Virus record (IMG/VR): IMGVR_UViG_3300037635_003078
Reading direction: 5' to 3' (one strand)
DNA: 64,000 nucleotides
DNA from: an uncultured virus (IMG/VR IMGVR_UViG_3300037635_003078)
Taxonomy: Duplodnaviria; Heunggongvirae; Uroviricota; Caudoviricetes
Of this stretch, positions 1 to 64,000 are shown piece after piece. The position numbers and the translations under genes were made by a program. Under the pieces are notes generated by a model. That model was given only the letters and a program-made list of their open reading frames with translations, had not been told where the DNA came from and made no database searches. Position 1 is the first letter of the stretch, and every line of letters begins with the position of its first letter.

Positions 1-2811
1 AACCTATTCTACCTAAAAGATACAGGTGCTTGGTCATTGGGTGACCTCACAATAGTACACCAATCAGTTTGGGATAAGTCTCCAGGATTTCCACCATCGG
101 TTGATTACAAAGGTGATACTAAGATTGCAGTATTTCATGGACCGGTTGATAAGATTGAGACTGAACATGGATTTGCTATCGAGAATAAGAACATCAATGT
201 AGGAAACTTTGATGGGTATGATATGGTGATGTTGGGTGATATCCATAAACCAAATAATGCAGTTCAAGGTGTTGATACAATAAAGTACGCAGGTTCACTT
301 ATAGTTCAGAATCATGGTGAGGCAAAATATCCAGACCATGGTATTTTAGTTTGGGATGTTCTAACTCGTACAAGTGAGTTTGTAAGAATTCCAAATGACT
401 ATGGTTATGTAACCGTTGATATTGAAGAGGGTAAGATTGTATCAAGTATGCCAATTCCTCAAAAACCACGAATGAGAGTTCGTGTAAAAGATACTAAGGC
501 ATCTGAACTAAACAAGATTATAGCAGACTTAAAGAAGGGTAGGCAGGTTCAAGAATTAACGATACAAAAAGTAATTACTCGTAAAAGTGGTAGTGATAGT
601 GAAAAGATTGTTCTTCAGAATGTACGTGATACTGCTTTCCAAAATAAATTGATTGAAGATTTCTTAAATGAAAACGAACACCTCACCGAACAGCAACTTG
701 AAGTTGTTAAAGGTATTAATAACGACATCAACTCAAAGTTGGGAATCCACCGAGCAATTACCAACACCACTTGGATACCAAAGAAGTTTGAATTCTCGAA
801 TATGTTCTCGTATGGTCCTAACAATGTTGTAGACTTTAGTCAAATGAAAGGAGCATATGGTATCTTTGCTCCAAACGCAAGTGGTAAATCAACCTTATGG
901 GATGCTCTTTCATTTTGTATATTCGATAAATGTTCTCGTACTTCTAAAGCAGAAGACGTTATGAACTATTCTAAGATGTCATTTAATTGTTCATTTACTT
1001 TTGAATTAAATGGTGTTGATTATACAATTGAACGTACCGCAAAAAAATCACCAAAGCGTGGTACTGTGAAGGTTAATACTGACTTTTATAGAATTATAGA
1101 TGGTCAGAAAGAATCTTTAAATGGTGAACAGCGTAGAGATACAAATGTAAATATAAGAGAATATGTTGGAACATACGAGGATTTCATCCTTACAGCCATG
1201 TCAACCCAATCGAACAATAGTGGGTTCATCGAAAAGTCTCAGAAGGAACGAAAAGAACTCCTCGCCCAATTCTTGGACATGGATGTCTTTGAAGGGTTAT
1301 ACCAAATCGCAAGTGAGGAGATTAAAGAATTATCAGCTCTTTTAAAAGATTACAAAAACCAAGACCTACCAACACAACTTGCAGAGGCAGAAGATACATT
1401 GACATCAATTACTGGCTCATTGACCGACCTACAAGATAGACGTTCGGAGTTGGAGACAAAATGTGATAACACAAACATTAAAATAGAATTTGAAATGGGC
1501 GCACTCAAGCCTGTTGAAGATTTAGGTGATGTTTCTGATTTAGAAGATAAGCTCGAACTACAACAAGAGTACATTAACAAACAACAAATGTCATGTGATG
1601 GGGTATCGGTATCTATTAAAAAAACAAATACTGATATAAAGAATATTCAGTCTAAACTATCTAAGTTTAACGAGAGTGAATTAATTGAGTCAGATAAACA
1701 ATACAAGATACTCGATAATAAATTTAATCAGATGGGTGTTGAGTTAACCAAATTAGAATCAGAAATGGTTCATTCAAAAAAACACTTAGATGGTATTGGG
1801 TCATTGACCTTTGATGAAACTTGTGAACATTGTGTAAAAAATCAAAACACTCCGTTTGCTAAACAAGCACAAACACTTGAGGTTGGGTTAGAACGATTAG
1901 GTAAAGAATACTCAACGTTAGTTTCAAGTAGGTTAGATGTAATGACTGAACGAGATACCCATGATGTATCAGCTAAACTAAAAGTATATAATGAGTTAGT
2001 ATTAGATTCTAAAGAGTTACATAGTGAGTTAAGTAAGTATGAATCTGAGTATGATGGGTGTATTCTTCGTGTTGATAATATGACCTTAGAGATGGAATCT
2101 TTAAAAGAAAAGGTAACTCGTGCTAAAAATCAACAAGAAGCTGTAACCCATAATGCTCAAATACAAGAAAAGGTAAAATCTTTTAAAATCACACGAGATA
2201 AACTTAAAGATGAGATTCGTGATATTACCACCGAGATTATGGATGTTAATTCGGATATTAAGTTAGCCGAAAAAACAATAGATATGGTAAATACGTCAAT
2301 CGATAAACTTCGTGATATGGAAGTTCGTTTTGATGGTTATGAATATTATCTTAAATGTGTAAAGAGAGATGGTATACCATATAATCTTATTTCAGATGTC
2401 TTACCTAAGTTAGAGGTTGAGATTAACAACATACTACAACCAATAGTAGACTTTCAAGTACTACTAAATACTGATGGTAAGAATATCAACTCATACATTG
2501 CATATGGTACTGAGGAATATTGGCCATTAGAACTTACAAGTGGTATGGAAAAGTTCATATCGTCAATTGCAATTAGAACCGCATTGATTAATGTATCGAA
2601 TCTACCAAGACCAAACTTCATTGCTATTGATGAGGGATTTGGTTCATTAGACACGGATAACTTTAATTCTTTATATTTATTATTTGACTACCTAAAGACA
2701 CAATTTGATTTTATCATAACAATATCACACATTGATAAGACTAGAGATATGGTTGACCAAATAATTGATATAAATAAAGTTAGGGGATTCTCTAAGGTGT
2801 CATATTTATAA
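1..2811 (+). CDS. SbcD/Mre11 nuclease - SbcC/Rad50 ATPase fusion (T4 gp47+gp46-like), 5'-truncated
   Basis: Frame is open back to base 1. Phosphoesterase motifs FHG, LGDIH, YAGS; Walker A APNASGKST; coiled coil with CEHC zinc hook; signature TSGMEK; Walker B IAIDEGFGSLD; H-loop ISH. Confidence 0.9.
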   Translation, partial: NLFYLKDTGAWSLGDLTIVHQSVWDKSPGFPPSVDYKGDTKIAVFHGPVDKIETEHGFAIENKNINVGNFDGYDMVMLGDIHKPNNAVQGVDTIKYAGSLIVQNHGEAKYPDHGILVWDVLTRTSEFVRIPNDYGYVTVDIEEGKIVSSMPIPQKPRMRVRVKDTKASELNKIIADLKKGRQVQELTIQKVITRKSGSDSEKIVLQNVRDTAFQNKLIEDFLNENEHLTEQQLEVVKGINNDINSKLGIHRAITNTTWIPKKFEFSNMFSYGPNNVVDFSQMKGAYGIFAPNASGKSTLWDALSFCIFDKCSRTSKAEDVMNYSKMSFNCSFTFELNGVDYTIERTAKKSPKRGTVKVNTDFYRIIDGQKESLNGEQRRDTNVNIREYVGTYEDFILTAMSTQSNNSGFIEKSQKERKELLAQFLDMDVFEGLYQIASEEIKELSALLKDYKNQDLPTQLAEAEDTLTSITGSLTDLQDRRSELETKCDNTNIKIEFEMGALKPVEDLGDVSDLEDKLELQQEYINKQQMSCDGVSVSIKKTNTDIKNIQSKLSKFNESELIESDKQYKILDNKFNQMGVELTKLESEMVHSKKHLDGIGSLTFDETCEHCVKNQNTPFAKQAQTLEVGLERLGKEYSTLVSSRLDVMTERDTHDVSAKLKVYNELVLDSKELHSELSKYESEYDGCILRVDNMTLEMESLKEKVTRAKNQQEAVTHNAQIQEKVKSFKITRDKLKDEIRDITTEIMDVNSDIKLAEKTIDMVNTSIDKLRDMEVRFDGYEYYLKCVKRDGIPYNLISDVLPKLEVEINNILQPIVDFQVLLNTDGKNINSYIAYGTEEYWPLELTSGMEKFISSIAIRTALINVSNLPRPNFIAIDEGFGSLDTDNFNSLYLLFDYLKTQFDFIITISHIDKTRDMVDQIIDINKVRGFSKVSYL

Positions 2812-2831
2812 GAAAGTAATGGAGTCCGTTA

Positions 2832-5800
2832 ATGGGATTAGAACTAAAACGAAGGTCTAAGCAATTTTTAAGTAAAATATCAAACGCTCTTGATTTAGAT
2901 GATAAAGAGGCAGTTAGGGTATTTGGTATCAGAAACTTTCCAGAATTTTTTGGAGAGGGTAAGAACTCGTTTAGAATAAAACCACAACCACGCTCGATTG
3001 TTACTAATACTCAAATTGACGTTGAGGTATTGGATAGTAATGGCAATACGATATATTGGGAAGCTCCCAAGTATAAGGATGACGATAAATCTCAACTGAT
3101 TACTGTTTGGGTTTACTCTGACGATAACGATAGGTATCATACTCCTGATGGAATATGTACGGTAACAATCGTAGCAAATACCACGGAAGGTCCTATCAGA
3201 TACACTCGTGAAGTAAATGTTGTAAAAAATCAAAAATCAATATCTGATATTGTTTTCGTAGATACTCCGAATGGAGAGGTGTCAGCCTCAGTTGATTCAT
3301 TTACAGAACTACCCCAAACAAATGGTGTACTATCAAAGGTTTCAGTAAATGGTGAGTTTACTTACAAGAAGTCTATATATGGTGACGATGTTTCGTTTGA
3401 GGTATCTACACCCATAATAAATGGTGAAATGCTGGGTGGTACTCTTGAATTAGATTTATCATCTACCACTTTATTTCCACGATTGACTGGCGGCCAACCA
3501 CAACCGACACACGTTACTTCAAGTATTACTGAAGTTATAACAAACAATATATTTAGAGTTGGGTTACCAATTACATCAAGCGATAATCGTAGTGATGGTT
3601 CAATTCATACATATGAATATTCCAACGACACTATAACCGGTACAATACGATATCAGTCAACTGGTTCGTTAAATACAACTCAAAATCAAGTAGCAGTTGC
3701 AAATATTACATTATCAAATGTAAATCCGGTATCGGGTAGAATTAGCTCTGTAAATACCTTGATTAAATCACAAGGGTTACCAAACTCTGATTTTGAGATA
3801 ATATCAAATACTGACGTTCCAAACGAACCTGATATTTCATATAAAGTTGTAATACCAACCGAACAATTAAACGACCCTAAAACTTTAAAGATTCAATTCT
3901 TAAATAAGAATGGTAATGTATCTAATACTGAAATATTAATTGAAGGTATTATATTTGAGGGTGGTAACGTTTATATAGGTGGGTCAGAATCCATAATTAC
4001 TGGTTCTATATTCGTATCAAATGCTATTGGTAGTGGTTTAGAAATAGGCGGTCATTCAAGTGGTTTTCTAAAATCAGTAGGATATGATGGCCAAATTTCG
4101 GCATCGGAAGGTAAAGGACCTGGTGGATTCATACTATATAGTGGTAGTAACGCATTACAAATGGGTAGTGATGTACTACGTGGTGTTGGTATGCAGTTTG
4201 TTGGTGACAATGACGATAGACACTTAATATTTACAACAGCCGATGGTGGGTTGTTGGATGTCAAAACTGATAAGTTTTTTATTGGTACAACCAACACTCA
4301 ATTTATAAGTGGGTCTGATTCTAATATAGAAATCAGTTCTTCACTATTTCACTTAGACCCCAAGAATGACCGATTAGTAATTGGTGCTGACGCTATTATA
4401 GAAGCAGACTTATCAGCAAACAATATTCGTACTCCTGCAACAATTGGTGGTAATCAATCCACCGACTTAAATGCAAGTTCATCTATAACACAAGATGGGT
4501 TCGCTCGATTTGTATCCGCAAGTATTGGTGGTTGGAACGTAGACACTGGTTCAATCTTTAGTGATAATTTAGAGATAAATTCAACAGGTAAGATAAAAAC
4601 GAGAGATTACATATCAGATACTAAAGGGTGGTTAATTGATGAGACTGGTATAGCTGAATTCGCTAATGTTAAGATTCGTGGTACTCTTGCAACTACAACC
4701 TTTGAGAAGGAAAGTGTAAACGCAGTAGGTGGTCAACTATATGTTGCTAATTCTACTACTTTGAGTGGGTCATATAGTTCAAGTATAACGCCAGTACCTT
4801 CGAGTGGGGTAACATCGTCTACATCACTACCAACTGAGTTTGGTGATAATAGTACGGATAAGATTGAATTTCCACAATTTACTCCATATCAATTAGTATC
4901 TGTTGAAGATTCCACAAAGTTTACTATTGATACACCAATCTTCGCAAATGGTGGTACTGCATTTTTGTATTATAGTTCAAGTAACGCATTTGGTTCACAA
5001 GTCTCGGCAAGTGAAGAAGTTACAGTAAGTACAACAATACCATATTCAGCATCGTTCTTAAATCGGACTGGTGTTATTAATGGTCAGAGTACCTTTGAAT
5101 ACACTGACTTTGTTGTACAAACGCCATTACCACCCACGGGCCAAGAAGACCATTTTGTAGATGAAGTATGTACTATTACGGAAATGAATGGGGCAATCGT
5201 ATTTAGTAATAGTAGTGATACAGCCACCGCTACGTTGACCTCTTTAGGCCCTCCAACTGAAATTACACTTGAACCTGGAGTTACATTTAACGGAGCTTAT
5301 AGTGGTCAAACTTTAGAATTCGCATTATCATTTACAAACTCTACGAGTGTAACTGAACACCAAGCAACTAATATTGTTTATAAGAAAGTTGGAATTTGGC
5401 CAGCTTCAATTGTAGATGATGGTGAGATTACATTTGACGATGGTGGTGGTAGTCATACGTTCGATATCCTCGAACGTGTTAGTGATACACAACTAAAAAT
5501 AGACACATCATCACATAAACCAAATACCAGCGCGTCGTTTGTAGGCGCATCTGGTAACTATTCACAATCATTATCCGACACACGAACTATAAGCGCTGGT
5601 ACAACTACAACAACACAATTTATTTACGATAACATATCACCATCTTCAAGTAGATTTATAGTAGAAAATGTAACAGGCTTCGCAGAAGGTGAAATACTAA
5701 CTTTAAAAAAAGTAAATAATACTGGATTTACAACTGAGTACGTTAGAGTACATAGTTCAACACGATTGGATGGTAGTAGTGATACCGACCTAACAGGTAT

Positions 5801-7229
5801 ATTAGACGTTACACGTTCATATGGTAGTGGTACGACCGGAGATACTGCCTCACTTGGGGATATTGCATCGGTAGCACAAGAATACGATACTGGTCAGGTG
5901 GTGGTATCTACTGGTAAAATCGGAAGTGGTTACATTAGAATTAACGCGAATCCAAATGACCCATCTACACCATATATTGATATTGTAGAAAGAACGGGTA
6001 GTGGTTTATATGATGTAGACCTTAAAGCACGTTTGGGTGACCTTAGTGGGTTAGCCGGTAGTAATATGGTATTGGGTAATAATACTCCTGGTTTTGGTTT
6101 AGCTACTGATAATGTATTCCTTCAAGGTGGTATCATTGCAACCTTTGGTGAAATCGGTGGGTTTGGTATAAACGCCACTACAATATCATCATCAAACAAT
6201 AATCTTATTTTAAGAAGTAATGGTCAGATAACCGGTTCAGCTGCATTATTAAGTGGTAGTGATGTTGTGATTGACGTAGAAGACTTTACTTTAAACTCAA
6301 CAAACTTCAAAGTAAATTCTGCTGGTGATATTACTGGCTCTAATGTGTTATTCGATGGTGGCACTATTGGTGGATTTGAATTAGGGTCTAATATTATATC
6401 ATCATCAAATGGCGATTTAGTTTTAAAATCGAATGGTGAAATTACCGGCTCTAATGTATTATTTAACAACGGAATAGTCGGTGGTTTTGAAATAGGAAGT
6501 AATCAGATATCATCATCTAATTCAGCATTAATTCTAAAGAATAATGGGCATATTACAGGATCAGCAGTACGTTTAACCACAACAGTTGGTAGTCAGTTGT
6601 ACGAAGTCCTTGACACCACTAAGGGTATAATTGATGCTAAGAATGTTGGTAGACAACTATACATGAGTTCCGATGAGCATATACTCCAAAACTCAAATAG
6701 TAATTCAGGAAAAACAGTATCATCTGATAAAATTACAATTATATGGCAGGGGTTTAGACACGAAACGCGTGTTAATATTTCATTTCAGGGGTTATTCGAA
6801 AAACATGGCACTGGAAAAGCGATAGGTGGATTTCAAGGTTCGTTATACACTGCAATATCAGGCTCTGATAATTCTGCTGACACTTATTATGATAATTGGC
6901 AATCGTTACGTACTAATCAAGGTATGGCTGTATTTGGAACTACTGGCACAAATACACCCTATTCTGCATCGGAATCGAATATTGGTCCTGACGCTTTTAC
7001 GTTTGAAATTGATAATTACACCGATGGGTTAAGTACATATAATCACGAAAAATATCAAACACAATTATTTAAACTTGAACTACAACCATATGTTCAGAAC
7101 CTCATAACAACAACAGGAACTTCAAGAGTTAAAATAAAAAATATATCAGTTTGGACATCACGTGGATTAGCTAGTACATTTGAGGCACTTCCAGTTCAAC
7201 CGAACAATGGTGGGTTTGGTCTTCCATAA
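2832..7229 (+). CDS. Large virion structural / tail-fibre-like protein (1465 aa)
   Basis: Ser/Thr/Gly-rich beta-type sequence; fibre-like segments GWLIDETGIAEFANVKIRG and repeated IGGF-x-ISSSN-x-LILKSNG-x-ITGS; preceded by the late motif. Confidence 0.6.
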   Translation: MGLELKRRSKQFLSKISNALDLDDKEAVRVFGIRNFPEFFGEGKNSFRIKPQPRSIVTNTQIDVEVLDSNGNTIYWEAPKYKDDDKSQLITVWVYSDDNDRYHTPDGICTVTIVANTTEGPIRYTREVNVVKNQKSISDIVFVDTPNGEVSASVDSFTELPQTNGVLSKVSVNGEFTYKKSIYGDDVSFEVSTPIINGEMLGGTLELDLSSTTLFPRLTGGQPQPTHVTSSITEVITNNIFRVGLPITSSDNRSDGSIHTYEYSNDTITGTIRYQSTGSLNTTQNQVAVANITLSNVNPVSGRISSVNTLIKSQGLPNSDFEIISNTDVPNEPDISYKVVIPTEQLNDPKTLKIQFLNKNGNVSNTEILIEGIIFEGGNVYIGGSESIITGSIFVSNAIGSGLEIGGHSSGFLKSVGYDGQISASEGKGPGGFILYSGSNALQMGSDVLRGVGMQFVGDNDDRHLIFTTADGGLLDVKTDKFFIGTTNTQFISGSDSNIEISSSLFHLDPKNDRLVIGADAIIEADLSANNIRTPATIGGNQSTDLNASSSITQDGFARFVSASIGGWNVDTGSIFSDNLEINSTGKIKTRDYISDTKGWLIDETGIAEFANVKIRGTLATTTFEKESVNAVGGQLYVANSTTLSGSYSSSITPVPSSGVTSSTSLPTEFGDNSTDKIEFPQFTPYQLVSVEDSTKFTIDTPIFANGGTAFLYYSSSNAFGSQVSASEEVTVSTTIPYSASFLNRTGVINGQSTFEYTDFVVQTPLPPTGQEDHFVDEVCTITEMNGAIVFSNSSDTATATLTSLGPPTEITLEPGVTFNGAYSGQTLEFALSFTNSTSVTEHQATNIVYKKVGIWPASIVDDGEITFDDGGGSHTFDILERVSDTQLKIDTSSHKPNTSASFVGASGNYSQSLSDTRTISAGTTTTTQFIYDNISPSSSRFIVENVTGFAEGEILTLKKVNNTGFTTEYVRVHSSTRLDGSSDTDLTGILDVTRSYGSGTTGDTASLGDIASVAQEYDTGQVVVSTGKIGSGYIRINANPNDPSTPYIDIVERTGSGLYDVDLKARLGDLSGLAGSNMVLGNNTPGFGLATDNVFLQGGIIATFGEIGGFGINATTISSSNNNLILRSNGQITGSAALLSGSDVVIDVEDFTLNSTNFKVNSAGDITGSNVLFDGGTIGGFELGSNIISSSNGDLVLKSNGEITGSNVLFNNGIVGGFEIGSNQISSSNSALILKNNGHITGSAVRLTTTVGSQLYEVLDTTKGIIDAKNVGRQLYMSSDEHILQNSNSNSGKTVSSDKITIIWQGFRHETRVNISFQGLFEKHGTGKAIGGFQGSLYTAISGSDNSADTYYDNWQSLRTNQGMAVFGTTGTNTPYSASESNIGPDAFTFEIDNYTDGLSTYNHEKYQTQLFKLELQPYVQNLITTTGTSRVKIKNISVWTSRGLASTFEALPVQPNNGGFGLP

Positions 7230-7264
7230 TTGGAATTTAAAAATAATTTAGGATACTTATTAGT

Positions 7265-9553
7265 ATGGGAAAATTAATAAACGAATGGGTAACGGAATCA
7301 ATCCTTACCGAAGACATTAAAAAAACAGTGGTAACTTACGTAGGTAGGTTTCATCCATTCCATTCTGGCCATAACGCAACATACCAACACTTAGTTAAAA
7401 AGTTTGGTAAAGATAATGTGTATATAGGTACGTCTGATAAGGTACAATTACCAAAGTCACCATTCACTTTCAAAGAGAAAGTTAAGATAATGACTACTAT
7501 GTTTGGTATTCCCAAAAATAAAATAGTAAAGGTAAAAAACCCATATTCACCAAAAGAGATTCTACAATCATTTTCAGAAGAGACTACTGCATTTATCACA
7601 GTAGTTGGTGAGAAGGACAAGAGTAGATTGGGTGGTAAATACTTTGAACCATATAAGGGTAAGGTAGAAAAGGGTTATGCTGATGTCGGTTACGTTTATG
7701 TAGCACCATCACAAGGAAACGGAATATCTGGTACTCAAGTACGTAAGGGTATGTCTGATTCGGATGAGAAATCTCGTATTAAGTTTTTCAAGTCAGTATA
7801 CCCAAAGTTCAACCAAAAGATTTATGATTTAGTTTCAGGTCGTTTAATAAAAGTAGAATCCGTAATGGAATCGTTCTTACAAACATTTGATATTAATGAA
7901 ATGTTATCCGAAGCTTCATCATTACCACCAAGTGGTAAGGGTATAGTAGATGATGGTCCTGGCGCTTTCTATGGTAATATGAAAACTTTTAAGAAAGAGA
8001 TGAATGATGTAACTTCTACATTAGGCTGGCAAATTATATCATACCTAATGGATGATGATTCCATGGAGTCATTTGATACATCATACCCTAATGGGTCTGG
8101 TAGATATCCGGTATCATTTTTTCCAAGTGGTGATACCATGGATGGTCAGAAAATGAGATATGGAACGGATGTAACCGGCAGACCGGGATATAAAAAGTGG
8201 GCTAAACATATTAAGAAAGTTGCCCTTCGTTTGGGTATGGAATTCGTTAAGTTTGCTGAACCAAAGGATATTGAAAATCTTACTTCTAAAATTGATAATG
8301 AAAAAACTAAAGATAAAAAAAATAATCTAAAAGAAGGTATTCTTAATGAAGGTGGTGCATATGGTCATATGAATCACCCATTTGATATTGAGTTAGGCCT
8401 TACATTTGGTGATTTAAAAATAATAATAGATAACGCTCTAAATGGTAAGTTAGAATTTACACGAGAAAAAACCGATGGACAAGCACTTGCTATATCATAT
8501 AGAAGTGACAAAGGTATCATCGCTGCAAGAAATAAATCACATCTAAAAGATAAAGGACTTAATGCATTAGACATTAAGGGTGTTTCAGATAAATTTGCTA
8601 ATAGAGGTGGTTTGACCGATGCGTATAATTTCGCTATGAGAGATTTGGAATCTGCGATTTCAAAACTATCAAAAGCACAAAAAGAAAAAGTCTTCAAGAA
8701 TGGTTCAAAGTTTATGAACATCGAAGTCATCTGGCCGGAGTCAGTAAACGTAGTACCATATGGTCAACCCCTATTAGTATTTCATGGAACTATGGAATAC
8801 AACGAAAAAGGTGAAGCTATTGGAGCAGACACCTCTGATGCAAGAATCTTAGCCGGTATGATTAAACAAGTAAATGCGGATGTACAAGATGCATATACAA
8901 TACAAGGCCCTCCGGTTGTAACTCTCCCAAAGAATCAAGAACTATCAAAAATGAAATCAAAGTTCTTTAGTCAATTATCTAAAGTTCAAAAAGAATTTAA
9001 ACTTAAAGATAGTGATGGTGTAGCTGAATACCATCAACGTTGGTGGGAACAGTATGTTGATAAAAACTCACCATCTTCATTAGACAACAAAACCAAAATG
9101 GGTCTTGTTAAACGTTGGGCATTTTATGATAAGGGATTCCGTTTGGATAAGAAAAACATTTCTGATTCTAAAACATTAGATTGGGCAAAGAAGACTGATA
9201 AAATAGACCAAATTAAAATATCCAAACAAAACATACGTAAGTTTGAAGATATATTCTTAGGTGTAGGTGCCGAGGTATTATCCTTTATGTCATCAGCTTT
9301 AACTGTAAATCCAGACAAAGCTCTTCGTGCAATGCAAAAACGACTCGACCAAACCATCAAAGACGTTAGGAAATCGGGCGACCCAAAAAAGATTGAAAAA
9401 TTAAAATTAGAATTAGAAAGACTAAAAGCCGTAGGTGGTAGAGATAAGATTGTTCCAAATGAGGGATTGGTATTCGCATATAAAGGATACACCATGAAAC
9501 TTACAGGTACATTTGCATCACTCAACCAAATCCTTGGTTTAATGTATTTTTAA
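7265..9553 (+). CDS. Cytidylyltransferase-like (HIGH) domain fused to a C-terminal ligase-like nucleotidyltransferase domain
   Basis: N-terminal YVGRFHPFHSGH and ISGTQVR; C-terminal REKTDG, NIEVI, NEGLVF, MKLTG. Confidence 0.7.
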   Translation: MGKLINEWVTESILTEDIKKTVVTYVGRFHPFHSGHNATYQHLVKKFGKDNVYIGTSDKVQLPKSPFTFKEKVKIMTTMFGIPKNKIVKVKNPYSPKEILQSFSEETTAFITVVGEKDKSRLGGKYFEPYKGKVEKGYADVGYVYVAPSQGNGISGTQVRKGMSDSDEKSRIKFFKSVYPKFNQKIYDLVSGRLIKVESVMESFLQTFDINEMLSEASSLPPSGKGIVDDGPGAFYGNMKTFKKEMNDVTSTLGWQIISYLMDDDSMESFDTSYPNGSGRYPVSFFPSGDTMDGQKMRYGTDVTGRPGYKKWAKHIKKVALRLGMEFVKFAEPKDIENLTSKIDNEKTKDKKNNLKEGILNEGGAYGHMNHPFDIELGLTFGDLKIIIDNALNGKLEFTREKTDGQALAISYRSDKGIIAARNKSHLKDKGLNALDIKGVSDKFANRGGLTDAYNFAMRDLESAISKLSKAQKEKVFKNGSKFMNIEVIWPESVNVVPYGQPLLVFHGTMEYNEKGEAIGADTSDARILAGMIKQVNADVQDAYTIQGPPVVTLPKNQELSKMKSKFFSQLSKVQKEFKLKDSDGVAEYHQRWWEQYVDKNSPSSLDNKTKMGLVKRWAFYDKGFRLDKKNISDSKTLDWAKKTDKIDQIKISKQNIRKFEDIFLGVGAEVLSFMSSALTVNPDKALRAMQKRLDQTIKDVRKSGDPKKIEKLKLELERLKAVGGRDKIVPNEGLVFAYKGYTMKLTGTFASLNQILGLMYF

Positions 9554-9589
9554 CATACTTATAGTAATAAAAGTTATATATAAAAAGTT

Positions 9590-10168
9590 ATGTCAAAATT
9601 AAACAACATCAAGGCAGTCAAAGAAATGATTGCTGGAAACCACCGAACACAAACAAAGAACACGGTGGCATTTGATGCACATAAAGAGTTCGTCAAACGA
9701 GAAGTTGGTGACCAGTGGATTGATGATGATGGAAATACATGGGAGCAGAAGAAAGGATACAAAGTAAAACTTGGTAAACTTTCGGAATTGAGAAACACAC
9801 TCAAGGACTTTCCTAATTGTAAAAAAGATACGTGTACATCGCATACGAATCCAACTCGTAACGATATTAAGATGCAGGCCATTCATGGTATGTGTCTAAA
9901 TTGTGTTATTAGTATGGAACATCAAATGAAAATTGATGGTACGTATAGTGAGTATGAACGTAAAAAGAAGCTAGAAAACGCAAAAGCTTGGTTAGCCCAA
10001 GCTGAGTTGGAAAAGGATACTATAAAGTTAGCTATGAAAGCTAGGTTTGTGAATGAAGATGGGTCACTTGAAGATTGGGATGGTGGTTCATGGGAAGAGA
10101 TTGAAGAAAAGATAGAAACTGAGTTTCAAAATTTTAAAGAAACCTTTATCCAAAAATTGGAGAAATAA
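9590..10168 (+). CDS. Hypothetical protein with two Cys pairs (possible Zn binding)
   Basis: 192 aa ORF after late motif; CKKDTC and CLNC. Confidence 0.7.
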   Translation: MSKLNNIKAVKEMIAGNHRTQTKNTVAFDAHKEFVKREVGDQWIDDDGNTWEQKKGYKVKLGKLSELRNTLKDFPNCKKDTCTSHTNPTRNDIKMQAIHGMCLNCVISMEHQMKIDGTYSEYERKKKLENAKAWLAQAELEKDTIKLAMKARFVNEDGSLEDWDGGSWEEIEEKIETEFQNFKETFIQKLEK

Positions 10169-10169
10169 A

Positions 10170-10580
10170 TTGAAAACATTTATTAAAGAAACATATAAAT
10201 TCTACACCGAAGATGGTATACCTCATACATTAGCTATGGAGTATACCATTTCCGATGTTTACGAACGACTATGTACTGAAGGTGTAATGACTGAAGATTT
10301 ACGTAAGTGGTTTGGTAAAGGTAAGACTGGTTCATCAGATGGTGGTGGATGGGATAGATATAGTTCTGATGGTAAGAAGTTAGGTAAATGTGGTGATGGT
10401 AAAGAGGGTGGTGCATACGCTGCATGTTTATCAAAAGAAAAGGCTGCAAAACTTGGACCAAAGGGTAGAGCAACTTTCGTGAATAGAAAGAGACGTGCTC
10501 AAAAGAAGAGTGGCGATTCAAAAAAAGGTGGAAATCGGACTAAAGGAAAAAAACCAACAAACTCAAAGACTGGGGCATAA
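10170..10580 (+). CDS. Basic hypothetical phage protein (TTG start)
   Basis: Abuts upstream stop; EDLRKWFG...GGWDRY...KCG...ACL basic module. Confidence 0.65.
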   Translation: MKTFIKETYKFYTEDGIPHTLAMEYTISDVYERLCTEGVMTEDLRKWFGKGKTGSSDGGGWDRYSSDGKKLGKCGDGKEGGAYAACLSKEKAAKLGPKGRATFVNRKRRAQKKSGDSKKGGNRTKGKKPTNSKTGA

Positions 10581-10583
10581 GAT

Positions 10584-10883
10584 ATGATTAAGTTAAAACA
10601 ATTACTAAACGAGAGTGATTACAAGATATATCACAAATCATTTACTGCAGCATCTGAAGAAGCAAGGAAGCTTGCTGAAAAACGTGGATTCGAAATCGAT
10701 GAAGACGATTGGCAGTCTCAGATTGTAATGGGTGGTCGTAACAAACGCTCAAGACCAAGTGAAGGTAAAACTACTGAGTTCACAATTAGATTACTTAAAG
10801 GTGGTAAACCACAACGTAAGTCTCTTCAAATCCAAGTATATGGTATGAAGAAGGGTTATGAACTAAACGCATACATCAACTAA
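10584..10883 (+). CDS. Hypothetical protein, probable internal head protein
   Basis: 99 aa; N-terminal MIKLKQLLNE leader shared with other head-cluster proteins. Confidence 0.65.
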   Translation: MIKLKQLLNESDYKIYHKSFTAASEEARKLAEKRGFEIDEDDWQSQIVMGGRNKRSRPSEGKTTEFTIRLLKGGKPQRKSLQIQVYGMKKGYELNAYIN

Positions 10884-10891
10884 GGGGTATT

Positions 10892-12688
10892 ATGAATACT
10901 AAACTAAATAAATCGGTTAAGAAGTTTTTAGATGATTATCTAAAAGATGAAAAAAAGAATTCGCCAGAACATCAAGAATCGGTTATGCTGATTATGAGAG
11001 GCGCCTTAACTGACGCTAACTTTCATAGTGAAGCAAAACAATTAGGTAAATACTTTCCAAAAGCAGGTAAGAAATACATTGGTACACCAATGGAAGATGT
11101 GATTGAAAGTAAGGGTATTGCTATTGCTAAAGCTGCAAAGTGGGATGGTCATGATATCATTGACGCATTTGCATTTTACCTAAGTATGTCAATTGGTGGT
11201 TCATTCGGAAATAGATTGATGTCACTAAAAGAATCAATTGAAGAGTCATTAGTTGAAGAGGGTGAAAAGTTAGACGAGAAGAATGTACCAACTAACCCAT
11301 CTAAATGGGCTTACTATAAAGCACAAGCAAAGAAGAAGTTTGACGTATACCCATCAGCATATGCAAATGGTTGGGCTTCAAAACAATACAAAAAAGCTGG
11401 TGGTGGTTGGAAGACTGAATCAGTAAACGAAGGTATGGTAAGTCCAAGTAAAGGGCATGCTTACTATAAGTTGAGTAAAGACACCCCAATCAAATATGTA
11501 TCAGGTCATTATGGAGTCGGATTAAAAGTTCCTGGTGTATTACTTCATAACGAATATGATACAATCAAAGGTCAGAAGGGTGCTTACATTATCAATTACT
11601 TCAATCAACATTTCTATGTGGATATTAAAAACAAATTTGCATCAAGAATTGCCCATCCAGATAATAAAGAGCAAAATAAAGATTTGAAAAAAAATATGCA
11701 GTTCTCGGCAGTTGCACCTGACCACAAAGATTGGAAGAAATATGTGAAGGAATCAGTAAACGAAGGTTATGGTAAATTCATTAAAGCTAAAAACCTTACT
11801 GATATCATTAAATTATCAAAGCAAAAGAAAAACGCAACATTCTATGTAACTGATGATAACAATTCTCGTATTGGTGCATTTTATTTAAAGAATGGTAAGT
11901 TTGCTAAAGCAACTACTGCAAACCCTAGCTATGATTTACAAAATAACAAAACTAAGTTAAGAGATAGAAGTGATGTAATCTACAAGTATAAAGTAGACGA
12001 ATCAGTAAACGAAGCTAAGGATAAAGTATTTGTAGTGATGTTTAAGGTCAAAAAAGATTTACCCAATAGAAGTGTAAAACCATCTTCAGCTGTATATGCA
12101 AAAGAAGCTGATGCTAAGAAATTCTTAAAATCGGTTGAGAAAGATGGTGGTAAGGGAATGATTGTAAAGTCTAATAAACCCGTTGGTGTAAAGGTAAATG
12201 AAGCTGCAACAAGAACTGCTGTGGAAATTGGTGGTTTGACCGGTGTGAATAAAGATGCTATCCAAAAGTTTGTTGATGATAACAAATTAGACATTGAGAA
12301 AGTATACCAATTCGTTAAGAAAGGTAAACTTGCTGATAGAATGAAGTTAGTATCTGCAATCGCAGGTAAACCTAATAACCCAGTTCAAAAGAAGATGGTT
12401 AAACAATTCGGTGAAGGTATCATCAAAGAAGCAAAAGTAAGATTGGGTAAAGACTCAGTAAACTTCAAAGTGATGGGTGACTCAAAGGGATTGACCCTAA
12501 TCGCTGCAAGTGGTAATGACTTAGATGGTCTTCAAGATGCAATTGAAAATAATGTTGATGTGAAAGAAGAATTGAGAAAGACACTTGAGAAACAACTTAA
12601 AGTTCCAGTTGAAGTGGATAGAGATTACGATGGTGCTGGTTTTAGATTCAACATTGACTTTTACTCATTGGCTAAAAAGGTAAAGTAA
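10892..12688 (+). CDS. Modular Lys-rich protein with repeated ESVNE linkers, probable internal head polyprotein
   Basis: 598 aa; ESVNE x3 plus VKVNEA, KLDEK and IIKEA separate unrelated segments. Confidence 0.65.
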   Translation: MNTKLNKSVKKFLDDYLKDEKKNSPEHQESVMLIMRGALTDANFHSEAKQLGKYFPKAGKKYIGTPMEDVIESKGIAIAKAAKWDGHDIIDAFAFYLSMSIGGSFGNRLMSLKESIEESLVEEGEKLDEKNVPTNPSKWAYYKAQAKKKFDVYPSAYANGWASKQYKKAGGGWKTESVNEGMVSPSKGHAYYKLSKDTPIKYVSGHYGVGLKVPGVLLHNEYDTIKGQKGAYIINYFNQHFYVDIKNKFASRIAHPDNKEQNKDLKKNMQFSAVAPDHKDWKKYVKESVNEGYGKFIKAKNLTDIIKLSKQKKNATFYVTDDNNSRIGAFYLKNGKFAKATTANPSYDLQNNKTKLRDRSDVIYKYKVDESVNEAKDKVFVVMFKVKKDLPNRSVKPSSAVYAKEADAKKFLKSVEKDGGKGMIVKSNKPVGVKVNEAATRTAVEIGGLTGVNKDAIQKFVDDNKLDIEKVYQFVKKGKLADRMKLVSAIAGKPNNPVQKKMVKQFGEGIIKEAKVRLGKDSVNFKVMGDSKGLTLIAASGNDLDGLQDAIENNVDVKEELRKTLEKQLKVPVEVDRDYDGAGFRFNIDFYSLAKKVK

Positions 12689-12689
12689 G

Positions 12690-13559
12690 ATGACTAAAAC
12701 ACAACTCAAGGAATTAATCAGAGAAGAATACCATAACGTAAAAGACTTTATGGAAGATAAGTATGGTTTTACTCCTGAGCTGGGTAAGGTCATTGACAAC
12801 CCATATGTATCATCATTTAAAAATGAAGCTACATATTCAAGTGGATTATATATGATACTTGACAAAGATGGTAAAGTCGTTGATAAGGGTCTTGAAAGTA
12901 ATATGTGGTATTCCTTTGAAAAATATAGAGGTAAAGGAACACACTATATCGTATCAAAGAAAAACCTAAGTAAAGCACAATCACTTATCAAAAAATATCA
13001 GTCAGACCTTAGTAATACTAAGTTCAGAGATTCGATGTTTAAATTGTACAAGGAATCAGTATCAACTGAAGCGTTATCAGATTATGAAAAAGATGGTGCT
13101 GACTACGAACAATTATACAAAGATTACTTATACTCTAAGAAGAGAAAAACCGAAGGTGATGAAGTAATCGATGAGTATGATGTTGATACTATTGAAGAGA
13201 CGACTGATTTCATAAACTTTATGAAAGAATACTCTCAGATGTTAAATTTACATAAAGAGCAGAATAGTGATATCTACGCACTAAACCCAACACTTGATGA
13301 AGCAGAGTATCAAGGTCGTGACGTAAAACTTGGTAAACCAATGCAAGGTGATGTTAAGAAGTTTAAAGTATACGTAAAGAATCCAAAGGGAAATGTTGTA
13401 AAGGTAAACTTCGGACATGGTGGAACATCTGCAAAGGGTAAAACAATGTCTATCAAAAAGAATGACCCTGCGAGACGTAAGGCATTTAGAGCAAGACATA
13501 ATTGTGATAATCCTGGACCACGACATAAAGCTAGATATTGGTCTTGTCGTAAGTGGTAA
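12690..13559 (+). CDS. Hypothetical protein with conserved basic C-terminal phage domain
   Basis: C-terminal AEYQGRDVKLGKP...VKVNFG...RRKAFRARHNC...ARYWSCRKW, a module I recall from T4-like marine phages. Confidence 0.7.
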   Translation: MTKTQLKELIREEYHNVKDFMEDKYGFTPELGKVIDNPYVSSFKNEATYSSGLYMILDKDGKVVDKGLESNMWYSFEKYRGKGTHYIVSKKNLSKAQSLIKKYQSDLSNTKFRDSMFKLYKESVSTEALSDYEKDGADYEQLYKDYLYSKKRKTEGDEVIDEYDVDTIEETTDFINFMKEYSQMLNLHKEQNSDIYALNPTLDEAEYQGRDVKLGKPMQGDVKKFKVYVKNPKGNVVKVNFGHGGTSAKGKTMSIKKNDPARRKAFRARHNCDNPGPRHKARYWSCRKW

Positions 13560-13619
13560 CTTAATTAACTCCGAGTTACATACTTATATAAACAAGTAAG
13601 TTTAACAAAAGAGAGAATT

Positions 13620-13937
13620 ATGACAAAACTTAAAAATTGGTTCATCGGTCTATGGAATAGATTATTGAACAAAACTACCATTGATGAACAAATCATGGAA
13701 ACAGTAGCAGATGCAAAGGAAAAGCTAGAATCAGTTAAAGAAGAGTTTGCTGATGTAGCAGAAGAACTTAAAGACGTAATGTCGGCCATTAAGGGAAAGG
13801 TTACTAAAAGTAAACTTCGTTCGATGACAAAAGTACAAATGCTTGAAGCTGCTAAAAAAGACCACAATGTTGATTTGGATTCTAAACTAAACAAGACGAA
13901 TCTAATTAATAAAGTTTACGAACTTTACAACAAGTAA
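13620..13937 (+). CDS. Hypothetical protein, coiled coil plus possible HeH/Rho-N-like C-terminus
   Basis: 105 aa; KLRSMTKVQMLEAAK...LNKTNLINKV pattern. Confidence 0.6.
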   Translation: MTKLKNWFIGLWNRLLNKTTIDEQIMETVADAKEKLESVKEEFADVAEELKDVMSAIKGKVTKSKLRSMTKVQMLEAAKKDHNVDLDSKLNKTNLINKVYELYNK

Positions 13938-13940
13938 TTT

Positions 13941-14522
13941 GTGAGAAATTATTTCGGAGATATCAAGACCCTTCTGATAGTAGTATTAGGAGTTATTATA
14001 TTTTTGACACGTGGTTGTCAGAACGGGTCTGATATTACCGAACCACAAGTTATTACTGAAGTAGTCACAAAATGGGATACTGTACAAATTGAAAAAACCA
14101 AGTACATCCCAAAGGTAGTGGAGAAGGTAGTAGTTAATATTGATACATTTACTACACCAATTGATACATTATCAGTATTAAAAGATTATTACGCAAAATA
14201 CTTTTATACTGACACTATTATTATAGATTCGCTAGGTTATGTTACTATTAACGATACGATAACACGTAACCTAATTTCATTTAGAGATGTTCAATCCGAA
14301 ATACTCATCCCAACAACTACAATTACTAATACTGTTTACATCAACAAACGTGAACTCTATGTGGGTACTACGTTAAATGGTGACCGAACTCAATTATATA
14401 ACTTGAGCGGTAATCTTTTATACAAAACAAAAAAACGTAATGTATATAATATTGGGGTAGGTGTAGATAGTGACTTCAAGCCCGTTTACACAATTGGTAT
14501 GTATTGGAAGTTTGGTAAATAA
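13941..14522 (+). CDS. Membrane-anchored or lipoprotein, candidate lysis (spanin-like) protein (GTG start)
   Basis: Hydrophobic LLIVVLGVIIFL followed by TRGC; DT-rich stalk; amphipathic beta C-terminus ending YWKFGK. Confidence 0.5.
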   Translation: MRNYFGDIKTLLIVVLGVIIFLTRGCQNGSDITEPQVITEVVTKWDTVQIEKTKYIPKVVEKVVVNIDTFTTPIDTLSVLKDYYAKYFYTDTIIIDSLGYVTINDTITRNLISFRDVQSEILIPTTTITNTVYINKRELYVGTTLNGDRTQLYNLSGNLLYKTKKRNVYNIGVGVDSDFKPVYTIGMYWKFGK

Positions 14523-14530
14523 TAGGTGAT

Positions 14531-16105
14531 ATGCCAAAAGATATAAAAACACTAATCAGGGAAGAGTGGGTTAAGTGTGCTAAGGATCCAGTATATTTCT
14601 TCAAGAAGTATTGTTATATCCAACACCCCCACCGAGGTAAGATTTTATTTAATCTTTACCCATTTCAAGAAGACTTAATGACAAGTGTAAATGAGGAACG
14701 ATTCAACGTAATCCTCAAGTCACGTCAGTTGGGTATCTCAACACTATCAGCCGGGTATTCACTATGGTTGATGTTGTTTCATGAAGATAAAAACATTCTT
14801 GTAATTGCTACCAAACAAGAGGTAGCTAAGAATCTTGTTACTAAGGTAAGATTCATGCATGATAATTTACCAACGTGGCTAAAGGGTCAGACTGAAGAAG
14901 ATAACAAACTATCCTTACGATTACGAAATGGTTCTCAAATTAAAGCAACATCTGCCGCAGGTGATGCTGGTCGTTCTGAAGCATTATCAATGTTGATTAT
15001 CGATGAGGCTGCATTCATTAACAATGTAGAAGAGATTTGGACTTCGGCACAATCTACACTTTCTACCGGTGGTGGTGCTATTGTATTATCTACTCCAAAT
15101 GGTGTGGGTAATTGGTTTCACAAGATTTGGGTTCAAGGTCAACAAGGAGACCAGTGGAATCCAACCGAATTACATTGGACGGTACATCCTGAGAGAAATC
15201 AATTGTGGAGAGATGAACAAGAGAAATTATTAGGAGCTAAGGGCGCAGCACAAGAGTGTGATTGTGACTTTATCAGTTCTGGCCATACGGTAGTTGAAGG
15301 TGCTACATTACAATGGTACGAAGAAACGTATGTAAAAGACCCAATTGAAAAACGTGGGTTTGATGGTAACTATTGGTTATGGGACTATCCAAATTATTCT
15401 CGTGATTATGTAGTAGTTGCCGATGTCGCAAGAGGTGACTCATCCGATTATTCAGCATTCCATGTATTCGATGTAGAGACTGTTGAACAAGTAGCAGAAT
15501 ACAAAGGTAAGATTGATACTAAACAATATGGTGCAATGTTAACTTCGGTAGCGGCGGAATGGAACAACGCAATGTTGGTGATTGAAAACGCAAATATTGG
15601 TTGGGCAGTGATACAAGAAGTAATTGATAGAAACTATGATAATCTATATTATTCATATAGAGATGTAGGTTACATAGATGATGATATACATCTCAGAAAA
15701 GGTTTTGACTTAAAACGTAAAGAGGATATGGTTCCTGGATTTTCTATGACAAGTAGAACTCGACCATTAGTAATATCTAAGTTAGATATGTATATGAGAG
15801 AGAGGACCCCTATAATCCATTCTAAGAGACTTATAGACGAATTGTTTGTATTCATATGGAATGGTAGTAGAGCTGAAGCACAACGTGGTTATAATGATGA
15901 CTTGGTGATATCATTCTCCACCGGTCTTTGGGTACGTGATACGGCATTAAAATTAAGACAACAGGGTATGGATTTAACGAGAACTACATTAGGGCATATG
16001 GGTAAGTCAAGTACCGGTGTTTATTCTAACCGTAACCTCGGCCAAGACCCATGGAAACAAAAAGACCAACATGGAAAGGACCAAGATTTAACTTGGTTAC
16101 TTTAA
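14531..16105 (+). CDS. Terminase large subunit (T4 gp17-like)
   Basis: LYPFQ, Walker A KSRQLGIST, Walker B LIIDEAAF, STPNG, nuclease ADVARG and DDLV. Confidence 0.97.
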   Translation: MPKDIKTLIREEWVKCAKDPVYFFKKYCYIQHPHRGKILFNLYPFQEDLMTSVNEERFNVILKSRQLGISTLSAGYSLWLMLFHEDKNILVIATKQEVAKNLVTKVRFMHDNLPTWLKGQTEEDNKLSLRLRNGSQIKATSAAGDAGRSEALSMLIIDEAAFINNVEEIWTSAQSTLSTGGGAIVLSTPNGVGNWFHKIWVQGQQGDQWNPTELHWTVHPERNQLWRDEQEKLLGAKGAAQECDCDFISSGHTVVEGATLQWYEETYVKDPIEKRGFDGNYWLWDYPNYSRDYVVVADVARGDSSDYSAFHVFDVETVEQVAEYKGKIDTKQYGAMLTSVAAEWNNAMLVIENANIGWAVIQEVIDRNYDNLYYSYRDVGYIDDDIHLRKGFDLKRKEDMVPGFSMTSRTRPLVISKLDMYMRERTPIIHSKRLIDELFVFIWNGSRAEAQRGYNDDLVISFSTGLWVRDTALKLRQQGMDLTRTTLGHMGKSSTGVYSNRNLGQDPWKQKDQHGKDQDLTWLL

Positions 16106-16178
16106 ATTTGGTACTTTAATTTATTTTTTGTATATTTATAACTTGTAGAAGTATATACTTTTAGTTAGAGACGAAATT

Positions 16179-18029
16179 ATGGCAGATAAATCACTATTTA
16201 ATAGGTTAGGAAAATTATTCAACACTCAAGTTGTTGTCCGTAGGATTGGTAAGGGTCGTACCCAAACTATCGATACTCAAAGACTACAATCTCAGGGTAA
16301 CCTCCGTGGTTCATCTTATTACGATAGGTTTGGTAGAATGCATACCTCTCGTAGAAATTGGGAAACGTATAACAATCAATTTAATTATCATTCAAATAAA
16401 TTAGAACTATATACTGATTACGAAGCAATGGATAAAGATTCCATTCTAAACTCAGTATTAGATATATACGCCGATGAGTGTACTCTAAAAAATGACATGG
16501 GTGATGTTCTTAGAATTAAAACTAATGACGAGAACGTAAAAAAGATTCTTCACAACCTATTTTACGATGTAATGAATATTGAGTTCAATCTTTGGGCTTG
16601 GATTCGTGGTATGAATAAATATGGTGACTACTTCCTACATCTTGATATTGAAGAAGGTGTTGGTATTGTAAACGTATCACCAATGTCAGCATACGAAGTA
16701 GAAAGAGAAGAAGGGTTTAATCCCGAAAACCCATACGAAGTAAGATTTAAATTAGGTTCAATGGGTGCTGCTCATGGTGCAAGTGTAAACAAGAACGCTG
16801 ATTACTTTGAGTTCTATCAAATCGCACATTTCCGTTTATTAGCAGATACAAACTTCCTTCCATATGGTCGTTCGTTGCTAGAAGGTGCAAGAAAGACTTG
16901 GAAGCAGTTGACTCTTATGGAAGATGCTATGATGATTCATAGAATTATGAGAGCACCTGAAAGACGTACATTTAAAATTGATGTAGGTAACATTCCACCT
17001 GGTGAAGTTGATAACCACATGAGAGGTATCATTGACCAAATGAAGAAAGTACCATATCTTGACCAAAATACTGGTGACTACAATCTCAAGTTTAATCTAA
17101 TGAATATGTTAGATGATTACTACCTACCAGTTCGTGGTGGTCAAAGTGGTACTGAGATAGATACACTAAGTGGTATGGAATTCGGTGGTATTGATGATAT
17201 AGAATACCTAAGAAATAGAATGATGGCTGCACTAAAAGTACCAAAAGCATTTATTGGGTACGATGAGTCAGTTGAAGGTAAGGCAACTCTTGCACAAGAG
17301 GACATCAGATTCGCACGTTCAGTTGAGAGAATCCAAAAGATTGTTCTTTCTGAATTAACTAAGATTGCAATTGTTCACTTATATTCACAAGGTTACGAAA
17401 ACGAAGACCTTGTTAACTTTGAGTTGGAACTTACAAACCCATCTATCATATACGAACAAGAGAAAGCTGCATTGTGGTCTGAGAAGGTATCATTGGTATC
17501 TGATATGAAAGACCTCAAAATGGTTTCTCAAGAATGGATGTATAAGAACATATTCAATATGAGTGATGATGAGTGGGCTCTTGAACAAGGTAAAGTTATT
17601 GGAGATTTAAAACTCGGATTTAGACAAGCTCAAATTGAAGATGAAGGTAATGATCCAGTTAAAACTGGCGAGTCATTTGGCACACCACACGATTTGGCAC
17701 AAATGCATCAAACACCTAACGATGATGGTGGTTCTCCTGAAGGTGGGTTTGATGGCGCTGGTAGACCATCAACATCAGGTAACTATAAAACGGATGATAG
17801 TGCATTTGGCAGAGACCCACTTGGTCAAAAGACCGATATTAAACCAGCCGCAACATATCATAAGTATAAAAATTCACCACTTGCTTACGAGCAAACACAA
17901 GCTTTGAAATCATCTTTGAAAAACGTTAAACGCAAAACAACTAAGATTCTAAATGAATCTTTATTAGAAGATGAAAAGGCTGAATCGGGTTTATTAGATG
18001 AGAGAAATCTTATCGATGACACGATTTGA
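16179..18029 (+). CDS. Portal protein (T4 gp20-like)
   Basis: LMEDAMMIHRIMRAPERRTFKIDVGN, DYYLPVRGG, EIDTL, ALKVPK. Confidence 0.96.
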   Translation: MADKSLFNRLGKLFNTQVVVRRIGKGRTQTIDTQRLQSQGNLRGSSYYDRFGRMHTSRRNWETYNNQFNYHSNKLELYTDYEAMDKDSILNSVLDIYADECTLKNDMGDVLRIKTNDENVKKILHNLFYDVMNIEFNLWAWIRGMNKYGDYFLHLDIEEGVGIVNVSPMSAYEVEREEGFNPENPYEVRFKLGSMGAAHGASVNKNADYFEFYQIAHFRLLADTNFLPYGRSLLEGARKTWKQLTLMEDAMMIHRIMRAPERRTFKIDVGNIPPGEVDNHMRGIIDQMKKVPYLDQNTGDYNLKFNLMNMLDDYYLPVRGGQSGTEIDTLSGMEFGGIDDIEYLRNRMMAALKVPKAFIGYDESVEGKATLAQEDIRFARSVERIQKIVLSELTKIAIVHLYSQGYENEDLVNFELELTNPSIIYEQEKAALWSEKVSLVSDMKDLKMVSQEWMYKNIFNMSDDEWALEQGKVIGDLKLGFRQAQIEDEGNDPVKTGESFGTPHDLAQMHQTPNDDGGSPEGGFDGAGRPSTSGNYKTDDSAFGRDPLGQKTDIKPAATYHKYKNSPLAYEQTQALKSSLKNVKRKTTKILNESLLEDEKAESGLLDERNLIDDTI

Positions 18030-18078
18030 TGAGTTTTTACATATTTATAAATTGGAATAGTAATAGATAAGGTTTACA

Positions 18079-18924
18079 ATGGCCAAATTAAAACACAGCA
18101 AGTTTAAAAATACGGGTATTCTATTTGAATTACTCGTAAAGCAAATCGCATCCGATACACTTGCGAACAAAGATTCTCTTGCCTTGGAAATAATAAAGAA
18201 ACATTTCAAAAGAGGTACTGAATTAAACAAAGAGTTAAAATTGTATCAATCTTTAACTAAAGAAAACTTCGATAACCAATATCAGGCTCAGGAGTTTTTA
18301 AATATTGTATTGGAAGAACGTGGTAGTTTAAATGAGGGTATTCTTCGTAGACAAAAGTATAATTTGATTAAATCAATCAAAGAGTCATTTGTTATGGAGG
18401 ACTTCTTTAAATATCGTGTTACTAATTATCGTGAAATGGCATCGGTTTACAAAATGTTTGAAAATACAAGTTTGACATCTCCAAAAGAGTACGTTACTTG
18501 TAAAAATACAATACTCGAAGTAATCACTAAATCAAATGTTGAGATTGTAACTGAATCTGATAATACTGAGTATAACAACCAATCTAAAGAAGTTAGGTTG
18601 TTGGCTTATAAGTTCTTGGTTGAATCATTTAACTCAAAGTACACAACTTTATCAGAAGAACAAAAGATGATTTTAAAGAATTATATCAACAACGTTGATA
18701 ATTCAACTAAATTAAAGTCATTTGTTATAACTGAAGTTAAGAAACTAAAGAAAAGTTTCAAAGCAGTAGATGTATCGGATAAAGTAGCACAAATAAAACT
18801 AAATGAAACTGTAAATCTTATTGATAACATTACAAATTCTAAAATAATCAATGAGAATCAGATTTTATCTCTTCTAAGATATCATGAACTTTTACAAGAG
18901 TTACGGAGGGTTTCAAATGTCTAA
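18079..18924 (+). CDS. Hypothetical head-cluster protein
   Basis: 281 aa, KHSKFKNTGILFELL start, between portal and protease. Confidence 0.75.
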   Translation: MAKLKHSKFKNTGILFELLVKQIASDTLANKDSLALEIIKKHFKRGTELNKELKLYQSLTKENFDNQYQAQEFLNIVLEERGSLNEGILRRQKYNLIKSIKESFVMEDFFKYRVTNYREMASVYKMFENTSLTSPKEYVTCKNTILEVITKSNVEIVTESDNTEYNNQSKEVRLLAYKFLVESFNSKYTTLSEEQKMILKNYINNVDNSTKLKSFVITEVKKLKKSFKAVDVSDKVAQIKLNETVNLIDNITNSKIINENQILSLLRYHELLQELRRVSNV

Positions 18925-19447
18925 ATTCTTACTAGAACAATTGGAAGGTAAGTTTGAAGAGCTGGAGTCAATCGAAACTCTTAAAGAGGAAGAGGTAGAT
19001 GAGGCTAATGTAACATCTAATATGGATGGGGGAGCAGGCCCACCTAAAACTCCTAACGCATTTGCAAAGAGTGAAGATGAAGATGATTTGGATACTGACC
19101 ACATAGAGGTACTTGGTTATAAAAAACCAAAGAAAACAAAAAAGATAAATACGGAGTCTAAAACTATGAAGAAATTAGAAGATAAGCTAGAACGTATAAT
19201 CGAAGCTACTTATAGAGATTACAAAAAAGATGACTCTATGAAGGCACATCAAAAAGTAAATAAATCTATCAAAGAGATTAATCGAATGATGTACGAAGTT
19301 GAAAAGATTGTAAATCAGAACACTAAGTTAAAAAATGAAATGGGTGTATCTAATGAACAATATTGGAAGTCTACACAAAAAAGATTCGGTAAGATTTCAG
19401 AAAGAATGTTAAAAGTTGCTCGTAACTTAAAAGAATTGAGCGCATAG
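18917..19447 (+). CDS. Hypothetical head-cluster protein
   Basis: ATG at 18917 overlaps the upstream stop and follows GGAGG; preferred over 18884. Confidence 0.7.
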   Translation: MSKFLLEQLEGKFEELESIETLKEEEVDEANVTSNMDGGAGPPKTPNAFAKSEDEDDLDTDHIEVLGYKKPKKTKKINTESKTMKKLEDKLERIIEATYRDYKKDDSMKAHQKVNKSIKEINRMMYEVEKIVNQNTKLKNEMGVSNEQYWKSTQKRFGKISERMLKVARNLKELSA

Positions 19448-19448
19448 T

Positions 19449-19589
19449 ATGTCGTGTGGGTGTAATAAAAATAAATTAAACGAAGACCTCGAAGTACAAG
19501 ACCTCGAAGATATCAGACTATTGATACGTAGAGAACTTGCAAGAGTGTTCTTTGATTTATATCGTAAGAAAAAGGTGTGGGAAAACTAA
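19449..19589 (+). CDS. Small hypothetical protein (46 aa, MSCGCNKNKLNEDLEVQ...), not in ORF track
   Basis: Fills the gap exactly between the stop at 19447 and the protease ATG at 19591. Confidence 0.65.
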   Translation: MSCGCNKNKLNEDLEVQDLEDIRLLIRRELARVFFDLYRKKKVWEN

Positions 19590-19590
19590 G

Positions 19591-20229
19591 ATGAAACAAC
19601 TACTTGTAGATACAATGATATTTGAAGTAACACCTACTATGTTACAAGAAGCAAAGGACCAGACTGGTCGTTTCTTAGTAAATGGTGTGTTACAACGTGC
19701 TGATGCTAAAAACCAAAATGGTAGAGTGTATCCACGTAACATCTTAGAACGTGAAGTAAAGAAATACCAAGGACGTGAAATCAAAGAGAATCGTGCTTAT
19801 GGTGAATTGGACCATCCTGAAAGTGGTGTAGTCGAATTAAAGAACACATCACACATTATCCGTGAAGTATCATGGAATGGTGATGATGTTGTTGGAACAG
19901 TTGAAATACTAAATACACCAGCTGGAAAGATTTTACAAGAATTAGTAAAAGCTGGGTGTACTGTTGGTATCTCGTCAAGAGGTATGGGTTCCGTAAAACA
20001 AATTGGTGAAGACACCGTCGCAGTAGAACAAGACTTTGATTTGATATGTTGGGACTTTGTTTCTAACCCATCAACTCATGGAGCATTTCTCTCACCAACA
20101 AACGAGGGTACGATAAACGAATCGGTTACTGTTAAAAAGAATACTTATAAATACAATAAAGCTAACAATATGATGAGAGACATCATGTGTGAGGTTGGTG
20201 GATATTGTGAATGTGATTTTGGAGTATAA
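19591..20229 (+). CDS. Prohead protease (T4 gp21-like)
   Basis: NQNGRVYP, GELDHP, SH, GISSRGMGS, WDFVSNPSTHGA. Confidence 0.95.
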   Translation: MKQLLVDTMIFEVTPTMLQEAKDQTGRFLVNGVLQRADAKNQNGRVYPRNILEREVKKYQGREIKENRAYGELDHPESGVVELKNTSHIIREVSWNGDDVVGTVEILNTPAGKILQELVKAGCTVGISSRGMGSVKQIGEDTVAVEQDFDLICWDFVSNPSTHGAFLSPTNEGTINESVTVKKNTYKYNKANNMMRDIMCEVGGYCECDFGV

Positions 20230-21206
20230 TGAAAAATTTAAAAGAACTACTAAACGAATCTACATACAAACGTATGAAGATAAACGATGAAGAAACCCAA
20301 AAGGGAATGACTAACGAAGAAAAGCGTGAATTCCTTAAAGCTGTTTCTGAATACAAGAAATTCGGTGAGTCAATCTATCGTTCAGGTAATTTGGGAGAAG
20401 TATACGAATCTATTAAAGGTATCGTAGAGACTGCACACAAGGTAACTCTTGAGGAAACTGGAGATTGGTTTGACAAGGTAACTGTTGGTAGACACATGAA
20501 GTCTATGAATGAGTCATTCAAAGTATTTACTAATACAATCAAAGAAGTAAATACCCTACAACAAAGACTTGAGTCTTGTTACGATGAGATGGGTGAAGTT
20601 CTTGGTAAGTATTACGAAATCAAAGAAGGTAACGAATTCGGCGCTGCAAGAGCGAAAGCAATTGCTAATGGTGATGATGAGTTCGAAGTAGATGGTAAAG
20701 AATTTCCAGTAAAAGACGTTGATAAGGACGACAAGGAAAACGCTAAAGAATTCGCTAAAGAATCTGTAAATGAAGAATCGTCAATGAAGCTAACTGATAT
20801 ACTAAGTGAAAACAAATACTCAATCATAGACCCAAAGGGAAACCAAAAGGGTATTGGTACCAAAGACCAAGCAAATAAACTACAAAAGAAATTAGGTGGT
20901 TCTAAAAAAGGATACTTTGTAGTTGCTGCTAAATCGGCATTGAAAGCCAGAAGAGCAATGGAAAAGTATCAGTTTGATTTTAAAAACCCTAAACTTCAAG
21001 ATAAGATGTCTGACCTTTACTTTGAATCAGTAACCGAAGATATTATTGGAGAAGGTGCTTCTAGCGAAGAAAAAAGAATTGTGATGTTGGCAGTTCGTAA
21101 AATATCAAAATATCGTCAAGTACCAATTAATATATCAGTTGTAGATGTATTAAGAGCTGCAGAAGAACTTGAAAGAGATATCAAAAAAGGTAAGGTTAAG
21201 AAATAA
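20229..21206 (+). CDS. Hypothetical head-cluster protein, modular
   Basis: MKNLKELLNE start; internal EIKEG, ESVNEE, ILSEN, ESVTED, IIGEG linkers. Confidence 0.7.
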   Translation: MKNLKELLNESTYKRMKINDEETQKGMTNEEKREFLKAVSEYKKFGESIYRSGNLGEVYESIKGIVETAHKVTLEETGDWFDKVTVGRHMKSMNESFKVFTNTIKEVNTLQQRLESCYDEMGEVLGKYYEIKEGNEFGAARAKAIANGDDEFEVDGKEFPVKDVDKDDKENAKEFAKESVNEESSMKLTDILSENKYSIIDPKGNQKGIGTKDQANKLQKKLGGSKKGYFVVAAKSALKARRAMEKYQFDFKNPKLQDKMSDLYFESVTEDIIGEGASSEEKRIVMLAVRKISKYRQVPINISVVDVLRAAEELERDIKKGKVKK

Positions 21207-21364
21207 TGAATCGTGATTTAGAACGACTTCAAGAAATAAGTGTTGATTTTTCATCATTTATCAAAAAGAACCTTAAAAAGATTAAGAGGTTACCAGCCGA
21301 TAAACAAAAAGAATTTGGAAATCTTATATCTGATTTTAAAGATGGTTTAGATAAAATGTCTTAA
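21206..21364 (+). CDS. Small hypothetical protein (52 aa, MNRDLERLQEIS...), not in ORF track
   Basis: TAATG stop/start overlap with the upstream gene. Confidence 0.6.
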   Translation: MNRDLERLQEISVDFSSFIKKNLKKIKRLPADKQKEFGNLISDFKDGLDKMS

Positions 21365-21389
21365 TTAACTTTACAAACACTATTTATAG

Positions 21390-21420
21390 ACACCTATCGT
21401 TAGTTCGATGGGTGTTTTTT
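21390..21420 (+). terminator. Intrinsic terminator-like hairpin upstream of bS21
   Basis: ACACCTATCG/CGATGGGTGT 10-bp stem (one G-U) followed by a T run. Confidence 0.65.
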
Positions 21421-21438
21421 GTTTATTAAATAAAATAT

Positions 21439-21696
21439 ATGTCATACAAACGAGAAAAAAAAGTAAGAAAAGAACGTGAGGAGTTATTCCTATATGGTCA
21501 TGCTAATGGTGTAAGGGTTATTAATAATAACATTGAAGCAGCACTTAGAAAGTGGAAACGTATTATGAAAGATAATGGTGTAATTGACCTTATCAAGCAA
21601 AATAGGGAATACACTAAACCGACTACACGTAAACGTAAACAAATGAATGATGCTAGACGAGCTGATTGGGTCCGTAGACAACAAGAAGCAAGATAA
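21439..21696 (+). CDS. rpsU: Phage-encoded ribosomal protein bS21
   Basis: VRVINNNIEAALRKWKR...GVIDLIKQNREYTKPTTRKR matches the bS21 pattern; ~20 aa N-terminal extension. Confidence 0.88.
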   Translation: MSYKREKKVRKEREELFLYGHANGVRVINNNIEAALRKWKRIMKDNGVIDLIKQNREYTKPTTRKRKQMNDARRADWVRRQQEAR

Positions 21697-21847
21697 TAGT
21701 AAACACTTTATCGTTTATTGTAAAATTTACATACTTATTGTAAATTAATATCACTCCAATCTAATGAGTGATTCATATTATATTATTATATTCTATTAAG
21801 ATTTAAAATAATCTTATTATCCAAAAGTTTAATTTAGGAGGTAACAA

Positions 21848-22909
21848 ATGAAATCAGATTTGTTAAAAGAAGCAATCGCCGATGCTAAAGCCGTAAAAGA
21901 AACTGCATTAGCAAACGCAAAAATGGCTCTCGAAGAGGCATTTACTCCAAAACTCCAATCTATGCTTTCTCATAAACTAGCTGAAGAGTTAGATGAAGAA
22001 GAAATCGAAGAAGACGAAATGGAAGAAATGATGAAATCCGAAACGGATGACGAAGTTTCTGAAATGGAAGATGAAATGAAATCTGAAGAGGAAGAAATGG
22101 AAGAAGAGTTAGAATCAGATGAAGAAGAAGAGGTAGCTGATATCGCTTCTGACGAAATCGATTCTCACGAAGAGGAAATGCATTCTGAAGAAGAAGCTGA
22201 CGAAGAAGCTGACGAAGAAGCTGAAGACGAAGCTCAAGTAGAAGATGAAGTAGAAGAGATGATGGATGAAGAGGAAGAAGATGAACTCGACCTTGAATCA
22301 GTAATCGCTGAACTTGAAGCTGCTATGGAAGGTGAAGATTTAGACGAAGAAGAAGTTGAAGAAACTGAAGAAGTTGAAGAAACTGAAAAAGTTGAAGAAG
22401 TAATGGAATCAGAAGAAGAAGTTGAAGAGTCGGAAGAACTTGACGAAGAACTTTCTTTGGAAGAAATCATTTCTACTTTGAAAGAAATGTCTGAAGAAGA
22501 AGAAGTTGAAGAAACTTACGAATCGGAAGAAGTTGAAGAAGTAGAAGAATCAACGGAATTGGAAGAAGCATACGCTACTATCGAGTCGTTGAGAGGTACT
22601 ATCAATGAGGTAAACTTATTGAATGCTAAACTTCTTTACACTAACAAGTTGTTCAGAACATTCGACTTGAACGAAGGTCAGAAGATGAAAGTCATCGAAA
22701 ACTTCGATAGAGCTGAATCTTTGAGAGAAGTAAAATTGGTATTCGCTACATTGGGTGAAAACTTGAATGTTGCAAGAAAACCAAAAACAGTTGTAAAAGA
22801 ATCACTAGCGTCTAAGCCTATGGCATCGACTGCACCTAAGAAAGAAATCATTTCTGAAGGTAATGCTGTTGCTGATAGATTTAAGAAGCTTGCTGGTTTA
22901 ATTAAATAA
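21848..22909 (+). CDS. Prohead core / scaffolding protein
   Basis: Extremely Glu-rich, directly upstream of the major capsid gene; EVNLLNAKLLY, RFKKLAGL; AGGAGG RBS. Confidence 0.85.
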   Translation: MKSDLLKEAIADAKAVKETALANAKMALEEAFTPKLQSMLSHKLAEELDEEEIEEDEMEEMMKSETDDEVSEMEDEMKSEEEEMEEELESDEEEEVADIASDEIDSHEEEMHSEEEADEEADEEAEDEAQVEDEVEEMMDEEEEDELDLESVIAELEAAMEGEDLDEEEVEETEEVEETEKVEEVMESEEEVEESEELDEELSLEEIISTLKEMSEEEEVEETYESEEVEEVEESTELEEAYATIESLRGTINEVNLLNAKLLYTNKLFRTFDLNEGQKMKVIENFDRAESLREVKLVFATLGENLNVARKPKTVVKESLASKPMASTAPKKEIISEGNAVADRFKKLAGLIK

Positions 22910-22939
22910 TTAAAAAACTAAAAGAAAAGGATTAATAAG

Positions 22940-24538
22940 ATGAACACAAATTCTCTATTAAACGAATCTGCTGGTTTCAACAAAAAAATGAGCGAAGAGG
23001 CTAAAGGCCTTGTAGCCAAGTGGGAAAAAACTGGTCTTTTGGAAGGCGTTGACGCTGACTTCGAAAGAGCAAGTATTGCTACATTGTTGGAAAACCAAGC
23101 AAAGCAATTAGTATCTGAAGCATCAAGCACAGGTACTGCTGCAAACTCTGAAGAGTGGGCCGGTGTCGCTCTTCCATTAGTAAGACGTATCTTCAGCGAA
23201 ATCGCTGCAAAAGAATTCGTCTCAGTACAACCAATGAACCTACCTTCAGGTCTTGTATTCTATCTTGACTTCAAGTATGGTACTCCTCAGCCGGGTTTCG
23301 AAACTGGTGCTGGTAAGAATTCACAAACTGATTCAGTATTCGGTGTTACCGAAGTTGCTGGTGACGTTTCTGAAGGTCTTTATGGTGCAGGTCGTTTCGG
23401 ATACTCTATCAATGAAGATGAGTCTGCTGCACAAGAGTTGGAAGCTGCTGTTGGAACAAACGATTACGCTACTGCATCGTTGGCAATGTCTGACATCAAC
23501 TACGATTCAGCATTCTCTCAATCAGTATGGGCTGTTCACGATACTGACCTCGTAACTGTTGCTATTCAAACTGCGTCTATCGCAAACTTCGATAGTGAAG
23601 GTGTACGTGCATTCTCACTCGAAGGTGTTGACGAGTACTACGCTGAGTACACTCGTTTAGCTGGTGAAAACATCGTATTCGTTGCTCGTGATACTGCATT
23701 TGGTAATGTAACTGTTAAATATCAGAAACAACCAACTGACATCACTCGTGGTGACTTCGAAGACAAAACTGGTGCTGACATAGGTATTCCAGAATTGAAC
23801 GTAGAGCTACGCTCTGTACCAATCGTTGCTAAGACTCGTAAGTTGAAAGCACAATGGACGCCGGAATTCGCTCAAGATTTGAACGCATACCACTCAATCG
23901 ATGCTGAAGCTGAATTGACTTCAATGTTGTCTGAATACGTATCTCAAGAAATCGACCTCGAAATCTTAGATATGTTGATGGAAAACGCATTGACTGAAGG
24001 TCACTGGTCTGCTAAAGTAGGTTCTTCATGGAATGGTTCAGCATTTACTGCACCTGCAGCAAATGACGTACAACGTTACACTCAACAACAATGGTTCCAA
24101 ACTCTTGGTACTGTTCTTCAGAGAGTATCTAACCAAATTCATGCTAAGACCATGAGAGGTGGAGCTAACTTTATGGTAGTTTCTCCTGACGTTGCAACTA
24201 TCTTGGAATCAATCCCAGGATTTGCTGCTAATGGTACTGGTGCTGATATGCAATTCGCAATGGGTGTATCTCAAGTAGGTTCATTCGCGAATCGTTACCA
24301 AGTATACAAAAACCCATATTTGACATCTAATGTCGTATTGATGGGCTTCAAGGGTGCTCAATTCTTGGAAACTGGCGCAGTTTACGCTCCATACATTCCA
24401 TTAATCATGACTCCGTTGGTATATGACCCAACAAACTTCACTCCAAGAAAAGGTGTAATGACACGTTACGCTAAGCAAATGGTAAGAGGTGAGTTCTACG
24501 GTAAGGTATACGTTAATGGTTTAGAAACACTCGCATAG
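22940..24538 (+). CDS. Major capsid protein (T4 gp23-like)
   Basis: LLENQ, LPLVRR, VQPMNLPSGLVFYL, AKTRKLKAQWTPEFAQDL, YAPYIPL, GVMTRY. Confidence 0.97.
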   Translation: MNTNSLLNESAGFNKKMSEEAKGLVAKWEKTGLLEGVDADFERASIATLLENQAKQLVSEASSTGTAANSEEWAGVALPLVRRIFSEIAAKEFVSVQPMNLPSGLVFYLDFKYGTPQPGFETGAGKNSQTDSVFGVTEVAGDVSEGLYGAGRFGYSINEDESAAQELEAAVGTNDYATASLAMSDINYDSAFSQSVWAVHDTDLVTVAIQTASIANFDSEGVRAFSLEGVDEYYAEYTRLAGENIVFVARDTAFGNVTVKYQKQPTDITRGDFEDKTGADIGIPELNVELRSVPIVAKTRKLKAQWTPEFAQDLNAYHSIDAEAELTSMLSEYVSQEIDLEILDMLMENALTEGHWSAKVGSSWNGSAFTAPAANDVQRYTQQQWFQTLGTVLQRVSNQIHAKTMRGGANFMVVSPDVATILESIPGFAANGTGADMQFAMGVSQVGSFANRYQVYKNPYLTSNVVLMGFKGAQFLETGAVYAPYIPLIMTPLVYDPTNFTPRKGVMTRYAKQMVRGEFYGKVYVNGLETLA

Positions 24539-24566
24539 TAGTACGTTTTTAAATTAAAACCAAATT

Positions 24567-24592
24567 AAGGGGGACTTCGGTCCCCCTTTTTT
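24567..24592 (+). terminator. Intrinsic terminator with cUUCGg tetraloop
   Basis: AAGGGGGAC TTCG GTCCCCCTT followed by a T run, after the capsid gene. Confidence 0.93.
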
Positions 24593-24649
24593 ATTGCCCA
24601 AGTCATACTTATACTAAAGTAATTGTTATATTAGTAAAGGACATCGAGT

Positions 24650-25312
24650 ATGCCAGAGAATACAGAAAAGAGAGTTCCGAAGGGGAATATAAAATTTTCA
24701 ATAACGTTATCAGACGAGCAAAAGTTAACAAAGTCTGAGATTAGAAAACACCCATTTAGTTTTGTTTTAGGAAAGGCTGGTAGTGGTAAAACATTAGTGG
24801 CAGTCCAAATAGCTTTAGATTCGTTCTTTAAACGGGAAGTAAATAAGATAGTAATAACACGACCAACTGTTTCCAATGAGGATAATGGATTTCTACCAGG
24901 TTCACTCGAAGAAAAGATGGAACCTTGGTTAGTACCAATTCGTTCCAATATGAGAAAGGTTTATAACAAACCAGCCATTTTAGAAAAGATGGAAAAGGAT
25001 GAGAGTATTGAGTTGGTATCACTATCACACTTTAGAGGTAGAACATTTGACAACGCAATTGTTATAGTAGATGAGTTTCAAAACTTAACCAAACAACAAC
25101 TTGGTATGGTATTAGGTAGATTGGGTAAAAACTCTCGAATGATATTATGTGGAGATGGTCAGCAAATTGATTTAAAATTCAATAACGACTCTGCTATTCA
25201 TGATGTACCAAAACTAAAAGAATCTACATTTGTACACACTGTTACCTTGAAAGATAATCATAGACACGAATCGTTAGATGAAGTTTTAAGATTATTATAC
25301 TCTATTCAATAG
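24650..25312 (+). CDS. phoH: PhoH-family ATPase
   Basis: GKAGSGKT, ITRP, GFLPG, RGRTF, IVDEFQN, GDGQQID. Confidence 0.95.
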   Translation: MPENTEKRVPKGNIKFSITLSDEQKLTKSEIRKHPFSFVLGKAGSGKTLVAVQIALDSFFKREVNKIVITRPTVSNEDNGFLPGSLEEKMEPWLVPIRSNMRKVYNKPAILEKMEKDESIELVSLSHFRGRTFDNAIVIVDEFQNLTKQQLGMVLGRLGKNSRMILCGDGQQIDLKFNNDSAIHDVPKLKESTFVHTVTLKDNHRHESLDEVLRLLYSIQ

Positions 25313-25371
25313 TTCTAATCAATTTGTTACTATTTATATATTGAGGAAACGGATAATTATCGGAGATTTAT

Positions 25372-28300
25372 ATGTCATTTGACTACACAGGTTCATTTAG
25401 TGGTTCATTTTATGGAGTTATTTCAGCATCCAGCCAGGTTAGCTATACACAAATAACTAATAAACCTACTACTATTTCAGCATTTCAAAAAAATGCTATA
25501 ACCGCTAATAATAGGTTTAGAGAAGTAACATATCCAAATGATTCGGCATCATTCGATAGCAGAATTAATACATTGGAAAATTTAACCGATGATACTGGTT
25601 CTGATTCTCAAACTCTTTCGTTTAATCAAGCAAGTAATGAGTTAACAATCACCGAAGGTAATACAGTTGACTTATCCTCACTTTCTGGTGGAGGTGGAGG
25701 TGGTGGTTCATCCATATGGACCACTGTGGATGGTAAATACAAAGTAAGTGCAAATTTAGATGTAACTGGCTCTATTATCGCAACTTCATTTACAGGTTCG
25801 ATTGATACATCAAGTATCACAAACTTTGATACCGAAGTATCTCGTTCTGCTGCTGCAAGTGGGTTTGGTACTGGTGGTGGTACATCTGATTTTACACAAC
25901 TTACTAATGTTCCAAGTGGGTTAATTAGTAGTTCAACCCAAATCACATCAGCTGATTTAGACATGGGTGGTAATAAAGTCCTCTTTGGGAATGTTTATTC
26001 TCAATTATCTGACTTACCAAACGCTGCAAGTTACCATGGTATGTTTGCTCACGTTCACGCAACTGGTAAAGCATATTTTGCTCATGGTGGTAATTGGGTT
26101 GAATTAGCAAACGCAAGTGGTAATATATCATCATCTACACAAGTAGAAGCAATCATAGACAATGTATACATTTCAGCATCTGCTGCCGCAAGTGGATTCG
26201 GTGCAGGTGGTGGTGAGACTTATGCCGAAGGTTTGGGCATAGACATTGTATCTGAAGTAATATCAATTGATACAGCATCCGCACATTTTAGAATAGCAGT
26301 ATCTCAATCAGCAGCCAGCTACGGATTTGGTTCCGGTGGAGGTGGTGGAGGTGGTTCATTCGGTGACCCTCCTGTAATTATATCTCATGGATTTACTATA
26401 CCTGAATTCACAGGCAGTAACGCATTTATTGGTCAACTCATAGCAACAGATGTCACTCCTGGTGATACACAAACTTGGGCAGTTCAAGATTCGTATAGTG
26501 ATAACTTCTTTGAGGTATCTACTACTGGTGTAGTTAGAGCTACGGCTTCTTCGAGTAGAGCTATGAATACTGATAATACTCCAGGATCAGGTTCACATCC
26601 ATTCTTAATTAAAGTAACCGATGGCCAAAATAATGTAGTTGAAAAAACTATATACATTCGTGTAACCCCAAACTCAGCACCATCTTTTAGAATTGATGGT
26701 GTAAGTGGAAATACAATTACGGCATTTACCGCATCTTTGGATGAATCATCATCTGCTGAAACTAAAACTCAATATAGAGTCTATGTTACGGATGCTGATA
26801 GTGATGCACTAACAATTAGAACAGGTAGTTTAGGAACTGACCACTTCTCATTTACAATTGGTACGACTGGAGTATCAAAATATATAGACCTTGTTCAAGT
26901 AACAAGTTCTTTAGATTACGAGAGTTTAACGTCATACTCATTTATAATCACCGCATCAGATGCAAATTATGAATTAGGTTACGATGTCGCAAATATAACA
27001 CACCTACCATTCAGAGTAGAGGTAGTTGATAACTTAGGTCCAGGAATACAAAATCAATCGTTATCAGGTTTAAACGAAAACTCATCGGATGGTACTTCTG
27101 TTGGTAGTATTACTGCTACTGATAATAGTAATCCTGCTAATACAATATTGTATAAGGACTTTACATTGGTATCGGCCCATTCTGGAAGTGACATTTCAAA
27201 TCCAAATATCACTTCATCACTTGGGGGTACTACATTAACCGACCCTACCGCAGACCCATTCCAAATGAATATTGCAGGGGCTGTTACTCGTAAGTCTTCA
27301 GTATTCTTAAACTCAGATATCGCAAATAGGTATGTGTATAGAGTAAATGTCGGAGATGCTTATAACATAGATTCTGCAAGTGCATTGATTACAATTCCAA
27401 TCGCAGACGATGCTGCTTCAAGTATTGGTGTAAATGGTGGTACTTACTATGTCCACGAAGGTGCATTGACTGGAAAAAATTTAACAACCAATTCAAATGG
27501 ATACGCTTCAGGTGATATAACATTTACTTCAGCTGTATCTCAAATGTGGGAAGTTAATAGTGTACCAAGTGGATATGTTAGATTCCAACAAAATAGCGCA
27601 ACAAGTTATACGGGTTCAAGTGTAACTCTTGAAGTGGATACTGCTATTAGTGGTAACTTACACTTCGCAGATAGTGACACTGTGGCTATACAAATCACTG
27701 CATCTGAAACTTCATTTGAAACTACAAAACAATATAGAGACCATACTCTAACGATTACCGATAATAAACCATACGCAATTGTATTTACTGATACATCTGC
27801 TAATCTAAACACAAATGGTGCTAGACCATCAAATATATTAAGTGTAATTTCATTCACGGAACCTCAATTTGGTATTGGTGATACTATTGACCATAGTCAA
27901 TTCTCATTTACTGACCCAAGTGGTCAATTAACTGCATCACGAAATAGTGATGCTTATGAAGTAAGTGCTTTAACCAATTTGAGTGGGTCTACTACTTACG
28001 AGTTTACTGCAAGTATCGCTGATAGTTATGGTAATATCTCAACATCGGGTTCTTCATTTACAATCGTTGAAGCGGGACTTGGTACTCCTGGTGCAAATGG
28101 TGTATTTTATGTAATCGAATCGGCTGAAACTGGCGATAGTGTTGTTACTAACTCAAATGGTAGAACTGGAACTCAGGCTAAGTTGTCAGTAACATACTCA
28201 CCACAATATAATTCAGCAGCAGTTGCATCATTCACATCATCGAATGCACAACTTAGTGTCGCGAGTAATGGTAATGTGAGTGTTGGGACTAACATTAGTG

Positions 28301-30546
28301 GTAGTGGTGATGACTATCCAGGAACAATTAGTTCAAATATTACTTATAGAGACCAATTTGATAACATAGGTAGTGGTTCAGTTAGTATTACTCTAACAAT
28401 CAATAACGCCCCTACAGCCGCAGAACTTACTTCTACAAATAGAAATACCAATCAGGCAACTAATGGTAATCTATTATCCACTATAAAGTGGACTGATACT
28501 GAAGGTGATGCATTGAATGTATCTTCATTCACTTTAACAGGCACTGGCGCTTCTAACTTATCAAGTTCATATGATGGGTCTAATAACTTTGGATTATATG
28601 CAAATGGTGACCAATCAGCAGGAACTATCTCGTTTACGGCGAGCATAGAGGATGTACACGGATTCAGAACGGGTGTTTATAAAGATGATATTACAATCGC
28701 ACAAGCTGACAATGGTACTCTAACATCTCCTGGTAATTTGTTTATTATTGAATCTGCTACAAATGGTGATGGTATTACAAATACCACAACTGGTATTGGT
28801 ACTGCTAAAACTTTGAGTGTAACGTATTCACCAAGTTATGGGTCGCCGGTTGCACAAAACTTTACTTCAGACAACCCATTTATCTCAGTTGGTTCATCGA
28901 CTGGTGTACTGACAGTTGGAAATAATATTAGTGGTAGTAGTAATGTAGATGGTTCCACTATTACATCGACCATCGGATGGTCAGACCAATATGGTAATCC
29001 AAATTCACAACCAATCACAATAAGCGTTACTCCGAATAACGCACCAAGTGTAACAAGTGATACACAAACCACTGCTAATTTAAATACAAACTTAGCGATT
29101 GATGATGCATTATTAACCACATTAACATGGGGTGATGTTGAGAGTGATTCTTTAAATATCAACACATTTAATTTAAGTGGTACTAACGCATCGAGTCTTT
29201 CGTCATCTTATATTGGTGGTAACTCATTTGAGATTCGTGCAAACGGAGCATTAGCAGCAGGAACATACAATTATAACGCAAATGTTAAAGATGTACATGG
29301 ATTTAACCAAGGAGTATACTCTGACGCAATTACCATATCACAAGCAGGTGGTGGTAGTTTAAGTGTAAGTTCATTTAACATAATAGAATCCGCACTAAGT
29401 GGTTCTAATATCACAACTGATACTGATGGAATAGGTTCAGCCGCACAACTATCTGTAAATTATTCTCCAGATTATGGAAGTCAATCCGAGCAAAATTTTG
29501 CAACTGTTAGTTCGCTTGTACACGTAACTTCAACTGGTATATTAACTATTGAAGATAATGTAAGTGGTTCATACGCAAATGGAGCAAACTTCACGGCACC
29601 TATAACATGGACTGACCAATATGGAAACGCAGGAGCAGAGACTATAACAATTGAAGTTAGAAATAATGTAAACCCAAGTGTAACATTTGCTAGTAATGAA
29701 ACTGTAAACGCACCTCTTTCGGCCGGTACTAAGTTGGGGTCATTTACTATAAGTGATACTGAAAACGATACACCATTTAGCGCGTCTATTAGTGGTAGAG
29801 ACGCATCTAAGGTAGCATTGGACTCACAAAATGTAAACTCATCTTCATACTTTATTAACGCCGCTGACAATTCAGTTACAAGTCAAGCTGATTTACATTA
29901 CATGGTCTCAGTTAACGATGCATATGGTGAGGATTTTGTCCACACCCCAAGAACATCATCAATTGGAGCAGTTCCAGCAGCAGCCCCAATTGTTTATATT
30001 TATGATATTGGGTTGTCTTCTACAAACTACAATAATACTCTTGGATATTCAGCCGCAACAAACGTAGTTCCTTCAACATTATCAACCGCTACTGTATATA
30101 GTGGATTCGGATTTGCTGATATAATACAATCAAGTTTGGGTGGAACAAGTCTATCTTATAGTTTTGGTAGTTCTTATACAGCAACTTTGTTGAATTCCAA
30201 ATCAATGACTGACTTATATGATATTAGCGAATCCTTTGGTAGAATGAATAAGAATTCAGGACACCGTGTCGCTATAATTATCCCAAGTGGGTCTTCGATG
30301 AGTAATGTACCTACAATTATGGGCGATGGTTACAATTCAAATGGTTATTCTAACTTAGAGGTAGCTGTTGACAACGCAAATATAGGTAGTGGATTAGGTA
30401 CTACTGAACAAAGTTATATACACAAGATAACCTTAGATTCAGCAGTAAATGGATTTGATGATTATATTATAATATCAACAGTAAATCCAGTAGCCGGTTC
30501 ATCAAATATATTATTAGACATTAGACCTGATAATTCTACACCATAA
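25372..30546 (+). CDS. Very large virion protein with tandem cadherin/Ig-like domains (1724 aa)
   Basis: Repeated N-x-AP linkers, D-x-D/E-x-D motifs, LDYE, ENSSDGTSVG; Gly-rich linkers. Confidence 0.7.
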   Translation: MSFDYTGSFSGSFYGVISASSQVSYTQITNKPTTISAFQKNAITANNRFREVTYPNDSASFDSRINTLENLTDDTGSDSQTLSFNQASNELTITEGNTVDLSSLSGGGGGGGSSIWTTVDGKYKVSANLDVTGSIIATSFTGSIDTSSITNFDTEVSRSAAASGFGTGGGTSDFTQLTNVPSGLISSSTQITSADLDMGGNKVLFGNVYSQLSDLPNAASYHGMFAHVHATGKAYFAHGGNWVELANASGNISSSTQVEAIIDNVYISASAAASGFGAGGGETYAEGLGIDIVSEVISIDTASAHFRIAVSQSAASYGFGSGGGGGGGSFGDPPVIISHGFTIPEFTGSNAFIGQLIATDVTPGDTQTWAVQDSYSDNFFEVSTTGVVRATASSSRAMNTDNTPGSGSHPFLIKVTDGQNNVVEKTIYIRVTPNSAPSFRIDGVSGNTITAFTASLDESSSAETKTQYRVYVTDADSDALTIRTGSLGTDHFSFTIGTTGVSKYIDLVQVTSSLDYESLTSYSFIITASDANYELGYDVANITHLPFRVEVVDNLGPGIQNQSLSGLNENSSDGTSVGSITATDNSNPANTILYKDFTLVSAHSGSDISNPNITSSLGGTTLTDPTADPFQMNIAGAVTRKSSVFLNSDIANRYVYRVNVGDAYNIDSASALITIPIADDAASSIGVNGGTYYVHEGALTGKNLTTNSNGYASGDITFTSAVSQMWEVNSVPSGYVRFQQNSATSYTGSSVTLEVDTAISGNLHFADSDTVAIQITASETSFETTKQYRDHTLTITDNKPYAIVFTDTSANLNTNGARPSNILSVISFTEPQFGIGDTIDHSQFSFTDPSGQLTASRNSDAYEVSALTNLSGSTTYEFTASIADSYGNISTSGSSFTIVEAGLGTPGANGVFYVIESAETGDSVVTNSNGRTGTQAKLSVTYSPQYNSAAVASFTSSNAQLSVASNGNVSVGTNISGSGDDYPGTISSNITYRDQFDNIGSGSVSITLTINNAPTAAELTSTNRNTNQATNGNLLSTIKWTDTEGDALNVSSFTLTGTGASNLSSSYDGSNNFGLYANGDQSAGTISFTASIEDVHGFRTGVYKDDITIAQADNGTLTSPGNLFIIESATNGDGITNTTTGIGTAKTLSVTYSPSYGSPVAQNFTSDNPFISVGSSTGVLTVGNNISGSSNVDGSTITSTIGWSDQYGNPNSQPITISVTPNNAPSVTSDTQTTANLNTNLAIDDALLTTLTWGDVESDSLNINTFNLSGTNASSLSSSYIGGNSFEIRANGALAAGTYNYNANVKDVHGFNQGVYSDAITISQAGGGSLSVSSFNIIESALSGSNITTDTDGIGSAAQLSVNYSPDYGSQSEQNFATVSSLVHVTSTGILTIEDNVSGSYANGANFTAPITWTDQYGNAGAETITIEVRNNVNPSVTFASNETVNAPLSAGTKLGSFTISDTENDTPFSASISGRDASKVALDSQNVNSSSYFINAADNSVTSQADLHYMVSVNDAYGEDFVHTPRTSSIGAVPAAAPIVYIYDIGLSSTNYNNTLGYSAATNVVPSTLSTATVYSGFGFADIIQSSLGGTSLSYSFGSSYTATLLNSKSMTDLYDISESFGRMNKNSGHRVAIIIPSGSSMSNVPTIMGDGYNSNGYSNLEVAVDNANIGSGLGTTEQSYIHKITLDSAVNGFDDYIIISTVNPVAGSSNILLDIRPDNSTP

Positions 30547-30560
30547 TAGGAGATAATTAA

Positions 30561-31214
30561 ATGCCAGCAATTACAAGTAAATTAGTCTTATCATCAGCCG
30601 CCCAATCAGCAAATACTGTATTAGCTGATATTGGTTTAATAAAAGGTGCGTTATATGGTGTAAGTACTTTTAGCGATTTGGGAAACATTCACTCTAACTA
30701 TGTTGAAGATGGGCAGTTGATGTTTGTCCAAGATGTATCAAAATTTTATTCGTTAACAATCACTGCGGCAAATCCACCAGTTACATTTACTGATACCTTT
30801 ACTTGGAATGAAGTAACACTCGGAGCAAGTGGAGCACTTACCGCAGATGATACGGGTTCGTTTATTCTAGCATCACAAACTGGCTCATTCTTAACTTCCG
30901 CAGATACGGGATCGTTTATTCTAGCATCACAAACCTCATCAATGTCGGTTGCTACATCATCATTTATTTCAGATTCATTCATATCAGCATCTGCTGCAAG
31001 AAGTGGGTTTGGTTCTGGTGGTAGTGGTGGTAGTGGAATATTCACACAAGTAGGTTCCGATTATACAACAACTAATAATCTTCAAATTACTGGATCTGTA
31101 ACTGTAAATAATGGGTTATTTAAATTAACGGAGTTCACAACACTACCAAATGTAGAAGAAGGTGCAATGGCATATTCAGCATCTAATTTTTACTTTGGTA
31201 TTGGTGATGTTTAA
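30561..31214 (+). CDS. Virion fibre-associated protein
   Basis: Shares ISASAA-x-SGFG and SI(W/F)T...ITGS modules with 25372..30546; internal TGSFILASQT duplication; AGGAG RBS. Confidence 0.6.
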   Translation: MPAITSKLVLSSAAQSANTVLADIGLIKGALYGVSTFSDLGNIHSNYVEDGQLMFVQDVSKFYSLTITAANPPVTFTDTFTWNEVTLGASGALTADDTGSFILASQTGSFLTSADTGSFILASQTSSMSVATSSFISDSFISASAARSGFGSGGSGGSGIFTQVGSDYTTTNNLQITGSVTVNNGLFKLTEFTTLPNVEEGAMAYSASNFYFGIGDV

Positions 31215-31313
31215 AATAATAAAAACATACTTATAATAAGAAAATAAATTTTAAAAAAGTTACATCGATATATCAATTAATTGTATTAATACAAAAACAA
31301 AGGAAAATTAATT

Positions 31314-32408
31314 ATGGCAACATGGAAAAAGGTCATTGTATCCGGTAGTAATATCTCGGATTTAAAAAATGACTCAAATTATTTATCAAGCGCAGGTGAT
31401 GGAATTATATCAGCATCATCTGTAAGTTCTACCGCTCAAGGTGAGTTTACCTCATCATTCAATGGTGTACTAACTGAACTTAACTTAGGATTAACATCAA
31501 CTGATGATGTTCAATTCAACTCTGTAACTGCATCAATTCAAGGTAATGTTGTTGGTGATGTAGTTGGTAATCTAACTGGTACTGCATCTTATGTAGATGG
31601 TGATGATGTTAACTTCGATGCGACTGGTAATGGTCAAACTGCAACTGAGTTCTCTGCATCTATCTCAGGTCGTATCTTAGGTCTTGAACAAGGACAATAT
31701 GACTTAGAGTTCTCTGGTTCGACTGGAGATGGTACAATTACTGATGCTGAACACCTTAGTATCTTAGGTGGTACAAACGTAGATACAGTAGCAGCCGGTA
31801 ACAGCCTTACTATTAACTTGGATGATACTATTAGTCTAAGTCAAGTAACTGCATCTATCGTATCTGCAAGTAATGGGTTTATTGGTGACTTAACAGGTGA
31901 TGTAACGGGTAATGCTGACACTGCGACTACCTCATCTTATGTAGCTGCATCTTCACCATCACAAGGTACAGTAACAATTACTGGTAACGACATTGACTTG
32001 GGTCTTCAAGTAGCTGATTCGCCTGTATTCGCCGATTTAAGACTTACGGGTAATCTTACAGTTGAAGGTACAAGAACTGAATTGAACGTAGCAAACTTGA
32101 ACGTAGAAGACGCATTCATTTTATTGAATTCTGGTTCAGCTAGTGGTGATACCGGTATCATTTTCGGTGGTGCTAACACTACTAATATCAATACTGGTTC
32201 AGCTATATTCTATGATGATAGTGATTCAGTATTTTCTTACGCTGCAGATGTTGAAGCGGGTGACGTTACAGCAACAGCTGCATCTAAATTAGGTAACATC
32301 CAAGTAATGGCTGGTGCTGGTTCTCATAATATGGCCGCAGCAACATTCCAAGGTGTGGGTACTATCGCTGTAGATAATGGTGAGTGTATTTGGATTCAAA
32401 CAGCGTAA
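31314..32408 (+). CDS. Tail-fibre-like protein
   Basis: MATWKKVIVSGS start; GDLTGDVTGNADTAT and LTGNLTVEG...LNVED fibre motifs. Confidence 0.65.
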   Translation: MATWKKVIVSGSNISDLKNDSNYLSSAGDGIISASSVSSTAQGEFTSSFNGVLTELNLGLTSTDDVQFNSVTASIQGNVVGDVVGNLTGTASYVDGDDVNFDATGNGQTATEFSASISGRILGLEQGQYDLEFSGSTGDGTITDAEHLSILGGTNVDTVAAGNSLTINLDDTISLSQVTASIVSASNGFIGDLTGDVTGNADTATTSSYVAASSPSQGTVTITGNDIDLGLQVADSPVFADLRLTGNLTVEGTRTELNVANLNVEDAFILLNSGSASGDTGIIFGGANTTNINTGSAIFYDDSDSVFSYAADVEAGDVTATAASKLGNIQVMAGAGSHNMAAATFQGVGTIAVDNGECIWIQTA

Positions 32409-32432
32409 TTTATTAATGTTGAAAAGGTTATA

Positions 32433-32628
32433 TATGAGTTTACATAAAAAGTTGGGATTGTCCAACAATAAAACTCAAAATGATAAAGAGGGAACCCTCA
32501 AGCTCACTAAGGGTGAGCTTGAGTCCCTTCTTATCGGATTGGGTGAAGCTTCATTTAAAGGTAAGCAAGTTGAGTCAGTATTCAAACTAGCTATGAAGAT
32601 TCAAAACGAAATTAAAAAATTAAGTTAA
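32433..32628 (+). CDS. Small hypothetical protein (possible fibre chaperone); start uncertain
   Basis: MSLHKKLG...FKGKQVE; resembles the next ORF (IRGKEAP). Confidence 0.5.
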
Positions 32629-32635
32629 TTTAATT

Positions 32636-32827
32636 ATGAAAAGTTACGAAGGATTAAATGCAAGTGATTGGAAGATAGTCCAAATTGCATTAAACAAAAT
32701 GGAAATTCGTGGTAAGGAAGCGCCTATAATCACAGGTATAATGGCAAAAGTTCAAATGGAACTTGAATTATTAGAATTACCCGTAAGTGAACGCCCTAAA
32801 AAGGGTGACATCATTACAAAGGAATAA
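32636..32827 (+). CDS. Small hypothetical protein (possible fibre chaperone)
   Basis: 63 aa, followed by a terminator. Confidence 0.6.
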   Translation: MKSYEGLNASDWKIVQIALNKMEIRGKEAPIITGIMAKVQMELELLELPVSERPKKGDIITKE

Positions 32828-32833
32828 TTTAAG

Positions 32834-32862
32834 AATCCTCTACAAAAGTAGGGGATTTTTTT
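32834..32862 (+). terminator. Intrinsic terminator
   Basis: AATCCTCTAC AAAA GTAGGGGATT followed by a T run. Confidence 0.85.
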
Positions 32863-32951
32863 ATTATAAACCAATCTACTACCAAATCTGAATTATCTAT
32901 GTGGTTTTTATTTTATAGTAAACTATTTATAAGAGATTAATCAAACATAAA

Positions 32952-33009
32952 CCTGGTTGTTGGCTCGAAAGAGAAGTGGGCATGAAAATGTTACCAACCG
33001 CAAATTAGG
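32952..33009 (+). ncRNA. Candidate structured cis-regulatory RNA in a 5' UTR
   Basis: Multi-stem junction with two GAAA-capped hairpins between the late motif (32924) and ATG (33018). Confidence 0.45.
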
Positions 33010-33017
33010 AAAAGGAT

Positions 33018-34925
33018 ATGCCGAATTGGAAAAAAGTCATCACTTCCGGTAGTGATGCAATTTTAAATCAAATTACATCATCAGGTGGAATAAACTCCAC
33101 CGATATTACAATCAATGATTGGGGAAGTGTATCAGCTTCATTAGCATCATTGGATACATTAACCTATGGTGATTCTGATGTCAAACTCAAATTAAATACT
33201 GAAGGTGTACTTAGTGGGTCTACATTCTCATCACCATCTCAAGGTACTGTTAGAGCTACCATAAATGGTGTTAATTCTGATGTAGATACTGGCTTACAAT
33301 CCGCAGATTCACCTACATTTGATAGTTTAACATTAACAGGTGACCTTACAGTATTAGGTAGTAAAGTAGACCTACAAGTAGCTGAACTTAATGTTCAAGA
33401 TAAATTTATAAAAATAGCAAGTGGGTCAGCTAATCCTACGGCCGCTAACGGTGCAGGTATTTATATTGATGGGGCTGATGTGTCTTTACATTGGTCTAGT
33501 ACCAATAGTAGATTTCAATTTGACGATGACCTACATACAGCAGCAACTCTTAACATTGGTAACGTAAACCACGCAACAACTGATACTGACAAGTTTTTGG
33601 TATTAGACTCTAATGGTGACGTAGACTATCGTACCGGCACTGAGGTCCTTTCAGATATTGGTGGTACTGGTGCTTCTAACCTTAGTGGTGCAGCAACTGA
33701 GATTCCATTCTTTAGTTCAACAAGTGCTATAACGAGTTCAGTTCGGTTAAAGTTAAATAAAAATATAACTACCGGTGATGTGTTAGTACACCATGGTCAG
33801 TTTAATGTAATCAATGACCCAAGTGTTTCGGGAACATCTGCAATGCAGATTATTGTGGGTTCTGGTTCAAGTGGTGATGTTTCAAATCCACAATATGATT
33901 CGTTCCTATCAATGGAACAAGAAAGTGCTACCATAGTAGGTCTTAGAGCACATGGTACAACACCAACATCAGCTCAAATTAAAATGAGAACTGATGTTAG
34001 TGATGCTTATTCGATTGGTAGACTAACAAACCCATATGGTGCAAATACTCTTAGAATAAAACCAGCTATTATTGCTGAAGGTGGTCTTTCTATAACTGGA
34101 TCATTAACTATATCGGGTTCTAATACATTAAAAAATATCGGACCAGCACAATTTAGTGGTTCGGTTAATATTAAAACAGATAAGCAAGTACAAGCAACAA
34201 CTGATACTGACAAGTTTGTTGTATTGGATGGTGACCAACTTAAATATAGAAGTGGTACGCAATTATATGATGATATAGGTGTTACTTCACTATCATCATC
34301 AATTGCAAGTGATATTGCTGGGCTTGATGCTGCTAGTGGTAATTACGTTATAAATGATACTGGAGCATCATCTAATAGATTAGCTATTTGGTCTAATACT
34401 GCCCGAATTAAAGGTGATTCTGCTTTTAAAATCCTCGAAAATAAATATGGTCAAGGTTTTCAATTTGACCAATGGGGTGGTAACCAAGTTGATACACTTA
34501 AATCACCGGCCTTCAAAGGGAATGGTTTGGAACTTGGAGATAATATCCCTGGAACCCCAGCACCATTCACAGCGTCTCTCACAATTCATACAAATCACGG
34601 AAACACTAGCAACTCAGTAGAAAAAACAGCTGAAGGTCATCAGTATGGAGTAGGCACTCATGTAATTTATCAAAAAGTGGGTTCGTCTTTCCATATACAT
34701 TACAATATTTCAGAGGGTAGTGCAATGCGTTCTGGACAATTAACTATTGTTGTTAGTGGTAACGAGGTAGCGATGACCGAATATAGTACAACTGATATTG
34801 GAACTGGAAGTTCAAGTCCAGCTCAATTCTCAGCAACAGCATCTAACGGTGTGTTAACATTATCGATAACATCCGCCGGTGGTGGAACTATTTTGTTTAA
34901 CGTAGAACGTATGTATAGTATATAA
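33018..34925 (+). CDS. Tail-fibre-like protein
   Basis: MPNWKKVITSGS start, segments shared with 31314..32408; two TDTDKF(L/V)VLD modules. Confidence 0.65.
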   Translation: MPNWKKVITSGSDAILNQITSSGGINSTDITINDWGSVSASLASLDTLTYGDSDVKLKLNTEGVLSGSTFSSPSQGTVRATINGVNSDVDTGLQSADSPTFDSLTLTGDLTVLGSKVDLQVAELNVQDKFIKIASGSANPTAANGAGIYIDGADVSLHWSSTNSRFQFDDDLHTAATLNIGNVNHATTDTDKFLVLDSNGDVDYRTGTEVLSDIGGTGASNLSGAATEIPFFSSTSAITSSVRLKLNKNITTGDVLVHHGQFNVINDPSVSGTSAMQIIVGSGSSGDVSNPQYDSFLSMEQESATIVGLRAHGTTPTSAQIKMRTDVSDAYSIGRLTNPYGANTLRIKPAIIAEGGLSITGSLTISGSNTLKNIGPAQFSGSVNIKTDKQVQATTDTDKFVVLDGDQLKYRSGTQLYDDIGVTSLSSSIASDIAGLDAASGNYVINDTGASSNRLAIWSNTARIKGDSAFKILENKYGQGFQFDQWGGNQVDTLKSPAFKGNGLELGDNIPGTPAPFTASLTIHTNHGNTSNSVEKTAEGHQYGVGTHVIYQKVGSSFHIHYNISEGSAMRSGQLTIVVSGNEVAMTEYSTTDIGTGSSSPAQFSATASNGVLTLSITSAGGGTILFNVERMYSI

Positions 34926-34973
34926 AATAAATTAAATCCTAAGTTTGGAAAGTGAAAAACACGAGGAAATAAA

Positions 34974-35753
34974 ATGTCAAATAAATTTGTAATAAAGAAT
35001 GGACTTAAAGTACAATCAGGTGGTATAAACACCACTGGTGATTTATCTATTACAGGTTCATTAGTAGTAACTGGAACACTAACGGCTGAGTCTTATATAG
35101 TAAGTTCCTCTGTAACACATAAGACTACCACATTTAGTAGTGGGTCAACCCAATTTGGTGATACTTCTAATGATACCCATGGATTTACCGGGTCAATGGA
35201 TGTAACTCAACAAATTACTACACCGGATATAAAATTAACTGGATTAAGTAATGCAGGTGTTGATACTGATAAGTTCTTAGTATTAGACTCAAATAGTAAT
35301 GTAGATTTTAGAACTGGTACTCAAGTACGTTCTGATATAGGTGCTGTAGCTATTGGTAATGAAATCCACCCAATACAATTGACAATAGATACGAAAAATT
35401 CACCTTTTGGTTATGTCGCATTTTCAGGATTATCTGATATACAATCACTCCCTAATAGAGCATTCACTACCTTTATAGCACCATGTACTGGTTACATCGA
35501 AGATATAATTGTATCACCCGAACAAACTAATTCAGTTCAGGACGATTGTGATATTTCACTATATAATGGTGGTTCGCAACAATCCTCTACAAATACGGAA
35601 ACGTTACAAAGTGCAGGTACTAATGTAACCTTTAACTTTGGGGCTTCAAATTACTCATTTAGTAACGGAGATAGATTGAGTCTTGAATTTGATAAAAAAA
35701 CTAATACTTCTGAATTGTACAATATGATGATTGTACTTAGGTTAACAAGTTAA
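34974..35753 (+). CDS. Fibre-associated virion protein
   Basis: SGSTQFGDTSNDTHGFTGS motif; DTDKFLVLDSN module shared with the upstream gene. Confidence 0.6.
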   Translation: MSNKFVIKNGLKVQSGGINTTGDLSITGSLVVTGTLTAESYIVSSSVTHKTTTFSSGSTQFGDTSNDTHGFTGSMDVTQQITTPDIKLTGLSNAGVDTDKFLVLDSNSNVDFRTGTQVRSDIGAVAIGNEIHPIQLTIDTKNSPFGYVAFSGLSDIQSLPNRAFTTFIAPCTGYIEDIIVSPEQTNSVQDDCDISLYNGGSQQSSTNTETLQSAGTNVTFNFGASNYSFSNGDRLSLEFDKKTNTSELYNMMIVLRLTS

Positions 35754-35766
35754 GGGATAAAGTAAT

Positions 35767-38700
35767 ATGGAATTAATACACGGTTTACATAAAGATACCT
35801 TAATAGACATCAATGGGAGTCTCCAAAATATTGGTGACATACAACCGGGTGACGTAGTAAAAGGTTTTGAAATAAAAAGTGGTGTCGTAAGAGACAATAA
35901 AGTTGTTTGGGTAAAAACATCAACAATCGGCTCTTACATTGAATTCACCCTTTCAGATGGTTCTAACGTAAAATCATCAGTTGATGCTAAAATCTTAACC
36001 CTAATGGGTGAGTGGGTTTCACCAATAAATGCATTCAACAAACAAAAAGAATTACACAACGACCTACACATTACCTCATTAAGGTATGTAGAAGAATCGT
36101 TAGATATTATAAGTATAGAGGTAGAGCCTGACCACAATTACTATGTAGGTAAATTACTATTCCACAATACGGGTCCAACTGGTCCAGCTGGTCTAAAGGG
36201 TCAAAAAGGAGAAGCTGGTAATAAAGGTGTTACTGGAGCTCAAGGACCTCAAGGTGCACAGGGTCAAAAGGGAGCTACTGGTTCACAAGGACCTGGTGGT
36301 TCTACCGGCCCAACCGGACCTCAAGGCCCAACTGGTAACAATGGTGTAACTGGTCCTAAAGGTGCAACTGGCCCAACCGGCCCCAAAGGTTCAACAGGCC
36401 CTCAAGGTGGAACAGGCCCTCAAGGTGCTAAAGGTGTAAACGGACCTACTGGTTTAACTGGCCCTCAAGGTGCTCAAGGGAATGCCGGTCCTAAAGGTCA
36501 AAAAGGAGCTACTGGCTCACAAGGTGGAACTGGTGCTACAGGTGGAAAGGGTTCCACTGGTTCAAAAGGACCACAAGGTGCTGATGGCCCTCAAGGTGCT
36601 AAAGGCCCACAAGGTGCTACTGGCCCACAAGGTGATAAAGGTCAAAAAGGTGCAACTGGCTCAACCGGTCCTCAAGGTGGAGTAGGTCCACAGGGTGGAG
36701 CAGGCCCACAAGGTGCTACTGGCCCACAAGGTGGAACTGGTCCAACAGGCCCTAAAGGTCAAAAAGGAGCTACCGGCTCACAAGGTGGAACTGGCGCAAC
36801 AGGTCCTCAAGGTGCTGATGGTCCTCAAGGTGCAACTGGCCCTAAAGGTGCTACTGGCCCACAAGGTGCTACTGGCCCACAAGGTGGAAAAGGTCAAAAA
36901 GGAGCTACCGGCTCACAAGGTGGAAAAGGTTCACAAGGTGCTAAAGGTGTAAACGGACCTACTGGTTTAACTGGCCCTCAAGGTGCTCAAGGAAATCCCG
37001 GCCCTAAAGGTGCAACAGGAGCTACTGGCTCACAAGGTGGAACTGGTGCTCAAGGTGGAAAAGGTTCTACTGGCTCAACTGGCCCACAAGGTGCTGCTGG
37101 CCCACAAGGTGCTAAAGGCCCACAAGGTGCTACTGGCCCACAAGGTGGAAAAGGTCAAAAAGGTGCAACTGGTTCAACCGGTCCTCAAGGTGGGGTAGGT
37201 CCTCAAGGTGGAGCAGGCCCACAAGGTGCTACTGGCCCACAAGGTGATACTGGCCCAACAGGCCCTAAAGGTCAAAAAGGAGCTACCGGCTCACAAGGTG
37301 CAACTGGCCCAACAGGACCTCAAGGTGCTGATGGTCCTCAAGGTGTAACTGGCCCTCAAGGTGCTACTGGCCCTCAAGGTGCTACTGGCCCACAAGGTGG
37401 AAAGGGTCAAAAAGGAGCTACCGGCTCACAAGGTGGAAAAGGTTCACAAGGTGCTAAAGGTATAAACGGACCTACTGGTTTAACTGGCCCTCAAGGTGCT
37501 CAAGGAAATCCTGGCCCTAAAGGTCAAAAAGGAGCTACTGGCTCACAAGGTGGAACTGGTGCTCAAGGTGGAAAAGGTTCTACTGGCTCAACTGGCCCAC
37601 AAGGTGCTGCTGGCCCACAAGGTGATAAAGGTCCACAAGGTGCTACTGGCCCACAAGGTGATAAAGGTCAAAAAGGTGGAACTGGCTCAACAGGCCCTCA
37701 AGGTGGAGTGGGTCCTCAGGGTGGAGCAGGCCCACAAGGTGCTACTGGCCCACAAGGTGATACTGGCCCAACCGGTCCTAAAGGTCAAAAAGGAGCTACT
37801 GGCTCACAAGGTGCAACTGGTCCAACAGGACCTCAAGGTGCTGATGGTCCTCAAGGTGCAACTGGCCCTCAAGGTGCTACTGGCCCTCAAGGTGCTACTG
37901 GCCCACAAGGTGGAAAGGGTCAAAAAGGAGCTACCGGCTCACAAGGTGGAAAAGGTTCACAAGGTGCTAAAGGTGTAAACGGACCTACTGGTTTAACTGG
38001 CCCTCAAGGTGCTCAAGGAAATCCCGGCCCTAAAGGTGCAACAGGAGCTACTGGCTCACAAGGTGGGACTGGTGCTCAAGGTGGAAAAGGTTCTACTGGC
38101 TCAACTGGCCCACAAGGTGCTGCTGGCCCACAAGGTGCTAAAGGTCCACAAGGTGCTACTGGCCCACAAGGTGATAAAGGTCAAAAAGGTGGAACTGGCT
38201 CAACAGGCCCTCAAGGTGTAGTAGGTCCTCAAGGTCAAACAGGCCCTCAAGGTGGGACAGGCCCACAAGGTGATACTGGCCCAACAGGCCCTAAAGGTCA
38301 AAAAGGAGCTACTGGCTCACAAGGTGCAACTGGCGCAACCGGTCCTCAAGGTGATACCGGCCCACAAGGTGCGGTAGGTCCAACCGGTCCAACTCAACCA
38401 AAAGGTCAAAAGGGAGCTACTGGCTCACAAGGTGCAACTGGTCCAACAGGACCTCAAGGTGCTGATGGCCCTCAAGGTGCAACTGGCCCACAAGGTGATA
38501 AAGGCCCACAAGGTGCTACTGGCCCACAAGGTGATAAAGGTCAAAAAGGTGGAACAGGCGCAGATGGTGGTAAAGGTCAACAAGGTGACCAAGGTGCTCA
38601 AGGTTTAACAGGTGGAACAGGCCCACAAGGTGACCAAGGTGCTCAAGGTGATACCGGCCCTCAAGGTGATAAAGGTCAAAAAGGTCAAACTGGCCCTCAA

Positions 38701-39501
38701 GGTGCTGATGGCCCTCAAGGTGCTGATGGCCCTCAAGGTGCTACTGGCCCACAAGGTGATAAAGGTCCTCAAGGTGTAACTGGCCCACAAGGTGATAAAG
38801 GTCAAAAAGGTCAAACCGGCCCAGATGGTGAAAAGGGTCAACAAGGTGACCAAGGTGCAACTGGTCCAACTGGTGGAACAGGCCCACAAGGTGACCAAGG
38901 TGCTCAAGGTGATACCGGCCCTCAAGGTGATAAAGGTCAAAAAGGTCAAACTGGCCCTCAAGGTGCTGATGGCCCTCAAGGTGCTGATGGCCCTCAAGGT
39001 GCTACTGGCCCACAAGGTGATAAAGGTCCTCAAGGTGTAACTGGCCCACAAGGTGATAAAGGTCAAAAAGGTCAAACCGGCCCAGATGGTGAAAAGGGTC
39101 AACAAGGTGACCAAGGTGCAACTGGTCCAACTGGTGGAACAGGCCCACAAGGTGACCAAGGTGCTCAAGGTGATACCGGCCCTCAAGGTGATAAAGGTCA
39201 AAAAGGTATAACTGGCCCTCAAGGTGTTGCTGGCCCTCAAGGTGATACTGGTTCCCAAGGTAATGTGGGTCCTCAAGGTGATAAAGGTCAAAAAGGTCAA
39301 ACTGGATTTGAAGGTGCTAAAGGTCAAAAAGGTCAAACCGGCCTACAAGGCTCTAAAGGTCAAAAAGGTATTTCTGCTCTTGGTACACTAATTAGTGGTG
39401 TATCACCTGGATTGACGTGGGATACTACAAGAGGTGTACTTAAATTTAATAATGGTGGTAGTACTTATGTACTTCATATGTACGTAAGTGGTTCATACTA
39501 A
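35767..39501 (+). CDS. Collagen-like fibre protein 1 with N-terminal Hint domain
   Basis: aa 1-134 Hint-like ([10 protein letters not shown] ... [19 protein letters not shown]); about 1065 aa of Gly-X-Y; short C-terminal domain. Confidence 0.9.
36300..38300 (+). repeat. 513-nt (171 aa) tandem repeat, about 4 copies; boundaries approximate
   Basis: GGACCTACTGGTTTAACTGGCCCTCAAGG at 36442, 36955, 37468, 37981. Confidence 0.9.
38460..39240 (+). repeat. 261-nt (87 aa) tandem repeat, about 3 copies; boundaries approximate
   Basis: (G/C)CAGATGGTG anchors at 38560, 38821, 39082. Confidence 0.9.
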
Positions 39502-39519
39502 TATAGATAAACAAGTAAT

Positions 39520-42500
39520 ATGGCAGGATTAAATACACAACTCGTAAGATTACCAAATAGTTCATCAGTTACGATTAACACTCTACAAAGTGGGTCATCA
39601 GTAAGTGGTGTTGTATTACCAGGTTTAGGTTTAAATGAACAAGACTTTAGAAATTGGTCTTCTACTGATATATCTTCAACCTCACTTGGCGTAGCCAGTG
39701 TTGTATTTGAAGCAACCCATAGTGGTAGTGTCATCGAATTCAATAGTGGTGACCTTACAGTATCACAACATCAAAAAATCTTAATTAAAGATTCGAGTGG
39801 TTCGTATTACTTTACACCTGCTAATACTGTTAATTTAAATTCTGATTATTTAGTAAAGTACACCGATAGTGGTATAGTTGAAGAACTAATCACTTCAGCA
39901 TACGAAATACAAAACCAATCCATACATACCATTGCTATTGAAGACATTGACGTTTACTTAGCAGATGGATACATAGTTCATAATCCACCTGGATATAATA
40001 TTTTCAGTTGTGACCCAGCTACCGGCTATATGTACTATGGTGATAGATTTATGCTTGATGTAGATCCTGGCCCAAACTCTTTGCTTTGTTACGAGGCTGT
40101 ATTCGATGAAGTAGGTACTATTCCAGATAGAGCTCCCGACAATTGTGTATTTACAGGCAACCCTGTCGAGGAAGCTTCCTTTGGTATCGTTCTTGCAGAA
40201 CAATGTGGTGATTCTCCTTTTGGCGATACGGATACTTCACCGGGTCCTGCCGGTCTAGCAGGACAAAAGGGTCAAAAAGGTAATGATAATAAGGGGTATA
40301 AAGGTAGTACTGGTGGTCAAGGTCCTAATGGATTAGAAGGAGCAAAAGGTTCAACTGGCGCACAAGGTCCTACTGGTGGACAAGGTCCTACTGGTCCCCA
40401 AGGTGCATCAGGTTCAACGGGACCTCAAGGGCCAAAAGGTTCAGCCGGCCCATCTCCTGGTGGTGACCAAGGTGCAACTGGCCCCACCGGTCCTCAAGGT
40501 AATTCCGGAAACCAAGGTCCTAAAGGTGTTCAAGGCCCACAAGGTGCAGTTGGTCCATCACCTGCAGGTCAAAAAGGTGCAACTGGCCCACAAGGTGCTC
40601 AAGGACCATCTGGTGGTGTCGGAGACGTTGGTGCAGCTGGTTCTAAAGGTGTTCAAGGCCCACAAGGTGATGAAGGTGCAGTAGGTGCATCACCAAAAGG
40701 TGCTGCTGGTCAAAAGGGAGCTACTGGTTCAACCGGCCCTAAAGGTGTTCAAGGTCCTAAAGGTGTACAAGGCCCTAAAGGTGTTCAAGGTCCTAAAGGT
40801 GTAAATGGACCATCGCCAGCAGGTCAAAAAGGAGCTACCGGGTCCAAAGGAGATACTGGCCCTCAAGGCCCTAAAGGTATTCAAGGTCCTAAAGGTGTTC
40901 AAGGCCCACAAGGTGATGAAGGTGCCGTAGGTGCATCACCTAAAGGTCAAAAAGGTGAAACTGGTGCTACTGGCTCTAAAGGAGATACTGGCCCACAAGG
41001 TAATTCAGGAAATCAAGGTCCTAAAGGTGTTCAAGGCCCACAAGGTGCAGTTGGTCCATCACCTGCAGGCCAAAAAGGTGCAACTGGCCCACAAGGTGCT
41101 GAAGGACCATCTGGTGCCAATGGTGATAAAGGTGTTCAAGGTCCTAAAGGTGTTCAAGGTGGAGTAGGTGATGAAGGTGCCGTAGGCGCATCACCTAAAG
41201 GTGCTGCTGGTCAAAAGGGAGCTACTGGTTCAACCGGCCCTAAAGGTGTTCAAGGTCCTAAAGGCGTTCAAGGCCCTAAAGGTGTTCAAGGTCCTAAAGG
41301 TAAAAATGGAGCATCACCAGCAGGTCAAAAAGGTGCTACTGGCCCTAAAGGAGATACTGGCCCTCAAGGCCCTAAAGGTATTCAAGGTCCCAAGGGTGTT
41401 CAAGGCCCACAAGGTGATGAAGGTGCAGTAGGTGCATCACCTAAAGGTCAAAAAGGTGAAACTGGTGCTACTGGCTCTAAAGGAGATACTGGCCCACAAG
41501 GTAATTCAGGAAATCAAGGTCCTAAAGGTGTTCAAGGCCCACAAGGTGCAGTTGGTCCATCACCTGCAGGCCAAAAAGGTGCAACTGGCCCACAAGGTGC
41601 TGAAGGACCATCTGGTGCCAATGGTGATAAAGGTGTTCAAGGTCCTAAAGGTGTTCAAGGTGGAGTAGGTGATGAAGGTGCCGTAGGCGCATCACCTAAA
41701 GGTGCTGCTGGTCAAAAGGGAGCTACTGGCCTTCAAGGTCCTGTTGGTGGTCAAGGTGAAGATGGTGTTCAAGGCCCTAAAGGTGTTCAAGGTCCTAAAG
41801 GTGTAAATGGTCCATCACCAGCAGGTCAAAAAGGAGCTACTGGCCCTAAAGGAGATACTGGCCCTCAAGGCCCACTTGGTGACCAAGGTCCTAAAGGTAT
41901 AACTGGCCCACAAGGTTCATCTGCTCCTGGTCAAAAAGGAGCTACTGGTCCTAAAGGAGATACTGGCCCGCAAGGCCCTAAAGGTGTTCAAGGCCCTAAA
42001 GGTGTTCAAGGTGGAGTAGGTGATGAAGGTGCAGTAGGTGAATCACCTAAAGGTCAAAAAGGTGAAACGGGTGCTCAAGGACCATCGGGTATTTCAGGTG
42101 ATAGTGGAAATAAAGGTATTCAAGGTTCTAAAGGTGTTCAAGGTCCTAAAGGTATAAAAGGTATAATTGGATTATCACCTAAAGGTCAAAAAGGTGAAAC
42201 TGGCGGTCAAGGTCCTAAAGGTGTTCAAGGTCCTAAAGGCGTTCAAGGCCCTAAAGGTGTTCAAGGTGGAGTAGGTGATGAAGGTGCAGTAGGTGAATCA
42301 CCTAAAGGTCAAAAAGGTGAAACGGGTGCTCAAGGACCATCAGGTATTTCAGGTGATAGTGGTGATAAGGGTGTTCAAGGTTCTAAAGGTATTCAAGGTC
42401 CTAAAGGTATAAAGGGTATAATTGGATTATCACCTAAAGGTCAAAAAGGTGAAACTGGTGGTCAAGGTCCTAAAGGTGTTCAAGGTCCTAAAGGCGTTCA

Positions 42501-43002
42501 AGGCCCTAAAGGTGTTCAAGGTGGAGTAGGTGATGAAGGTGCAGTAGGTGAATCACCTAAAGGTCAAAAAGGTGAAACGGGTGCTCAAGGACCATCAGGT
42601 ATTTCAGGTGATAGTGGTGATAAAGGTATTCAAGGTTCTAAAGGTATTCAAGGTCCTAAAGGTATAAAAGGTATAATTGGATTATCACCTAAAGGTCAAA
42701 AAGGTGAAACTGGCGGTCAAGGTCCTAAAGGTGTTCAAGGTCATAAAGGTGCTCAAGGTCCTAAAGGTATACAAGGCAATACTGGTGGTGAGGGTCAAAA
42801 AGGCCAGACTGGCGCTTCACCACTTGGTGAAACTGGTTCTAAAGGTCAACAAGGTGGTGTTGGTGATAAAGGTAACCAGTTATCGGGTGGATATTTTGAA
42901 TGGGATGAGTCTTTAGATAAGTTGGTATTCAAAGAATATGGTTATTCAAGTGGTGACCCTCTTTATGTAGTAGAAACTTACTTCAGTGGTTCATCTTATT
43001 AA
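39520..43002 (+). CDS. Collagen-like fibre protein 2 with N-terminal Hint domain and periodic G-x-S-P-x-G interruptions
   Basis: aa 1-155 Hint-like (INTLQSGSSV ... IAIEDIDVYLADGYIVHN|P); 4-Cys domain; about 880 aa collagen; C-terminal domain similar to collagen 1. Confidence 0.88.
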   Translation: MAGLNTQLVRLPNSSSVTINTLQSGSSVSGVVLPGLGLNEQDFRNWSSTDISSTSLGVASVVFEATHSGSVIEFNSGDLTVSQHQKILIKDSSGSYYFTPANTVNLNSDYLVKYTDSGIVEELITSAYEIQNQSIHTIAIEDIDVYLADGYIVHNPPGYNIFSCDPATGYMYYGDRFMLDVDPGPNSLLCYEAVFDEVGTIPDRAPDNCVFTGNPVEEASFGIVLAEQCGDSPFGDTDTSPGPAGLAGQKGQKGNDNKGYKGSTGGQGPNGLEGAKGSTGAQGPTGGQGPTGPQGASGSTGPQGPKGSAGPSPGGDQGATGPTGPQGNSGNQGPKGVQGPQGAVGPSPAGQKGATGPQGAQGPSGGVGDVGAAGSKGVQGPQGDEGAVGASPKGAAGQKGATGSTGPKGVQGPKGVQGPKGVQGPKGVNGPSPAGQKGATGSKGDTGPQGPKGIQGPKGVQGPQGDEGAVGASPKGQKGETGATGSKGDTGPQGNSGNQGPKGVQGPQGAVGPSPAGQKGATGPQGAEGPSGANGDKGVQGPKGVQGGVGDEGAVGASPKGAAGQKGATGSTGPKGVQGPKGVQGPKGVQGPKGKNGASPAGQKGATGPKGDTGPQGPKGIQGPKGVQGPQGDEGAVGASPKGQKGETGATGSKGDTGPQGNSGNQGPKGVQGPQGAVGPSPAGQKGATGPQGAEGPSGANGDKGVQGPKGVQGGVGDEGAVGASPKGAAGQKGATGLQGPVGGQGEDGVQGPKGVQGPKGVNGPSPAGQKGATGPKGDTGPQGPLGDQGPKGITGPQGSSAPGQKGATGPKGDTGPQGPKGVQGPKGVQGGVGDEGAVGESPKGQKGETGAQGPSGISGDSGNKGIQGSKGVQGPKGIKGIIGLSPKGQKGETGGQGPKGVQGPKGVQGPKGVQGGVGDEGAVGESPKGQKGETGAQGPSGISGDSGDKGVQGSKGIQGPKGIKGIIGLSPKGQKGETGGQGPKGVQGPKGVQGPKGVQGGVGDEGAVGESPKGQKGETGAQGPSGISGDSGDKGIQGSKGIQGPKGIKGIIGLSPKGQKGETGGQGPKGVQGHKGAQGPKGIQGNTGGEGQKGQTGASPLGETGSKGQQGGVGDKGNQLSGGYFEWDESLDKLVFKEYGYSSGDPLYVVETYFSGSSY
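40490..41900 (+). repeat. 501-nt (167 aa) tandem repeat, about 3 copies; boundaries approximate
   Basis: Identical off-frame ORFs at 40931 and 41432 in the ORF track are 501 nt apart. Confidence 0.88.
41980..42740 (+). repeat. 255-nt (85 aa) tandem repeat, 3 copies; boundaries approximate
   Basis: GGTGAAACGGGTGCTCAAGGACCATC at 42061, 42316, 42571. Confidence 0.9.
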
Positions 43003-43037
43003 ATAAATTTTCATATTTATAGTAAATAAGTTTAGTT

Positions 43038-43637
43038 ATGGAAAAGAATTTTAATTTTAGTGATAGTTCACGTAGCTTTGTAGACTACTCAAATTACTAC
43101 TGGTTTAAAGATGGGTTTACTACTACCGAACTCGTTGATATAGAATCCCTCACAACTAATTTGGATTGGGTAGACGCTCAAACTGGTCAAGATGTTAAAT
43201 CCAAAATCACCGATTATAGAAAATCAAAAATTAAATGGTGTCCACAATCAGACGAGTGGTATTGGGTATACGAAAAGTTGTCTGATATGATTAAGACCGC
43301 TAATAAAACCATGTGGGACTTTGAATTAACTCAAATGAGAGAGCAAATTCAATATACCGAATATTATAGTGGTGGTGGTCAGTACGACTGGCATATGGAT
43401 TGTGGTATTGGTATACAAAACCAACGGAAGGTCTCAGTAACTGTTCAATTATCCGACCCATCTGAATATGAGGGTGGTGATTTACAATTTAATATTGGTG
43501 GTAGTTGGATTACAGCACCACGTATAAAGGGAGCTGCTGTTATTTTTCCATCATTCTTTCTACACAGAGTAACACCTATAACTAAAGGTACACGAAAGTC
43601 CTTTGTATTGTGGGTGGGTGGTGAACCATTTAAATAA
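43038..43637 (+). CDS. 2OG-Fe(II) dioxygenase (prolyl-hydroxylase/PKHD-like)
   Basis: YDWHMD, RKVSVTVQLS, YEGGDL, FPSFFLHRVTP, GTRKSFV. Confidence 0.92.
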   Translation: MEKNFNFSDSSRSFVDYSNYYWFKDGFTTTELVDIESLTTNLDWVDAQTGQDVKSKITDYRKSKIKWCPQSDEWYWVYEKLSDMIKTANKTMWDFELTQMREQIQYTEYYSGGGQYDWHMDCGIGIQNQRKVSVTVQLSDPSEYEGGDLQFNIGGSWITAPRIKGAAVIFPSFFLHRVTPITKGTRKSFVLWVGGEPFK

Positions 43638-43644
43638 ATAAAAT

Positions 43645-45339
43645 ATGAAGGTATTATTTGTATCAGGTTATCAAAAATCTAAATGGTCATTAGATACTTG
43701 GATTAACGAAGGTGCTGGTGGCACTGAGTATATGGTACTCAAATTAGCACACTTCTTCAAGTTAAACGGCCATGACGTTGTAGTTACTGGTGAAGTTGAC
43801 ACGGCCAACATCGATGGTGTTGACTATGTAGATTACGAGATACTTTCCAAAAAATATAAAAATAATAAATTTGATATTGTAATATGTACTAACTATATTC
43901 ATTATATATTAGAGTTAGCTGAACATAATATTACATACGACAAATCTTACTTTTGGATTCATAATAATGAATACTATCCGTGGTGGAATGGTATGACATT
44001 AGACAACGATGGTTATGATTTCTTCTTAGATGATAGAATGACCAATATCGTATTGGTATCGAATTACCAAAAGGAAATATTCTTAAAAAAATATCCTGAG
44101 TTAGAACACAAAGTCTTAGTAATCCCAAATGGTATAGACTTATCAGATTGGAGTGGTATATCTAACGAAAAGATACCAAATAGATTTATATACTCATCAG
44201 CTCCAGATAGAGGATTAAAAACCCTACTAAGAATGTGGCCGAAGATAAAGGCGTTGTACTCAGACGCTACATTGATAGTAACCTCACCACCATATGCACT
44301 TGAGTGGTATGATTCGTATAAAGATGATTTAGATGGTGTTACATTTTACGATGGGTTATCTCCAAAAAAATTATACAATGAGATTTCTAAATCCGAATAT
44401 TGGCTGTACCCATCCAAGTATGATGAGACATTTTGTATAACGGCATTAGAAATGATGCAAGGTGGTGTTAAGATATTAACAACTGATACTGGTAATCTTT
44501 TATCACTAATACAGGGGTGTGGTATAATCGAACCATCATCTAAAAAAGATAGTGATTTAGAAAGTTCACTTATACAACAAATTGGTAGGTTGAAAAATTC
44601 ACCATCACTATCTTCTAAAATATTAGATAATTCTAAAAATAAAGTAAAGCAATTTGACTTTCCAAAGATATATAAGAAATGGATAGATACAATAGAGTTT
44701 AAAGTTATGCCTGATAAACTACATCCAGAATTGTATACATATTATGATAACGCTCATTCTTGGAAAGAACGATTCATAACATACTCAGCTAAAACTAAAG
44801 AATGGGATTTGATTGTAGATGAACCATTTACAAATACATTCTCATTTCCATTATTTACTCCTGAGTTTTGTAAAATGATTAGGGAAGAAGCTGAGTATGC
44901 AGATGCTTGGACAGTTGATAGGCATGAAAATTATCCAACCACTGATATGATATTAGAAACTATTGGAATGCAGGACATTTATATGGATGTTCTAAAAGAG
45001 TATGTCATGCCACTTTCGATTCATATGTGGGAATTGGAAGGTAAGGGTTGGGATAACCTAACATCAGAAAACTTTTTAGCCAGATACACGCCAAATGCTC
45101 AAGGTCATTTATCAATACACCATGATATGTCTGACATTACGTGTTTAGTACAATTATCAAACCTCACTGAATATGAGGGTGGTGGTACATGGTTCAGACG
45201 ACAAAAACAATTATTAAAAAATGATATAGGGTATGTAACTTTACATCCTGGAAATATAACCCATAAACATGGGGCAAGAGCGGTATCGTCAGGTAAAAGA
45301 TATATCATAGTTTCCTTTATGAGAAATACGGAAAGATAA
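43645..45339 (+). CDS. GT-B (GT4-like) glycosyltransferase fused to a PLOD-like lysyl hydroxylase domain
   Basis: GGTE, IPNGID, YSSAPDRGL, YPS-x-YDETFCITALE; C-terminal FPLFTPEFC, ENYPTTD, NFLARY, HHD, YEGGG, LHPGNITHKHG, GKRYIIVSF. Confidence 0.88.
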   Translation: MKVLFVSGYQKSKWSLDTWINEGAGGTEYMVLKLAHFFKLNGHDVVVTGEVDTANIDGVDYVDYEILSKKYKNNKFDIVICTNYIHYILELAEHNITYDKSYFWIHNNEYYPWWNGMTLDNDGYDFFLDDRMTNIVLVSNYQKEIFLKKYPELEHKVLVIPNGIDLSDWSGISNEKIPNRFIYSSAPDRGLKTLLRMWPKIKALYSDATLIVTSPPYALEWYDSYKDDLDGVTFYDGLSPKKLYNEISKSEYWLYPSKYDETFCITALEMMQGGVKILTTDTGNLLSLIQGCGIIEPSSKKDSDLESSLIQQIGRLKNSPSLSSKILDNSKNKVKQFDFPKIYKKWIDTIEFKVMPDKLHPELYTYYDNAHSWKERFITYSAKTKEWDLIVDEPFTNTFSFPLFTPEFCKMIREEAEYADAWTVDRHENYPTTDMILETIGMQDIYMDVLKEYVMPLSIHMWELEGKGWDNLTSENFLARYTPNAQGHLSIHHDMSDITCLVQLSNLTEYEGGGTWFRRQKQLLKNDIGYVTLHPGNITHKHGARAVSSGKRYIIVSFMRNTER

Positions 45340-45384
45340 CCTACATACTATTTATATAATGACTAATAGTATTTAGGAGCATAA

Positions 45385-46548
45385 ATGTCAGTAAACATTC
45401 CAATTTGGCCAGGTTCAGGCTCATTCGCAAGTGGTTCATCAACTCCATTTGGGTATTTTGATAGTGATACACAATTCCAATCAGATGCCCCCAAAGTGGC
45501 TGAGTGGTGTGCTAAACGTTTGGGTTACCCTATAATCGATATTGAATTACAAGATATCAATATGTTCGCTTGCCTCGAAGAAGCTGTAAGTGAGTATTCA
45601 TCTCAAGTAAACCAATATAGAGCAAAAGAGAATATGTTATCTATTCAAGGTTCTGACTTGGATTTGGATTTGACAAATACAAATATGAACGCTAATATGC
45701 AAAACTTAGTAAATATTGCTAAGGATTATGGTACTGAGGCACTTAGTGGTGGTAAAGTAACAGTATATACTGGTTCATTTGAAATGGTTGCAGGTCAACA
45801 AATTTATGACCTTGGTGATGATAATAACGTAAACTTAGAAAATGGTGTAATTGCAAATGGTGTAACGCTTCGTAGAGTATACCACACACAACCACCAGCA
45901 ATCATTAGATACTTTGACCCATTCGTAGGTACTGGTATGGGTTCACAACAAATGATGGAAACCTTTGGGTGGGGTAACTACTCGCCAGGTGTTTCTTTTA
46001 TGATGCAACCAATGTTTGATGACCTTTTAAGACTTCAAGCAATAGAATTCAACGATAAGATTCGTAAATCATCATATGGATTCCATGTTGATGGTCAGAG
46101 AATTAGACTATATCCAATTCCAAGTGGTGGTGATACTGGCGCTAAGGTGTATTTTGATTATACATTAGATAGTGAGGTAAATTCACCAATAGCAAACTCA
46201 AACGTAGTGAGTGATTTGTCTAACGCTCCATTTGGAAGATTAGTATACTCAAATATCAATTCATCAGGTAAACAATGGATTGCTAGATACTCATTAGCAT
46301 TGGCTAAAGAGATGTTAGGTGCAGTTCGTTCTAAGTTTTCTTCTATACCAATACCGGGTGCTGATGTAACACTTGATGGGTCTGACCTTCGTAACGAAGC
46401 ATCTGCTGAAAAAGAAGCATTGATGACTCAATTGACTGAAATGTTGGAATCAACATCTCGTAGAGCATTGATGGAAGCGAGAAAAGAAGAATCGGAGTAT
46501 TTAGAAGAAACTCTAAATAGAGTACCAAGACCAATTTTTATAGGATAA
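45385..46548 (+). CDS. Neck / head-completion protein (T4 gp13-like)
   Basis: RLGYPIIDIEL; WIARYSLALAKEMLG...KF...IPG..VTLDG. Confidence 0.82.
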   Translation: MSVNIPIWPGSGSFASGSSTPFGYFDSDTQFQSDAPKVAEWCAKRLGYPIIDIELQDINMFACLEEAVSEYSSQVNQYRAKENMLSIQGSDLDLDLTNTNMNANMQNLVNIAKDYGTEALSGGKVTVYTGSFEMVAGQQIYDLGDDNNVNLENGVIANGVTLRRVYHTQPPAIIRYFDPFVGTGMGSQQMMETFGWGNYSPGVSFMMQPMFDDLLRLQAIEFNDKIRKSSYGFHVDGQRIRLYPIPSGGDTGAKVYFDYTLDSEVNSPIANSNVVSDLSNAPFGRLVYSNINSSGKQWIARYSLALAKEMLGAVRSKFSSIPIPGADVTLDGSDLRNEASAEKEALMTQLTEMLESTSRRALMEARKEESEYLEETLNRVPRPIFIG

Positions 46549-46552
46549 CCAA

Positions 46553-47080
46553 ATGGCACTATTCGGTGGACAACGAGATATGGCTCTATTCAATAAAGTG
46601 AATAAAGAACTTATCAACGACATTATTGATACTGAAATCTACTATTACCAAGTAGCCTTGACTGATACAAAGTCAAATCTATATGGTGAGGGTAAAGATA
46701 AGGTATTCAATCAGCCGATTAAAATACCATCTATTATTGAGAGGGGTCAGTCAAGTCAAATATCCGATGATTTCGGCCAATCATACTCACGTGAAGTTCA
46801 GTTTAGATTTCTTCGTGATACTTTGGTTGAAAAAGCACTTGTGCCAGAGGTTGGTGACGTTATTGAGTGGAATGGTGAGTATCATTTAATCGATGCCCAA
46901 TATTCGTATCAATATGTTGCTGGTAAAAACCCACAAACATGGGATGGCGGTGATTCACAAGGTCTTAATGTATCCATTATATGTGATACACACGTTACAC
47001 GTCAAACTTCTATCAAATTGGTAGATACTTATAAAGGTAATTCACGACAAAATGATAATGAAGTTCCATTAGGATTGTAA
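46553..47080 (+). CDS. Neck / head-closure protein (T4 gp14-like)
   Basis: NLYGE and PEVGDVI motifs; position after gp13-like gene. Confidence 0.65.
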   Translation: MALFGGQRDMALFNKVNKELINDIIDTEIYYYQVALTDTKSNLYGEGKDKVFNQPIKIPSIIERGQSSQISDDFGQSYSREVQFRFLRDTLVEKALVPEVGDVIEWNGEYHLIDAQYSYQYVAGKNPQTWDGGDSQGLNVSIICDTHVTRQTSIKLVDTYKGNSRQNDNEVPLGL

Positions 47081-47081
47081 A

Positions 47082-47918
47082 ATGGCTCAAAAGTATAGAA
47101 ACGAAGACAAATCTAAACCAAACCTTACTCAAACACAATCTTCAACATCAGAAGATGTGAAATTGAATAAGGCAAATCAGATACGTAGGGACCAAGACAA
47201 CGTAAAAAACGTTTCTGTTGGTATTTACGATGTTGATACTGCATTTAAGAACTTTTTAGAGGTAGATATTAAACCTACTGTTGAAGATGATGGTAGATTT
47301 TATCCCGTACCTGTAATGTATGCTTCTCCTGAGAAGTGGGCAAGTTCACAACGTGATGGTTTTATGAAAGACGATAACGGAATGTTATTAACACCTGTTA
47401 TATCGTTCAAACGAAATAATCTTTCAATAAACACCGATTTAGCTAAATTAAAAGTAGCACAAAACGAAGATGCTCATCAAATGTTCGAGAGAACGTATAG
47501 TAAGACCAATAGATACGACCAATTCTCAATATTAACTGGTCAATCTCCTAAAAAAGAATATATGTCGGTTGAAAGACCTGATTATGTAAATTTAGAGTAT
47601 GAAGTAGTTGTATGGTGTGATTATATGGAACAAGTCAATAAGATTGTTGAACAAATCGTATTTTTCCAAGGACGTTCCTTTGGTGATAGATATAAATTCC
47701 AAATAAAAGGTGAGTCGTATTCATTTGAAACCATATCTGAAATGGGACAAGATAGAATTACACGTGCCAATATCAGTCTTACAGCGAAAGCGTATATAAT
47801 GCCGGAATATGCCGGAATTTCAAATAATACTAAACGTAAGATATCGATAGGTAAGGTTTTGTGGAATACTAATATAACTGGTGAAAATGATTCTACAATA
47901 CCGAGTGGTAATCAATAA
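47082..47918 (+). CDS. Tail terminator / sheath stabiliser (T4 gp15-like)
   Basis: VPVMYASPEKW, P-x-ISF, EQVNKIVEQI. Confidence 0.7.
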   Translation: MAQKYRNEDKSKPNLTQTQSSTSEDVKLNKANQIRRDQDNVKNVSVGIYDVDTAFKNFLEVDIKPTVEDDGRFYPVPVMYASPEKWASSQRDGFMKDDNGMLLTPVISFKRNNLSINTDLAKLKVAQNEDAHQMFERTYSKTNRYDQFSILTGQSPKKEYMSVERPDYVNLEYEVVVWCDYMEQVNKIVEQIVFFQGRSFGDRYKFQIKGESYSFETISEMGQDRITRANISLTAKAYIMPEYAGISNNTKRKISIGKVLWNTNITGENDSTIPSGNQ

Positions 47919-47957
47919 TTTTTACATATTTATATAATACAACAAATATAACAAGTT

Positions 47958-48239
47958 ATGGAAGAAAAGCAAATTATTAAATTTACTGAAGACGAAGTAA
48001 GTAAAATTCAAACATTACAACAAAAAGTATTAACTATTAATACAAGAGTTGGTGAGGTTGAGATAGAAATAAATGGGTTAGAAACTGTATTTCAAGAGTT
48101 AAAACAACAAAAACAATCTCTTATATCTGAATATAAGCAATTAGGTACTCAAGAAACGGAACTAGCAGTTGAATTAAAAGAGAAATATGGTGAGGGGACT
48201 TATGATATTTCCAAAAATGAGTTCACGCCTACAAAATAA
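47958..48239 (+). CDS. Small coiled-coil hypothetical protein
   Basis: 93 aa heptad pattern ending KYGEGTYDI; own late motif. Confidence 0.7.
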   Translation: MEEKQIIKFTEDEVSKIQTLQQKVLTINTRVGEVEIEINGLETVFQELKQQKQSLISEYKQLGTQETELAVELKEKYGEGTYDISKNEFTPTK

Positions 48240-48309
48240 GTAGTCGTTTAGTTATTTTTTAATGTATTTATAATAAGGAAAACCGAAATTTATATTTTAG
48301 GAGAAGAAA

Positions 48310-50658
48310 ATGGCTGAAAGAATTGTAAGTCCTGGAGTTTTTACAAGAGAAAAAGACCTCTCATTTTTACCACAAGGTATTGGTGAGATAGGTGCGGCAC
48401 TTATCGGACAATCGATAAAGGGCCCTGCTTTCGTACCAACGAAAGTAGAATCATTTCAAGAATTCCAACAAAAATTTGGTGGTCTTACTGAGGATTCATA
48501 TCTTCCGTATACCGCTCAATCGTATTTAGAAGAAGCAGGTACTGCAACTATCGTAAGAGTATTAGGTAAAGATGGATATACCGCAAAACCAATCGCATTG
48601 GTAGTATCTTCATCAGCTGGTCAAAAGGTAGGTGCTTTACTACATCCGACTACTACTTTAGGTAGTGGTGATTTTGACGACAGTATCATTACCGGTGTTA
48701 GTGCTTCTGCATTCTTACTAACCCTAAGTGGTAGTTCAGTAACAAGTGGTAGTGATGATGTAAATGTTAATTCAGCATCACTTGACCCGGCAGACGAAAA
48801 CTATATTACTAAGTTATATGGTTACTCTCCTAAGTCATCTAAAGATGCTTACACTCAATTAAACTTCTCAACATTCCAAGCAGAATCGCTTGCTAAAGAT
48901 GGTGAAGTACCAACCGTATCACTTGTTAAAGTGGACGTTGACTATACTAACGCATATTCTGAAGCATCTACTCCATGGATTAAATCACAAAAGGTAGCAG
49001 GAACTGCTGCTAACTTGATTAAATTCCATACATTATCTCATGGTAACTCTACTAACTACGAATTCAAAGTAGGTATTAGTAATATCAAACTTGCATCTGA
49101 GGTGCCAGGTTCTGAATATGGTACATTTAGTGTTGTAGTACGTAGAGTAGACACTGGAAAGATTCCTAATTCAATTTTCGGCCAAAGTGTTCAAGATTCT
49201 GATACAAGACCAAATATTATAGAAGAATTTCAAGGTGTAAATCTTGACCCTAACTCACCAAACTACATCAAGAGAGTAATTGGTGACAAATACATTACAG
49301 TTGATGATAATGGTAAATTAACTTCAAATGGTGATTATCCTAACGCATCCGCTCATATTAGAGTATCAGTTTCATCTGATGTAGATGCTGGGTCAATCGA
49401 CTCAACACTTGTACCATTTGGATTTGGTAAATTAACGTCACCATTACACGAAACTTACGACCTACCTTCTCCAACTTATAATGTATCTCAGTCACTCGCT
49501 GGTGAATATAATAAGAGAGTATTTTTTGGTTATGATTTTGACTTTACGTCAACTGACAACTTAAACTTCCTACAACCACTTCCAGGTTCAAATGTTGAAA
49601 AAGTAGGTAATGACTTTGATTTGGCAGATTGTCACTCAAACGGGTCTACTATTACATTATCATCTGATATAGATGCTAAGAAGTTCTTAGTTCCATTCCA
49701 AGGTGGTTTCGATGGATTCGAACCAAATAGAGTGGTAAATGTAGGTAAGGATATTATTGCCGGTAACAACCAAGGTATGGATATGTCATCAGCTACCGCT
49801 GCTGGTACATTAGCATATAGAAAAGCTATCAACTCAATCTCTAATCCAGATGAGTTCGATATCAATATGGTAGTACTTCCAGGTGTAATCAATAGACTAC
49901 ACTCTTCAGTAACCACATTCGCTAAAGATATGTGTGAAGATAGATTAGATTGTTTCTACGTAATGGATGCTGGTGCATATCAAGATTCTATTGCAACTGT
50001 AAACAACTCACTTACTTCATTCGACTCAAACTATGTTGCTACTTATCACCCATGGGTTAAAATCCTTGATACTGATAAGAACAAGCCAGTATGGGTTCCG
50101 CCAAGTGTTGTTCTACCAGGCGTTATCGCATTCAATGACTCGGTTGCTGCTGAATGGTACGCTCCCGCTGGTTTGAATCGTGGTGGTCTTCCAAATGTAA
50201 TCGAAGTTAAGACACGTCTTACTCACGATGAGAGAGATACACTATATACGGCCCGTATTAACCCAATCGCTACGTTCCCTGGACAAGGTGCTACGGTATT
50301 CGGTCAAAAGACATTACAAGCTAAACCATCAGCATTGGATAGAATCAATGTAAGAAGATTGTTAATCGCAGTTAAGAAATACATCGCATCTTCAACAAGA
50401 TACTTGGTATTTGAAAATAACACCGCTGCAACAAGAAATAGATTCTTGTCAATCGTTAATCCTTACTTAGAATCAATTCAACAAAGACAAGGTTTATACA
50501 CATTTAAAGTGGTAATGGATGATTCCAACAACACTCCAGATGTGATTGATAGAAACATTATGGTAGGGGAAATTTACTTACAACCAACGAAGACTGCTGA
50601 ATTCATTGTTCTTGATTTCAACATACTTCCAACTGGCGCTGCATTCCCTGAGGCATAA
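48310..50658 (+). CDS. Tail sheath protein (T4 gp18-like)
   Basis: SPGVFTREKD, WYAPAGLNRG, INPI, GQKTLQ, DRINVRRLL, PTKTAEFI. Confidence 0.96.
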   Translation: MAERIVSPGVFTREKDLSFLPQGIGEIGAALIGQSIKGPAFVPTKVESFQEFQQKFGGLTEDSYLPYTAQSYLEEAGTATIVRVLGKDGYTAKPIALVVSSSAGQKVGALLHPTTTLGSGDFDDSIITGVSASAFLLTLSGSSVTSGSDDVNVNSASLDPADENYITKLYGYSPKSSKDAYTQLNFSTFQAESLAKDGEVPTVSLVKVDVDYTNAYSEASTPWIKSQKVAGTAANLIKFHTLSHGNSTNYEFKVGISNIKLASEVPGSEYGTFSVVVRRVDTGKIPNSIFGQSVQDSDTRPNIIEEFQGVNLDPNSPNYIKRVIGDKYITVDDNGKLTSNGDYPNASAHIRVSVSSDVDAGSIDSTLVPFGFGKLTSPLHETYDLPSPTYNVSQSLAGEYNKRVFFGYDFDFTSTDNLNFLQPLPGSNVEKVGNDFDLADCHSNGSTITLSSDIDAKKFLVPFQGGFDGFEPNRVVNVGKDIIAGNNQGMDMSSATAAGTLAYRKAINSISNPDEFDINMVVLPGVINRLHSSVTTFAKDMCEDRLDCFYVMDAGAYQDSIATVNNSLTSFDSNYVATYHPWVKILDTDKNKPVWVPPSVVLPGVIAFNDSVAAEWYAPAGLNRGGLPNVIEVKTRLTHDERDTLYTARINPIATFPGQGATVFGQKTLQAKPSALDRINVRRLLIAVKKYIASSTRYLVFENNTAATRNRFLSIVNPYLESIQQRQGLYTFKVVMDDSNNTPDVIDRNIMVGEIYLQPTKTAEFIVLDFNILPTGAAFPEA

Positions 50659-50705
50659 TTGTAGAATTAGACTATTTATTAGAAAGAGATAATAGGAGAT
50701 TATAA

Positions 50706-51194
50706 ATGGCACAGCTATTAGACCCAAATGAAATTATGTTCACCAACTTCGAACCGAAGATGTCAAATCGGTTCATTATGTATATTGAAGGAATTCCTGC
50801 ATACTTGGTGAAAACCGCTGCAAGACCTGAAATTACAAATGGTAAGGTGACTATTGACCATATCAACACCCGTAGATATGTAAAAGGTCGTTCTGAGTGG
50901 AGTGACTTATCAGTAACTTTATACGATCCAGTAGTACCATCTGCTGCACAAGCTACTATGGAGTGGGTAAGACTACACCACGAATCGGTAACTGGTCGTG
51001 ATGGTTATTCTGACTTCTACAAAAAAGATATCACATTTAACAGTTTGGGTCCTGTTGGTGATAAAGTAGAAGAGTGGACACTAAAAGGAGCATTTATCCA
51101 ATCTGCTAATTTCTCTGACATGGATTATAGTGGTGAAGATATCGCTACTGTTGAAATGACATTGACTTACGATTACGCAATACTACAATACTAA
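50706..51194 (+). CDS. Tail tube protein (T4 gp19-like)
   Basis: Follows the sheath; FEPKMSNRF, W..LSVTLYD, YKKDI, WTLKGAF, TLTYD. Confidence 0.9.
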   Translation: MAQLLDPNEIMFTNFEPKMSNRFIMYIEGIPAYLVKTAARPEITNGKVTIDHINTRRYVKGRSEWSDLSVTLYDPVVPSAAQATMEWVRLHHESVTGRDGYSDFYKKDITFNSLGPVGDKVEEWTLKGAFIQSANFSDMDYSGEDIATVEMTLTYDYAILQY

Positions 51195-51219
51195 AATATT
51201 GATTGTAAAATGAAAACTG

Positions 51220-51249
51220 AAAACCCTCACGTAATTGTGGGGGTTTTTT
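51220..51249 (+). terminator. Intrinsic terminator after tail tube
   Basis: AAAACCCTCAC...GTGGGGGTTTT followed by further T. Confidence 0.85.
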
Positions 51250-51300
51250 AATTTAAAAATAATACTTATATAAGGTTAACCAAATAATAAAGGAGAATAT

Positions 51301-51546
51301 ATGTTATCAATCATTAGAGACGCGTCTACAAAAGTAATCGTATTCGCATCATACGGAAACGTAACACAATCAGAAACCGGTGTAACTTGTGATGTAATCA
51401 GTGACCTTTCAGGTGAAGATTATGGTACAGCTGCTGGTTATGAAAAAGTAGAAGTTGACATGCAATTACCGGAGTCTTACGCGGGTGGAACACACGCACT
51501 TATAGAAGACGGCGCTGGTTATAGATTTGACGCAGTAAGTGGATAA
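51301..51546 (+). CDS. Small hypothetical protein in its own promoter-terminator unit
   Basis: 81 aa; AAGGAG RBS; flanked by near-duplicate terminator/promoter blocks. Confidence 0.75.
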   Translation: MLSIIRDASTKVIVFASYGNVTQSETGVTCDVISDLSGEDYGTAAGYEKVEVDMQLPESYAGGTHALIEDGAGYRFDAVSG

Positions 51547-51573
51547 TATCACTTTATACTTTTAAAATTTTAG

Positions 51574-51600
51574 AAACCCTCACCATTGGTGGGGGTTTTT
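51574..51600 (+). terminator. Intrinsic terminator
   Basis: AAACCCTCACC ATT GGTGGGGGTTT followed by TT. Confidence 0.85.
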
Positions 51601-51664
51601 GTATTATAAATGCCTGAGTTACATACTTATATATGGTTAACCAATAGAATGACAAGGAAAAGTT

Positions 51665-52534
51665 ATGAAAGATTTACAAGACGACTATCAAATGTCTAAT
51701 GAAGAGGCAGTTGAACAATTAAAAAAAGCACATGAGGTGAAACAAGTAAGTGATTACAAGTTTCCAACCGAAATTATCGAACTACCATCTCGTGGTTTGG
51801 TTTATTCTAAAGACAATCCATTATCGAGTGGTAAAGTAGAGATGAAGTACATGACCGCTAGAGAAGAGGATATTCTAACCACTCAGTCATATATCAAAGA
51901 TGGTTCGGTTTTAGACCGATTATTTCAATCTCTAATTGTATCAAATGGTGATGGAACACCTGTTAAGTATGTAGACCTAATAGTGGGTGACAAAAATGCT
52001 ATTATGATAGCAGCACGAATCTTGGGGTATGGTAAAGAATATAAAGTCGAAGTAAATGACCCGTTTAGTAATAATACTCAAAATGAAATCATTGACCTTA
52101 CTCAATTTGATAATAAAGAATATGATGGTTCACATCAATTAGAACAAAACAAAAACGAATTCGAGTTAGAACTTCCACAATCTAAGAGAAAACTGACATT
52201 TATGATTACAACCGAATCTAAGGATAGGAAAGTAAAGCATATACTCAAAGAAGAACGTAAGAAAAATCGTAAACTAAAAAACGAAACAAGTTCTGAACTA
52301 ACCACCCGACTAAAGCAAACAATTTTATCAGTAGATGGTGACTATGACCAGCGTATAATTGATAATTTTGTAGATAATGAGTTATTTGCTCAAGATAGTA
52401 GAGCTCTTAGAACATATATTAAAAAAGTTTCTCCTGATATGGATTTAGAATGGGAATTCATTTCGGAGGAAACTGGGGAAGGGAGGTTTATGTCCTTACC
52501 TATGGACGTGACCTTTTTTTGGCCTGAAGATTAA
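51665..52534 (+). CDS. Tail/baseplate hub assembly chaperone (T4 gp26-like)
   Basis: ELPSRG, MTAREEDIL, GDKNAIMIAARILGYG, ends FFWP; upstream of the tape measure gene. Confidence 0.8.
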   Translation: MKDLQDDYQMSNEEAVEQLKKAHEVKQVSDYKFPTEIIELPSRGLVYSKDNPLSSGKVEMKYMTAREEDILTTQSYIKDGSVLDRLFQSLIVSNGDGTPVKYVDLIVGDKNAIMIAARILGYGKEYKVEVNDPFSNNTQNEIIDLTQFDNKEYDGSHQLEQNKNEFELELPQSKRKLTFMITTESKDRKVKHILKEERKKNRKLKNETSSELTTRLKQTILSVDGDYDQRIIDNFVDNELFAQDSRALRTYIKKVSPDMDLEWEFISEETGEGRFMSLPMDVTFFWPED

Positions 52535-52730
52535 TTACAGACAGCAACTACATTCACATATTTTTGATTTAATTTATCACGGAAATGGTGGGTTTACTTG
52601 GAACGATGTGTATAATATGCCAGTTTGGGCCCGTAAGTTTTACATCAGTAAAATTTTAGAATTTAAACAAGCTGAAAAAAAAGCAAATACAGAATCTATA
52701 AATAAATCACAAAGGGGAACACGAAAATAG
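52512..52730 (+). CDS. Start-less downstream ORF (T4 gp51-like), probable frameshift extension of the chaperone
   Basis: FFGLKINYRQQLHSHIFDLIYHGNGGFTWNDVYNMPVWARKFY...; overlaps the T7 run at 52514-52520. Confidence 0.65.
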   Translation, partial: PFFGLKINYRQQLHSHIFDLIYHGNGGFTWNDVYNMPVWARKFYISKILEFKQAEKKANTESINKSQRGTRK

Positions 52731-52740
52731 TTCCCCTTTG
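52710..52740 (+). terminator. Perfect 11-bp hairpin over the stop codon; terminator or processing site
   Basis: CAAAGGGGAAC N9 GTTCCCCTTTG. Confidence 0.55.
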
Positions 52741-52771
52741 ATATTTATATTAAGATAACAACAGGAGATAT

Positions 52772-52942
52772 ATGAATTTTTTACAAAAACTTGTCGCTCG
52801 CAAAGTTTTAAAAGGTATGGAGAAGTTGGCTCAAAAAGACCCGGCTGTCAATAAAAGCTTTAACGATTTAGCTAAAGCGTCACGCCAACTTAAAATAGAC
52901 ATCGATAATCACATCAAAAACTCTAAAGATACTTTTAAATAA
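52772..52942 (+). CDS. Small hypothetical protein (56 aa, MNFLQKLVARK...), not in ORF track
   Basis: Late motif at 52742 and AGGAG RBS upstream. Confidence 0.7.
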   Translation: MNFLQKLVARKVLKGMEKLAQKDPAVNKSFNDLAKASRQLKIDIDNHIKNSKDTFK

Positions 52943-52961
52943 GTAATATTGGATAACCCAA

Positions 52962-55082
52962 ATGGCAAAGACTAATAAGCAGAGAAACGAAGAGAGTAAG
53001 GCTCGTAAGCAGGCTATGGAGGACAATGACTTCCTTAATAGCCAAGCCGACCTACTTAATCGTAAAATGCAAGACCAAATTGAAAATGCCAAGGAGTTGG
53101 GTAAGCTTAGAAAAAACTTACTAAGTGGAATGGTTGATGAGGTTGATAATCTTGAGCAACAAAGGGAATTATTAGAAGACTACGAAACGTCAATGAAAGA
53201 GTTGGTGGATGGTAGAACTACACATGGTCGAAATTTAAAAGAAGAAGTAGATACACTCAAGGATGTAATCAAGACTGAAGAACGGAGGCGGGACTTACAA
53301 GGTGAACTTGAGACCAAAGCAAATGGTATGTTAGATGGTCTTGAAGGTCAAATCAAAAATATCCCACTCATTGGGGGATTATTAGCATCTACAATGGACT
53401 TTGGTGGATTAAAAAAACAAATGGGTGGTATTATGAAGGGTATTACCCAACAATTCGTAATGTTAACTGCTGCGGGAGTTCCCGCTGGTAAGGCAATTGC
53501 AATGTCGTTTAGGTCAGCAATCCCATCTATAATATCATTTGGGGCAAGTTTATGGGCCGCAATTTCACCACTCCTACCGATTATTCTTCCTATTATAGCC
53601 GCAATGGTTCTATTGAAAAAAGCACTTGGAGTTGACCAACAAGTAGCTGATTTAAGTCGTGAGATGGGTATTGCTAATAGTCAAGCTAAAGAAATGGTTA
53701 CCAACTTTAATAATATGTCTGTTATGAGTGGTAACTTGAATATTAATACCAAGAGTCTGATTGAGTCTCAAAAACAACTCGCAGAGTCCATAGGAATGAC
53801 TGCACAATATTCCGCCAAAATGTTACAAGACCAAATTCACTTGACTAAGTATATGGGTATGTCTGGTGAAGAGGCTGCAAACTTCCAAAAGATGTCAGCT
53901 GCATCTGGCATGAGTGTTCGTGATATGCAAACCGAAGTAGCATCGACAGTTGGTGGTTTTAATGAACTCACAGGTGCTTCAGTCGACTTTGCCGGTGTAC
54001 TAAAAGACATATCCAACTTATCTTTAGAAATGCGTTCTACATTCAAGGGTAATGTTAAAGAGATGGCTATGGCAGTTACTCAAGCGAAGGCATTGGGTAC
54101 TACATTACAAGAATCATCGGATGCCGCAGATAATCTTCTTAATATGGAAAGTTCACTTCAAGCCGAGATGAAAGCAAGAGTGTTAACTGGTGTTAACCTC
54201 AATAACACTGCTATCCGTGCAGCACAACTAGCAGGTGAACAAGGTGAAGTATTACGACTCCAAGCAAAACAAATGAGTGAGATTGGTGATGTGAGTCAAA
54301 AGTCACGAATCCAACAAAAGGCAATTGCAGATGCAATGGGTATGTCAGTTGACCAAATGTTGAAGATGAATGAACAGCAAATGGTTATGAATAAGTTGGG
54401 TGTTAAAAACTTAGACAATGTAAGTAAGGAACAACTAATGAGTGCCGGTCTATCTGATGAAAAGGCCAAGCAAATGATACTTGATAGAGAGAAACAATCT
54501 CAACAAGAAAAGATGAGTGCTGCAATGGATAAGATGAATGCAGCTCTTGCTGAAGCAGGTGCTATTATTCTTCCAGTTGTTGGTTACTTGGTTGACCTGA
54601 TTCTACCAACGATAATTAATTCGTTCAAAATGGTAGGTGCGATATTCAAACTTCTTAGAGGGTTTATTACATTATTTACTGACCCAATTGAGGGTATTAA
54701 GATGATGGGTCAGGCAATTTATGACTTTGTTGTAGCACCATTTCAATGGGTTGGTGACACGATTGGTGCTCTATTTGGGGGTGGTGGCACTAAATCCACT
54801 GGATATGACGAGGGTGCATCCGACTCCATAGATGATGGTGTAATTACACCAAGTGGTGATGTAATCAAAACCAATCCGGCAGACTTTATTATGGCAACTA
54901 CCAATCCAGCAGCAATGGCCGGTAAATTAGCAGGTGATAGTGCCGGTGGTGGTATTGACTATGACAGGCTGGCAGCTGCAATGGGTAACCAACCTCTTCA
55001 AATTGTAGTAGATGGTAGAGTAATTAGTGAAATTACTAAGAAACAATCAATGAATAAATCATTTAATAAGCAGATGGGATAA
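52962..55082 (+). CDS. Tape measure protein
   Basis: Helical Ala/Met/Gln-rich with hydrophobic stretches; follows the chaperone; C-terminal IVVDGRVI. Confidence 0.82.
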   Translation: MAKTNKQRNEESKARKQAMEDNDFLNSQADLLNRKMQDQIENAKELGKLRKNLLSGMVDEVDNLEQQRELLEDYETSMKELVDGRTTHGRNLKEEVDTLKDVIKTEERRRDLQGELETKANGMLDGLEGQIKNIPLIGGLLASTMDFGGLKKQMGGIMKGITQQFVMLTAAGVPAGKAIAMSFRSAIPSIISFGASLWAAISPLLPIILPIIAAMVLLKKALGVDQQVADLSREMGIANSQAKEMVTNFNNMSVMSGNLNINTKSLIESQKQLAESIGMTAQYSAKMLQDQIHLTKYMGMSGEEAANFQKMSAASGMSVRDMQTEVASTVGGFNELTGASVDFAGVLKDISNLSLEMRSTFKGNVKEMAMAVTQAKALGTTLQESSDAADNLLNMESSLQAEMKARVLTGVNLNNTAIRAAQLAGEQGEVLRLQAKQMSEIGDVSQKSRIQQKAIADAMGMSVDQMLKMNEQQMVMNKLGVKNLDNVSKEQLMSAGLSDEKAKQMILDREKQSQQEKMSAAMDKMNAALAEAGAIILPVVGYLVDLILPTIINSFKMVGAIFKLLRGFITLFTDPIEGIKMMGQAIYDFVVAPFQWVGDTIGALFGGGGTKSTGYDEGASDSIDDGVITPSGDVIKTNPADFIMATTNPAAMAGKLAGDSAGGGIDYDRLAAAMGNQPLQIVVDGRVISEITKKQSMNKSFNKQMG

Positions 55083-55086
55083 TTGG

Positions 55087-57834
55087 ATGGCATTAAAAGA
55101 TTTAAAATCAGATTTGTCTAAGTTTAGAAGACCAACAGAGAAACCACTTTCTGACAAGAAGAGAGTGGATATCCCTAAGTCTACTAATCAGACCCCATTG
55201 TCTCAACTTGTGGACAAGTCCCCATCTGCTCCTAAATCAAATACAACTACACCTAAACAAGGTGTAACTCCAAACAAGTTTGATAACTCATCAAACTATT
55301 TGGGAGAAACGACCCCATCTAAGTTTGATAACTCATCAAACTATTTGGGAGAAACGGCCCCATCTAAAATGTCGTTGGAAGAACGATACTTAGGACAAAC
55401 TGAAACACAAGAAGTAAATCAAGGCGATAAATTTAAAGGTGAAACGAAAACGGAAAATATTACTCAAGGAGATAGATTTAAGGGTCAAACGACTCCTCAA
55501 GACTACTCCGGTGAGGAAAAGTTCAAAGGTGAAACCACCCCATCCGAATTCAGATTCATTCAAAACTTCTTAGGTGAGACTACGCCAAGTGAATTTAGTT
55601 TAACTGAAAAGTTCTTAGGTGAAACAACTCCTACTGAGTTTAACTTAGAAGAGAAGTTCTTAGGTGAGACAACTCCTACTGAGTTTAACTCAGAAGAGAA
55701 GTTCTTAGGTGAGACTACGCCAGCTGATTTTAATTTGAGTGAAAAGTTCTTAGGTGAAACTACACCAACTGAAGTAAACTACATTACCGATGTTCATGCA
55801 AAGGGGTTTACTTCTGAGTTTAATCGTATGGATGATAGTAAATTTACAGGAATTACATCTCCTAAAGAGTTTAACCAAAACTCTTCAAAGTTCTCTAACT
55901 TTAAAACCGGATTTACAACAAACGAAGAATCTAAAAAAACGGAATTTGTAGTAGAGTTGTCACAATATTCTGATTTCCAAAAAATAAATCCTGGATTGTC
56001 TTTTGAAGCAGGTTATGGTCAATTTAGAACTGGTGGTGTAACTGGTGATACTCAAAAATACACTCCTGACGGGAATCGATACTCTGATGTATATAAAAGT
56101 ATTGGTGATATGATGGAGCAACGTAATTCACCATCATTTTTAGATAAGATGTATCACAAATTTAATCTTAAAGATGATTCACCAAACTCATTAAACATAA
56201 TAAAAGCACCTTACATACTCCGCGGTATACAACGTAAAAAAATATCAAAAGGTGAACCTCAATTTTGGGACTTTGGTCTTGGTATAGATGATGGTCTAAT
56301 TAGAGGTGGTATTGTAGCATCTACTACACGAGCATTGGTAGATGTCGCAAGGATTGGGTCATTCTTCTTATCAGCAAAAGGATTATTATGGGGTGTACGA
56401 CAAATTGGATTACAACGTAGTCAGAAATATGGTAAGACTTGGACACCTGTAAATCTTTTAGCAAGTTTGGCAGGGCAACATTTAGGTTTAAAATTTGATA
56501 GACCTGACTTAATCCCATTAGGTAAACAGGGTTGGAAATATAATCCCAATGCTTCAATAAATGTAAGCCCATTAAGAACTTTGTATACCCTTTTCCGATT
56601 AAAAGGTATTCGTAACGATGTATTTCCATTGAGGACAGACCTTAAAGGTGGATTTGATTCAATTTATGGAATTGGTGCAAGTATAACAAATCGATTCATT
56701 AATACATTTGACAATAGTGGTACACGATATGGTAATACAACCGCATATATCGGAATAGACAATCGATTCTCAATAGGACCGACTTCACCATATGCTAAAA
56801 CGAAAAAAGATAATCCGATTCTTTTTGCTAAAAAGCGTTATGAATTCCAAATAAATGATAGTCTTAGAGCAAATGATGATGGTACTAAAACCACATTAGC
56901 TAAACAAACCCAAGAAGCCTCACCAATTCCAATCGATGATGTATTTGAAAAAAGAGGATTGTATAAATCTGATGGTAAAACTAAAGGTCCTGGTAATGAT
57001 ATAAAAGATTACGAAGCAGTATCATATGGTACGATAGCTAAAATAGCAAATGGTGACAATCCATCAGATTACAAAGGTGATTTTAGAAATCTAAAAGATA
57101 GTAATTATAATATTGATTCTGCCACGGTAGCTGGTGATGATTATACCGCAAATAATCTAATAACAAAATACGGCCTCGGACAAACCTTCAAAACAAATGC
57201 AGAACGTTTATCAGAGACCCGACTTGATACGATTGGTACGGCAAACGTAGGTGATGCTGAATTAGATGATATCGTTAAGCTGGTATTTAAAACCAATAGT
57301 AGTAATCTATGTCAATTTAGAGGAACTGTTAGTGGAATTACCGAAACATTCTCACCATCGTGGAATGGTGAAAAGCCAAATGGTAGAGCTGATAAAGCTT
57401 ATATGATGACTGAATTCGAAAGAACATTATCATTTAATTTTAAAGTAATGGCGTACTCGAAAGCGGAATTAGTCCCAATGTGGGAAAAGTTAAAACAATT
57501 AGCAACCTTCGCAATGCCATTTTATGGGAGTAGTACTGGTTATCGTGGAAGAGTTCTTAGTTTTACATTGGGTGATTTATGGAAAAATCACAATTCGTTG
57601 TTAACATCACTATCGTATACAATGTCCGATGAAGTATCTTGGGACATTAGAAAAGATATAACCATCCCAAGATTTGTAGACGTTTCAGTTGGACTCACAT
57701 TAGTAGGTGACGCAGTTCACAGTGAAAACAGTACTCCTAACTTATACGACTTTGTACCACCACTTGATGGTCCTTCTGCTCCATTATCTTCCGGAGATGA
57801 CCTTGGGCAGGGTACAGCAATAAATTTAGTTTAA
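55087..57834 (+). CDS. Baseplate / tail-tube-initiator-like protein with N-terminal 15-aa repeats
   Basis: C-terminal QFRG-x-ITETFSPSW, GRAD, FERTLSFNF, LTSLSYT, WDI..IPR. Confidence 0.65.
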   Translation: MALKDLKSDLSKFRRPTEKPLSDKKRVDIPKSTNQTPLSQLVDKSPSAPKSNTTTPKQGVTPNKFDNSSNYLGETTPSKFDNSSNYLGETAPSKMSLEERYLGQTETQEVNQGDKFKGETKTENITQGDRFKGQTTPQDYSGEEKFKGETTPSEFRFIQNFLGETTPSEFSLTEKFLGETTPTEFNLEEKFLGETTPTEFNSEEKFLGETTPADFNLSEKFLGETTPTEVNYITDVHAKGFTSEFNRMDDSKFTGITSPKEFNQNSSKFSNFKTGFTTNEESKKTEFVVELSQYSDFQKINPGLSFEAGYGQFRTGGVTGDTQKYTPDGNRYSDVYKSIGDMMEQRNSPSFLDKMYHKFNLKDDSPNSLNIIKAPYILRGIQRKKISKGEPQFWDFGLGIDDGLIRGGIVASTTRALVDVARIGSFFLSAKGLLWGVRQIGLQRSQKYGKTWTPVNLLASLAGQHLGLKFDRPDLIPLGKQGWKYNPNASINVSPLRTLYTLFRLKGIRNDVFPLRTDLKGGFDSIYGIGASITNRFINTFDNSGTRYGNTTAYIGIDNRFSIGPTSPYAKTKKDNPILFAKKRYEFQINDSLRANDDGTKTTLAKQTQEASPIPIDDVFEKRGLYKSDGKTKGPGNDIKDYEAVSYGTIAKIANGDNPSDYKGDFRNLKDSNYNIDSATVAGDDYTANNLITKYGLGQTFKTNAERLSETRLDTIGTANVGDAELDDIVKLVFKTNSSNLCQFRGTVSGITETFSPSWNGEKPNGRADKAYMMTEFERTLSFNFKVMAYSKAELVPMWEKLKQLATFAMPFYGSSTGYRGRVLSFTLGDLWKNHNSLLTSLSYTMSDEVSWDIRKDITIPRFVDVSVGLTLVGDAVHSENSTPNLYDFVPPLDGPSAPLSSGDDLGQGTAINLV
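55276..55775 (+). repeat. 45-nt / 15-aa repeat (F/Y)(L/K)GETTP, about 11 copies
   Basis: TTCTTAGGTGA at 55567, 55612, 55657, 55702, 55747, with degenerate copies upstream. Confidence 0.85.
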
Positions 57835-57837
57835 ACT

Positions 57838-58134
57838 ATGAATAGATATGATGACATAGAACTCCGTAAAGATAAAACCGGCCGTAGATTTAAGTCTACT
57901 GTAAAATTACCTATTATAGAACCACAAAATAGTGATATATACATAATAGGTATGGTAGGTGATAGATTGGATACGTTAGCTTATAAGTATTATAATAAAT
58001 CATCGTATTGGTGGATTATAGCAAGAGCAAATAATATTGGTAATGGTGATTTTGTAGTACCAATTGGTAAACAATTAAGAATACCACAAAGTATAGAACA
58101 AATAGTAAATGCGTACAACCAATTAAATAGTTAA
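57838..58134 (+). CDS. LysM-like baseplate wedge protein (gp53 / tail X-like)
   Basis: GDRLDTLAYKYY...WWIIARAN...G-x-QLRIP. Confidence 0.85.
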   Translation: MNRYDDIELRKDKTGRRFKSTVKLPIIEPQNSDIYIIGMVGDRLDTLAYKYYNKSSYWWIIARANNIGNGDFVVPIGKQLRIPQSIEQIVNAYNQLNS

Positions 58135-58139
58135 TAGTT

Positions 58140-59996
58140 ATGGGAGTATTTTCAAGAGCAAGTTTCGGCGCAAGTGGTAATTTAGGTAAAATATCCGAAT
58201 ATATAAAAAATCCAAATGCAGATGATAATTCGAAAATATGGAATTATGGAAAATACGCGTATATTAGTATACAAACCAATGGTACTAACAATGCAGGTTT
58301 ATGTTCTCCTGCTTCTGGTGTAACCCTTGGTGATAACCCACTAAATTCTTCTGAAAAGTATAATTCTTTAATAAGTAGAGATGGTTCACGTGATGTGCCA
58401 GCTAAACCATTATTAGAATCTGTTAGAATAAACAATGATGGTTCGAACGATGTTTCAGATTCCGCTCTATTTGATATTGATGTATCATTCAAGTGTTATT
58501 CAAAAAGTCAATTCGCAACATATGAATCGGCATTTTTCCGAGTAGGTAATGGTGTTACTTTATCATTTGGGTACAAGGGGTTAGGTTTTGGGGCATCAAT
58601 GTCGGCAAACGTATATAACTTTGGATTTTCAATGGATGCAAGTGGCGTTTACTCATGTAATCTGAAACTAACTGGTAAAAATAGATTCTCTGCTGTTTTA
58701 GCCATGGACCAAACATTAGCCGGAACAGGTACTACAATTAAAGATGAAGAAGATAACGATATCACGGCATTTAACATTCCAAGTGAATTAAACAATAGAT
58801 TTATAACTGCCTTTCCAGAGTATGAGGAGTCGAGTGTCATACAAAAGGGTGGCACCAAGGACTTTGTACCGGATGGTGAAGCAAAACTTAGTGGTGGGTA
58901 TGCCGTAGCTAATATACAAACAAAATCTGGCGCAGATTTTAAAATATTGGGGATGGTAAACGTAGACTTTGATGATATGTTTGTTAAATACGTAAAATTT
59001 AGTGAATTGATTGATGTCATCAATACCGCACATTCTAATAGTGGATTCAAATGGGGGTTTGGAGATGCAAAAGGAAAATTCATACCACAATTTGCGTCAG
59101 CTGACCCATCGAAATTATTATTAGATGGTGATATGGCAACTTATGGTGAAACCGCGGCTACAACCTTCAATGATGGTATTAAAAATAATTTAGCAACCGG
59201 AACTGGCTTTGATGGTAATGCAAAAGATATGTTGATATCGTTGGATTTGATAAACACTACCATAGACCGATTGGTTGAAAGAGCAAAGGAAGATAAAGAT
59301 GCAAAGGGTGAGAGTAGTGTAAATAATTTTCTAAGAGTTTTGTGCGCAACAATTAAAGATTTAACTGGTGGGTTATATCCATTAACAATATACAATGATG
59401 GGTTTAAGAACTCTAATAAATTTTTAATAGTAAATGAAAGAGCAGAACACCAAAAGGGTATCAGTGCCGCTTATACGTTTAAAACTCACGACTTAGGTTC
59501 TGTTTTAAAATCAGTCAACTTATCATCAAATATGGATTCTGACATGGCCGCAGCAGCATTGGTATCAAATCGTGGGGGGGAGATACCTAAAGGCGCGTTT
59601 GATAATCTATATAACGATTGTGGTCCCAATCTTGAAACAACAGCACCACCTGTACAAATAACATTGGATGACATTCAAAAGAAAAAAGAAGAATTAGGTA
59701 CAGGGTTATCAGCGGAACGTTCTCAAGGCCTTAAAGATATTATGAAGTCATACATAAGTAATAAACCAGCTCCAACTGGTACTGATACCGGTTACAGATA
59801 CATGATTGACTTATCTGTAACTTGTTATGGTGTATGGGGTACAAATATTGGTGATACATTTAGTTTCGATGGGTTACCTGCAAAATACATCGGCGCAGGT
59901 AAATATTTTTGTGTAGGTAAAATGGAACATAGCTTTGATGGACAAGGTAATTGGGAAACAAGCTTTACTGGATTCTTAAAATTGGATGCTCAATAA
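58140..59996 (+). CDS. Baseplate hub-like protein
   Basis: Position after the LysM gene; C-terminal SVTCYG...IGDTF...LP..Y...MEHSF...WETS. Confidence 0.6.
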   Translation: MGVFSRASFGASGNLGKISEYIKNPNADDNSKIWNYGKYAYISIQTNGTNNAGLCSPASGVTLGDNPLNSSEKYNSLISRDGSRDVPAKPLLESVRINNDGSNDVSDSALFDIDVSFKCYSKSQFATYESAFFRVGNGVTLSFGYKGLGFGASMSANVYNFGFSMDASGVYSCNLKLTGKNRFSAVLAMDQTLAGTGTTIKDEEDNDITAFNIPSELNNRFITAFPEYEESSVIQKGGTKDFVPDGEAKLSGGYAVANIQTKSGADFKILGMVNVDFDDMFVKYVKFSELIDVINTAHSNSGFKWGFGDAKGKFIPQFASADPSKLLLDGDMATYGETAATTFNDGIKNNLATGTGFDGNAKDMLISLDLINTTIDRLVERAKEDKDAKGESSVNNFLRVLCATIKDLTGGLYPLTIYNDGFKNSNKFLIVNERAEHQKGISAAYTFKTHDLGSVLKSVNLSSNMDSDMAAAALVSNRGGEIPKGAFDNLYNDCGPNLETTAPPVQITLDDIQKKKEELGTGLSAERSQGLKDIMKSYISNKPAPTGTDTGYRYMIDLSVTCYGVWGTNIGDTFSFDGLPAKYIGAGKYFCVGKMEHSFDGQGNWETSFTGFLKLDAQ

Positions 59997-60532
59997 TGGC
60001 CAAACGATTAAAAGTATATTATCCCAAAGGTCAAATTCAAAACGGACTTTACACTCAAGGTAAGGAGTGGATGTCGCCTGATGGTACTGAATATGTTGGT
60101 GATTACCATACATATAGTACTGGTGAGGTCTTTACTAAAGGAGTTTACTTAAAAGGTGTATCTGAAAAATTAATAAAGTATGTTGACCTATCACTTATAG
60201 ATAATTCTGAAAAATTTAAATACGATTCTCTAAATAAGCTTGATGTTAGTTTCAACTTTGCTGTGTATGGTATTTCAACACCAATAGAATCGGATTATGT
60301 AAATGGTTACTTTATTCGTTATTTTGTAAAACGTCATTTTAATGATATAATCACTGAAGTTAATAAAGATGTTTATTCTACTATTAGTACCGAGTTCTAT
60401 AAAAAAACAGAAGTTAGATGGAAATTGGTAGACAACGCTGACTTTGTAAATCGCAAGCAGATAGAGTTAGGTAATGAAACCATAAAAGGACTTTCAAACT
60501 ACATCACTAACTATTCAGAATTCTTAAAATAA
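59996..60532 (+). CDS. Hypothetical tail-cluster protein
   Basis: TAATG overlap gives ATG at 59996; LYTQGKEW, YVGDYH, DYVNGYFIRYF. Confidence 0.7.
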   Translation: MAKRLKVYYPKGQIQNGLYTQGKEWMSPDGTEYVGDYHTYSTGEVFTKGVYLKGVSEKLIKYVDLSLIDNSEKFKYDSLNKLDVSFNFAVYGISTPIESDYVNGYFIRYFVKRHFNDIITEVNKDVYSTISTEFYKKTEVRWKLVDNADFVNRKQIELGNETIKGLSNYITNYSEFLK

Positions 60533-60586
60533 TAACAATTTCTTAACATTAAAATTTGGTATATCCAAATAATTTTCGTATCTTTA
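60533..60586 (+). promoter_or_regulatory. Bacteroidota-type promoter with upstream TAACA direct repeat
   Basis: TTTGG at 60555 and TATCTTTA at 60579. Confidence 0.65.
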
Positions 60587-60608
60587 CTATGTAAAAGATA
60601 GATAAGTT

Positions 60609-60944
60609 ATGAAAGTAAAAGAAATTAAATATGGTATCGAAATCACGAAACCATGGAATGCCGAAATGTACAACCACAATGAGAAAGTATCCGACTTGAT
60701 GAAAGCTGAGTTGAGGTTGGCTTTGAACAATGCTATGAAAACTGAAAACGAGGAACTTCTAAGAGACGTTGCTTCCGTGATTTGTCCAAGTGGATATGGT
60801 ATTGGGTTTGAGATGGAAGACATCTACAATGAGTCTCTTAGAGAGTTAGGGATGGTTGAAAACTATTGGTTAAACGAAGAGTACCCCTATGGAGTAACAA
60901 AAGGTATAGTTCCTTCAGTTGAACTTGAATTCATAGGTTACTAA
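60609..60944 (+). CDS. Hypothetical early-type protein
   Basis: 111 aa ORF with own promoter. Confidence 0.75.
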   Translation: MKVKEIKYGIEITKPWNAEMYNHNEKVSDLMKAELRLALNNAMKTENEELLRDVASVICPSGYGIGFEMEDIYNESLRELGMVENYWLNEEYPYGVTKGIVPSVELEFIGY

Positions 60945-60948
60945 ACTT

Positions 60949-61003
60949 TAACAATTTCTTAACATTAAAAGTTTGGTGATTTCAATATTAATCACTATAT
61001 TAG
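60949..61003 (+). promoter_or_regulatory. Second copy of the Bacteroidota-type promoter block
   Basis: TAACAATTTCTTAACATTAAAA repeated exactly; TTTGG at 60972 and TATATTAG at 60996. Confidence 0.65.
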
Positions 61004-61056
61004 TACTGTTGATGTGGGGATGTTACCACGATAATAAAAAATAAAAAATAAAAATT

Positions 61057-61329
61057 ATGACCTATCAAGAATTAAATCAGTTGAGTATCGAACAACTACG
61101 AGTGTTAAACAACAAAGTAGTTGAAGTGATTAAGATTAAGAAAAGTGAAAATGCACTTAACGTCAAAGAAGAACTTTACATTGGTGCTAATGTGAGTGTT
61201 AATCACCCTAAGTTAAAGGGTAAACAACTCCGAGTTGAGAAAATCAACCGAACTAAGGCCGTTCTAAAAGTGTTGAATGGGTATGGGACTTACACAGTTC
61301 CTATGAATATGATTGAAGTAAACAAGTAA
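61057..61329 (+). CDS. Small hypothetical protein, possible SH3/KOW-like beta domain
   Basis: LYIGANVSV...RVEKINRTKAVL...YTVPMNMI; A-rich leader. Confidence 0.7.
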   Translation: MTYQELNQLSIEQLRVLNNKVVEVIKIKKSENALNVKEELYIGANVSVNHPKLKGKQLRVEKINRTKAVLKVLNGYGTYTVPMNMIEVNK

Positions 61330-61332
61330 GAT

Positions 61333-61548
61333 ATGATAGTTCAGAAACCACAAAGTCAAGGTATCACAATTGACCTAACAGGTCCTCAAGGTAACGCATT
61401 TTTCCTTCTTGGGACTGCTAAGAAACTGGCTCGCCAACTCGATTTCAATGAGAGTTTCATTTTGAATGAAATGAAGAATGGTGACTATGAAAACTTAATC
61501 AAAGTATTTGACCACTACTTCGGTAGTGTAGTAACCCTTTATCGTTAG
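61333..61548 (+). CDS. Small hypothetical phage protein
   Basis: IDLTGPQGNAFFLLG...GDYENLI. Confidence 0.75.
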   Translation: MIVQKPQSQGITIDLTGPQGNAFFLLGTAKKLARQLDFNESFILNEMKNGDYENLIKVFDHYFGSVVTLYR

Positions 61549-61551
61549 GAT

Positions 61552-61734
61552 ATGACACACGTAGAAAAAGAACAATGGTTACAAATGGCCAACAAACTTC
61601 AATGGGAGGGGTTAAATTCCCAAGAGTGGGAGACCATGGTGGAACTTCGCAAAAAGATGTTGATTGGTAAGGGTAAAAATCCAAACCATTACGACTTAGG
61701 TTCAACACGATGTTCAAAAAAGTTTGGATACTAA
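61552..61734 (+). CDS. Small hypothetical protein
   Basis: 60 aa, tightly packed between neighbours. Confidence 0.55.
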   Translation: MTHVEKEQWLQMANKLQWEGLNSQEWETMVELRKKMLIGKGKNPNHYDLGSTRCSKKFGY

Positions 61735-61754
61735 CGAATAATTTCGTATATTAG
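61723..61754 (+). promoter_or_regulatory. Bacteroidota-type promoter for the polymerase gene
   Basis: TTTGG at 61723 and TATATTAG at 61747, same 24-nt offset as the other copies. Confidence 0.6.
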
Positions 61755-61759
61755 TCTTT

Positions 61760-62986
61760 GTGAAGATAGTAGATACAAACGAACGATTACATAAACGCAT
61801 CTCTGCCCTGTCAAGTAAGGTGTTGGTGTTTCCCATTCTAACAAGTTTGGTGAAACACCCTCATCTTTCCCGTATATCGTCTATTTTGATATCTGATGGT
61901 GATATTGACATTTTTGTAAACTACAATAATATAGACGCAGGTTATGTAACTGACCCAATAGACTTCAGTCAATTCGAAGAGGTATGTGTGGTTGGTTTAA
62001 AAGAGTTCTTACACCATTACGACTACCTACCTACAATGTCCGACCTTGAAATGGAGTTATTCCATCAGGCGAAGGATTTCGATGTAGAAGAACGACCTAT
62101 ATATACAATCTTTAGAAGACGTAAAGCTCCCAAAGCAAATGACCTCATTCCAATTTGGAAACACTATGAACAATTCCAAGATTGGAAAGTTATGTGGTCT
62201 CAAAATCCGACCTCAAGTAAATTTAGTAAGTTGTATCCTAAATGTCTTAATTGGATAGAGAGAAGTGGGTTGTATACACAAGGTGGTATGGAGTATAGTC
62301 AATATAATATGTTCACTACCACATCTCGACCATCAAACACCTTTGGTGGTATTAACTATGCAGCACTTCCAAAAGATGGTGATGTTCGTAAGAGGTTCAT
62401 ATCACGATTTGAGGGTGGTAAGTTGTATCAGTTAGATTTTGATGGATACCACATTCGTTTGATTGCTAAATTGATAGGTGTAGACATACCATTAGACATC
62501 AAAGCACATAAGTGGTTAGCAGACCAATATGGAGCAGACCTCAAAGATGCAAAAGCAATCACGTTTAGACAATTATATGGGGGTGTCCAAGATGAATACA
62601 AACACATTCCATTCTTTAGTAAGACCTCAGAGTATATAGAGTCACTTTGGAATGACTTTTTACGTAATCGACTCACATTTACCCCAATTATGAGCCGGAA
62701 AATAGAAATAATCGACTCACTCAATAAAAATAAGTTATTTAATTACATCTTACAATCGGTTGAGACTGAAAGAAACATACTTATATTGGAGAAACTCTCT
62801 AATATGAAAAGCTCTCAAAAATCACTACCTATATTATACACATATGACTCAATATTGTTTGATGTGGATTCTGATGATGGTATTGAATATATTTTAGAAA
62901 TAAAAAAAGTTATGGAGTCCGGTGGGTTTCCAACTGACATTGAAATTGGAGATAATTACAAAGATATGGTTAAGGTCAATCTTTAG
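61760..62986 (+). CDS. Short family A DNA polymerase-like protein (408 aa, GTG start)
   Basis: TTTSRPS, motif A LDFDGYHIRL, motif B AKAITFRQLYG, FNYILQS, motif C YTYDSILFD. Confidence 0.85.
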   Translation: MKIVDTNERLHKRISALSSKVLVFPILTSLVKHPHLSRISSILISDGDIDIFVNYNNIDAGYVTDPIDFSQFEEVCVVGLKEFLHHYDYLPTMSDLEMELFHQAKDFDVEERPIYTIFRRRKAPKANDLIPIWKHYEQFQDWKVMWSQNPTSSKFSKLYPKCLNWIERSGLYTQGGMEYSQYNMFTTTSRPSNTFGGINYAALPKDGDVRKRFISRFEGGKLYQLDFDGYHIRLIAKLIGVDIPLDIKAHKWLADQYGADLKDAKAITFRQLYGGVQDEYKHIPFFSKTSEYIESLWNDFLRNRLTFTPIMSRKIEIIDSLNKNKLFNYILQSVETERNILILEKLSNMKSSQKSLPILYTYDSILFDVDSDDGIEYILEIKKVMESGGFPTDIEIGDNYKDMVKVNL

Positions 62987-62998
62987 ATATTTATGTTT

Positions 62999-64000
62999 AT
63001 GAAGAAACTTATCAATTACATAGCAAAAAAAGTGTGGAACGAAGTGGGTGTATCCTTAAATGAAGGTATACATACCAAAGAGTCACTGAAAGCTACATAC
63101 AAAGTAGTTTCAGACATATTAGGTGAATCTATTGCAGAAGAGTTACTTATCAACTTATTAGAAGCTAAAGATGATAAAGTCGATCCTGATACTGAAGTAA
63201 CTTATAAGAATAAGGATGGTGAAAAGAAAACCACGACTTATAAAACTGCGATATCATCCGATAAAGAATCCCCTCAATACAAAGCAGCAGATACCCTCAG
63301 AAATACCAATGATACGCCGGAAGAAAAAGAAGACGATGGTAAGTTTTCAAAATCCGACCAAATTGGTATGATGACTCAGATAGAAAAAGATGCTCAAGCT
63401 AATACCGATGATAACGAATCCGATTCTACAAACGAACCATCACCAAAAATCACCGACAGCGTATATGGTACTGCTGGAAAGGGTGATACTGACGTAAAGA
63501 ACAATATGTTCAAATACGGATTCTCAGGATATCAGAAAGGTACTGGTAAAAGGCCGGCTCCTGGTTCTCCTGGTTCTGCTTTTAACGAAATCGCATCTGG
63601 TGAAGGTATTCATATGCTGAACGAGAACCCAAATATGACCGAAGAAGAGTTGGCTCGTAAAATGTATGACCAATACAAAGAAACCGCACTTGGTAAAGAG
63701 CAAAGTAGGTCATCCGGAGTTGGTAGTATACCAAGTGACGTTGAAAATGACAAACTATACTCAAAATGTGTGATATCAGCACGGTCAGCTAAAACCAAAT
63801 ACGATACGACTCAAAATAGAGTATCCGAACTACAATCTAAAGGTAACTTTGGTAGTATTGATAAGATAGACACTTATTATGGAGCAGCAGAATCCATAGA
63901 TGCGCAGGTGTTAGCAATTAATGGCGCTAATAAGGTAATTTTACCCAATGGTACTGAGGTTGGTAAAGAAGATGCTGTTGCTTTTGTAAAAGCCGGTGGT
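62999..64000 (+). CDS. Hypothetical protein, 3'-truncated at the window edge (not in ORF track)
   Basis: MKKLINYIAKK... open to base 64000; SLNE and LLEA motifs near the N-terminus; late-like motif at 62988. Confidence 0.75.
   Translation, partial: MKKLINYIAKKVWNEVGVSLNEGIHTKESLKATYKVVSDILGESIAEELLINLLEAKDDKVDPDTEVTYKNKDGEKKTTTYKTAISSDKESPQYKAADTLRNTNDTPEEKEDDGKFSKSDQIGMMTQIEKDAQANTDDNESDSTNEPSPKITDSVYGTAGKGDTDVKNNMFKYGFSGYQKGTGKRPAPGSPGSAFNEIASGEGIHMLNENPNMTEEELARKMYDQYKETALGKEQSRSSGVGSIPSDVENDKLYSKCVISARSAKTKYDTTQNRVSELQSKGNFGSIDKIDTYYGAAESIDAQVLAINGANKVILPNGTEVGKEDAVAFVKAGG

What the first reader, a model, noticed from the sequence alone, without database searches (positions are those of the whole stretch)
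36300..42740. The two collagens have repeat periods that match in triple-helix register, suggesting a heterotrimer
Seen: collagen 1 repeats are 171 aa then 87 aa; collagen 2 repeats are 167 aa then 85 aa. The collagen 2 units contain 4 and 2 five-residue G-x-S-P-x interruptions. Counting each as two triplets gives 171 and 87 exactly (57 and 29 triplets). Sub-unit spacing also agrees: 16/13/15/13 triplets on the GAT anchor in both long units and 14/15 on GQK in both short units. Copies are near-identical within a gene yet diverged between genes. The short unit is Asp-rich in chain 1 and Lys-rich in chain 2. Inference: the chains co-assemble and the register is under selection. Caveat: chain 1 is about one long unit longer, which may be real or an assembly artefact.
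Basis: partly seen in the sequence, partly recalled or inferred. Interest (0 to 1): 0.85.

Follow-up and report, generated by a model that had tools for sequence, protein, structure and literature searches.

The report
Two register-matched phage collagen genes
An uncultured marine phage carries two neighbouring collagen genes whose internal repeat patterns change together from one related phage to the next, which suggests that the two chains are built into one fibre, possibly the first mixed-chain collagen outside animals.

Summary
Collagen 1 (35767-39501) repeats at 171 then 87 aa. Collagen 2 (39520-43002) repeats at 167 then 85 aa, with one G-x-S-P-x 5-mer per sub-unit. Counting a 5-mer as two triplets minus one Gly gives 57 and 29 triplets in both genes.

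In 8 of 9 related genome sets the two genes share their main periods: 57/29, 68/29, 38, 35/21, 45/15, 34, about 52, 21/7; the ninth (96/121) is weak. These periods differ between clades. A 97%-related strain carries a different sub-unit order, and it is the same in both genes. One clade has exactly 255 uninterrupted triplets in each gene.

Simple paralogy is therefore unlikely and selection on a common register is well supported. That the chains form one heterotrimeric helix is the best reading but is not shown. Total lengths match in only 4 of 7 complete pairs, fine-scale charge pairing is inconclusive, and the complex prediction gave weak support only.

Alongside: collagen 1 has an N-terminal Hint-fold domain, and a collagen lysyl-hydroxylase/glycosyltransferase fusion lies downstream. 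Interest 0.75. Novelty: new variant of a known kind.

The parts
35767..39501 (+). collagen 1 (c1), 1244 aa
   Evidence: ORF. Pfam Collagen E 3.5e-133.
35767..36168 (+). c1 N-terminal Hint/BIL-fold domain (residues 1-134). Gly6 sits where inteins have Cys1. The domain ends His133-Asn134, followed by Thr135.
   Evidence: A profile of 7 homologues hits inteins and BIL2 in the PDB at E 6e-4 to 2.6e-3. AF2 model has pLDDT 68.8. Top Foldseek hits are all Hint folds, e.g. 6tmm E 6.9e-8 TM 0.72 and 2lwy TM 0.76. H133, N134 and T135 are invariant in 7 of 7.
36172..39375 (+). c1 collagen domain, residues 136-1203: 356 triplets, one G->Q (QPK, nt 38395-38403)
36343..38433 (+). c1 long-unit zone: 57-triplet (171 aa) period, about 3.75 copies, sub-units 16/13/15/13
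   Evidence: equivalents 19-251
38377..39315 (+). c1 short-unit zone: 29-triplet (87 aa) period, about 3 copies, Asp-rich
   Evidence: equivalents 245-349
39376..39498 (+). c1 C-terminal non-collagen domain (about 41 aa, ends SGSY), homologous to that of c2
   Evidence: alignment of 8 homologues
39520..43002 (+). collagen 2 (c2), 1160 aa. It starts 18 nt after the c1 stop, with no terminator-like site between them.
39520..39984 (+). c2 N-terminal domain (residues 1-155), ends His154-Asn155. Hint-likeness has weak support only.
   Evidence: H154 and N155 are invariant in 8 of 8. The low-confidence model (pLDDT 52) still gives only inteins/Hedgehog Hint as top folds, at E 4e-4 and weaker. Profile-profile comparison with the c1 domain is not significant, E 0.22.
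39985..40242 (+). c2 Cys-containing linker (residues 156-241) with three invariant Cys (164, 190, 209)
40243..42879 (+). c2 collagen domain, residues 242-1120: 279 triplets plus 21 five-residue steps = 300 triplet equivalents
40447..41919 (+). c2 long-unit zone: 167 aa = 57 equivalents, about 2.75 copies, sub-units 16/13/14/14, one G-x-S-P-x each
41929..42804 (+). c2 short-unit zone: 85 aa = 29 equivalents, about 3.3 copies, Lys-rich
42880..42999 (+). c2 C-terminal non-collagen domain (about 40 aa, ends SGSSY)
43038..43637 (+). 2OG-Fe(II) oxygenase (PKHD/PiuC type, P4H-like superfamily), conserved directly after c2 in relatives
   Evidence: PF13640 E 8.3e-14. phrog_61 E 1.1e-35. PiuC in the PDB at E 2.7e-9. 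Present after c2 in the loci.
43645..45339 (+). glycosyltransferase (GT4/GT1 type) fused to a collagen lysyl-hydroxylase domain (residues 357-559)
   Evidence: Pfam hits. Human LH3/PLOD3 lysyl-hydroxylase domain at E 6.3e-29 and the 235-aa LH chain 6ax6 at E 5.7e-22.

Best explanation
c1 and c2 are two alpha-chains of one virion fibre, not two independent fibre proteins.

Proposed mechanism; every step is inferred unless a call is cited:
1. The two genes are co-transcribed. They are 18 nt apart with no terminator-like site between them.
2. Their homologous C-terminal domains of about 40 aa bring the chains together.
3. The collagen domains zip into a mixed triple helix, aligned triplet for triplet.
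4. The G-x-S-P-x 5-mers of one chain are single-Gly deletions. They lie opposite G-x-[ST]-G-P-x in the other chain, so a 5-mer spans two triplets of its partner.
5. Tandem-unit gains and losses are frequent. Only phages in which both genes carry the same sub-unit order keep a fully paired helix, so the repeat architecture of the two genes evolves in lockstep.
6. The Hint-fold N-domain probably removes itself by Asn cyclisation, which would make it a built-in propeptide.
7. The downstream lysyl hydroxylase-glycosyltransferase probably modifies the many X-Lys-Gly sites.

What is shown: the periods, the colinearity, the co-variation, the Hint fold of c1, and the lysyl-hydroxylase homology. What is inferred: co-assembly, stoichiometry, self-cleavage and modification.
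For: 1. Shared periods. In triplet equivalents the main periods coincide within a genome and differ between clades:
- window: c1 57/114/29, c2 57/29/114
- L020: 68 and 29 in both
- L042: 38/76 in both
- L047: c1 21/35, c2 35/21
- L048: c1 45/15/30, c2 90/30/45/15
- L049: 34 in both
- L051+L052: 53 against 52
- L067: 21/7/28/14 in both
- L056: 96/121 in both, weak
Profile correlation is 0.52 within a genome against 0.04 +/- 0.13 between genomes. The true pairing is the best of 5040 permutations. c1-to-c1 correlation between clades is about 0.

2. Parallel recent rearrangement. Strain L020 has 97% identity in the flanking gene. Its c1 reads 16 13 15 13 | 16 13 12 | 15 12 | 16 13 12 | 15 15. Its c2 reads 16 13 14 14 | 15 14 12 | 15 12 | 16 13 12 | 14 15. 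The window has n x (16 13 15 13) in c1 and n x (16 13 14 14) in c2. All 15 of 15 anchors lie within 1 triplet of each other over 232 triplets. The 68-triplet zone spans equivalents 79-227 in c1 and 78-225 in c2. L020 sub-units are mostly 85-100% identical to sub-units of the same gene in the window (two spans with a lost anchor score lower), but only 24-67% to the other gene. Architecture therefore changes much faster than sequence, yet stays matched.

3. Equal lengths. L042 has exactly 255 uninterrupted triplets in both genes. Other totals are 412/406 (L047), 372/360 (L051+L052) and 461/450 (L056). In L047, c2 carries five globular inserts of 117-171 aa, yet its summed collagen still equals c1. 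The 35-triplet zones fall at equivalents 234-410 and 242-377. This fits inserts that loop out of a continuous mixed helix.

4. Colinear similarity. The global maximum of c1-c2 identity lies at the N-aligned register in 4 of 8 sets. These are the window (+1, z 4.4; also the C-aligned -56, z 4.1), L020 (+1, z 5.3), L042 (-1, z 3.4) and L048 (0, z 6.8). The missing Gly of one chain sits opposite Gly-Pro of the other.

5. The '5-mer = 2 triplets' rule fits all 5 of 5 interrupted cases: 167+4, 85+2, 199+5, 100+5 and 97+5. The interrupted gene is c2 in the window clade and c1 elsewhere.

6. Weak supports. Cross-chain Lys(Y)->Asp/Glu(X) pairs peak at the aligned register in L042: 23, the best of 81 shifts, against 11 and 12 for the same chain paired with itself. 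Complex prediction with 2 x c1 C-terminus plus c2 C-terminus gave weak support. The score was 0.49 against a best control of 0.00. That mark was reached by 116 of 157 solved complexes and 2 of 215 mismatches, but scores of 0.60 or under by only 18 of the 157. The runs agree in at least 56% of contacts and the partner pLDDT is at least 73.
Against: 1. Total lengths do not match in 3 of 7 complete pairs: window 356 against 300, L049 161 against 377, L067 338 against 378.

2. A Gly deletion in only one kind of chain creates a register conflict in a mixed helix. It is harmless if all three chains carry it, as in a homotrimer. This is reasoning from triple-helix geometry, not a test.

3. Both chains are net positive. 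Charge cross-correlation at the aligned register is between about 0 and -0.25, no better than at other shifts. Most cross-chain K->D/E pairs in the window clade follow from c2's own KGE motifs at conserved anchors.

4. No colinear identity peak appears in 4 of 8 sets: L047, L049, L051+L052, L056.

5. The two C-terminal domains are paralogues, so the weak complex score cannot tell hetero- from homotrimers.

6. [quoted passage not shown]

7. All assemblies are short-read metagenome contigs. Repeat copy numbers differ between near-identical assemblies: L007 c2 has one long unit fewer and one short unit more than the window.
Confidence: 0.45

Rival explanations
1. c1 and c2 each form a homotrimer. 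The two fibres belong to one appendage and must stay matched, either packed side by side in register or spanning the same distance. Selection then acts on matched length and matched sub-unit positions, without mixed helices.
For: - It accounts for the same co-variation data.
- Gly deletions carried by all three chains of a homotrimer raise no register problem.
- c2 alone carries PA14/CBM-like inserts in relatives, as a separate receptor-binding fibre might.
- Animal fibrillar collagens of different types also keep equal lengths because they pack together (recalled).
Against: - The match holds in triplet equivalents, not in residues. In L047, c1 has 56 deletions, so two separate helices would drift about 56 residues (roughly 16 nm) out of step over the domain. 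In L020 the drift would be about 16 residues at the 15th anchor.
- The summed collagen of c2 equals c1 even though c2 has about 700 aa of globular inserts, which would lengthen a separate c2 fibre.
- Matching only overall reach would not require the same order of sub-units.
Confidence: 0.3
2. There is no physical coupling. The two genes are colinear paralogues, and they look alike in period because of common descent, concerted evolution within each gene, and occasional gene conversion between them through the shared 21-nt anchor sequences.
For: - The genes are clear paralogues, with homologous C-terminal domains and a similar start of the collagen domain.
- They share clade-specific motifs (GQKGATG anchors in the window clade, GAQ-rich in L043/L047) and some identical 21-nt anchor DNA.
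- Identity peaks at the in-register shift in 4 of 8 sets.
- Totals disagree in 3 of 7 pairs.
Against: - c1 and c2 orthologues are recognisable in all clades, so the duplication is older than the clades. Yet each clade has its own period, shared by both genes.
- Architecture changes between strains whose same-gene sub-units are still mostly 85-100% identical, while c1 and c2 sub-units are only 24-67% identical. Neutral unequal crossing-over would have destroyed colinearity long before sequences diverged that far. A recent conversion would have left near-identical stretches, and none are seen.
Confidence: 0.12
3. The matching periods are an artefact of short-read assembly of repetitive DNA.
For: - In 7 of 7 near-identical IMG/VR loci the contig ends inside the collagen repeats.
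- Copy numbers differ between assemblies of near-identical strains.
- No Logan contig spans the region.
Against: - Periods and sub-unit order are properties of unit junctions, not of copy number.
- The c1 arrangement of the window recurs in L017 and L045, and that of L020 recurs in L021 from another sample.
- c1 and c2 are too diverged (24-67%) for assemblers to mix them.
- The pattern recurs in contigs of 8 further clades or strains.
Confidence: 0.03

Closest known systems
Animal heterotrimeric collagens and C1q (type I alpha1/alpha2, type IV, C1q A/B/C)
   Same: Paralogous chains have triple-helical domains of equal length, with interruptions at matched levels, and non-collagen end domains thought to select chains. 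The phage pair shows equal length in L042 (255/255), matched sub-unit positions, and homologous C-terminal domains. The details of the animal collagens are recalled, apart from general statements in PMC8968730 and PMC11923368 (passages read).
   Different: The phage domains flanking the collagen are unrelated: a Hint fold at the N-terminus and a 40-aa C-terminal domain with no Pfam match. In most clades one chain type carries periodic single-Gly deletions that the other lacks. Co-assembly has not been shown.
Prokaryotic and prophage collagen-like proteins (Scl1/2, BclA, E. coli O157 prophage EPclA type)
   Same: Long Gly-X-Y domains without hydroxyproline, Pro in X, charged and Thr-rich triplets, and a role as fibres of phages or cell surfaces (PMC3368898, search listing only; PMC8968730 and PMC11923368, passages read).
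   Different: Those are described as homotrimers of a single gene product (PMC8968730). Here two adjacent genes co-vary in repeat architecture. No known flanking trimerisation domain was found by Pfam at E <= 0.01.
Mimivirus collagens with the L230 lysyl hydroxylase/glycosyltransferase
   Same: A virus that encodes both collagens and a fused glycosyltransferase + collagen lysyl-hydroxylase. The window's 564-aa protein matches the LH domain of human LH3 (E 6.3e-29) and the 235-aa LH chain 6ax6 (E 5.7e-22). I recall 6ax6 as mimivirus L230; no call confirmed this. Mimivirus hydroxylation and glycosylation are mentioned in PMC8968730.
   Different: This is a tailed bacteriophage, not a giant virus of amoebae. 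Its glycosyltransferase part matches the GT4/GT1 families. No chemistry has been shown.
Bacterial intein-like (BIL) / Hint domains that only cleave
   Same: The predicted fold of the c1 N-domain matches BIL2 (6tmm), the C. thermocellum BIL (2lwy) and mini-inteins at TM 0.65-0.76. The C-terminal His-Asn and a +1 Thr are invariant.
   Different: The position of the N-terminal nucleophile is Gly (Ala in L067). The domain sits at the very N-terminus, so there is nothing upstream to splice. Pfam Intein_splicing scores 13.9 bits against a cut-off of 35.8.

Membership tests
Collagen triple-helix repeat proteins (PF01391) | Gly at every third residue over long stretches; match to the family model above its cut-off | tested here: met
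   c1 has 247+108 uninterrupted triplets and c2 has 279 triplets in 22 runs. PF01391 scores 433.9 and 306.9 bits against a cut-off of 27.2.
Collagen triple-helix repeat proteins (PF01391) | Three chains actually fold into a triple helix | not testable with these tools
   Needs CD spectra, protease resistance or a structure.
Heterotrimeric collagens | Two or more distinct paralogous chains encoded together | tested here: met
   c1 is directly followed by c2 in the window and in all 11 contigs where both gene starts are visible: L020, L042, L043, L045, L047, L048, L049, L051, L056, L057, L067.
Heterotrimeric collagens | Triple-helical domains of equal length with landmarks at matched levels | tested here: inconclusive
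   Totals are equal or within 3% in 4 of 7 complete pairs (255/255, 412/406, 372/360, 461/450). They are unequal in 3 (356/300, 338/378, 161/377). Anchors lie within 1 triplet at 15 of 15 positions in L020.
Heterotrimeric collagens | Co-variation of the chains' architecture across relatives | tested here: met
   Main periods are shared in 8 of 9 genome sets. The true pairing is the best of 5040 permutations.
Heterotrimeric collagens | Chain-selecting non-collagen domain; physical co-assembly in a fixed ratio | not testable with these tools
   Homologous C-terminal domains exist. The complex prediction gave only weak support (0.49 against a best control of 0.00) and cannot separate hetero- from homotrimers.
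Heterotrimeric collagens | Complementary charges between chains at the aligned register | tested here: inconclusive
   There is a regional contrast only (-3.6 against +5.5 per 100 aa in the short units). The cross-correlation is flat. K->D/E pairs reach z of about 2-3 at aligned shifts, partly explained by conserved anchors.
Hint / intein / BIL domains (c1 N-domain) | Hint fold | tested here: met
   The Foldseek top 50 are all inteins, BIL or Hedgehog Hint. Best hit E 6.9e-8, TM up to 0.76. Model pLDDT 68.8.
Hint / intein / BIL domains (c1 N-domain) | Nucleophile (Cys/Ser/Thr) as first residue of the domain | tested here: not met
   The aligned position is Gly6, invariant in 7 of 7, and Ala in L067. 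The placement is by my reading of the alignment to inteins.
Hint / intein / BIL domains (c1 N-domain) | C-terminal His-Asn and a +1 nucleophile | tested here: met
   H133, N134 and T135 are invariant in 7 of 7.
Hint / intein / BIL domains (c1 N-domain) | Match to the Pfam intein model above its cut-off | tested here: not met
   PF14890 scores 13.9 bits (window) and 18.9 bits (L043) against a cut-off of 35.8.
Collagen lysyl hydroxylases (PLOD/LH3 type; neighbouring 564-aa gene) | Sequence homology to the LH catalytic domain | tested here: met
   Residues 357-559 align to LH3 residues 501-713 at E 6.3e-29.
Collagen lysyl hydroxylases (PLOD/LH3 type; neighbouring 564-aa gene) | Fe/2OG-binding residues present; hydroxylation of X-Lys-Gly | not tested
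   The residues were not inspected. Activity needs an assay.

The most novel reading that the evidence does not exclude
A bacteriophage 'procollagen' system with three parts:
- Two alpha-chains fold into a heterotrimeric triple helix. This would be the first natural mixed-chain collagen outside animals.
- Each chain starts with a self-removing Hint-fold pro-domain.
- The phage's own lysyl hydroxylase-glycosyltransferase modifies the chains.

Because the helix must pair triplet for triplet, tandem-repeat changes in one gene are tolerated only with the same change in the other. The two genes would then be a natural example of obligate co-evolution of repeat architecture.
Probability: 0.25. Interest if true: 0.9.

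Novelty: new variant of a known kind. Interest (0 to 1): 0.75.

Why it matters
Collagen heterotrimers and the rules that set chain choice and register are known only from animals. They are hard to study because the chains are long and need eukaryotic processing.

A phage pair would give a small, bacterial-scale system with a natural comparative series, since dozens of related phages each have their own matched unit pattern. That would make three questions directly testable:
- what selects the chains;
- how a helix tolerates a Gly deletion in one chain;
- whether hydroxylysine glycosylation works in a prokaryotic setting.

Even if the chains turn out to form separate fibres, the lockstep evolution of tandem repeats in two genes is an unusual and measurable case of structural co-evolution. 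It also warns that these genes are systematically broken or mis-counted in short-read viromes.

Tried and rejected
1. Fine-scale charge complementarity. Smoothed charge profiles of c1 and c2 were cross-correlated in the window (N- and C-aligned parts), L020 and L042. Values at the aligned register were 0 to -0.25, no more extreme than at other shifts. Not used as support.

2. Lys(Y)->Asp/Glu(X) axial pair counts show an enrichment of z about 2-3 at aligned shifts. In the window clade this is largely a by-product of c2's own KGE motifs at conserved anchors. Kept only as weak support.

3. Copy number of the long units. The look-up of sequencing runs returned 24 runs, all kept as Logan contigs. 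On 4 of them no contig spans the region, and the depths are per-unitig means. Unitigs in the short units of both genes sit at about 3x the flank (163.8 and 179 against 56 in X1), which fits about 3 copies. The long-unit count stays open.

4. The repeat finder on the region gave only noisy families driven by the 9/18-nt collagen periodicity. It was replaced by lag-identity scripts.

5. The c2 N-domain. The profile comparison with the c1 Hint domain was not significant (E 0.22). The PDB profile search gave nothing meaningful. The AF2 model was poor (pLDDT 52). Its Foldseek hits are all Hint folds but weak. Hint-likeness of c2 is only suggested.

6. Isolates. Neither N-domain has a tblastn match in 50,697 phage records. 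The closest isolate by tail sheath, Microcystis phage Mel-JY01 (57%), has no collagen cassette between its capsid and neck genes.

7. The search of earlier findings held nothing for this genome.

8. Literature. Five searches listed no natural heterotrimeric prokaryotic or phage collagen and no phage lysyl hydroxylase. Subscription journals are not covered.

9. I considered that the antisense and alternative-frame ORFs inside the repeats (e.g. 38605..39336 on the - strand) might be genes. I rejected this, because they are the K/V/L-rich translations expected from other frames of Gly-X-Y DNA.

Full report
WHAT IS THERE. The region holds two adjacent + strand genes: c1 (35767..39501, 1244 aa) and c2 (39520..43002, 1160 aa). 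They are 18 nt apart with no terminator-like site between them. Both are strong matches to the collagen repeat family. The window is the structural module of a myovirus, with a major head protein at 22940, a head-tail adaptor-like gene at 45385 and a tail sheath at 48310. Whole-genome contigs of this phage in IMG/VR are about 173-178 kb. The closest isolate by sheath protein is Microcystis phage Mel-JY01 (57% identity). It lacks the collagen cassette between its capsid and neck genes. Neither collagen N-domain matches any of 50,697 phage records.

c1 residues 136-1203 are 356 triplets with a single G->Q replacement and no length interruptions. c2 residues 242-1120 are 279 triplets broken by 21 five-residue steps, nearly all G-x-S-P-x. 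Autocorrelation gives 171 then 87 aa in c1 and 167 then 85 aa in c2. Both chains are punctuated by a GQKG[AE]TG anchor, and every c2 sub-unit holds one 5-mer. If a 5-mer counts as two triplets minus one residue, both genes have units of 57 and 29 triplets. The sub-unit strings are almost the same:
- c1: 26 | (16 13 15 13) x3 | 16 13 12 | 15 | 15 14 | 15 14 | 15 10 4
- c2: (16 13 14 14) x2 | 16 13 12 | 14 | 15 14 | 15 14 | 15 11

Counted from the start of the collagen domain, anchors lie at 36, 52, 65, 80, (93), 109, 122... in c1 and at 37, 53, 66, 80, 94, 110, 123... in c2. Counted from the end they also agree within 2 triplets. c1 has one extra long unit in the middle. Copies within a gene are 82-100% identical in DNA. 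Sub-units of the two genes are only 53-67% identical, Gly included. The Asp-rich against Lys-rich contrast of the short units is real.

THE DECISIVE TEST: RELATIVES. Five collection scans brought in relatives. Their c2 N-domain is 44-100% identical to the window's. In the window and in all 11 contigs where both gene starts are visible, c1 is directly followed by c2. I converted every collagen domain to triplet equivalents and ranked its periods.

| Genome set | c1 periods | c2 periods |
|---|---|---|
| window | 57, 114, 29 | 57, 29, 114 |
| L020 (97% strain) | 29, 58, 68 | 68 ... 29 (5' part only) |
| L042 | 38, 76 | 38, 76 |
| L047 | 21, 35 | 35, 21 |
| L048 | 45, 15, 30 | 90, 30, 45, 15 (5' part only) |
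| L049 | 54, 34 | 34, 68 |
| L051 + L052 | 15, 53 | 52 |
| L056 | 121, 24, 96 | 96, 25, 122, 121 (weak) |
| L067 | 21, 7, 28, 14 | 51, 21, 7 |

The interrupted gene is c2 in the window clade but c1 in L047, L048, L049, L051, L056 and L067. Neither gene is interrupted in L042. The '5-mer = two triplets' rule fits in all five cases where it can be tested: 167+4, 85+2, 199+5, 100+5 and 97+5. As a global test, I correlated the autocorrelation profile of each c1 with that of each c2. The mean is 0.52 for the same genome and 0.04 +/- 0.13 for different genomes. The diagonal is the row maximum in 7 of 8 sets. Only the true pairing, out of 5040 permutations of 7 genomes, reaches the observed sum. c1 profiles of different clades do not correlate. 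The periods are therefore clade-specific and shared by the two genes.

PARALLEL RECENT CHANGE. Strain L020 differs from the window in unit order, and it does so in both genes:
- c1: 16 13 15 13 | 16 13 12 | 15 12 | 16 13 12 | 15 15
- c2: 16 13 14 14 | 15 14 12 | 15 12 | 16 13 12 | 14 15

All 15 anchors visible in both genes lie within one triplet of each other over 232 triplets. The new 68-triplet repeat occupies equivalents 79-227 in c1 and 78-225 in c2. The c1 arrangement recurs in a contig from another sample, L021. L020 sub-units are mostly 85-100% identical to window sub-units of the same gene, against 24-67% to the other gene. Unit order thus changes on a much shorter time scale than the divergence between c1 and c2, and yet stays matched. 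This argues against common descent or gene conversion as the sole cause. Neutral unequal crossing-over would erase colinearity, and a recent conversion would leave near-identical stretches, which are absent.

TOTAL LENGTHS. L042 has exactly 255 uninterrupted triplets in each gene. L047 has 412 against 406, L051+L052 372 against 360, and L056 461 against 450. In L047, c2 is split by five globular inserts of 117-171 aa. Its summed collagen still equals that of c1, and the 35-triplet repeat zones coincide once the inserts are spliced out. Against this, three pairs disagree: the window (356 against 300, one long unit), L067 (338 against 378) and L049 (161 against 377). All these genes come from short-read assemblies:
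- 7 of 7 near-identical IMG/VR loci end inside the repeats.
- L007 gives c2 one long unit fewer and one short unit more than the window.
- Only contigs, not reads, were available to check depth.

The mismatches may be collapse artefacts or real. I could not decide which.

HOW IT MOST LIKELY WORKS. The simplest physical reason for triplet-level matching is that the chains pair in one helix. Four observations point that way:
1. The match holds in triplet equivalents, not residues. Separate helices would drift about 16 residues (L020) to about 56 residues (L047) out of step.
2. The missing Gly of the interrupted chain lies opposite Gly-Pro in the partner, e.g. G-A-S-(-)-P-Q against G-A-T-G-P-Q in L048.
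3. Collagen totals match irrespective of globular inserts in c2.
4. The two chains have homologous C-terminal domains of about 40 aa and similar collagen starts.

Sequence identity between the chains is highest at the N-aligned register in 4 of 8 sets (z 3.4-6.8). Weaker hints are the peak of cross-chain Lys->Asp/Glu pairs at the aligned register in L042 (23, best of 81 shifts) and a weak complex prediction for two c1 C-termini plus one c2 C-terminus. That prediction scored 0.49 against a best control of 0.00. The mark was reached by 116 of 157 solved complexes and 2 of 215 mismatches, but scores of 0.60 or under by only 18 of the 157. Contact agreement was at least 56% and partner pLDDT at least 73. 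Because the two domains are paralogues, this pass may reflect likeness only.

AGAINST A HETEROTRIMER.
- A Gly deletion in one chain type is geometrically awkward in a mixed helix and harmless in a homotrimer.
- Both chains are net positive, and fine-scale charge correlation is flat.
- Three of seven totals disagree.
- Known prokaryotic collagens are described as homotrimers (PMC8968730, passages read).

I therefore give the heterotrimer 0.45, two register-matched homotrimeric fibres 0.30, uncoupled paralogy 0.12 and an assembly artefact 0.03.

ACCESSORY PARTS.
- c1 N-domain (residues 1-134). It has a Hint/BIL fold by profile search (E about 1e-3) and by predicted structure (Foldseek E 6.9e-8, TM up to 0.76). 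Gly6 replaces the N-terminal nucleophile. His133-Asn134-Thr135 are invariant in 7 of 7. This is the pattern expected for C-terminal self-cleavage only. I infer a self-removing pro-domain.
- c2 N-domain. It ends in an invariant His-Asn (8 of 8) and is followed by a linker with three invariant Cys. Its Hint-likeness is only weakly supported.
- Downstream genes. These are a PKHD/PiuC-type 2OG oxygenase and a GT4/GT1 glycosyltransferase fused to a collagen lysyl-hydroxylase domain (LH3 E 6.3e-29). Both collagens are rich in G-x-K. One paper reports that KGE/KGD and Thr-containing triplets are unusually frequent in viral collagens and discusses Thr glycosylation (PMC11923368, passages read).
- c2 inserts in relatives. 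They include a PA14 domain (E 8.2e-14) and a weak CBM_4_9 match, which suggests glycan binding by the fibre.

COMPARISON AND NOVELTY. The pair resembles animal heterotrimeric collagens in logic: paralogous chains, matched landmarks and end domains. It resembles mimivirus in encoding its own lysyl hydroxylase-glycosyltransferase. The flanking domains are different, and the periodic one-chain Gly deletion is unusual. Five literature searches listed no natural heterotrimeric prokaryotic or phage collagen and no phage lysyl hydroxylase. Subscription journals are not covered. It does not address chain pairing, and I did not test it.

VERDICT. Novelty: new variant of a known kind. Interest 0.75.

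Noticed in passing
window 43645-45339 (+): A 564-aa fusion of a GT4/GT1-type glycosyltransferase with a collagen lysyl-hydroxylase domain (human LH3 E 6.3e-29; LH chain 6ax6 E 5.7e-22). It is conserved after the collagens in relatives. My literature searches listed no phage-encoded collagen lysyl hydroxylase.
   Followed up: partly
window 43038-43637 (+): A 199-aa PKHD/PiuC-type 2OG-Fe(II) oxygenase directly after c2, present in every related locus that reaches this point. Its substrate is unknown. Pro in these collagens sits mostly in the X position, and in the conserved S-P of the 5-mers.
   Followed up: partly
window 35767-36168 (+): c1 begins with a Hint/BIL-fold domain. Gly replaces the N-terminal nucleophile, but His-Asn-Thr at the junction with the collagen is invariant. 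It is probably a self-cleaving pro-domain.
   Followed up: yes
window 39985-40242 (+): c2 has an 86-aa linker between the His-Asn motif and the collagen. It carries three invariant Cys (164, 190, 209) and a conserved D-T-S-P-G lead-in. Its function is unknown.
   Followed up: no
L047:8161-14712, L049:10001-14770, L052:720-5330: In relatives, c2 carries globular domains inserted within the collagen stalk: a PA14 domain (E 8.2e-14) in L049, a weak CBM_4_9-like domain, and two unnamed beta-rich types of about 118 and 170 aa in L047 and L052. c1 never carries inserts.
   Followed up: partly
L001-L007, L017-L021 (contig ends): Metagenome contigs of this phage, including 173-178 kb near-complete genomes, end inside the collagen repeats. 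Unit copy numbers differ between near-identical assemblies: L007 c2 is 1078 aa against 1160 aa in the window.
   Followed up: partly
window 33018-35753 (+): Two upstream fibre-like genes (635 and 259 aa) share a motif (DTDKFLVLD...RTGT.V.SDIG). The 635-aa one starts with MPNWKKVITSGS, a start also seen on several fibre genes in related loci. Neither has a Pfam or PHROG match.
   Followed up: no
window 24650-45339 compared with L044 (Mel-JY01): About 20 kb of large structural genes, including a 1724-aa ORF at 25372-30546, the collagens and their enzymes, lies between the major head protein and the head-tail adaptor-like gene. In the closest isolate only three small genes lie there.
   Followed up: partly
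window 38395-38403 (+): There is a single Gly->Gln replacement (QPK) in the otherwise perfect 356-triplet c1 collagen, at the junction of the long-unit and short-unit zones.
   Followed up: no
window 36695-36952, 37496-37978, 38792-39040, 40376-40684 (+) and 38605-39336 (-): Long K/V/L-rich ORFs in other frames of the collagen repeats. They are by-products of the Gly-X-Y codon periodicity, not genes.
   Followed up: no

Follow-up and report, generated by a model that had tools for sequence, protein, structure and literature searches.

A marine myovirus protein joins a GT4-type glycosyltransferase to a PLOD/L230-type lysyl hydroxylase and is encoded downstream of lysine-rich collagen-like genes

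Hydroxylysine and the glycosides derived from it are considered a signature of animal collagen, to which mimivirus is the known exception. The human lysyl hydroxylase (LH) LH3, or PLOD3, is a protein of 738 aa that resides in the lumen of the endoplasmic reticulum (ER). In two reports, the mimivirus protein L230 is an experimentally shown lysyl hydroxylase (PMC5802723, PMC9546862), and the second of these also records a separate GT25-like gene, R655, and the glucosyltransferase R699. A review from 2022 on the collagens of prokaryotes puts those of phages to one side, as stretches of ~18 residues, and, in its available sections, names giant viruses as the only viruses that hydroxylate and glycosylate their own collagen (PMC8968730). 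The glycosyltransferase and hydroxylase genes of phage host-recognition clusters have so far been taken, in two further reports, to act on the host envelope or to be cryptic auxiliary metabolic genes (PMC7029224, PMC9301287). Our survey of the literature, which covered the main texts of openly accessible articles, found no lysyl hydroxylase or hydroxylysine pathway described in bacteriophages.

Here, we describe a gene from an uncultured tailed virus (Caudoviricetes; IMG/VR record IMGVR_UViG_3300037635_003078) that encodes a predicted glycosyltransferase and a predicted lysyl hydroxylase on a single polypeptide. The window, by which we mean the whole 64,000-nt stretch of DNA that was analysed, comes from a T4-like marine myovirus of ~178 kb. 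The open reading frame (ORF) occupies positions 43645..45339 on the plus strand, begins with an ATG 8 nt past the stop of the upstream gene, and encodes a protein of 564 aa, which was modelled with AF2 at a pLDDT of 88.4. The first-pass annotation had read this protein as a GT-B/GT4 glycosyltransferase fused to a PLOD-like lysyl hydroxylase, and Pfam, PDB sequence searches and Foldseek comparisons of the AF2 model uphold both domains, by sequence and by fold. A megablast search with region 43000-45400 returned no match among 50,697 phage records, a set from which the window's own or a near-identical record was possibly left out. A tblastn search of the same records with the 564-aa protein matched 14, none of them at a query coverage of at least 80%; the matches comprised the glycosyltransferase part alone (26%) or the LH part alone (28%).

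Judged by its sequence, the C-terminal domain (residues 357-564; 44713..45336, plus strand) belongs to the PLOD/L230 family of lysyl hydroxylases and has its catalytic residues intact. In a HMMER search of PDB sequences, human LH3 matched across query residues 357-559 with an E value of 6.3e-29, and L230 matched with an E value of 5.7e-22. Six of the seven PDB sequences at E<=1 were LH3 or L230, the seventh being a fluorescent protein (E 0.43) that represents noise, and no other oxygenase appeared at that threshold. The identity of the domain as an unrelated 2-oxoglutarate (2OG) oxygenase was rejected because the oxygenase matches were to LH3 and L230 alone. Pfam covers just the first half of the domain (PF25238), and the generic 2OG-FeII_Oxy models gave no match to it in the Pfam scan. 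The PLOD catalytic pattern that had been set out in the first-pass annotation is present in full within the C-terminal 200 aa, as FPLFTPEFC, ENYPTTD, NFLARY, HHDMS, YEGGGTWFRR, LHPGNITHKH and GKRYIIVSF, and each of these seven motifs lines up with identical LH3 positions in the HMMER alignment. The histidine and aspartate of H492-H493-D494 (45118..45126, plus strand; H667/D669 in LH3) and the distal histidine H542 of THKH (45268..45270, plus strand; THYH in LH3) align with the Fe(II) triad of the human enzyme, and R552 (RYI; 45298..45300, plus strand) and Y481 (NFLARY) align with its 2OG-binding arginine and tyrosine; none of these five residues varies among the 35 aligned relatives. The position that we take to be Cys691 of LH3, numbered by alignment offset, is a threonine in the window protein. 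R552, the predicted ligand of the 2OG C5-carboxylate, also aligns with R887 of L230, for which the literature gives H825/D827/H877 as the Fe(II) triad and Tyr814/Arg887 as the 2OG-binding residues (PMC5802723). The fold of the model is an LH-type double-stranded beta-helix that Foldseek superposed on L230 (6ax6_B) with a TMt of 0.85, an rmsd of 2.6 A and 29% identity. When residues 350-564 were modelled as a homodimer, the prediction scored 0.01 (mark 0.32), a value that speaks neither for nor against an L230-like dimer.

The N-terminal domain (residues 1 to ~340; 43645..44664, plus strand) is, as predicted from sequence and fold, a GT-B/GT4 glycosyltransferase of the retaining type. Three Pfam models exceed their cut-offs in this half of the protein: Glyco_transf_4 (PF13439; 30.3 against 28.5 bits), Glyco_trans_1_4 (PF13692; 30 against 27 bits) and Glycos_transf_1 (PF00534; 29 against 26.4 bits). 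Foldseek matched the domain, which has the GT-B two-Rossmann fold, to retaining GT4 enzymes, namely PimA (2gej, TMt 0.73), the structure 7qsg (TMt 0.70), and BshA, MshA and WaaG (TMt 0.63-0.69). The EX7E motif that marks GT4 enzymes is found in the C-terminal Rossmann domain as E261-x7-E269 (ETFCITALE; 44425..44451, plus strand), and both glutamates are invariant in the 35 aligned relatives. The PLOD-type GT-A domain PF25342 had no Pfam match in the 564-aa protein at E<=0.01, although it does match 20 of 74 other LH proteins scanned, as well as gp218 of Synechococcus phage S-CAM9.

The proposed substrates of this protein are two collagen-like fibre proteins encoded upstream on the plus strand, collagen A (35767..39501; 1244 aa; Pfam Collagen, E 3.5e-133) and collagen B (39520..43002; 1160 aa; E 1.6e-93). 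The lysine-rich Y positions to which the first-pass annotation had drawn attention are real: lysine takes the Y position in 76 of the 355 G-X-Y triplets of collagen A and in 78 of the 279 triplets of collagen B, which fall into 22 runs, and it takes the X position 0 times and once, respectively. Across 64 distinct collagen ORFs adjoining relatives of the fusion gene, 14504 triplets contain 3812 lysines at Y and 82 at X. Collagen A begins with an intein-like Hint/BIL domain (35767..36168, plus strand; AF2 pLDDT 90.2) that ends at HN134, with T135 and the first of the G-X-Y repeats following immediately, and all 7 homologues have the same HN/TGP junction. Since Pfam returned only Intein_splicing at an E value of 0.05 for the first 140 aa of collagen A, the Hint fold was called from structure, with Foldseek matches to BIL2 (6y75, E 1e-9), the DnaB intein (1mi8) and NpuDnaE (4kl5) at a TM of ~0.8. 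The other three collagen end pieces had no Pfam match.

Between collagen B and the fusion gene lies a gene for a small 2OG-Fe(II) oxygenase of the PKHD/YbiX/PiuC-like kind (43038..43637, plus strand; 199 aa; Pfam 2OG-FeII_Oxy_3, E 8.3e-14). Its top PDB match is the PKHD-type hydroxylase PiuC (E 2.7e-9), and its matches to NCBIfam PRK05467 lie under the cut-offs. The cluster is bordered downstream by a gene for a gp13-like neck protein, a head-tail adaptor (45385..46548, plus strand; PHROG 211, E 8.5e-16). The order collagen, small oxygenase and GT4-LH fusion, all on the same strand, is conserved in 60 of the 60 related IMG/VR loci that have at least 2600 nt upstream, and the neck gene directly follows the fusion gene in 80 of 80 related loci. 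Relatives are encoded in 336 of 362 candidate IMG/VR stretches, and 505 protein clusters match.

Relatives of the window protein contain a COLGALT-like GT25 domain lodged between GT4 and LH; the nearest of them (P0060) is collinear with the window protein save for this insertion. In the window's phage the GT25 is a separate gene outside the window, found in an IMG/VR record that matches at 100% (G001), and all 5 related phage records likewise contain a stand-alone GT25. The stand-alone GT25 scores 46.2 bits (G001) and 55.1 bits against the Pfam model PF01755 (cut-off 24), and its best PDB match is human COLGALT1 (E 3.7e-14), with the acidic EDD motif aligned. COLGALT1 is also the best match of the GT25 domain of the triple fusion (E 5e-12), which is 34% identical to the stand-alone GT25 of the window's phage. 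A scan of 74 long LH-domain representatives identified 16 with the architecture GT4-GT25-LH, 12 with GT25-LH and 7 with GT25-GT_PLOD-LH, a fusion pattern which suggests that LH, GT25 and GT4 work together. A cultured example is S-CAM9 gp218 (YP_009322466.1), annotated as a hypothetical protein, which consists of GT25, GT_PLOD (PLOD-GT) and LH domains and is encoded downstream of a tail-fibre gene and two 2OG-FeII_Oxy_3 genes; the collagen stretch of that tail fibre has lysine at Y in 22 of 59 triplets.

A tree built from 115 LH domains, which omits L230 itself and leaves animal PLODs unlabelled, places the window LH in a set of 22 rows (SH-aLRT 99) with GT4-GT25-LH, GT25-LH and GT4-LH architectures. 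A separate clade of 30 rows (support 98) contains 14 of the 20 PLOD-GT-bearing rows together with a choanoflagellate protein; among 10 LH representatives, the named ones are one Choanoeca flexa entry and partial Flavobacteriales MAG entries. The first-pass annotation had proposed that GT4 and LH were assembled independently into the same two-step function. The separation of the window LH from the PLOD-GT clade fits independent assembly, but, having no root and only weak deep branches, the tree does not fix the direction or the number of assembly events. Of the two-step function, the LH and the glycosyltransferase are both present, but the occurrence of GT25 in relatives and as a separate gene indicates that the function probably has three steps.

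Because the LH-glycosyltransferase fusion follows lysine-rich collagen-like genes, bacterial viruses seem to have a collagen-decorating pathway of their own. On homology and gene context, we consider it likely that the window protein is a bifunctional collagen-modifying enzyme that hydroxylates, and then glycosylates, the lysines of the fibre collagens, and from the same evidence we infer the substrate, the order of the steps, the sugars and their linkage, and the purpose of the modification. During infection, the LH domain would convert lysine in the X-Lys-Gly sequences of collagens A and B to hydroxylysine. The separate COLGALT-like GT25, an inverting enzyme, would then most likely add the first sugar to hydroxylysine, and the fused GT4, a retaining GT-B enzyme, would most likely add the second, filling the role of the retaining GT-A domain in PLOD3. 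Alternatively, by analogy with L230, the GT4 domain might glycosylate hydroxylysine directly. The purpose may be to stabilise or decorate fibres that are free of hydroxyproline. We also put forward, as a plausible but tentative generalisation, that marine tailed phages possess a self-contained pathway from lysine through hydroxylysine to glycosyl-hydroxylysine that acts on their own giant collagen-like fibres and is built from interchangeable modules: LH, a COLGALT-like GT25, and a PLOD-type GT-A or, in the window protein, a GT-B/GT4 that is not homologous to it.

It is also conceivable, though unlikely, that the two domains have split roles, such that LH hydroxylates lysine, GT4 O-glycosylates threonine or serine of G-X-T or of another fibre protein, and the fusion merely co-localises them. 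Bacillus BclA and the worm cuticle collagens are precedents for Thr/Ser O-glycosylation, and threonine is plentiful at Y, where it accounts for 118 of 355 residues in collagen A, as the second commonest Y residue, and for 39 of 279 in collagen B. The structures closest to the GT4 domain in Foldseek are enzymes that act on lipids, thiols or polysaccharides, and the list of matches includes a protein O-GlcNAc transferase, GtfA, first at rank 46. Moreover, 57 of 60 relatives possess an additional GT2 gene, from which it is evident that such clusters can hold several glycosyltransferases; this gene has no homologue in the 100%-matching record of the window's phage, and the glycosyltransferase set thus differs between clusters. 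A division of this kind is countered by the 16 GT4-GT25-LH fusions among the 74 representatives, which link GT4 with both LH and a COLGALT-like enzyme, and by S-CAM9, in which a retaining GT_PLOD sits where GT4 does in the window protein, suggesting equivalent roles.

We regard as improbable the proposal that this is a host-directed auxiliary gene, whose GT4 domain alters the LPS, cell wall or exopolysaccharide of the host and whose oxygenase has a protein of the host or a small molecule as its substrate, the collagen genes being adjacent by chance. It would accord with the JGI source annotation 'glycosyltransferase involved in cell wall biosynthesis', with the action of the GT4 neighbours WaaG and PimA on envelope lipids, and with a report that reads such glycosyltransferases as O-chain modifiers (PMC7029224). 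It would also accord with the bacterial homologues: no collagen-like ORF was found in the examined flanks of 8 bacterial loci with a relative, whose neighbours are housekeeping genes, and so the family is not always linked to collagen. A prophage context for these bacterial copies was rejected on the basis of the same neighbours. Collagen-like proteins occur elsewhere in 4 of 5 bacterial genomes with a relative, one of which has lysine at Y in 64 of 158 triplets. In the phages, however, linkage to collagens with lysine at Y holds in 60 of 60 loci, the only oxygenases that the LH domain matches in the PDB are collagen lysyl hydroxylases, and LH is commonly fused to COLGALT-like GT25 and to PLOD-GT domains. 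Furthermore, LH, GT25 and the Y-lysine collagen are missing together in Mel-JY01, the closest cultured relative and the single phage that serves as negative control for the link between LH and Y-lysine: it has no LH and no GT25, and lysine is absent from the six commonest Y residues of its collagen-like protein.

Least probable of all, and by our reckoning very unlikely, is that the LH domain hydroxylates X-position proline or another fibre residue, or is demethylase-like, its likeness to PLOD reflecting ancestry only: the LH family, with 2094 representatives at E<=1e-3, is far more varied than the animal PLODs, and the abundance of proline at X (116 in collagen A and 75 in B) and its near absence at Y (3 and 0) imply an unexplained proline chemistry, but the conserved separate small oxygenase could serve proline, the identity to LH3 extends over all 200 aa of the domain and takes in residues near the active site, and L230, which is similarly distant from the animal enzymes, is by experiment a proven lysyl hydroxylase (PMC5802723, PMC9546862).

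A common group of marine myoviruses thus couples lysine-rich fibres of >1000 residues with a PLOD-family hydroxylase and with COLGALT-like and GT4 glycosyltransferases. If the predicted activities are true, the collagen lysine pathway reaches viruses of bacteria, and phages have re-created a modification of the animal Glc-Gal-Hyl type by domain shuffling, providing a natural case in which, within one pathway, a GT-B enzyme has taken the place of a GT-A enzyme. In the host-recognition clusters of phages, many of the glycosyltransferases and 2OG oxygenases now counted as 'auxiliary metabolic' would then serve to modify the virion, and the phage proteins would represent compact enzymes for producing hydroxylated, glycosylated recombinant collagen in the bacterial cytoplasm. 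The findings bear, too, on the origin of the animal enzymes, as the microbial and phage pool may be a reservoir of the PLOD and COLGALT systems of eukaryotes and giant viruses.

Several known systems share parts of this arrangement. The stand-alone GT25 of the phage, which lies outside ORF 43645-45339, finds its best match in the catalytic GT2 domain of human COLGALT1/GLT25D1 (PDB 9evj, 8zgc), as does the GT25 domain of the triple fusions, but it is a single domain of ~250 aa that lacks the non-catalytic GT1 domain. PimA, BshA, MshA and WaaG share the GT-B fold (TMt 0.63-0.73) and the EX7E motif with the window GT4, but they are only 11-17% identical to it, have no fused oxygenase and are not known to use collagen as a substrate. 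S-CAM9 gp218 resembles the window protein in being a phage LH protein encoded downstream of a G-X-K fibre gene, although its LH is only ~28% identical to that of the window and it has no GT4 domain. Mimivirus L230 is likewise a viral LH-glycosyltransferase fusion acting on the virus's own collagen-like proteins, but its virus is a giant one that infects amoebae and its glycosyltransferase is of the PLOD type, whereas the window protein belongs to a tailed bacteriophage and carries a GT4. Finally, human LH3 (PDB 6fxk and others) has in common with the phage protein a homologous LH domain of ~200 aa with the Fe triad and the 2OG-binding Arg and Tyr, as well as the joining of glycosyltransferase and LH on one polypeptide, and the X-Lys-Gly motif is on offer to the phage enzyme. 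LH3 differs in its ER-lumen location and in combining LH with a GT-A PLOD-GT and an accessory domain, whereas the 564-aa, cytoplasmic phage protein pairs LH with a GT-B/GT4 partner.

The gene at 43645-45339 (+ strand) starts 8 nt past the stop codon of the preceding gene and encodes a protein of 564 aa. The first-pass annotation had read it as a GT-B/GT4-like glycosyltransferase fused to a PLOD-like lysyl hydroxylase (LH), and this reading is borne out by Pfam, by sequence matches to the PDB and by Foldseek. All seven PLOD motifs that it quoted are present and fall on identical columns in an alignment with human LH3 (PLOD3). When the C-terminal 200 residues were compared with all PDB sequences, the best matches were LH3 (E 6.3e-29 over query residues 357-559) and, at E 5.7e-22, the LH domain of mimivirus L230, a hydroxylase joined to a glycosyltransferase. 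Six of the seven matches at E<=1 are to LH3 or L230 and the seventh is noise (E 0.43); no unrelated oxygenase was matched, and LH3 and L230 are the sole proteins beyond noise at this threshold. H492 and D494 (HHD) and H542 (THKH) align with the Fe(II) triad of LH3, and R552 (RYI) and Y481 (NFLARY) with the 2-oxoglutarate-binding Arg and Tyr; none of the five varies across 35 aligned relatives (41-86% identity). For L230, PMC5802723 assigns Fe(II) and 2-oxoglutarate roles to His825, Asp827, His877, Tyr814 and Arg887. Pfam recognises the LH domain in its first half only (PF25238, OGFOD2-like, E 1.8e-9), with a model that also matches many PLOD-like proteins. Three Pfam models of the GT4/GT1 group match the N-terminal half of the fusion protein above their curated cut-offs, and this half contains E261-x7-E269, both glutamates of which are invariant in the 35 relatives. 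An AlphaFold2 model of the fusion protein, with the 35-sequence alignment as input, has a mean pLDDT of 88.4. In a Foldseek search of the PDB with this model, LH3 chains came top (E 3e-20), the L230 LH domain was matched with a TMt of 0.85 and an rmsd of 2.6 A, and the N-terminal part matched retaining GT-B enzymes of family GT4 (TMt 0.63-0.73), including PimA, a mycobacterial mannosyltransferase, BshA, MshA and WaaG.

Directly upstream lie the genes for two collagen-like proteins, collagen A (35767-39501, + strand, 1244 aa) and collagen B (39520-43002, + strand, 1160 aa). Lysine occupies 76 of 355 Y positions of the G-X-Y triplets in collagen A and 78 of 279 in collagen B, against zero and one X position, respectively; X-Lys-Gly is thus plentiful in both, as had been claimed. 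Proline is nearly restricted to X (116 positions in A, 75 in B) and is found in Y three times in A and never in B, so that X-Pro-Gly, the classical prolyl 4-hydroxylase substrate, is practically absent. Between collagen B and the fusion gene, a 199-aa 2OG-Fe(II) oxygenase of the PKHD/YbiX/PiuC type is encoded at 43038-43637 (PF13640, E 8e-14; PiuC, E 3e-9). With Y-position proline almost absent from the collagens, this enzyme is probably not a collagen prolyl 4-hydroxylase of the classical kind; the abundant X-position proline is one candidate target.

Both collagens also possess regions outside the repeats. Residues 1-134 of collagen A (35767-36168) are a Hint/BIL (intein-like) domain, the AlphaFold2 model of which (pLDDT 90.2) matched the Tetrahymena BIL2 domain and DnaB/DnaE inteins in Foldseek at a TM of about 0.8; its first position is Gly, not Cys. 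The domain closes with HN134, which abuts T135-G-P, the start of the collagen repeats, and the junction is invariant in 7/7 homologues. The domain and its invariant junction suggest autoproteolytic C-terminal cleavage or other Hint-mediated processing of the fibre. In collagen B and its homologues (39520-40260), a ...DGYIVHN / ...DGFVVHN motif resembling that of collagen A occurs about 150 residues in, and a Cys-containing stretch separates it from the repeats; this N-terminal region, which had no match in a Pfam scan, may represent another Hint-like domain that has diverged further. A similar non-collagen C-terminal tail of about 40 aa, with the pattern ...G(D/S)P.Y.(V/I)...(F/Y).SGS(Y/I), ends both collagens (39340-39501 and 42850-43002) and a homologue at a related locus, L029. 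The tails gave no match in a Pfam scan and are possibly trimerisation or registration domains.

The window represents the structural part of a T4-like myovirus genome, with genes for a large terminase, a Gp20-type portal, a prohead protease, a Gp23 capsid protein, PhoH, a gp15-like sheath stabiliser, tail sheath, tail tube and a baseplate protein. All (100%) of its sampled 31-letter words are common to IMG/VR record G001, of 178,233 bp, which has direct terminal repeats and an estimated completeness of 100%. Judged by its tail sheath, the phage is most closely related among cultured phages to Microcystis phage Mel-JY01 (57% identity across 99% of the protein). The distance to ordinary cyanomyoviruses is far greater, all 2,692 matching records being below 60% identity. 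A block of about 20 kb (25372-45339) lies between PhoH and a gp13-like neck gene and comprises a giant adhesin-like protein of 1724 aa (cadherin-like match), several fibre-like proteins, the collagens, the oxygenase and the GT4-LH fusion. This block is a hypervariable island, and it is absent at the corresponding place in Mel-JY01, where PhoH directly abuts the gp13-like gene. Mel-JY01, our single negative control, contains no LH domain in a search that found exactly one in G001 as positive control, and a search of it for GT25 found none. The six commonest Y residues of its collagen-like protein (166 triplets) are Ser, Arg, Asp, Gly, Asn and Thr; Lys, being outside these six, occupies at most 4 Y positions. 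Elsewhere in the window, the 762-aa protein encoded at 7265-9553 is cytidylyltransferase-like at its N terminus (PF01467, E 5e-5), and a Mel-JY01 gene is annotated 'cytidylyltransferase like protein'; a link to nucleotide-sugar supply is possible.

The gene order around the fusion is conserved. A relative is encoded in 336 of 362 candidate IMG/VR stretches, and in the best 80 loci the gp13-like gene follows directly downstream without exception (80/80). Among those of the 80 with at least 2600 nt of upstream sequence, a same-strand collagen-like ORF and a homologue of the small oxygenase are each present in 60/60, and in 57 a further glycosyltransferase, of family GT2 and about 430 aa long, separates the oxygenase from the fusion gene; the three loci that lack it are all near-identical to the window. 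One example of this gene, at L029:8707-9999, matches PF00535 (E 5e-15); no homologue was found in G001, and the gene is missing also from the window. In the 64 distinct collagen ORFs of these loci, 3812 of the 14,504 Y positions are Lys, against 82 X positions.

A third enzyme is associated with the hydroxylase. A word-indexed search with the fusion protein gave 505 protein clusters at E<=1e-3, and the 120 listed comprise 90 of 544-603 aa, 29 of 786-842 aa and one of 472 aa. In the long forms, a GT25 domain (PF01755) separates GT4 from LH. Among solved structures this domain is closest to the catalytic domain of human COLGALT1 (E 5e-12), those of bacterial GT25 enzymes reaching only E 0.12. 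COLGALT1 is a collagen hydroxylysine galactosyltransferase. The phage of the window encodes a stand-alone GT25 of about 250 aa (L001:1456-2247, approximately 34 kb upstream of the window start), which matches COLGALT1 (E 3.7e-14) with the acidic EDD motif aligned, and such a gene is also present in 5/5 related large phage records. With the GT25 domain of P0060, a triple fusion with the LH domain closest to that of the window, it shares 34% identity (E 6e-35). P0060 and the window protein are collinear except for the GT25 insert, with 48% identity in GT4 and about 67% (BLASTP) in LH, or 75-77% over the domain. About 1 kb upstream of the stand-alone gene, at L001:385-924, is an FkbM-family methyltransferase (PF05050, E 1e-20) that might methylate sugars or be unrelated.

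A search with the LH domain alone, exhaustive and profile-free, returned 2094 representatives at E<=1e-3, 88 of them at E<=1e-30. A Pfam architecture scan covered 74 of the 78 listed LH representatives of at least 380 aa, four being left out by size, and assigned 16 to GT4-GT25-LH, 12 to GT25-LH, five to GT25-LH after unassigned sequence, two to GT4-LH, 12 to GT_PLOD-LH (GT_PLOD being the PLOD-type GT-A domain), seven to GT25-GT_PLOD-LH and one to GT_PLOD-GT25-LH; 19 had other partners or none recognised. In the metagenomic protein P0243 (919 aa), a COLGALT1-like GT25 (E 6e-53) is joined to a complete LH3-like GT+AC+LH (E 4e-102), and six more GT25-GT_PLOD-LH representatives are similar to it.

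The first-pass annotation had proposed an independent assembly of the PLOD-type pairing. A quick maximum likelihood tree (LG+G4, SH-aLRT support only, midpoint root) was built from 115 domains, namely the window LH and 114 of 150 listed representatives matching at least 170 query positions, with named animal PLODs and L230 left out. The window LH falls in a set of 22 rows (support 99) composed of GT4-GT25-LH, GT25-LH and GT4-LH proteins, apart from a clade of 30 rows (support 98) to which a choanoflagellate protein and 14 of the 20 PLOD-GT-bearing rows belong. The window's half of the tree also contains three GT_PLOD-LH rows, one GT25-GT_PLOD-LH and one GT_PLOD-GT25-LH, and one GT_PLOD-LH row is in the other half outside the 30-row clade. 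The GT4-LH label requires at least four changes, and support at the deep forks is weak (80-86). What the tree supports is that domains were shuffled frequently and that the association with GT4 is separate from the PLOD architecture; the proposal stands to that extent, the tree giving no direction. Relatives with 34-46% identity occur at eight bacterial loci, in Granulosicoccaceae, Rhodobacteraceae (Aliishimia), a Chromatiales symbiont of Bugula, Flavobacteriaceae, Thiotrichales and Aquimarina. In the flanks examined, no collagen-like ORF was found at any of the eight, and the neighbours scanned at three loci are housekeeping genes. Collagen-like proteins are encoded elsewhere in the genome in 4/5 of these bacteria versus 4/14 control genomes; that of Aliishimia has Y=K in 64 of 158 triplets, those of Aquimarina in none. 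These neighbourhood and collagen data weaken the claim that the family is always linked to collagen and do not contradict the phage context.

The initial reading was essentially right and the finding real: the pairing of hydroxylase and glycosyltransferase holds, and the two-step function it was assigned is probably incomplete, GT25 being added. Judged from sequence, this is a predicted toolkit of three enzymes whose glycosyltransferase parts are interchangeable, and it is widespread among the uncultured myoviruses of the sea. The LH domain would convert Y-position Lys to hydroxylysine while the fibre chains are still unfolded, as suggested by its homology, by the intact residues of its active site and by the gene linkage. 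From the COLGALT1 similarity and the fusions, the GT25 enzyme would then place the first sugar on the hydroxyl, with inversion. The fusion pattern and a parallel in Synechococcus phage S-CAM9 point to the GT4 domain as adding a further sugar with retention, or it may glycosylate hydroxylysine directly, as L230 does. The modified chains would finally trimerise into virion fibres. As to purpose, we can only speculate that modification stabilises a triple helix devoid of Y-position Pro/Hyp, confers protease resistance or serves receptor recognition.

A search of full-text literature, with subscription journals and supplementary files outside its scope, found no description of a bacteriophage lysyl hydroxylase or hydroxylysine pathway. 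Iyer et al. 2010 (PMC2938197) report tandem dioxygenases in cyanophages and predict that collagen-like proteins of bacteria are hydroxylated by oxygenases of other families, and a 2022 review (PMC8968730) leaves phage collagens out of account as segments some 18 residues long and names giant viruses as the sole viruses hydroxylating and glycosylating their own collagen. The COLGALT1 structure paper (PMC12003778) mentions BLAST relatives in giant viruses and bacteria, PMC7029224 treats the glycosyltransferases of myophage host-recognition clusters as LPS O-chain modifiers, and PMC9301287 terms viral prolyl 4-hydroxylase use 'cryptic'.

A parallel built from animal-type parts occurs in the cultured phage S-CAM9, which was found through LH-only tblastn matches of the fusion protein in phage records; S-PRM1 has a similar LH match. 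S-CAM9 gp218 (613 aa; L113:4642-6483, equivalent to NC_031922.1 34413-36254), annotated 'hypothetical protein', contains GT25 and PLOD-GT domains according to Pfam, and tblastn shows its C-terminus to be LH-like. Upstream of it are a tail-fibre gene and two 2OG-FeII_Oxy_3 genes; the fibre includes a collagen stretch in which 22 of 59 triplets have Y=K. S-CAM9 thus combines the same GT25 and LH with a retaining GT-A, the PLOD-GT, in the place that GT4 occupies in the window lineage, and it is mainly for this reason that we propose, by analogy, that GT4 may be a non-homologous replacement for the PLOD-type glucosyltransferase.
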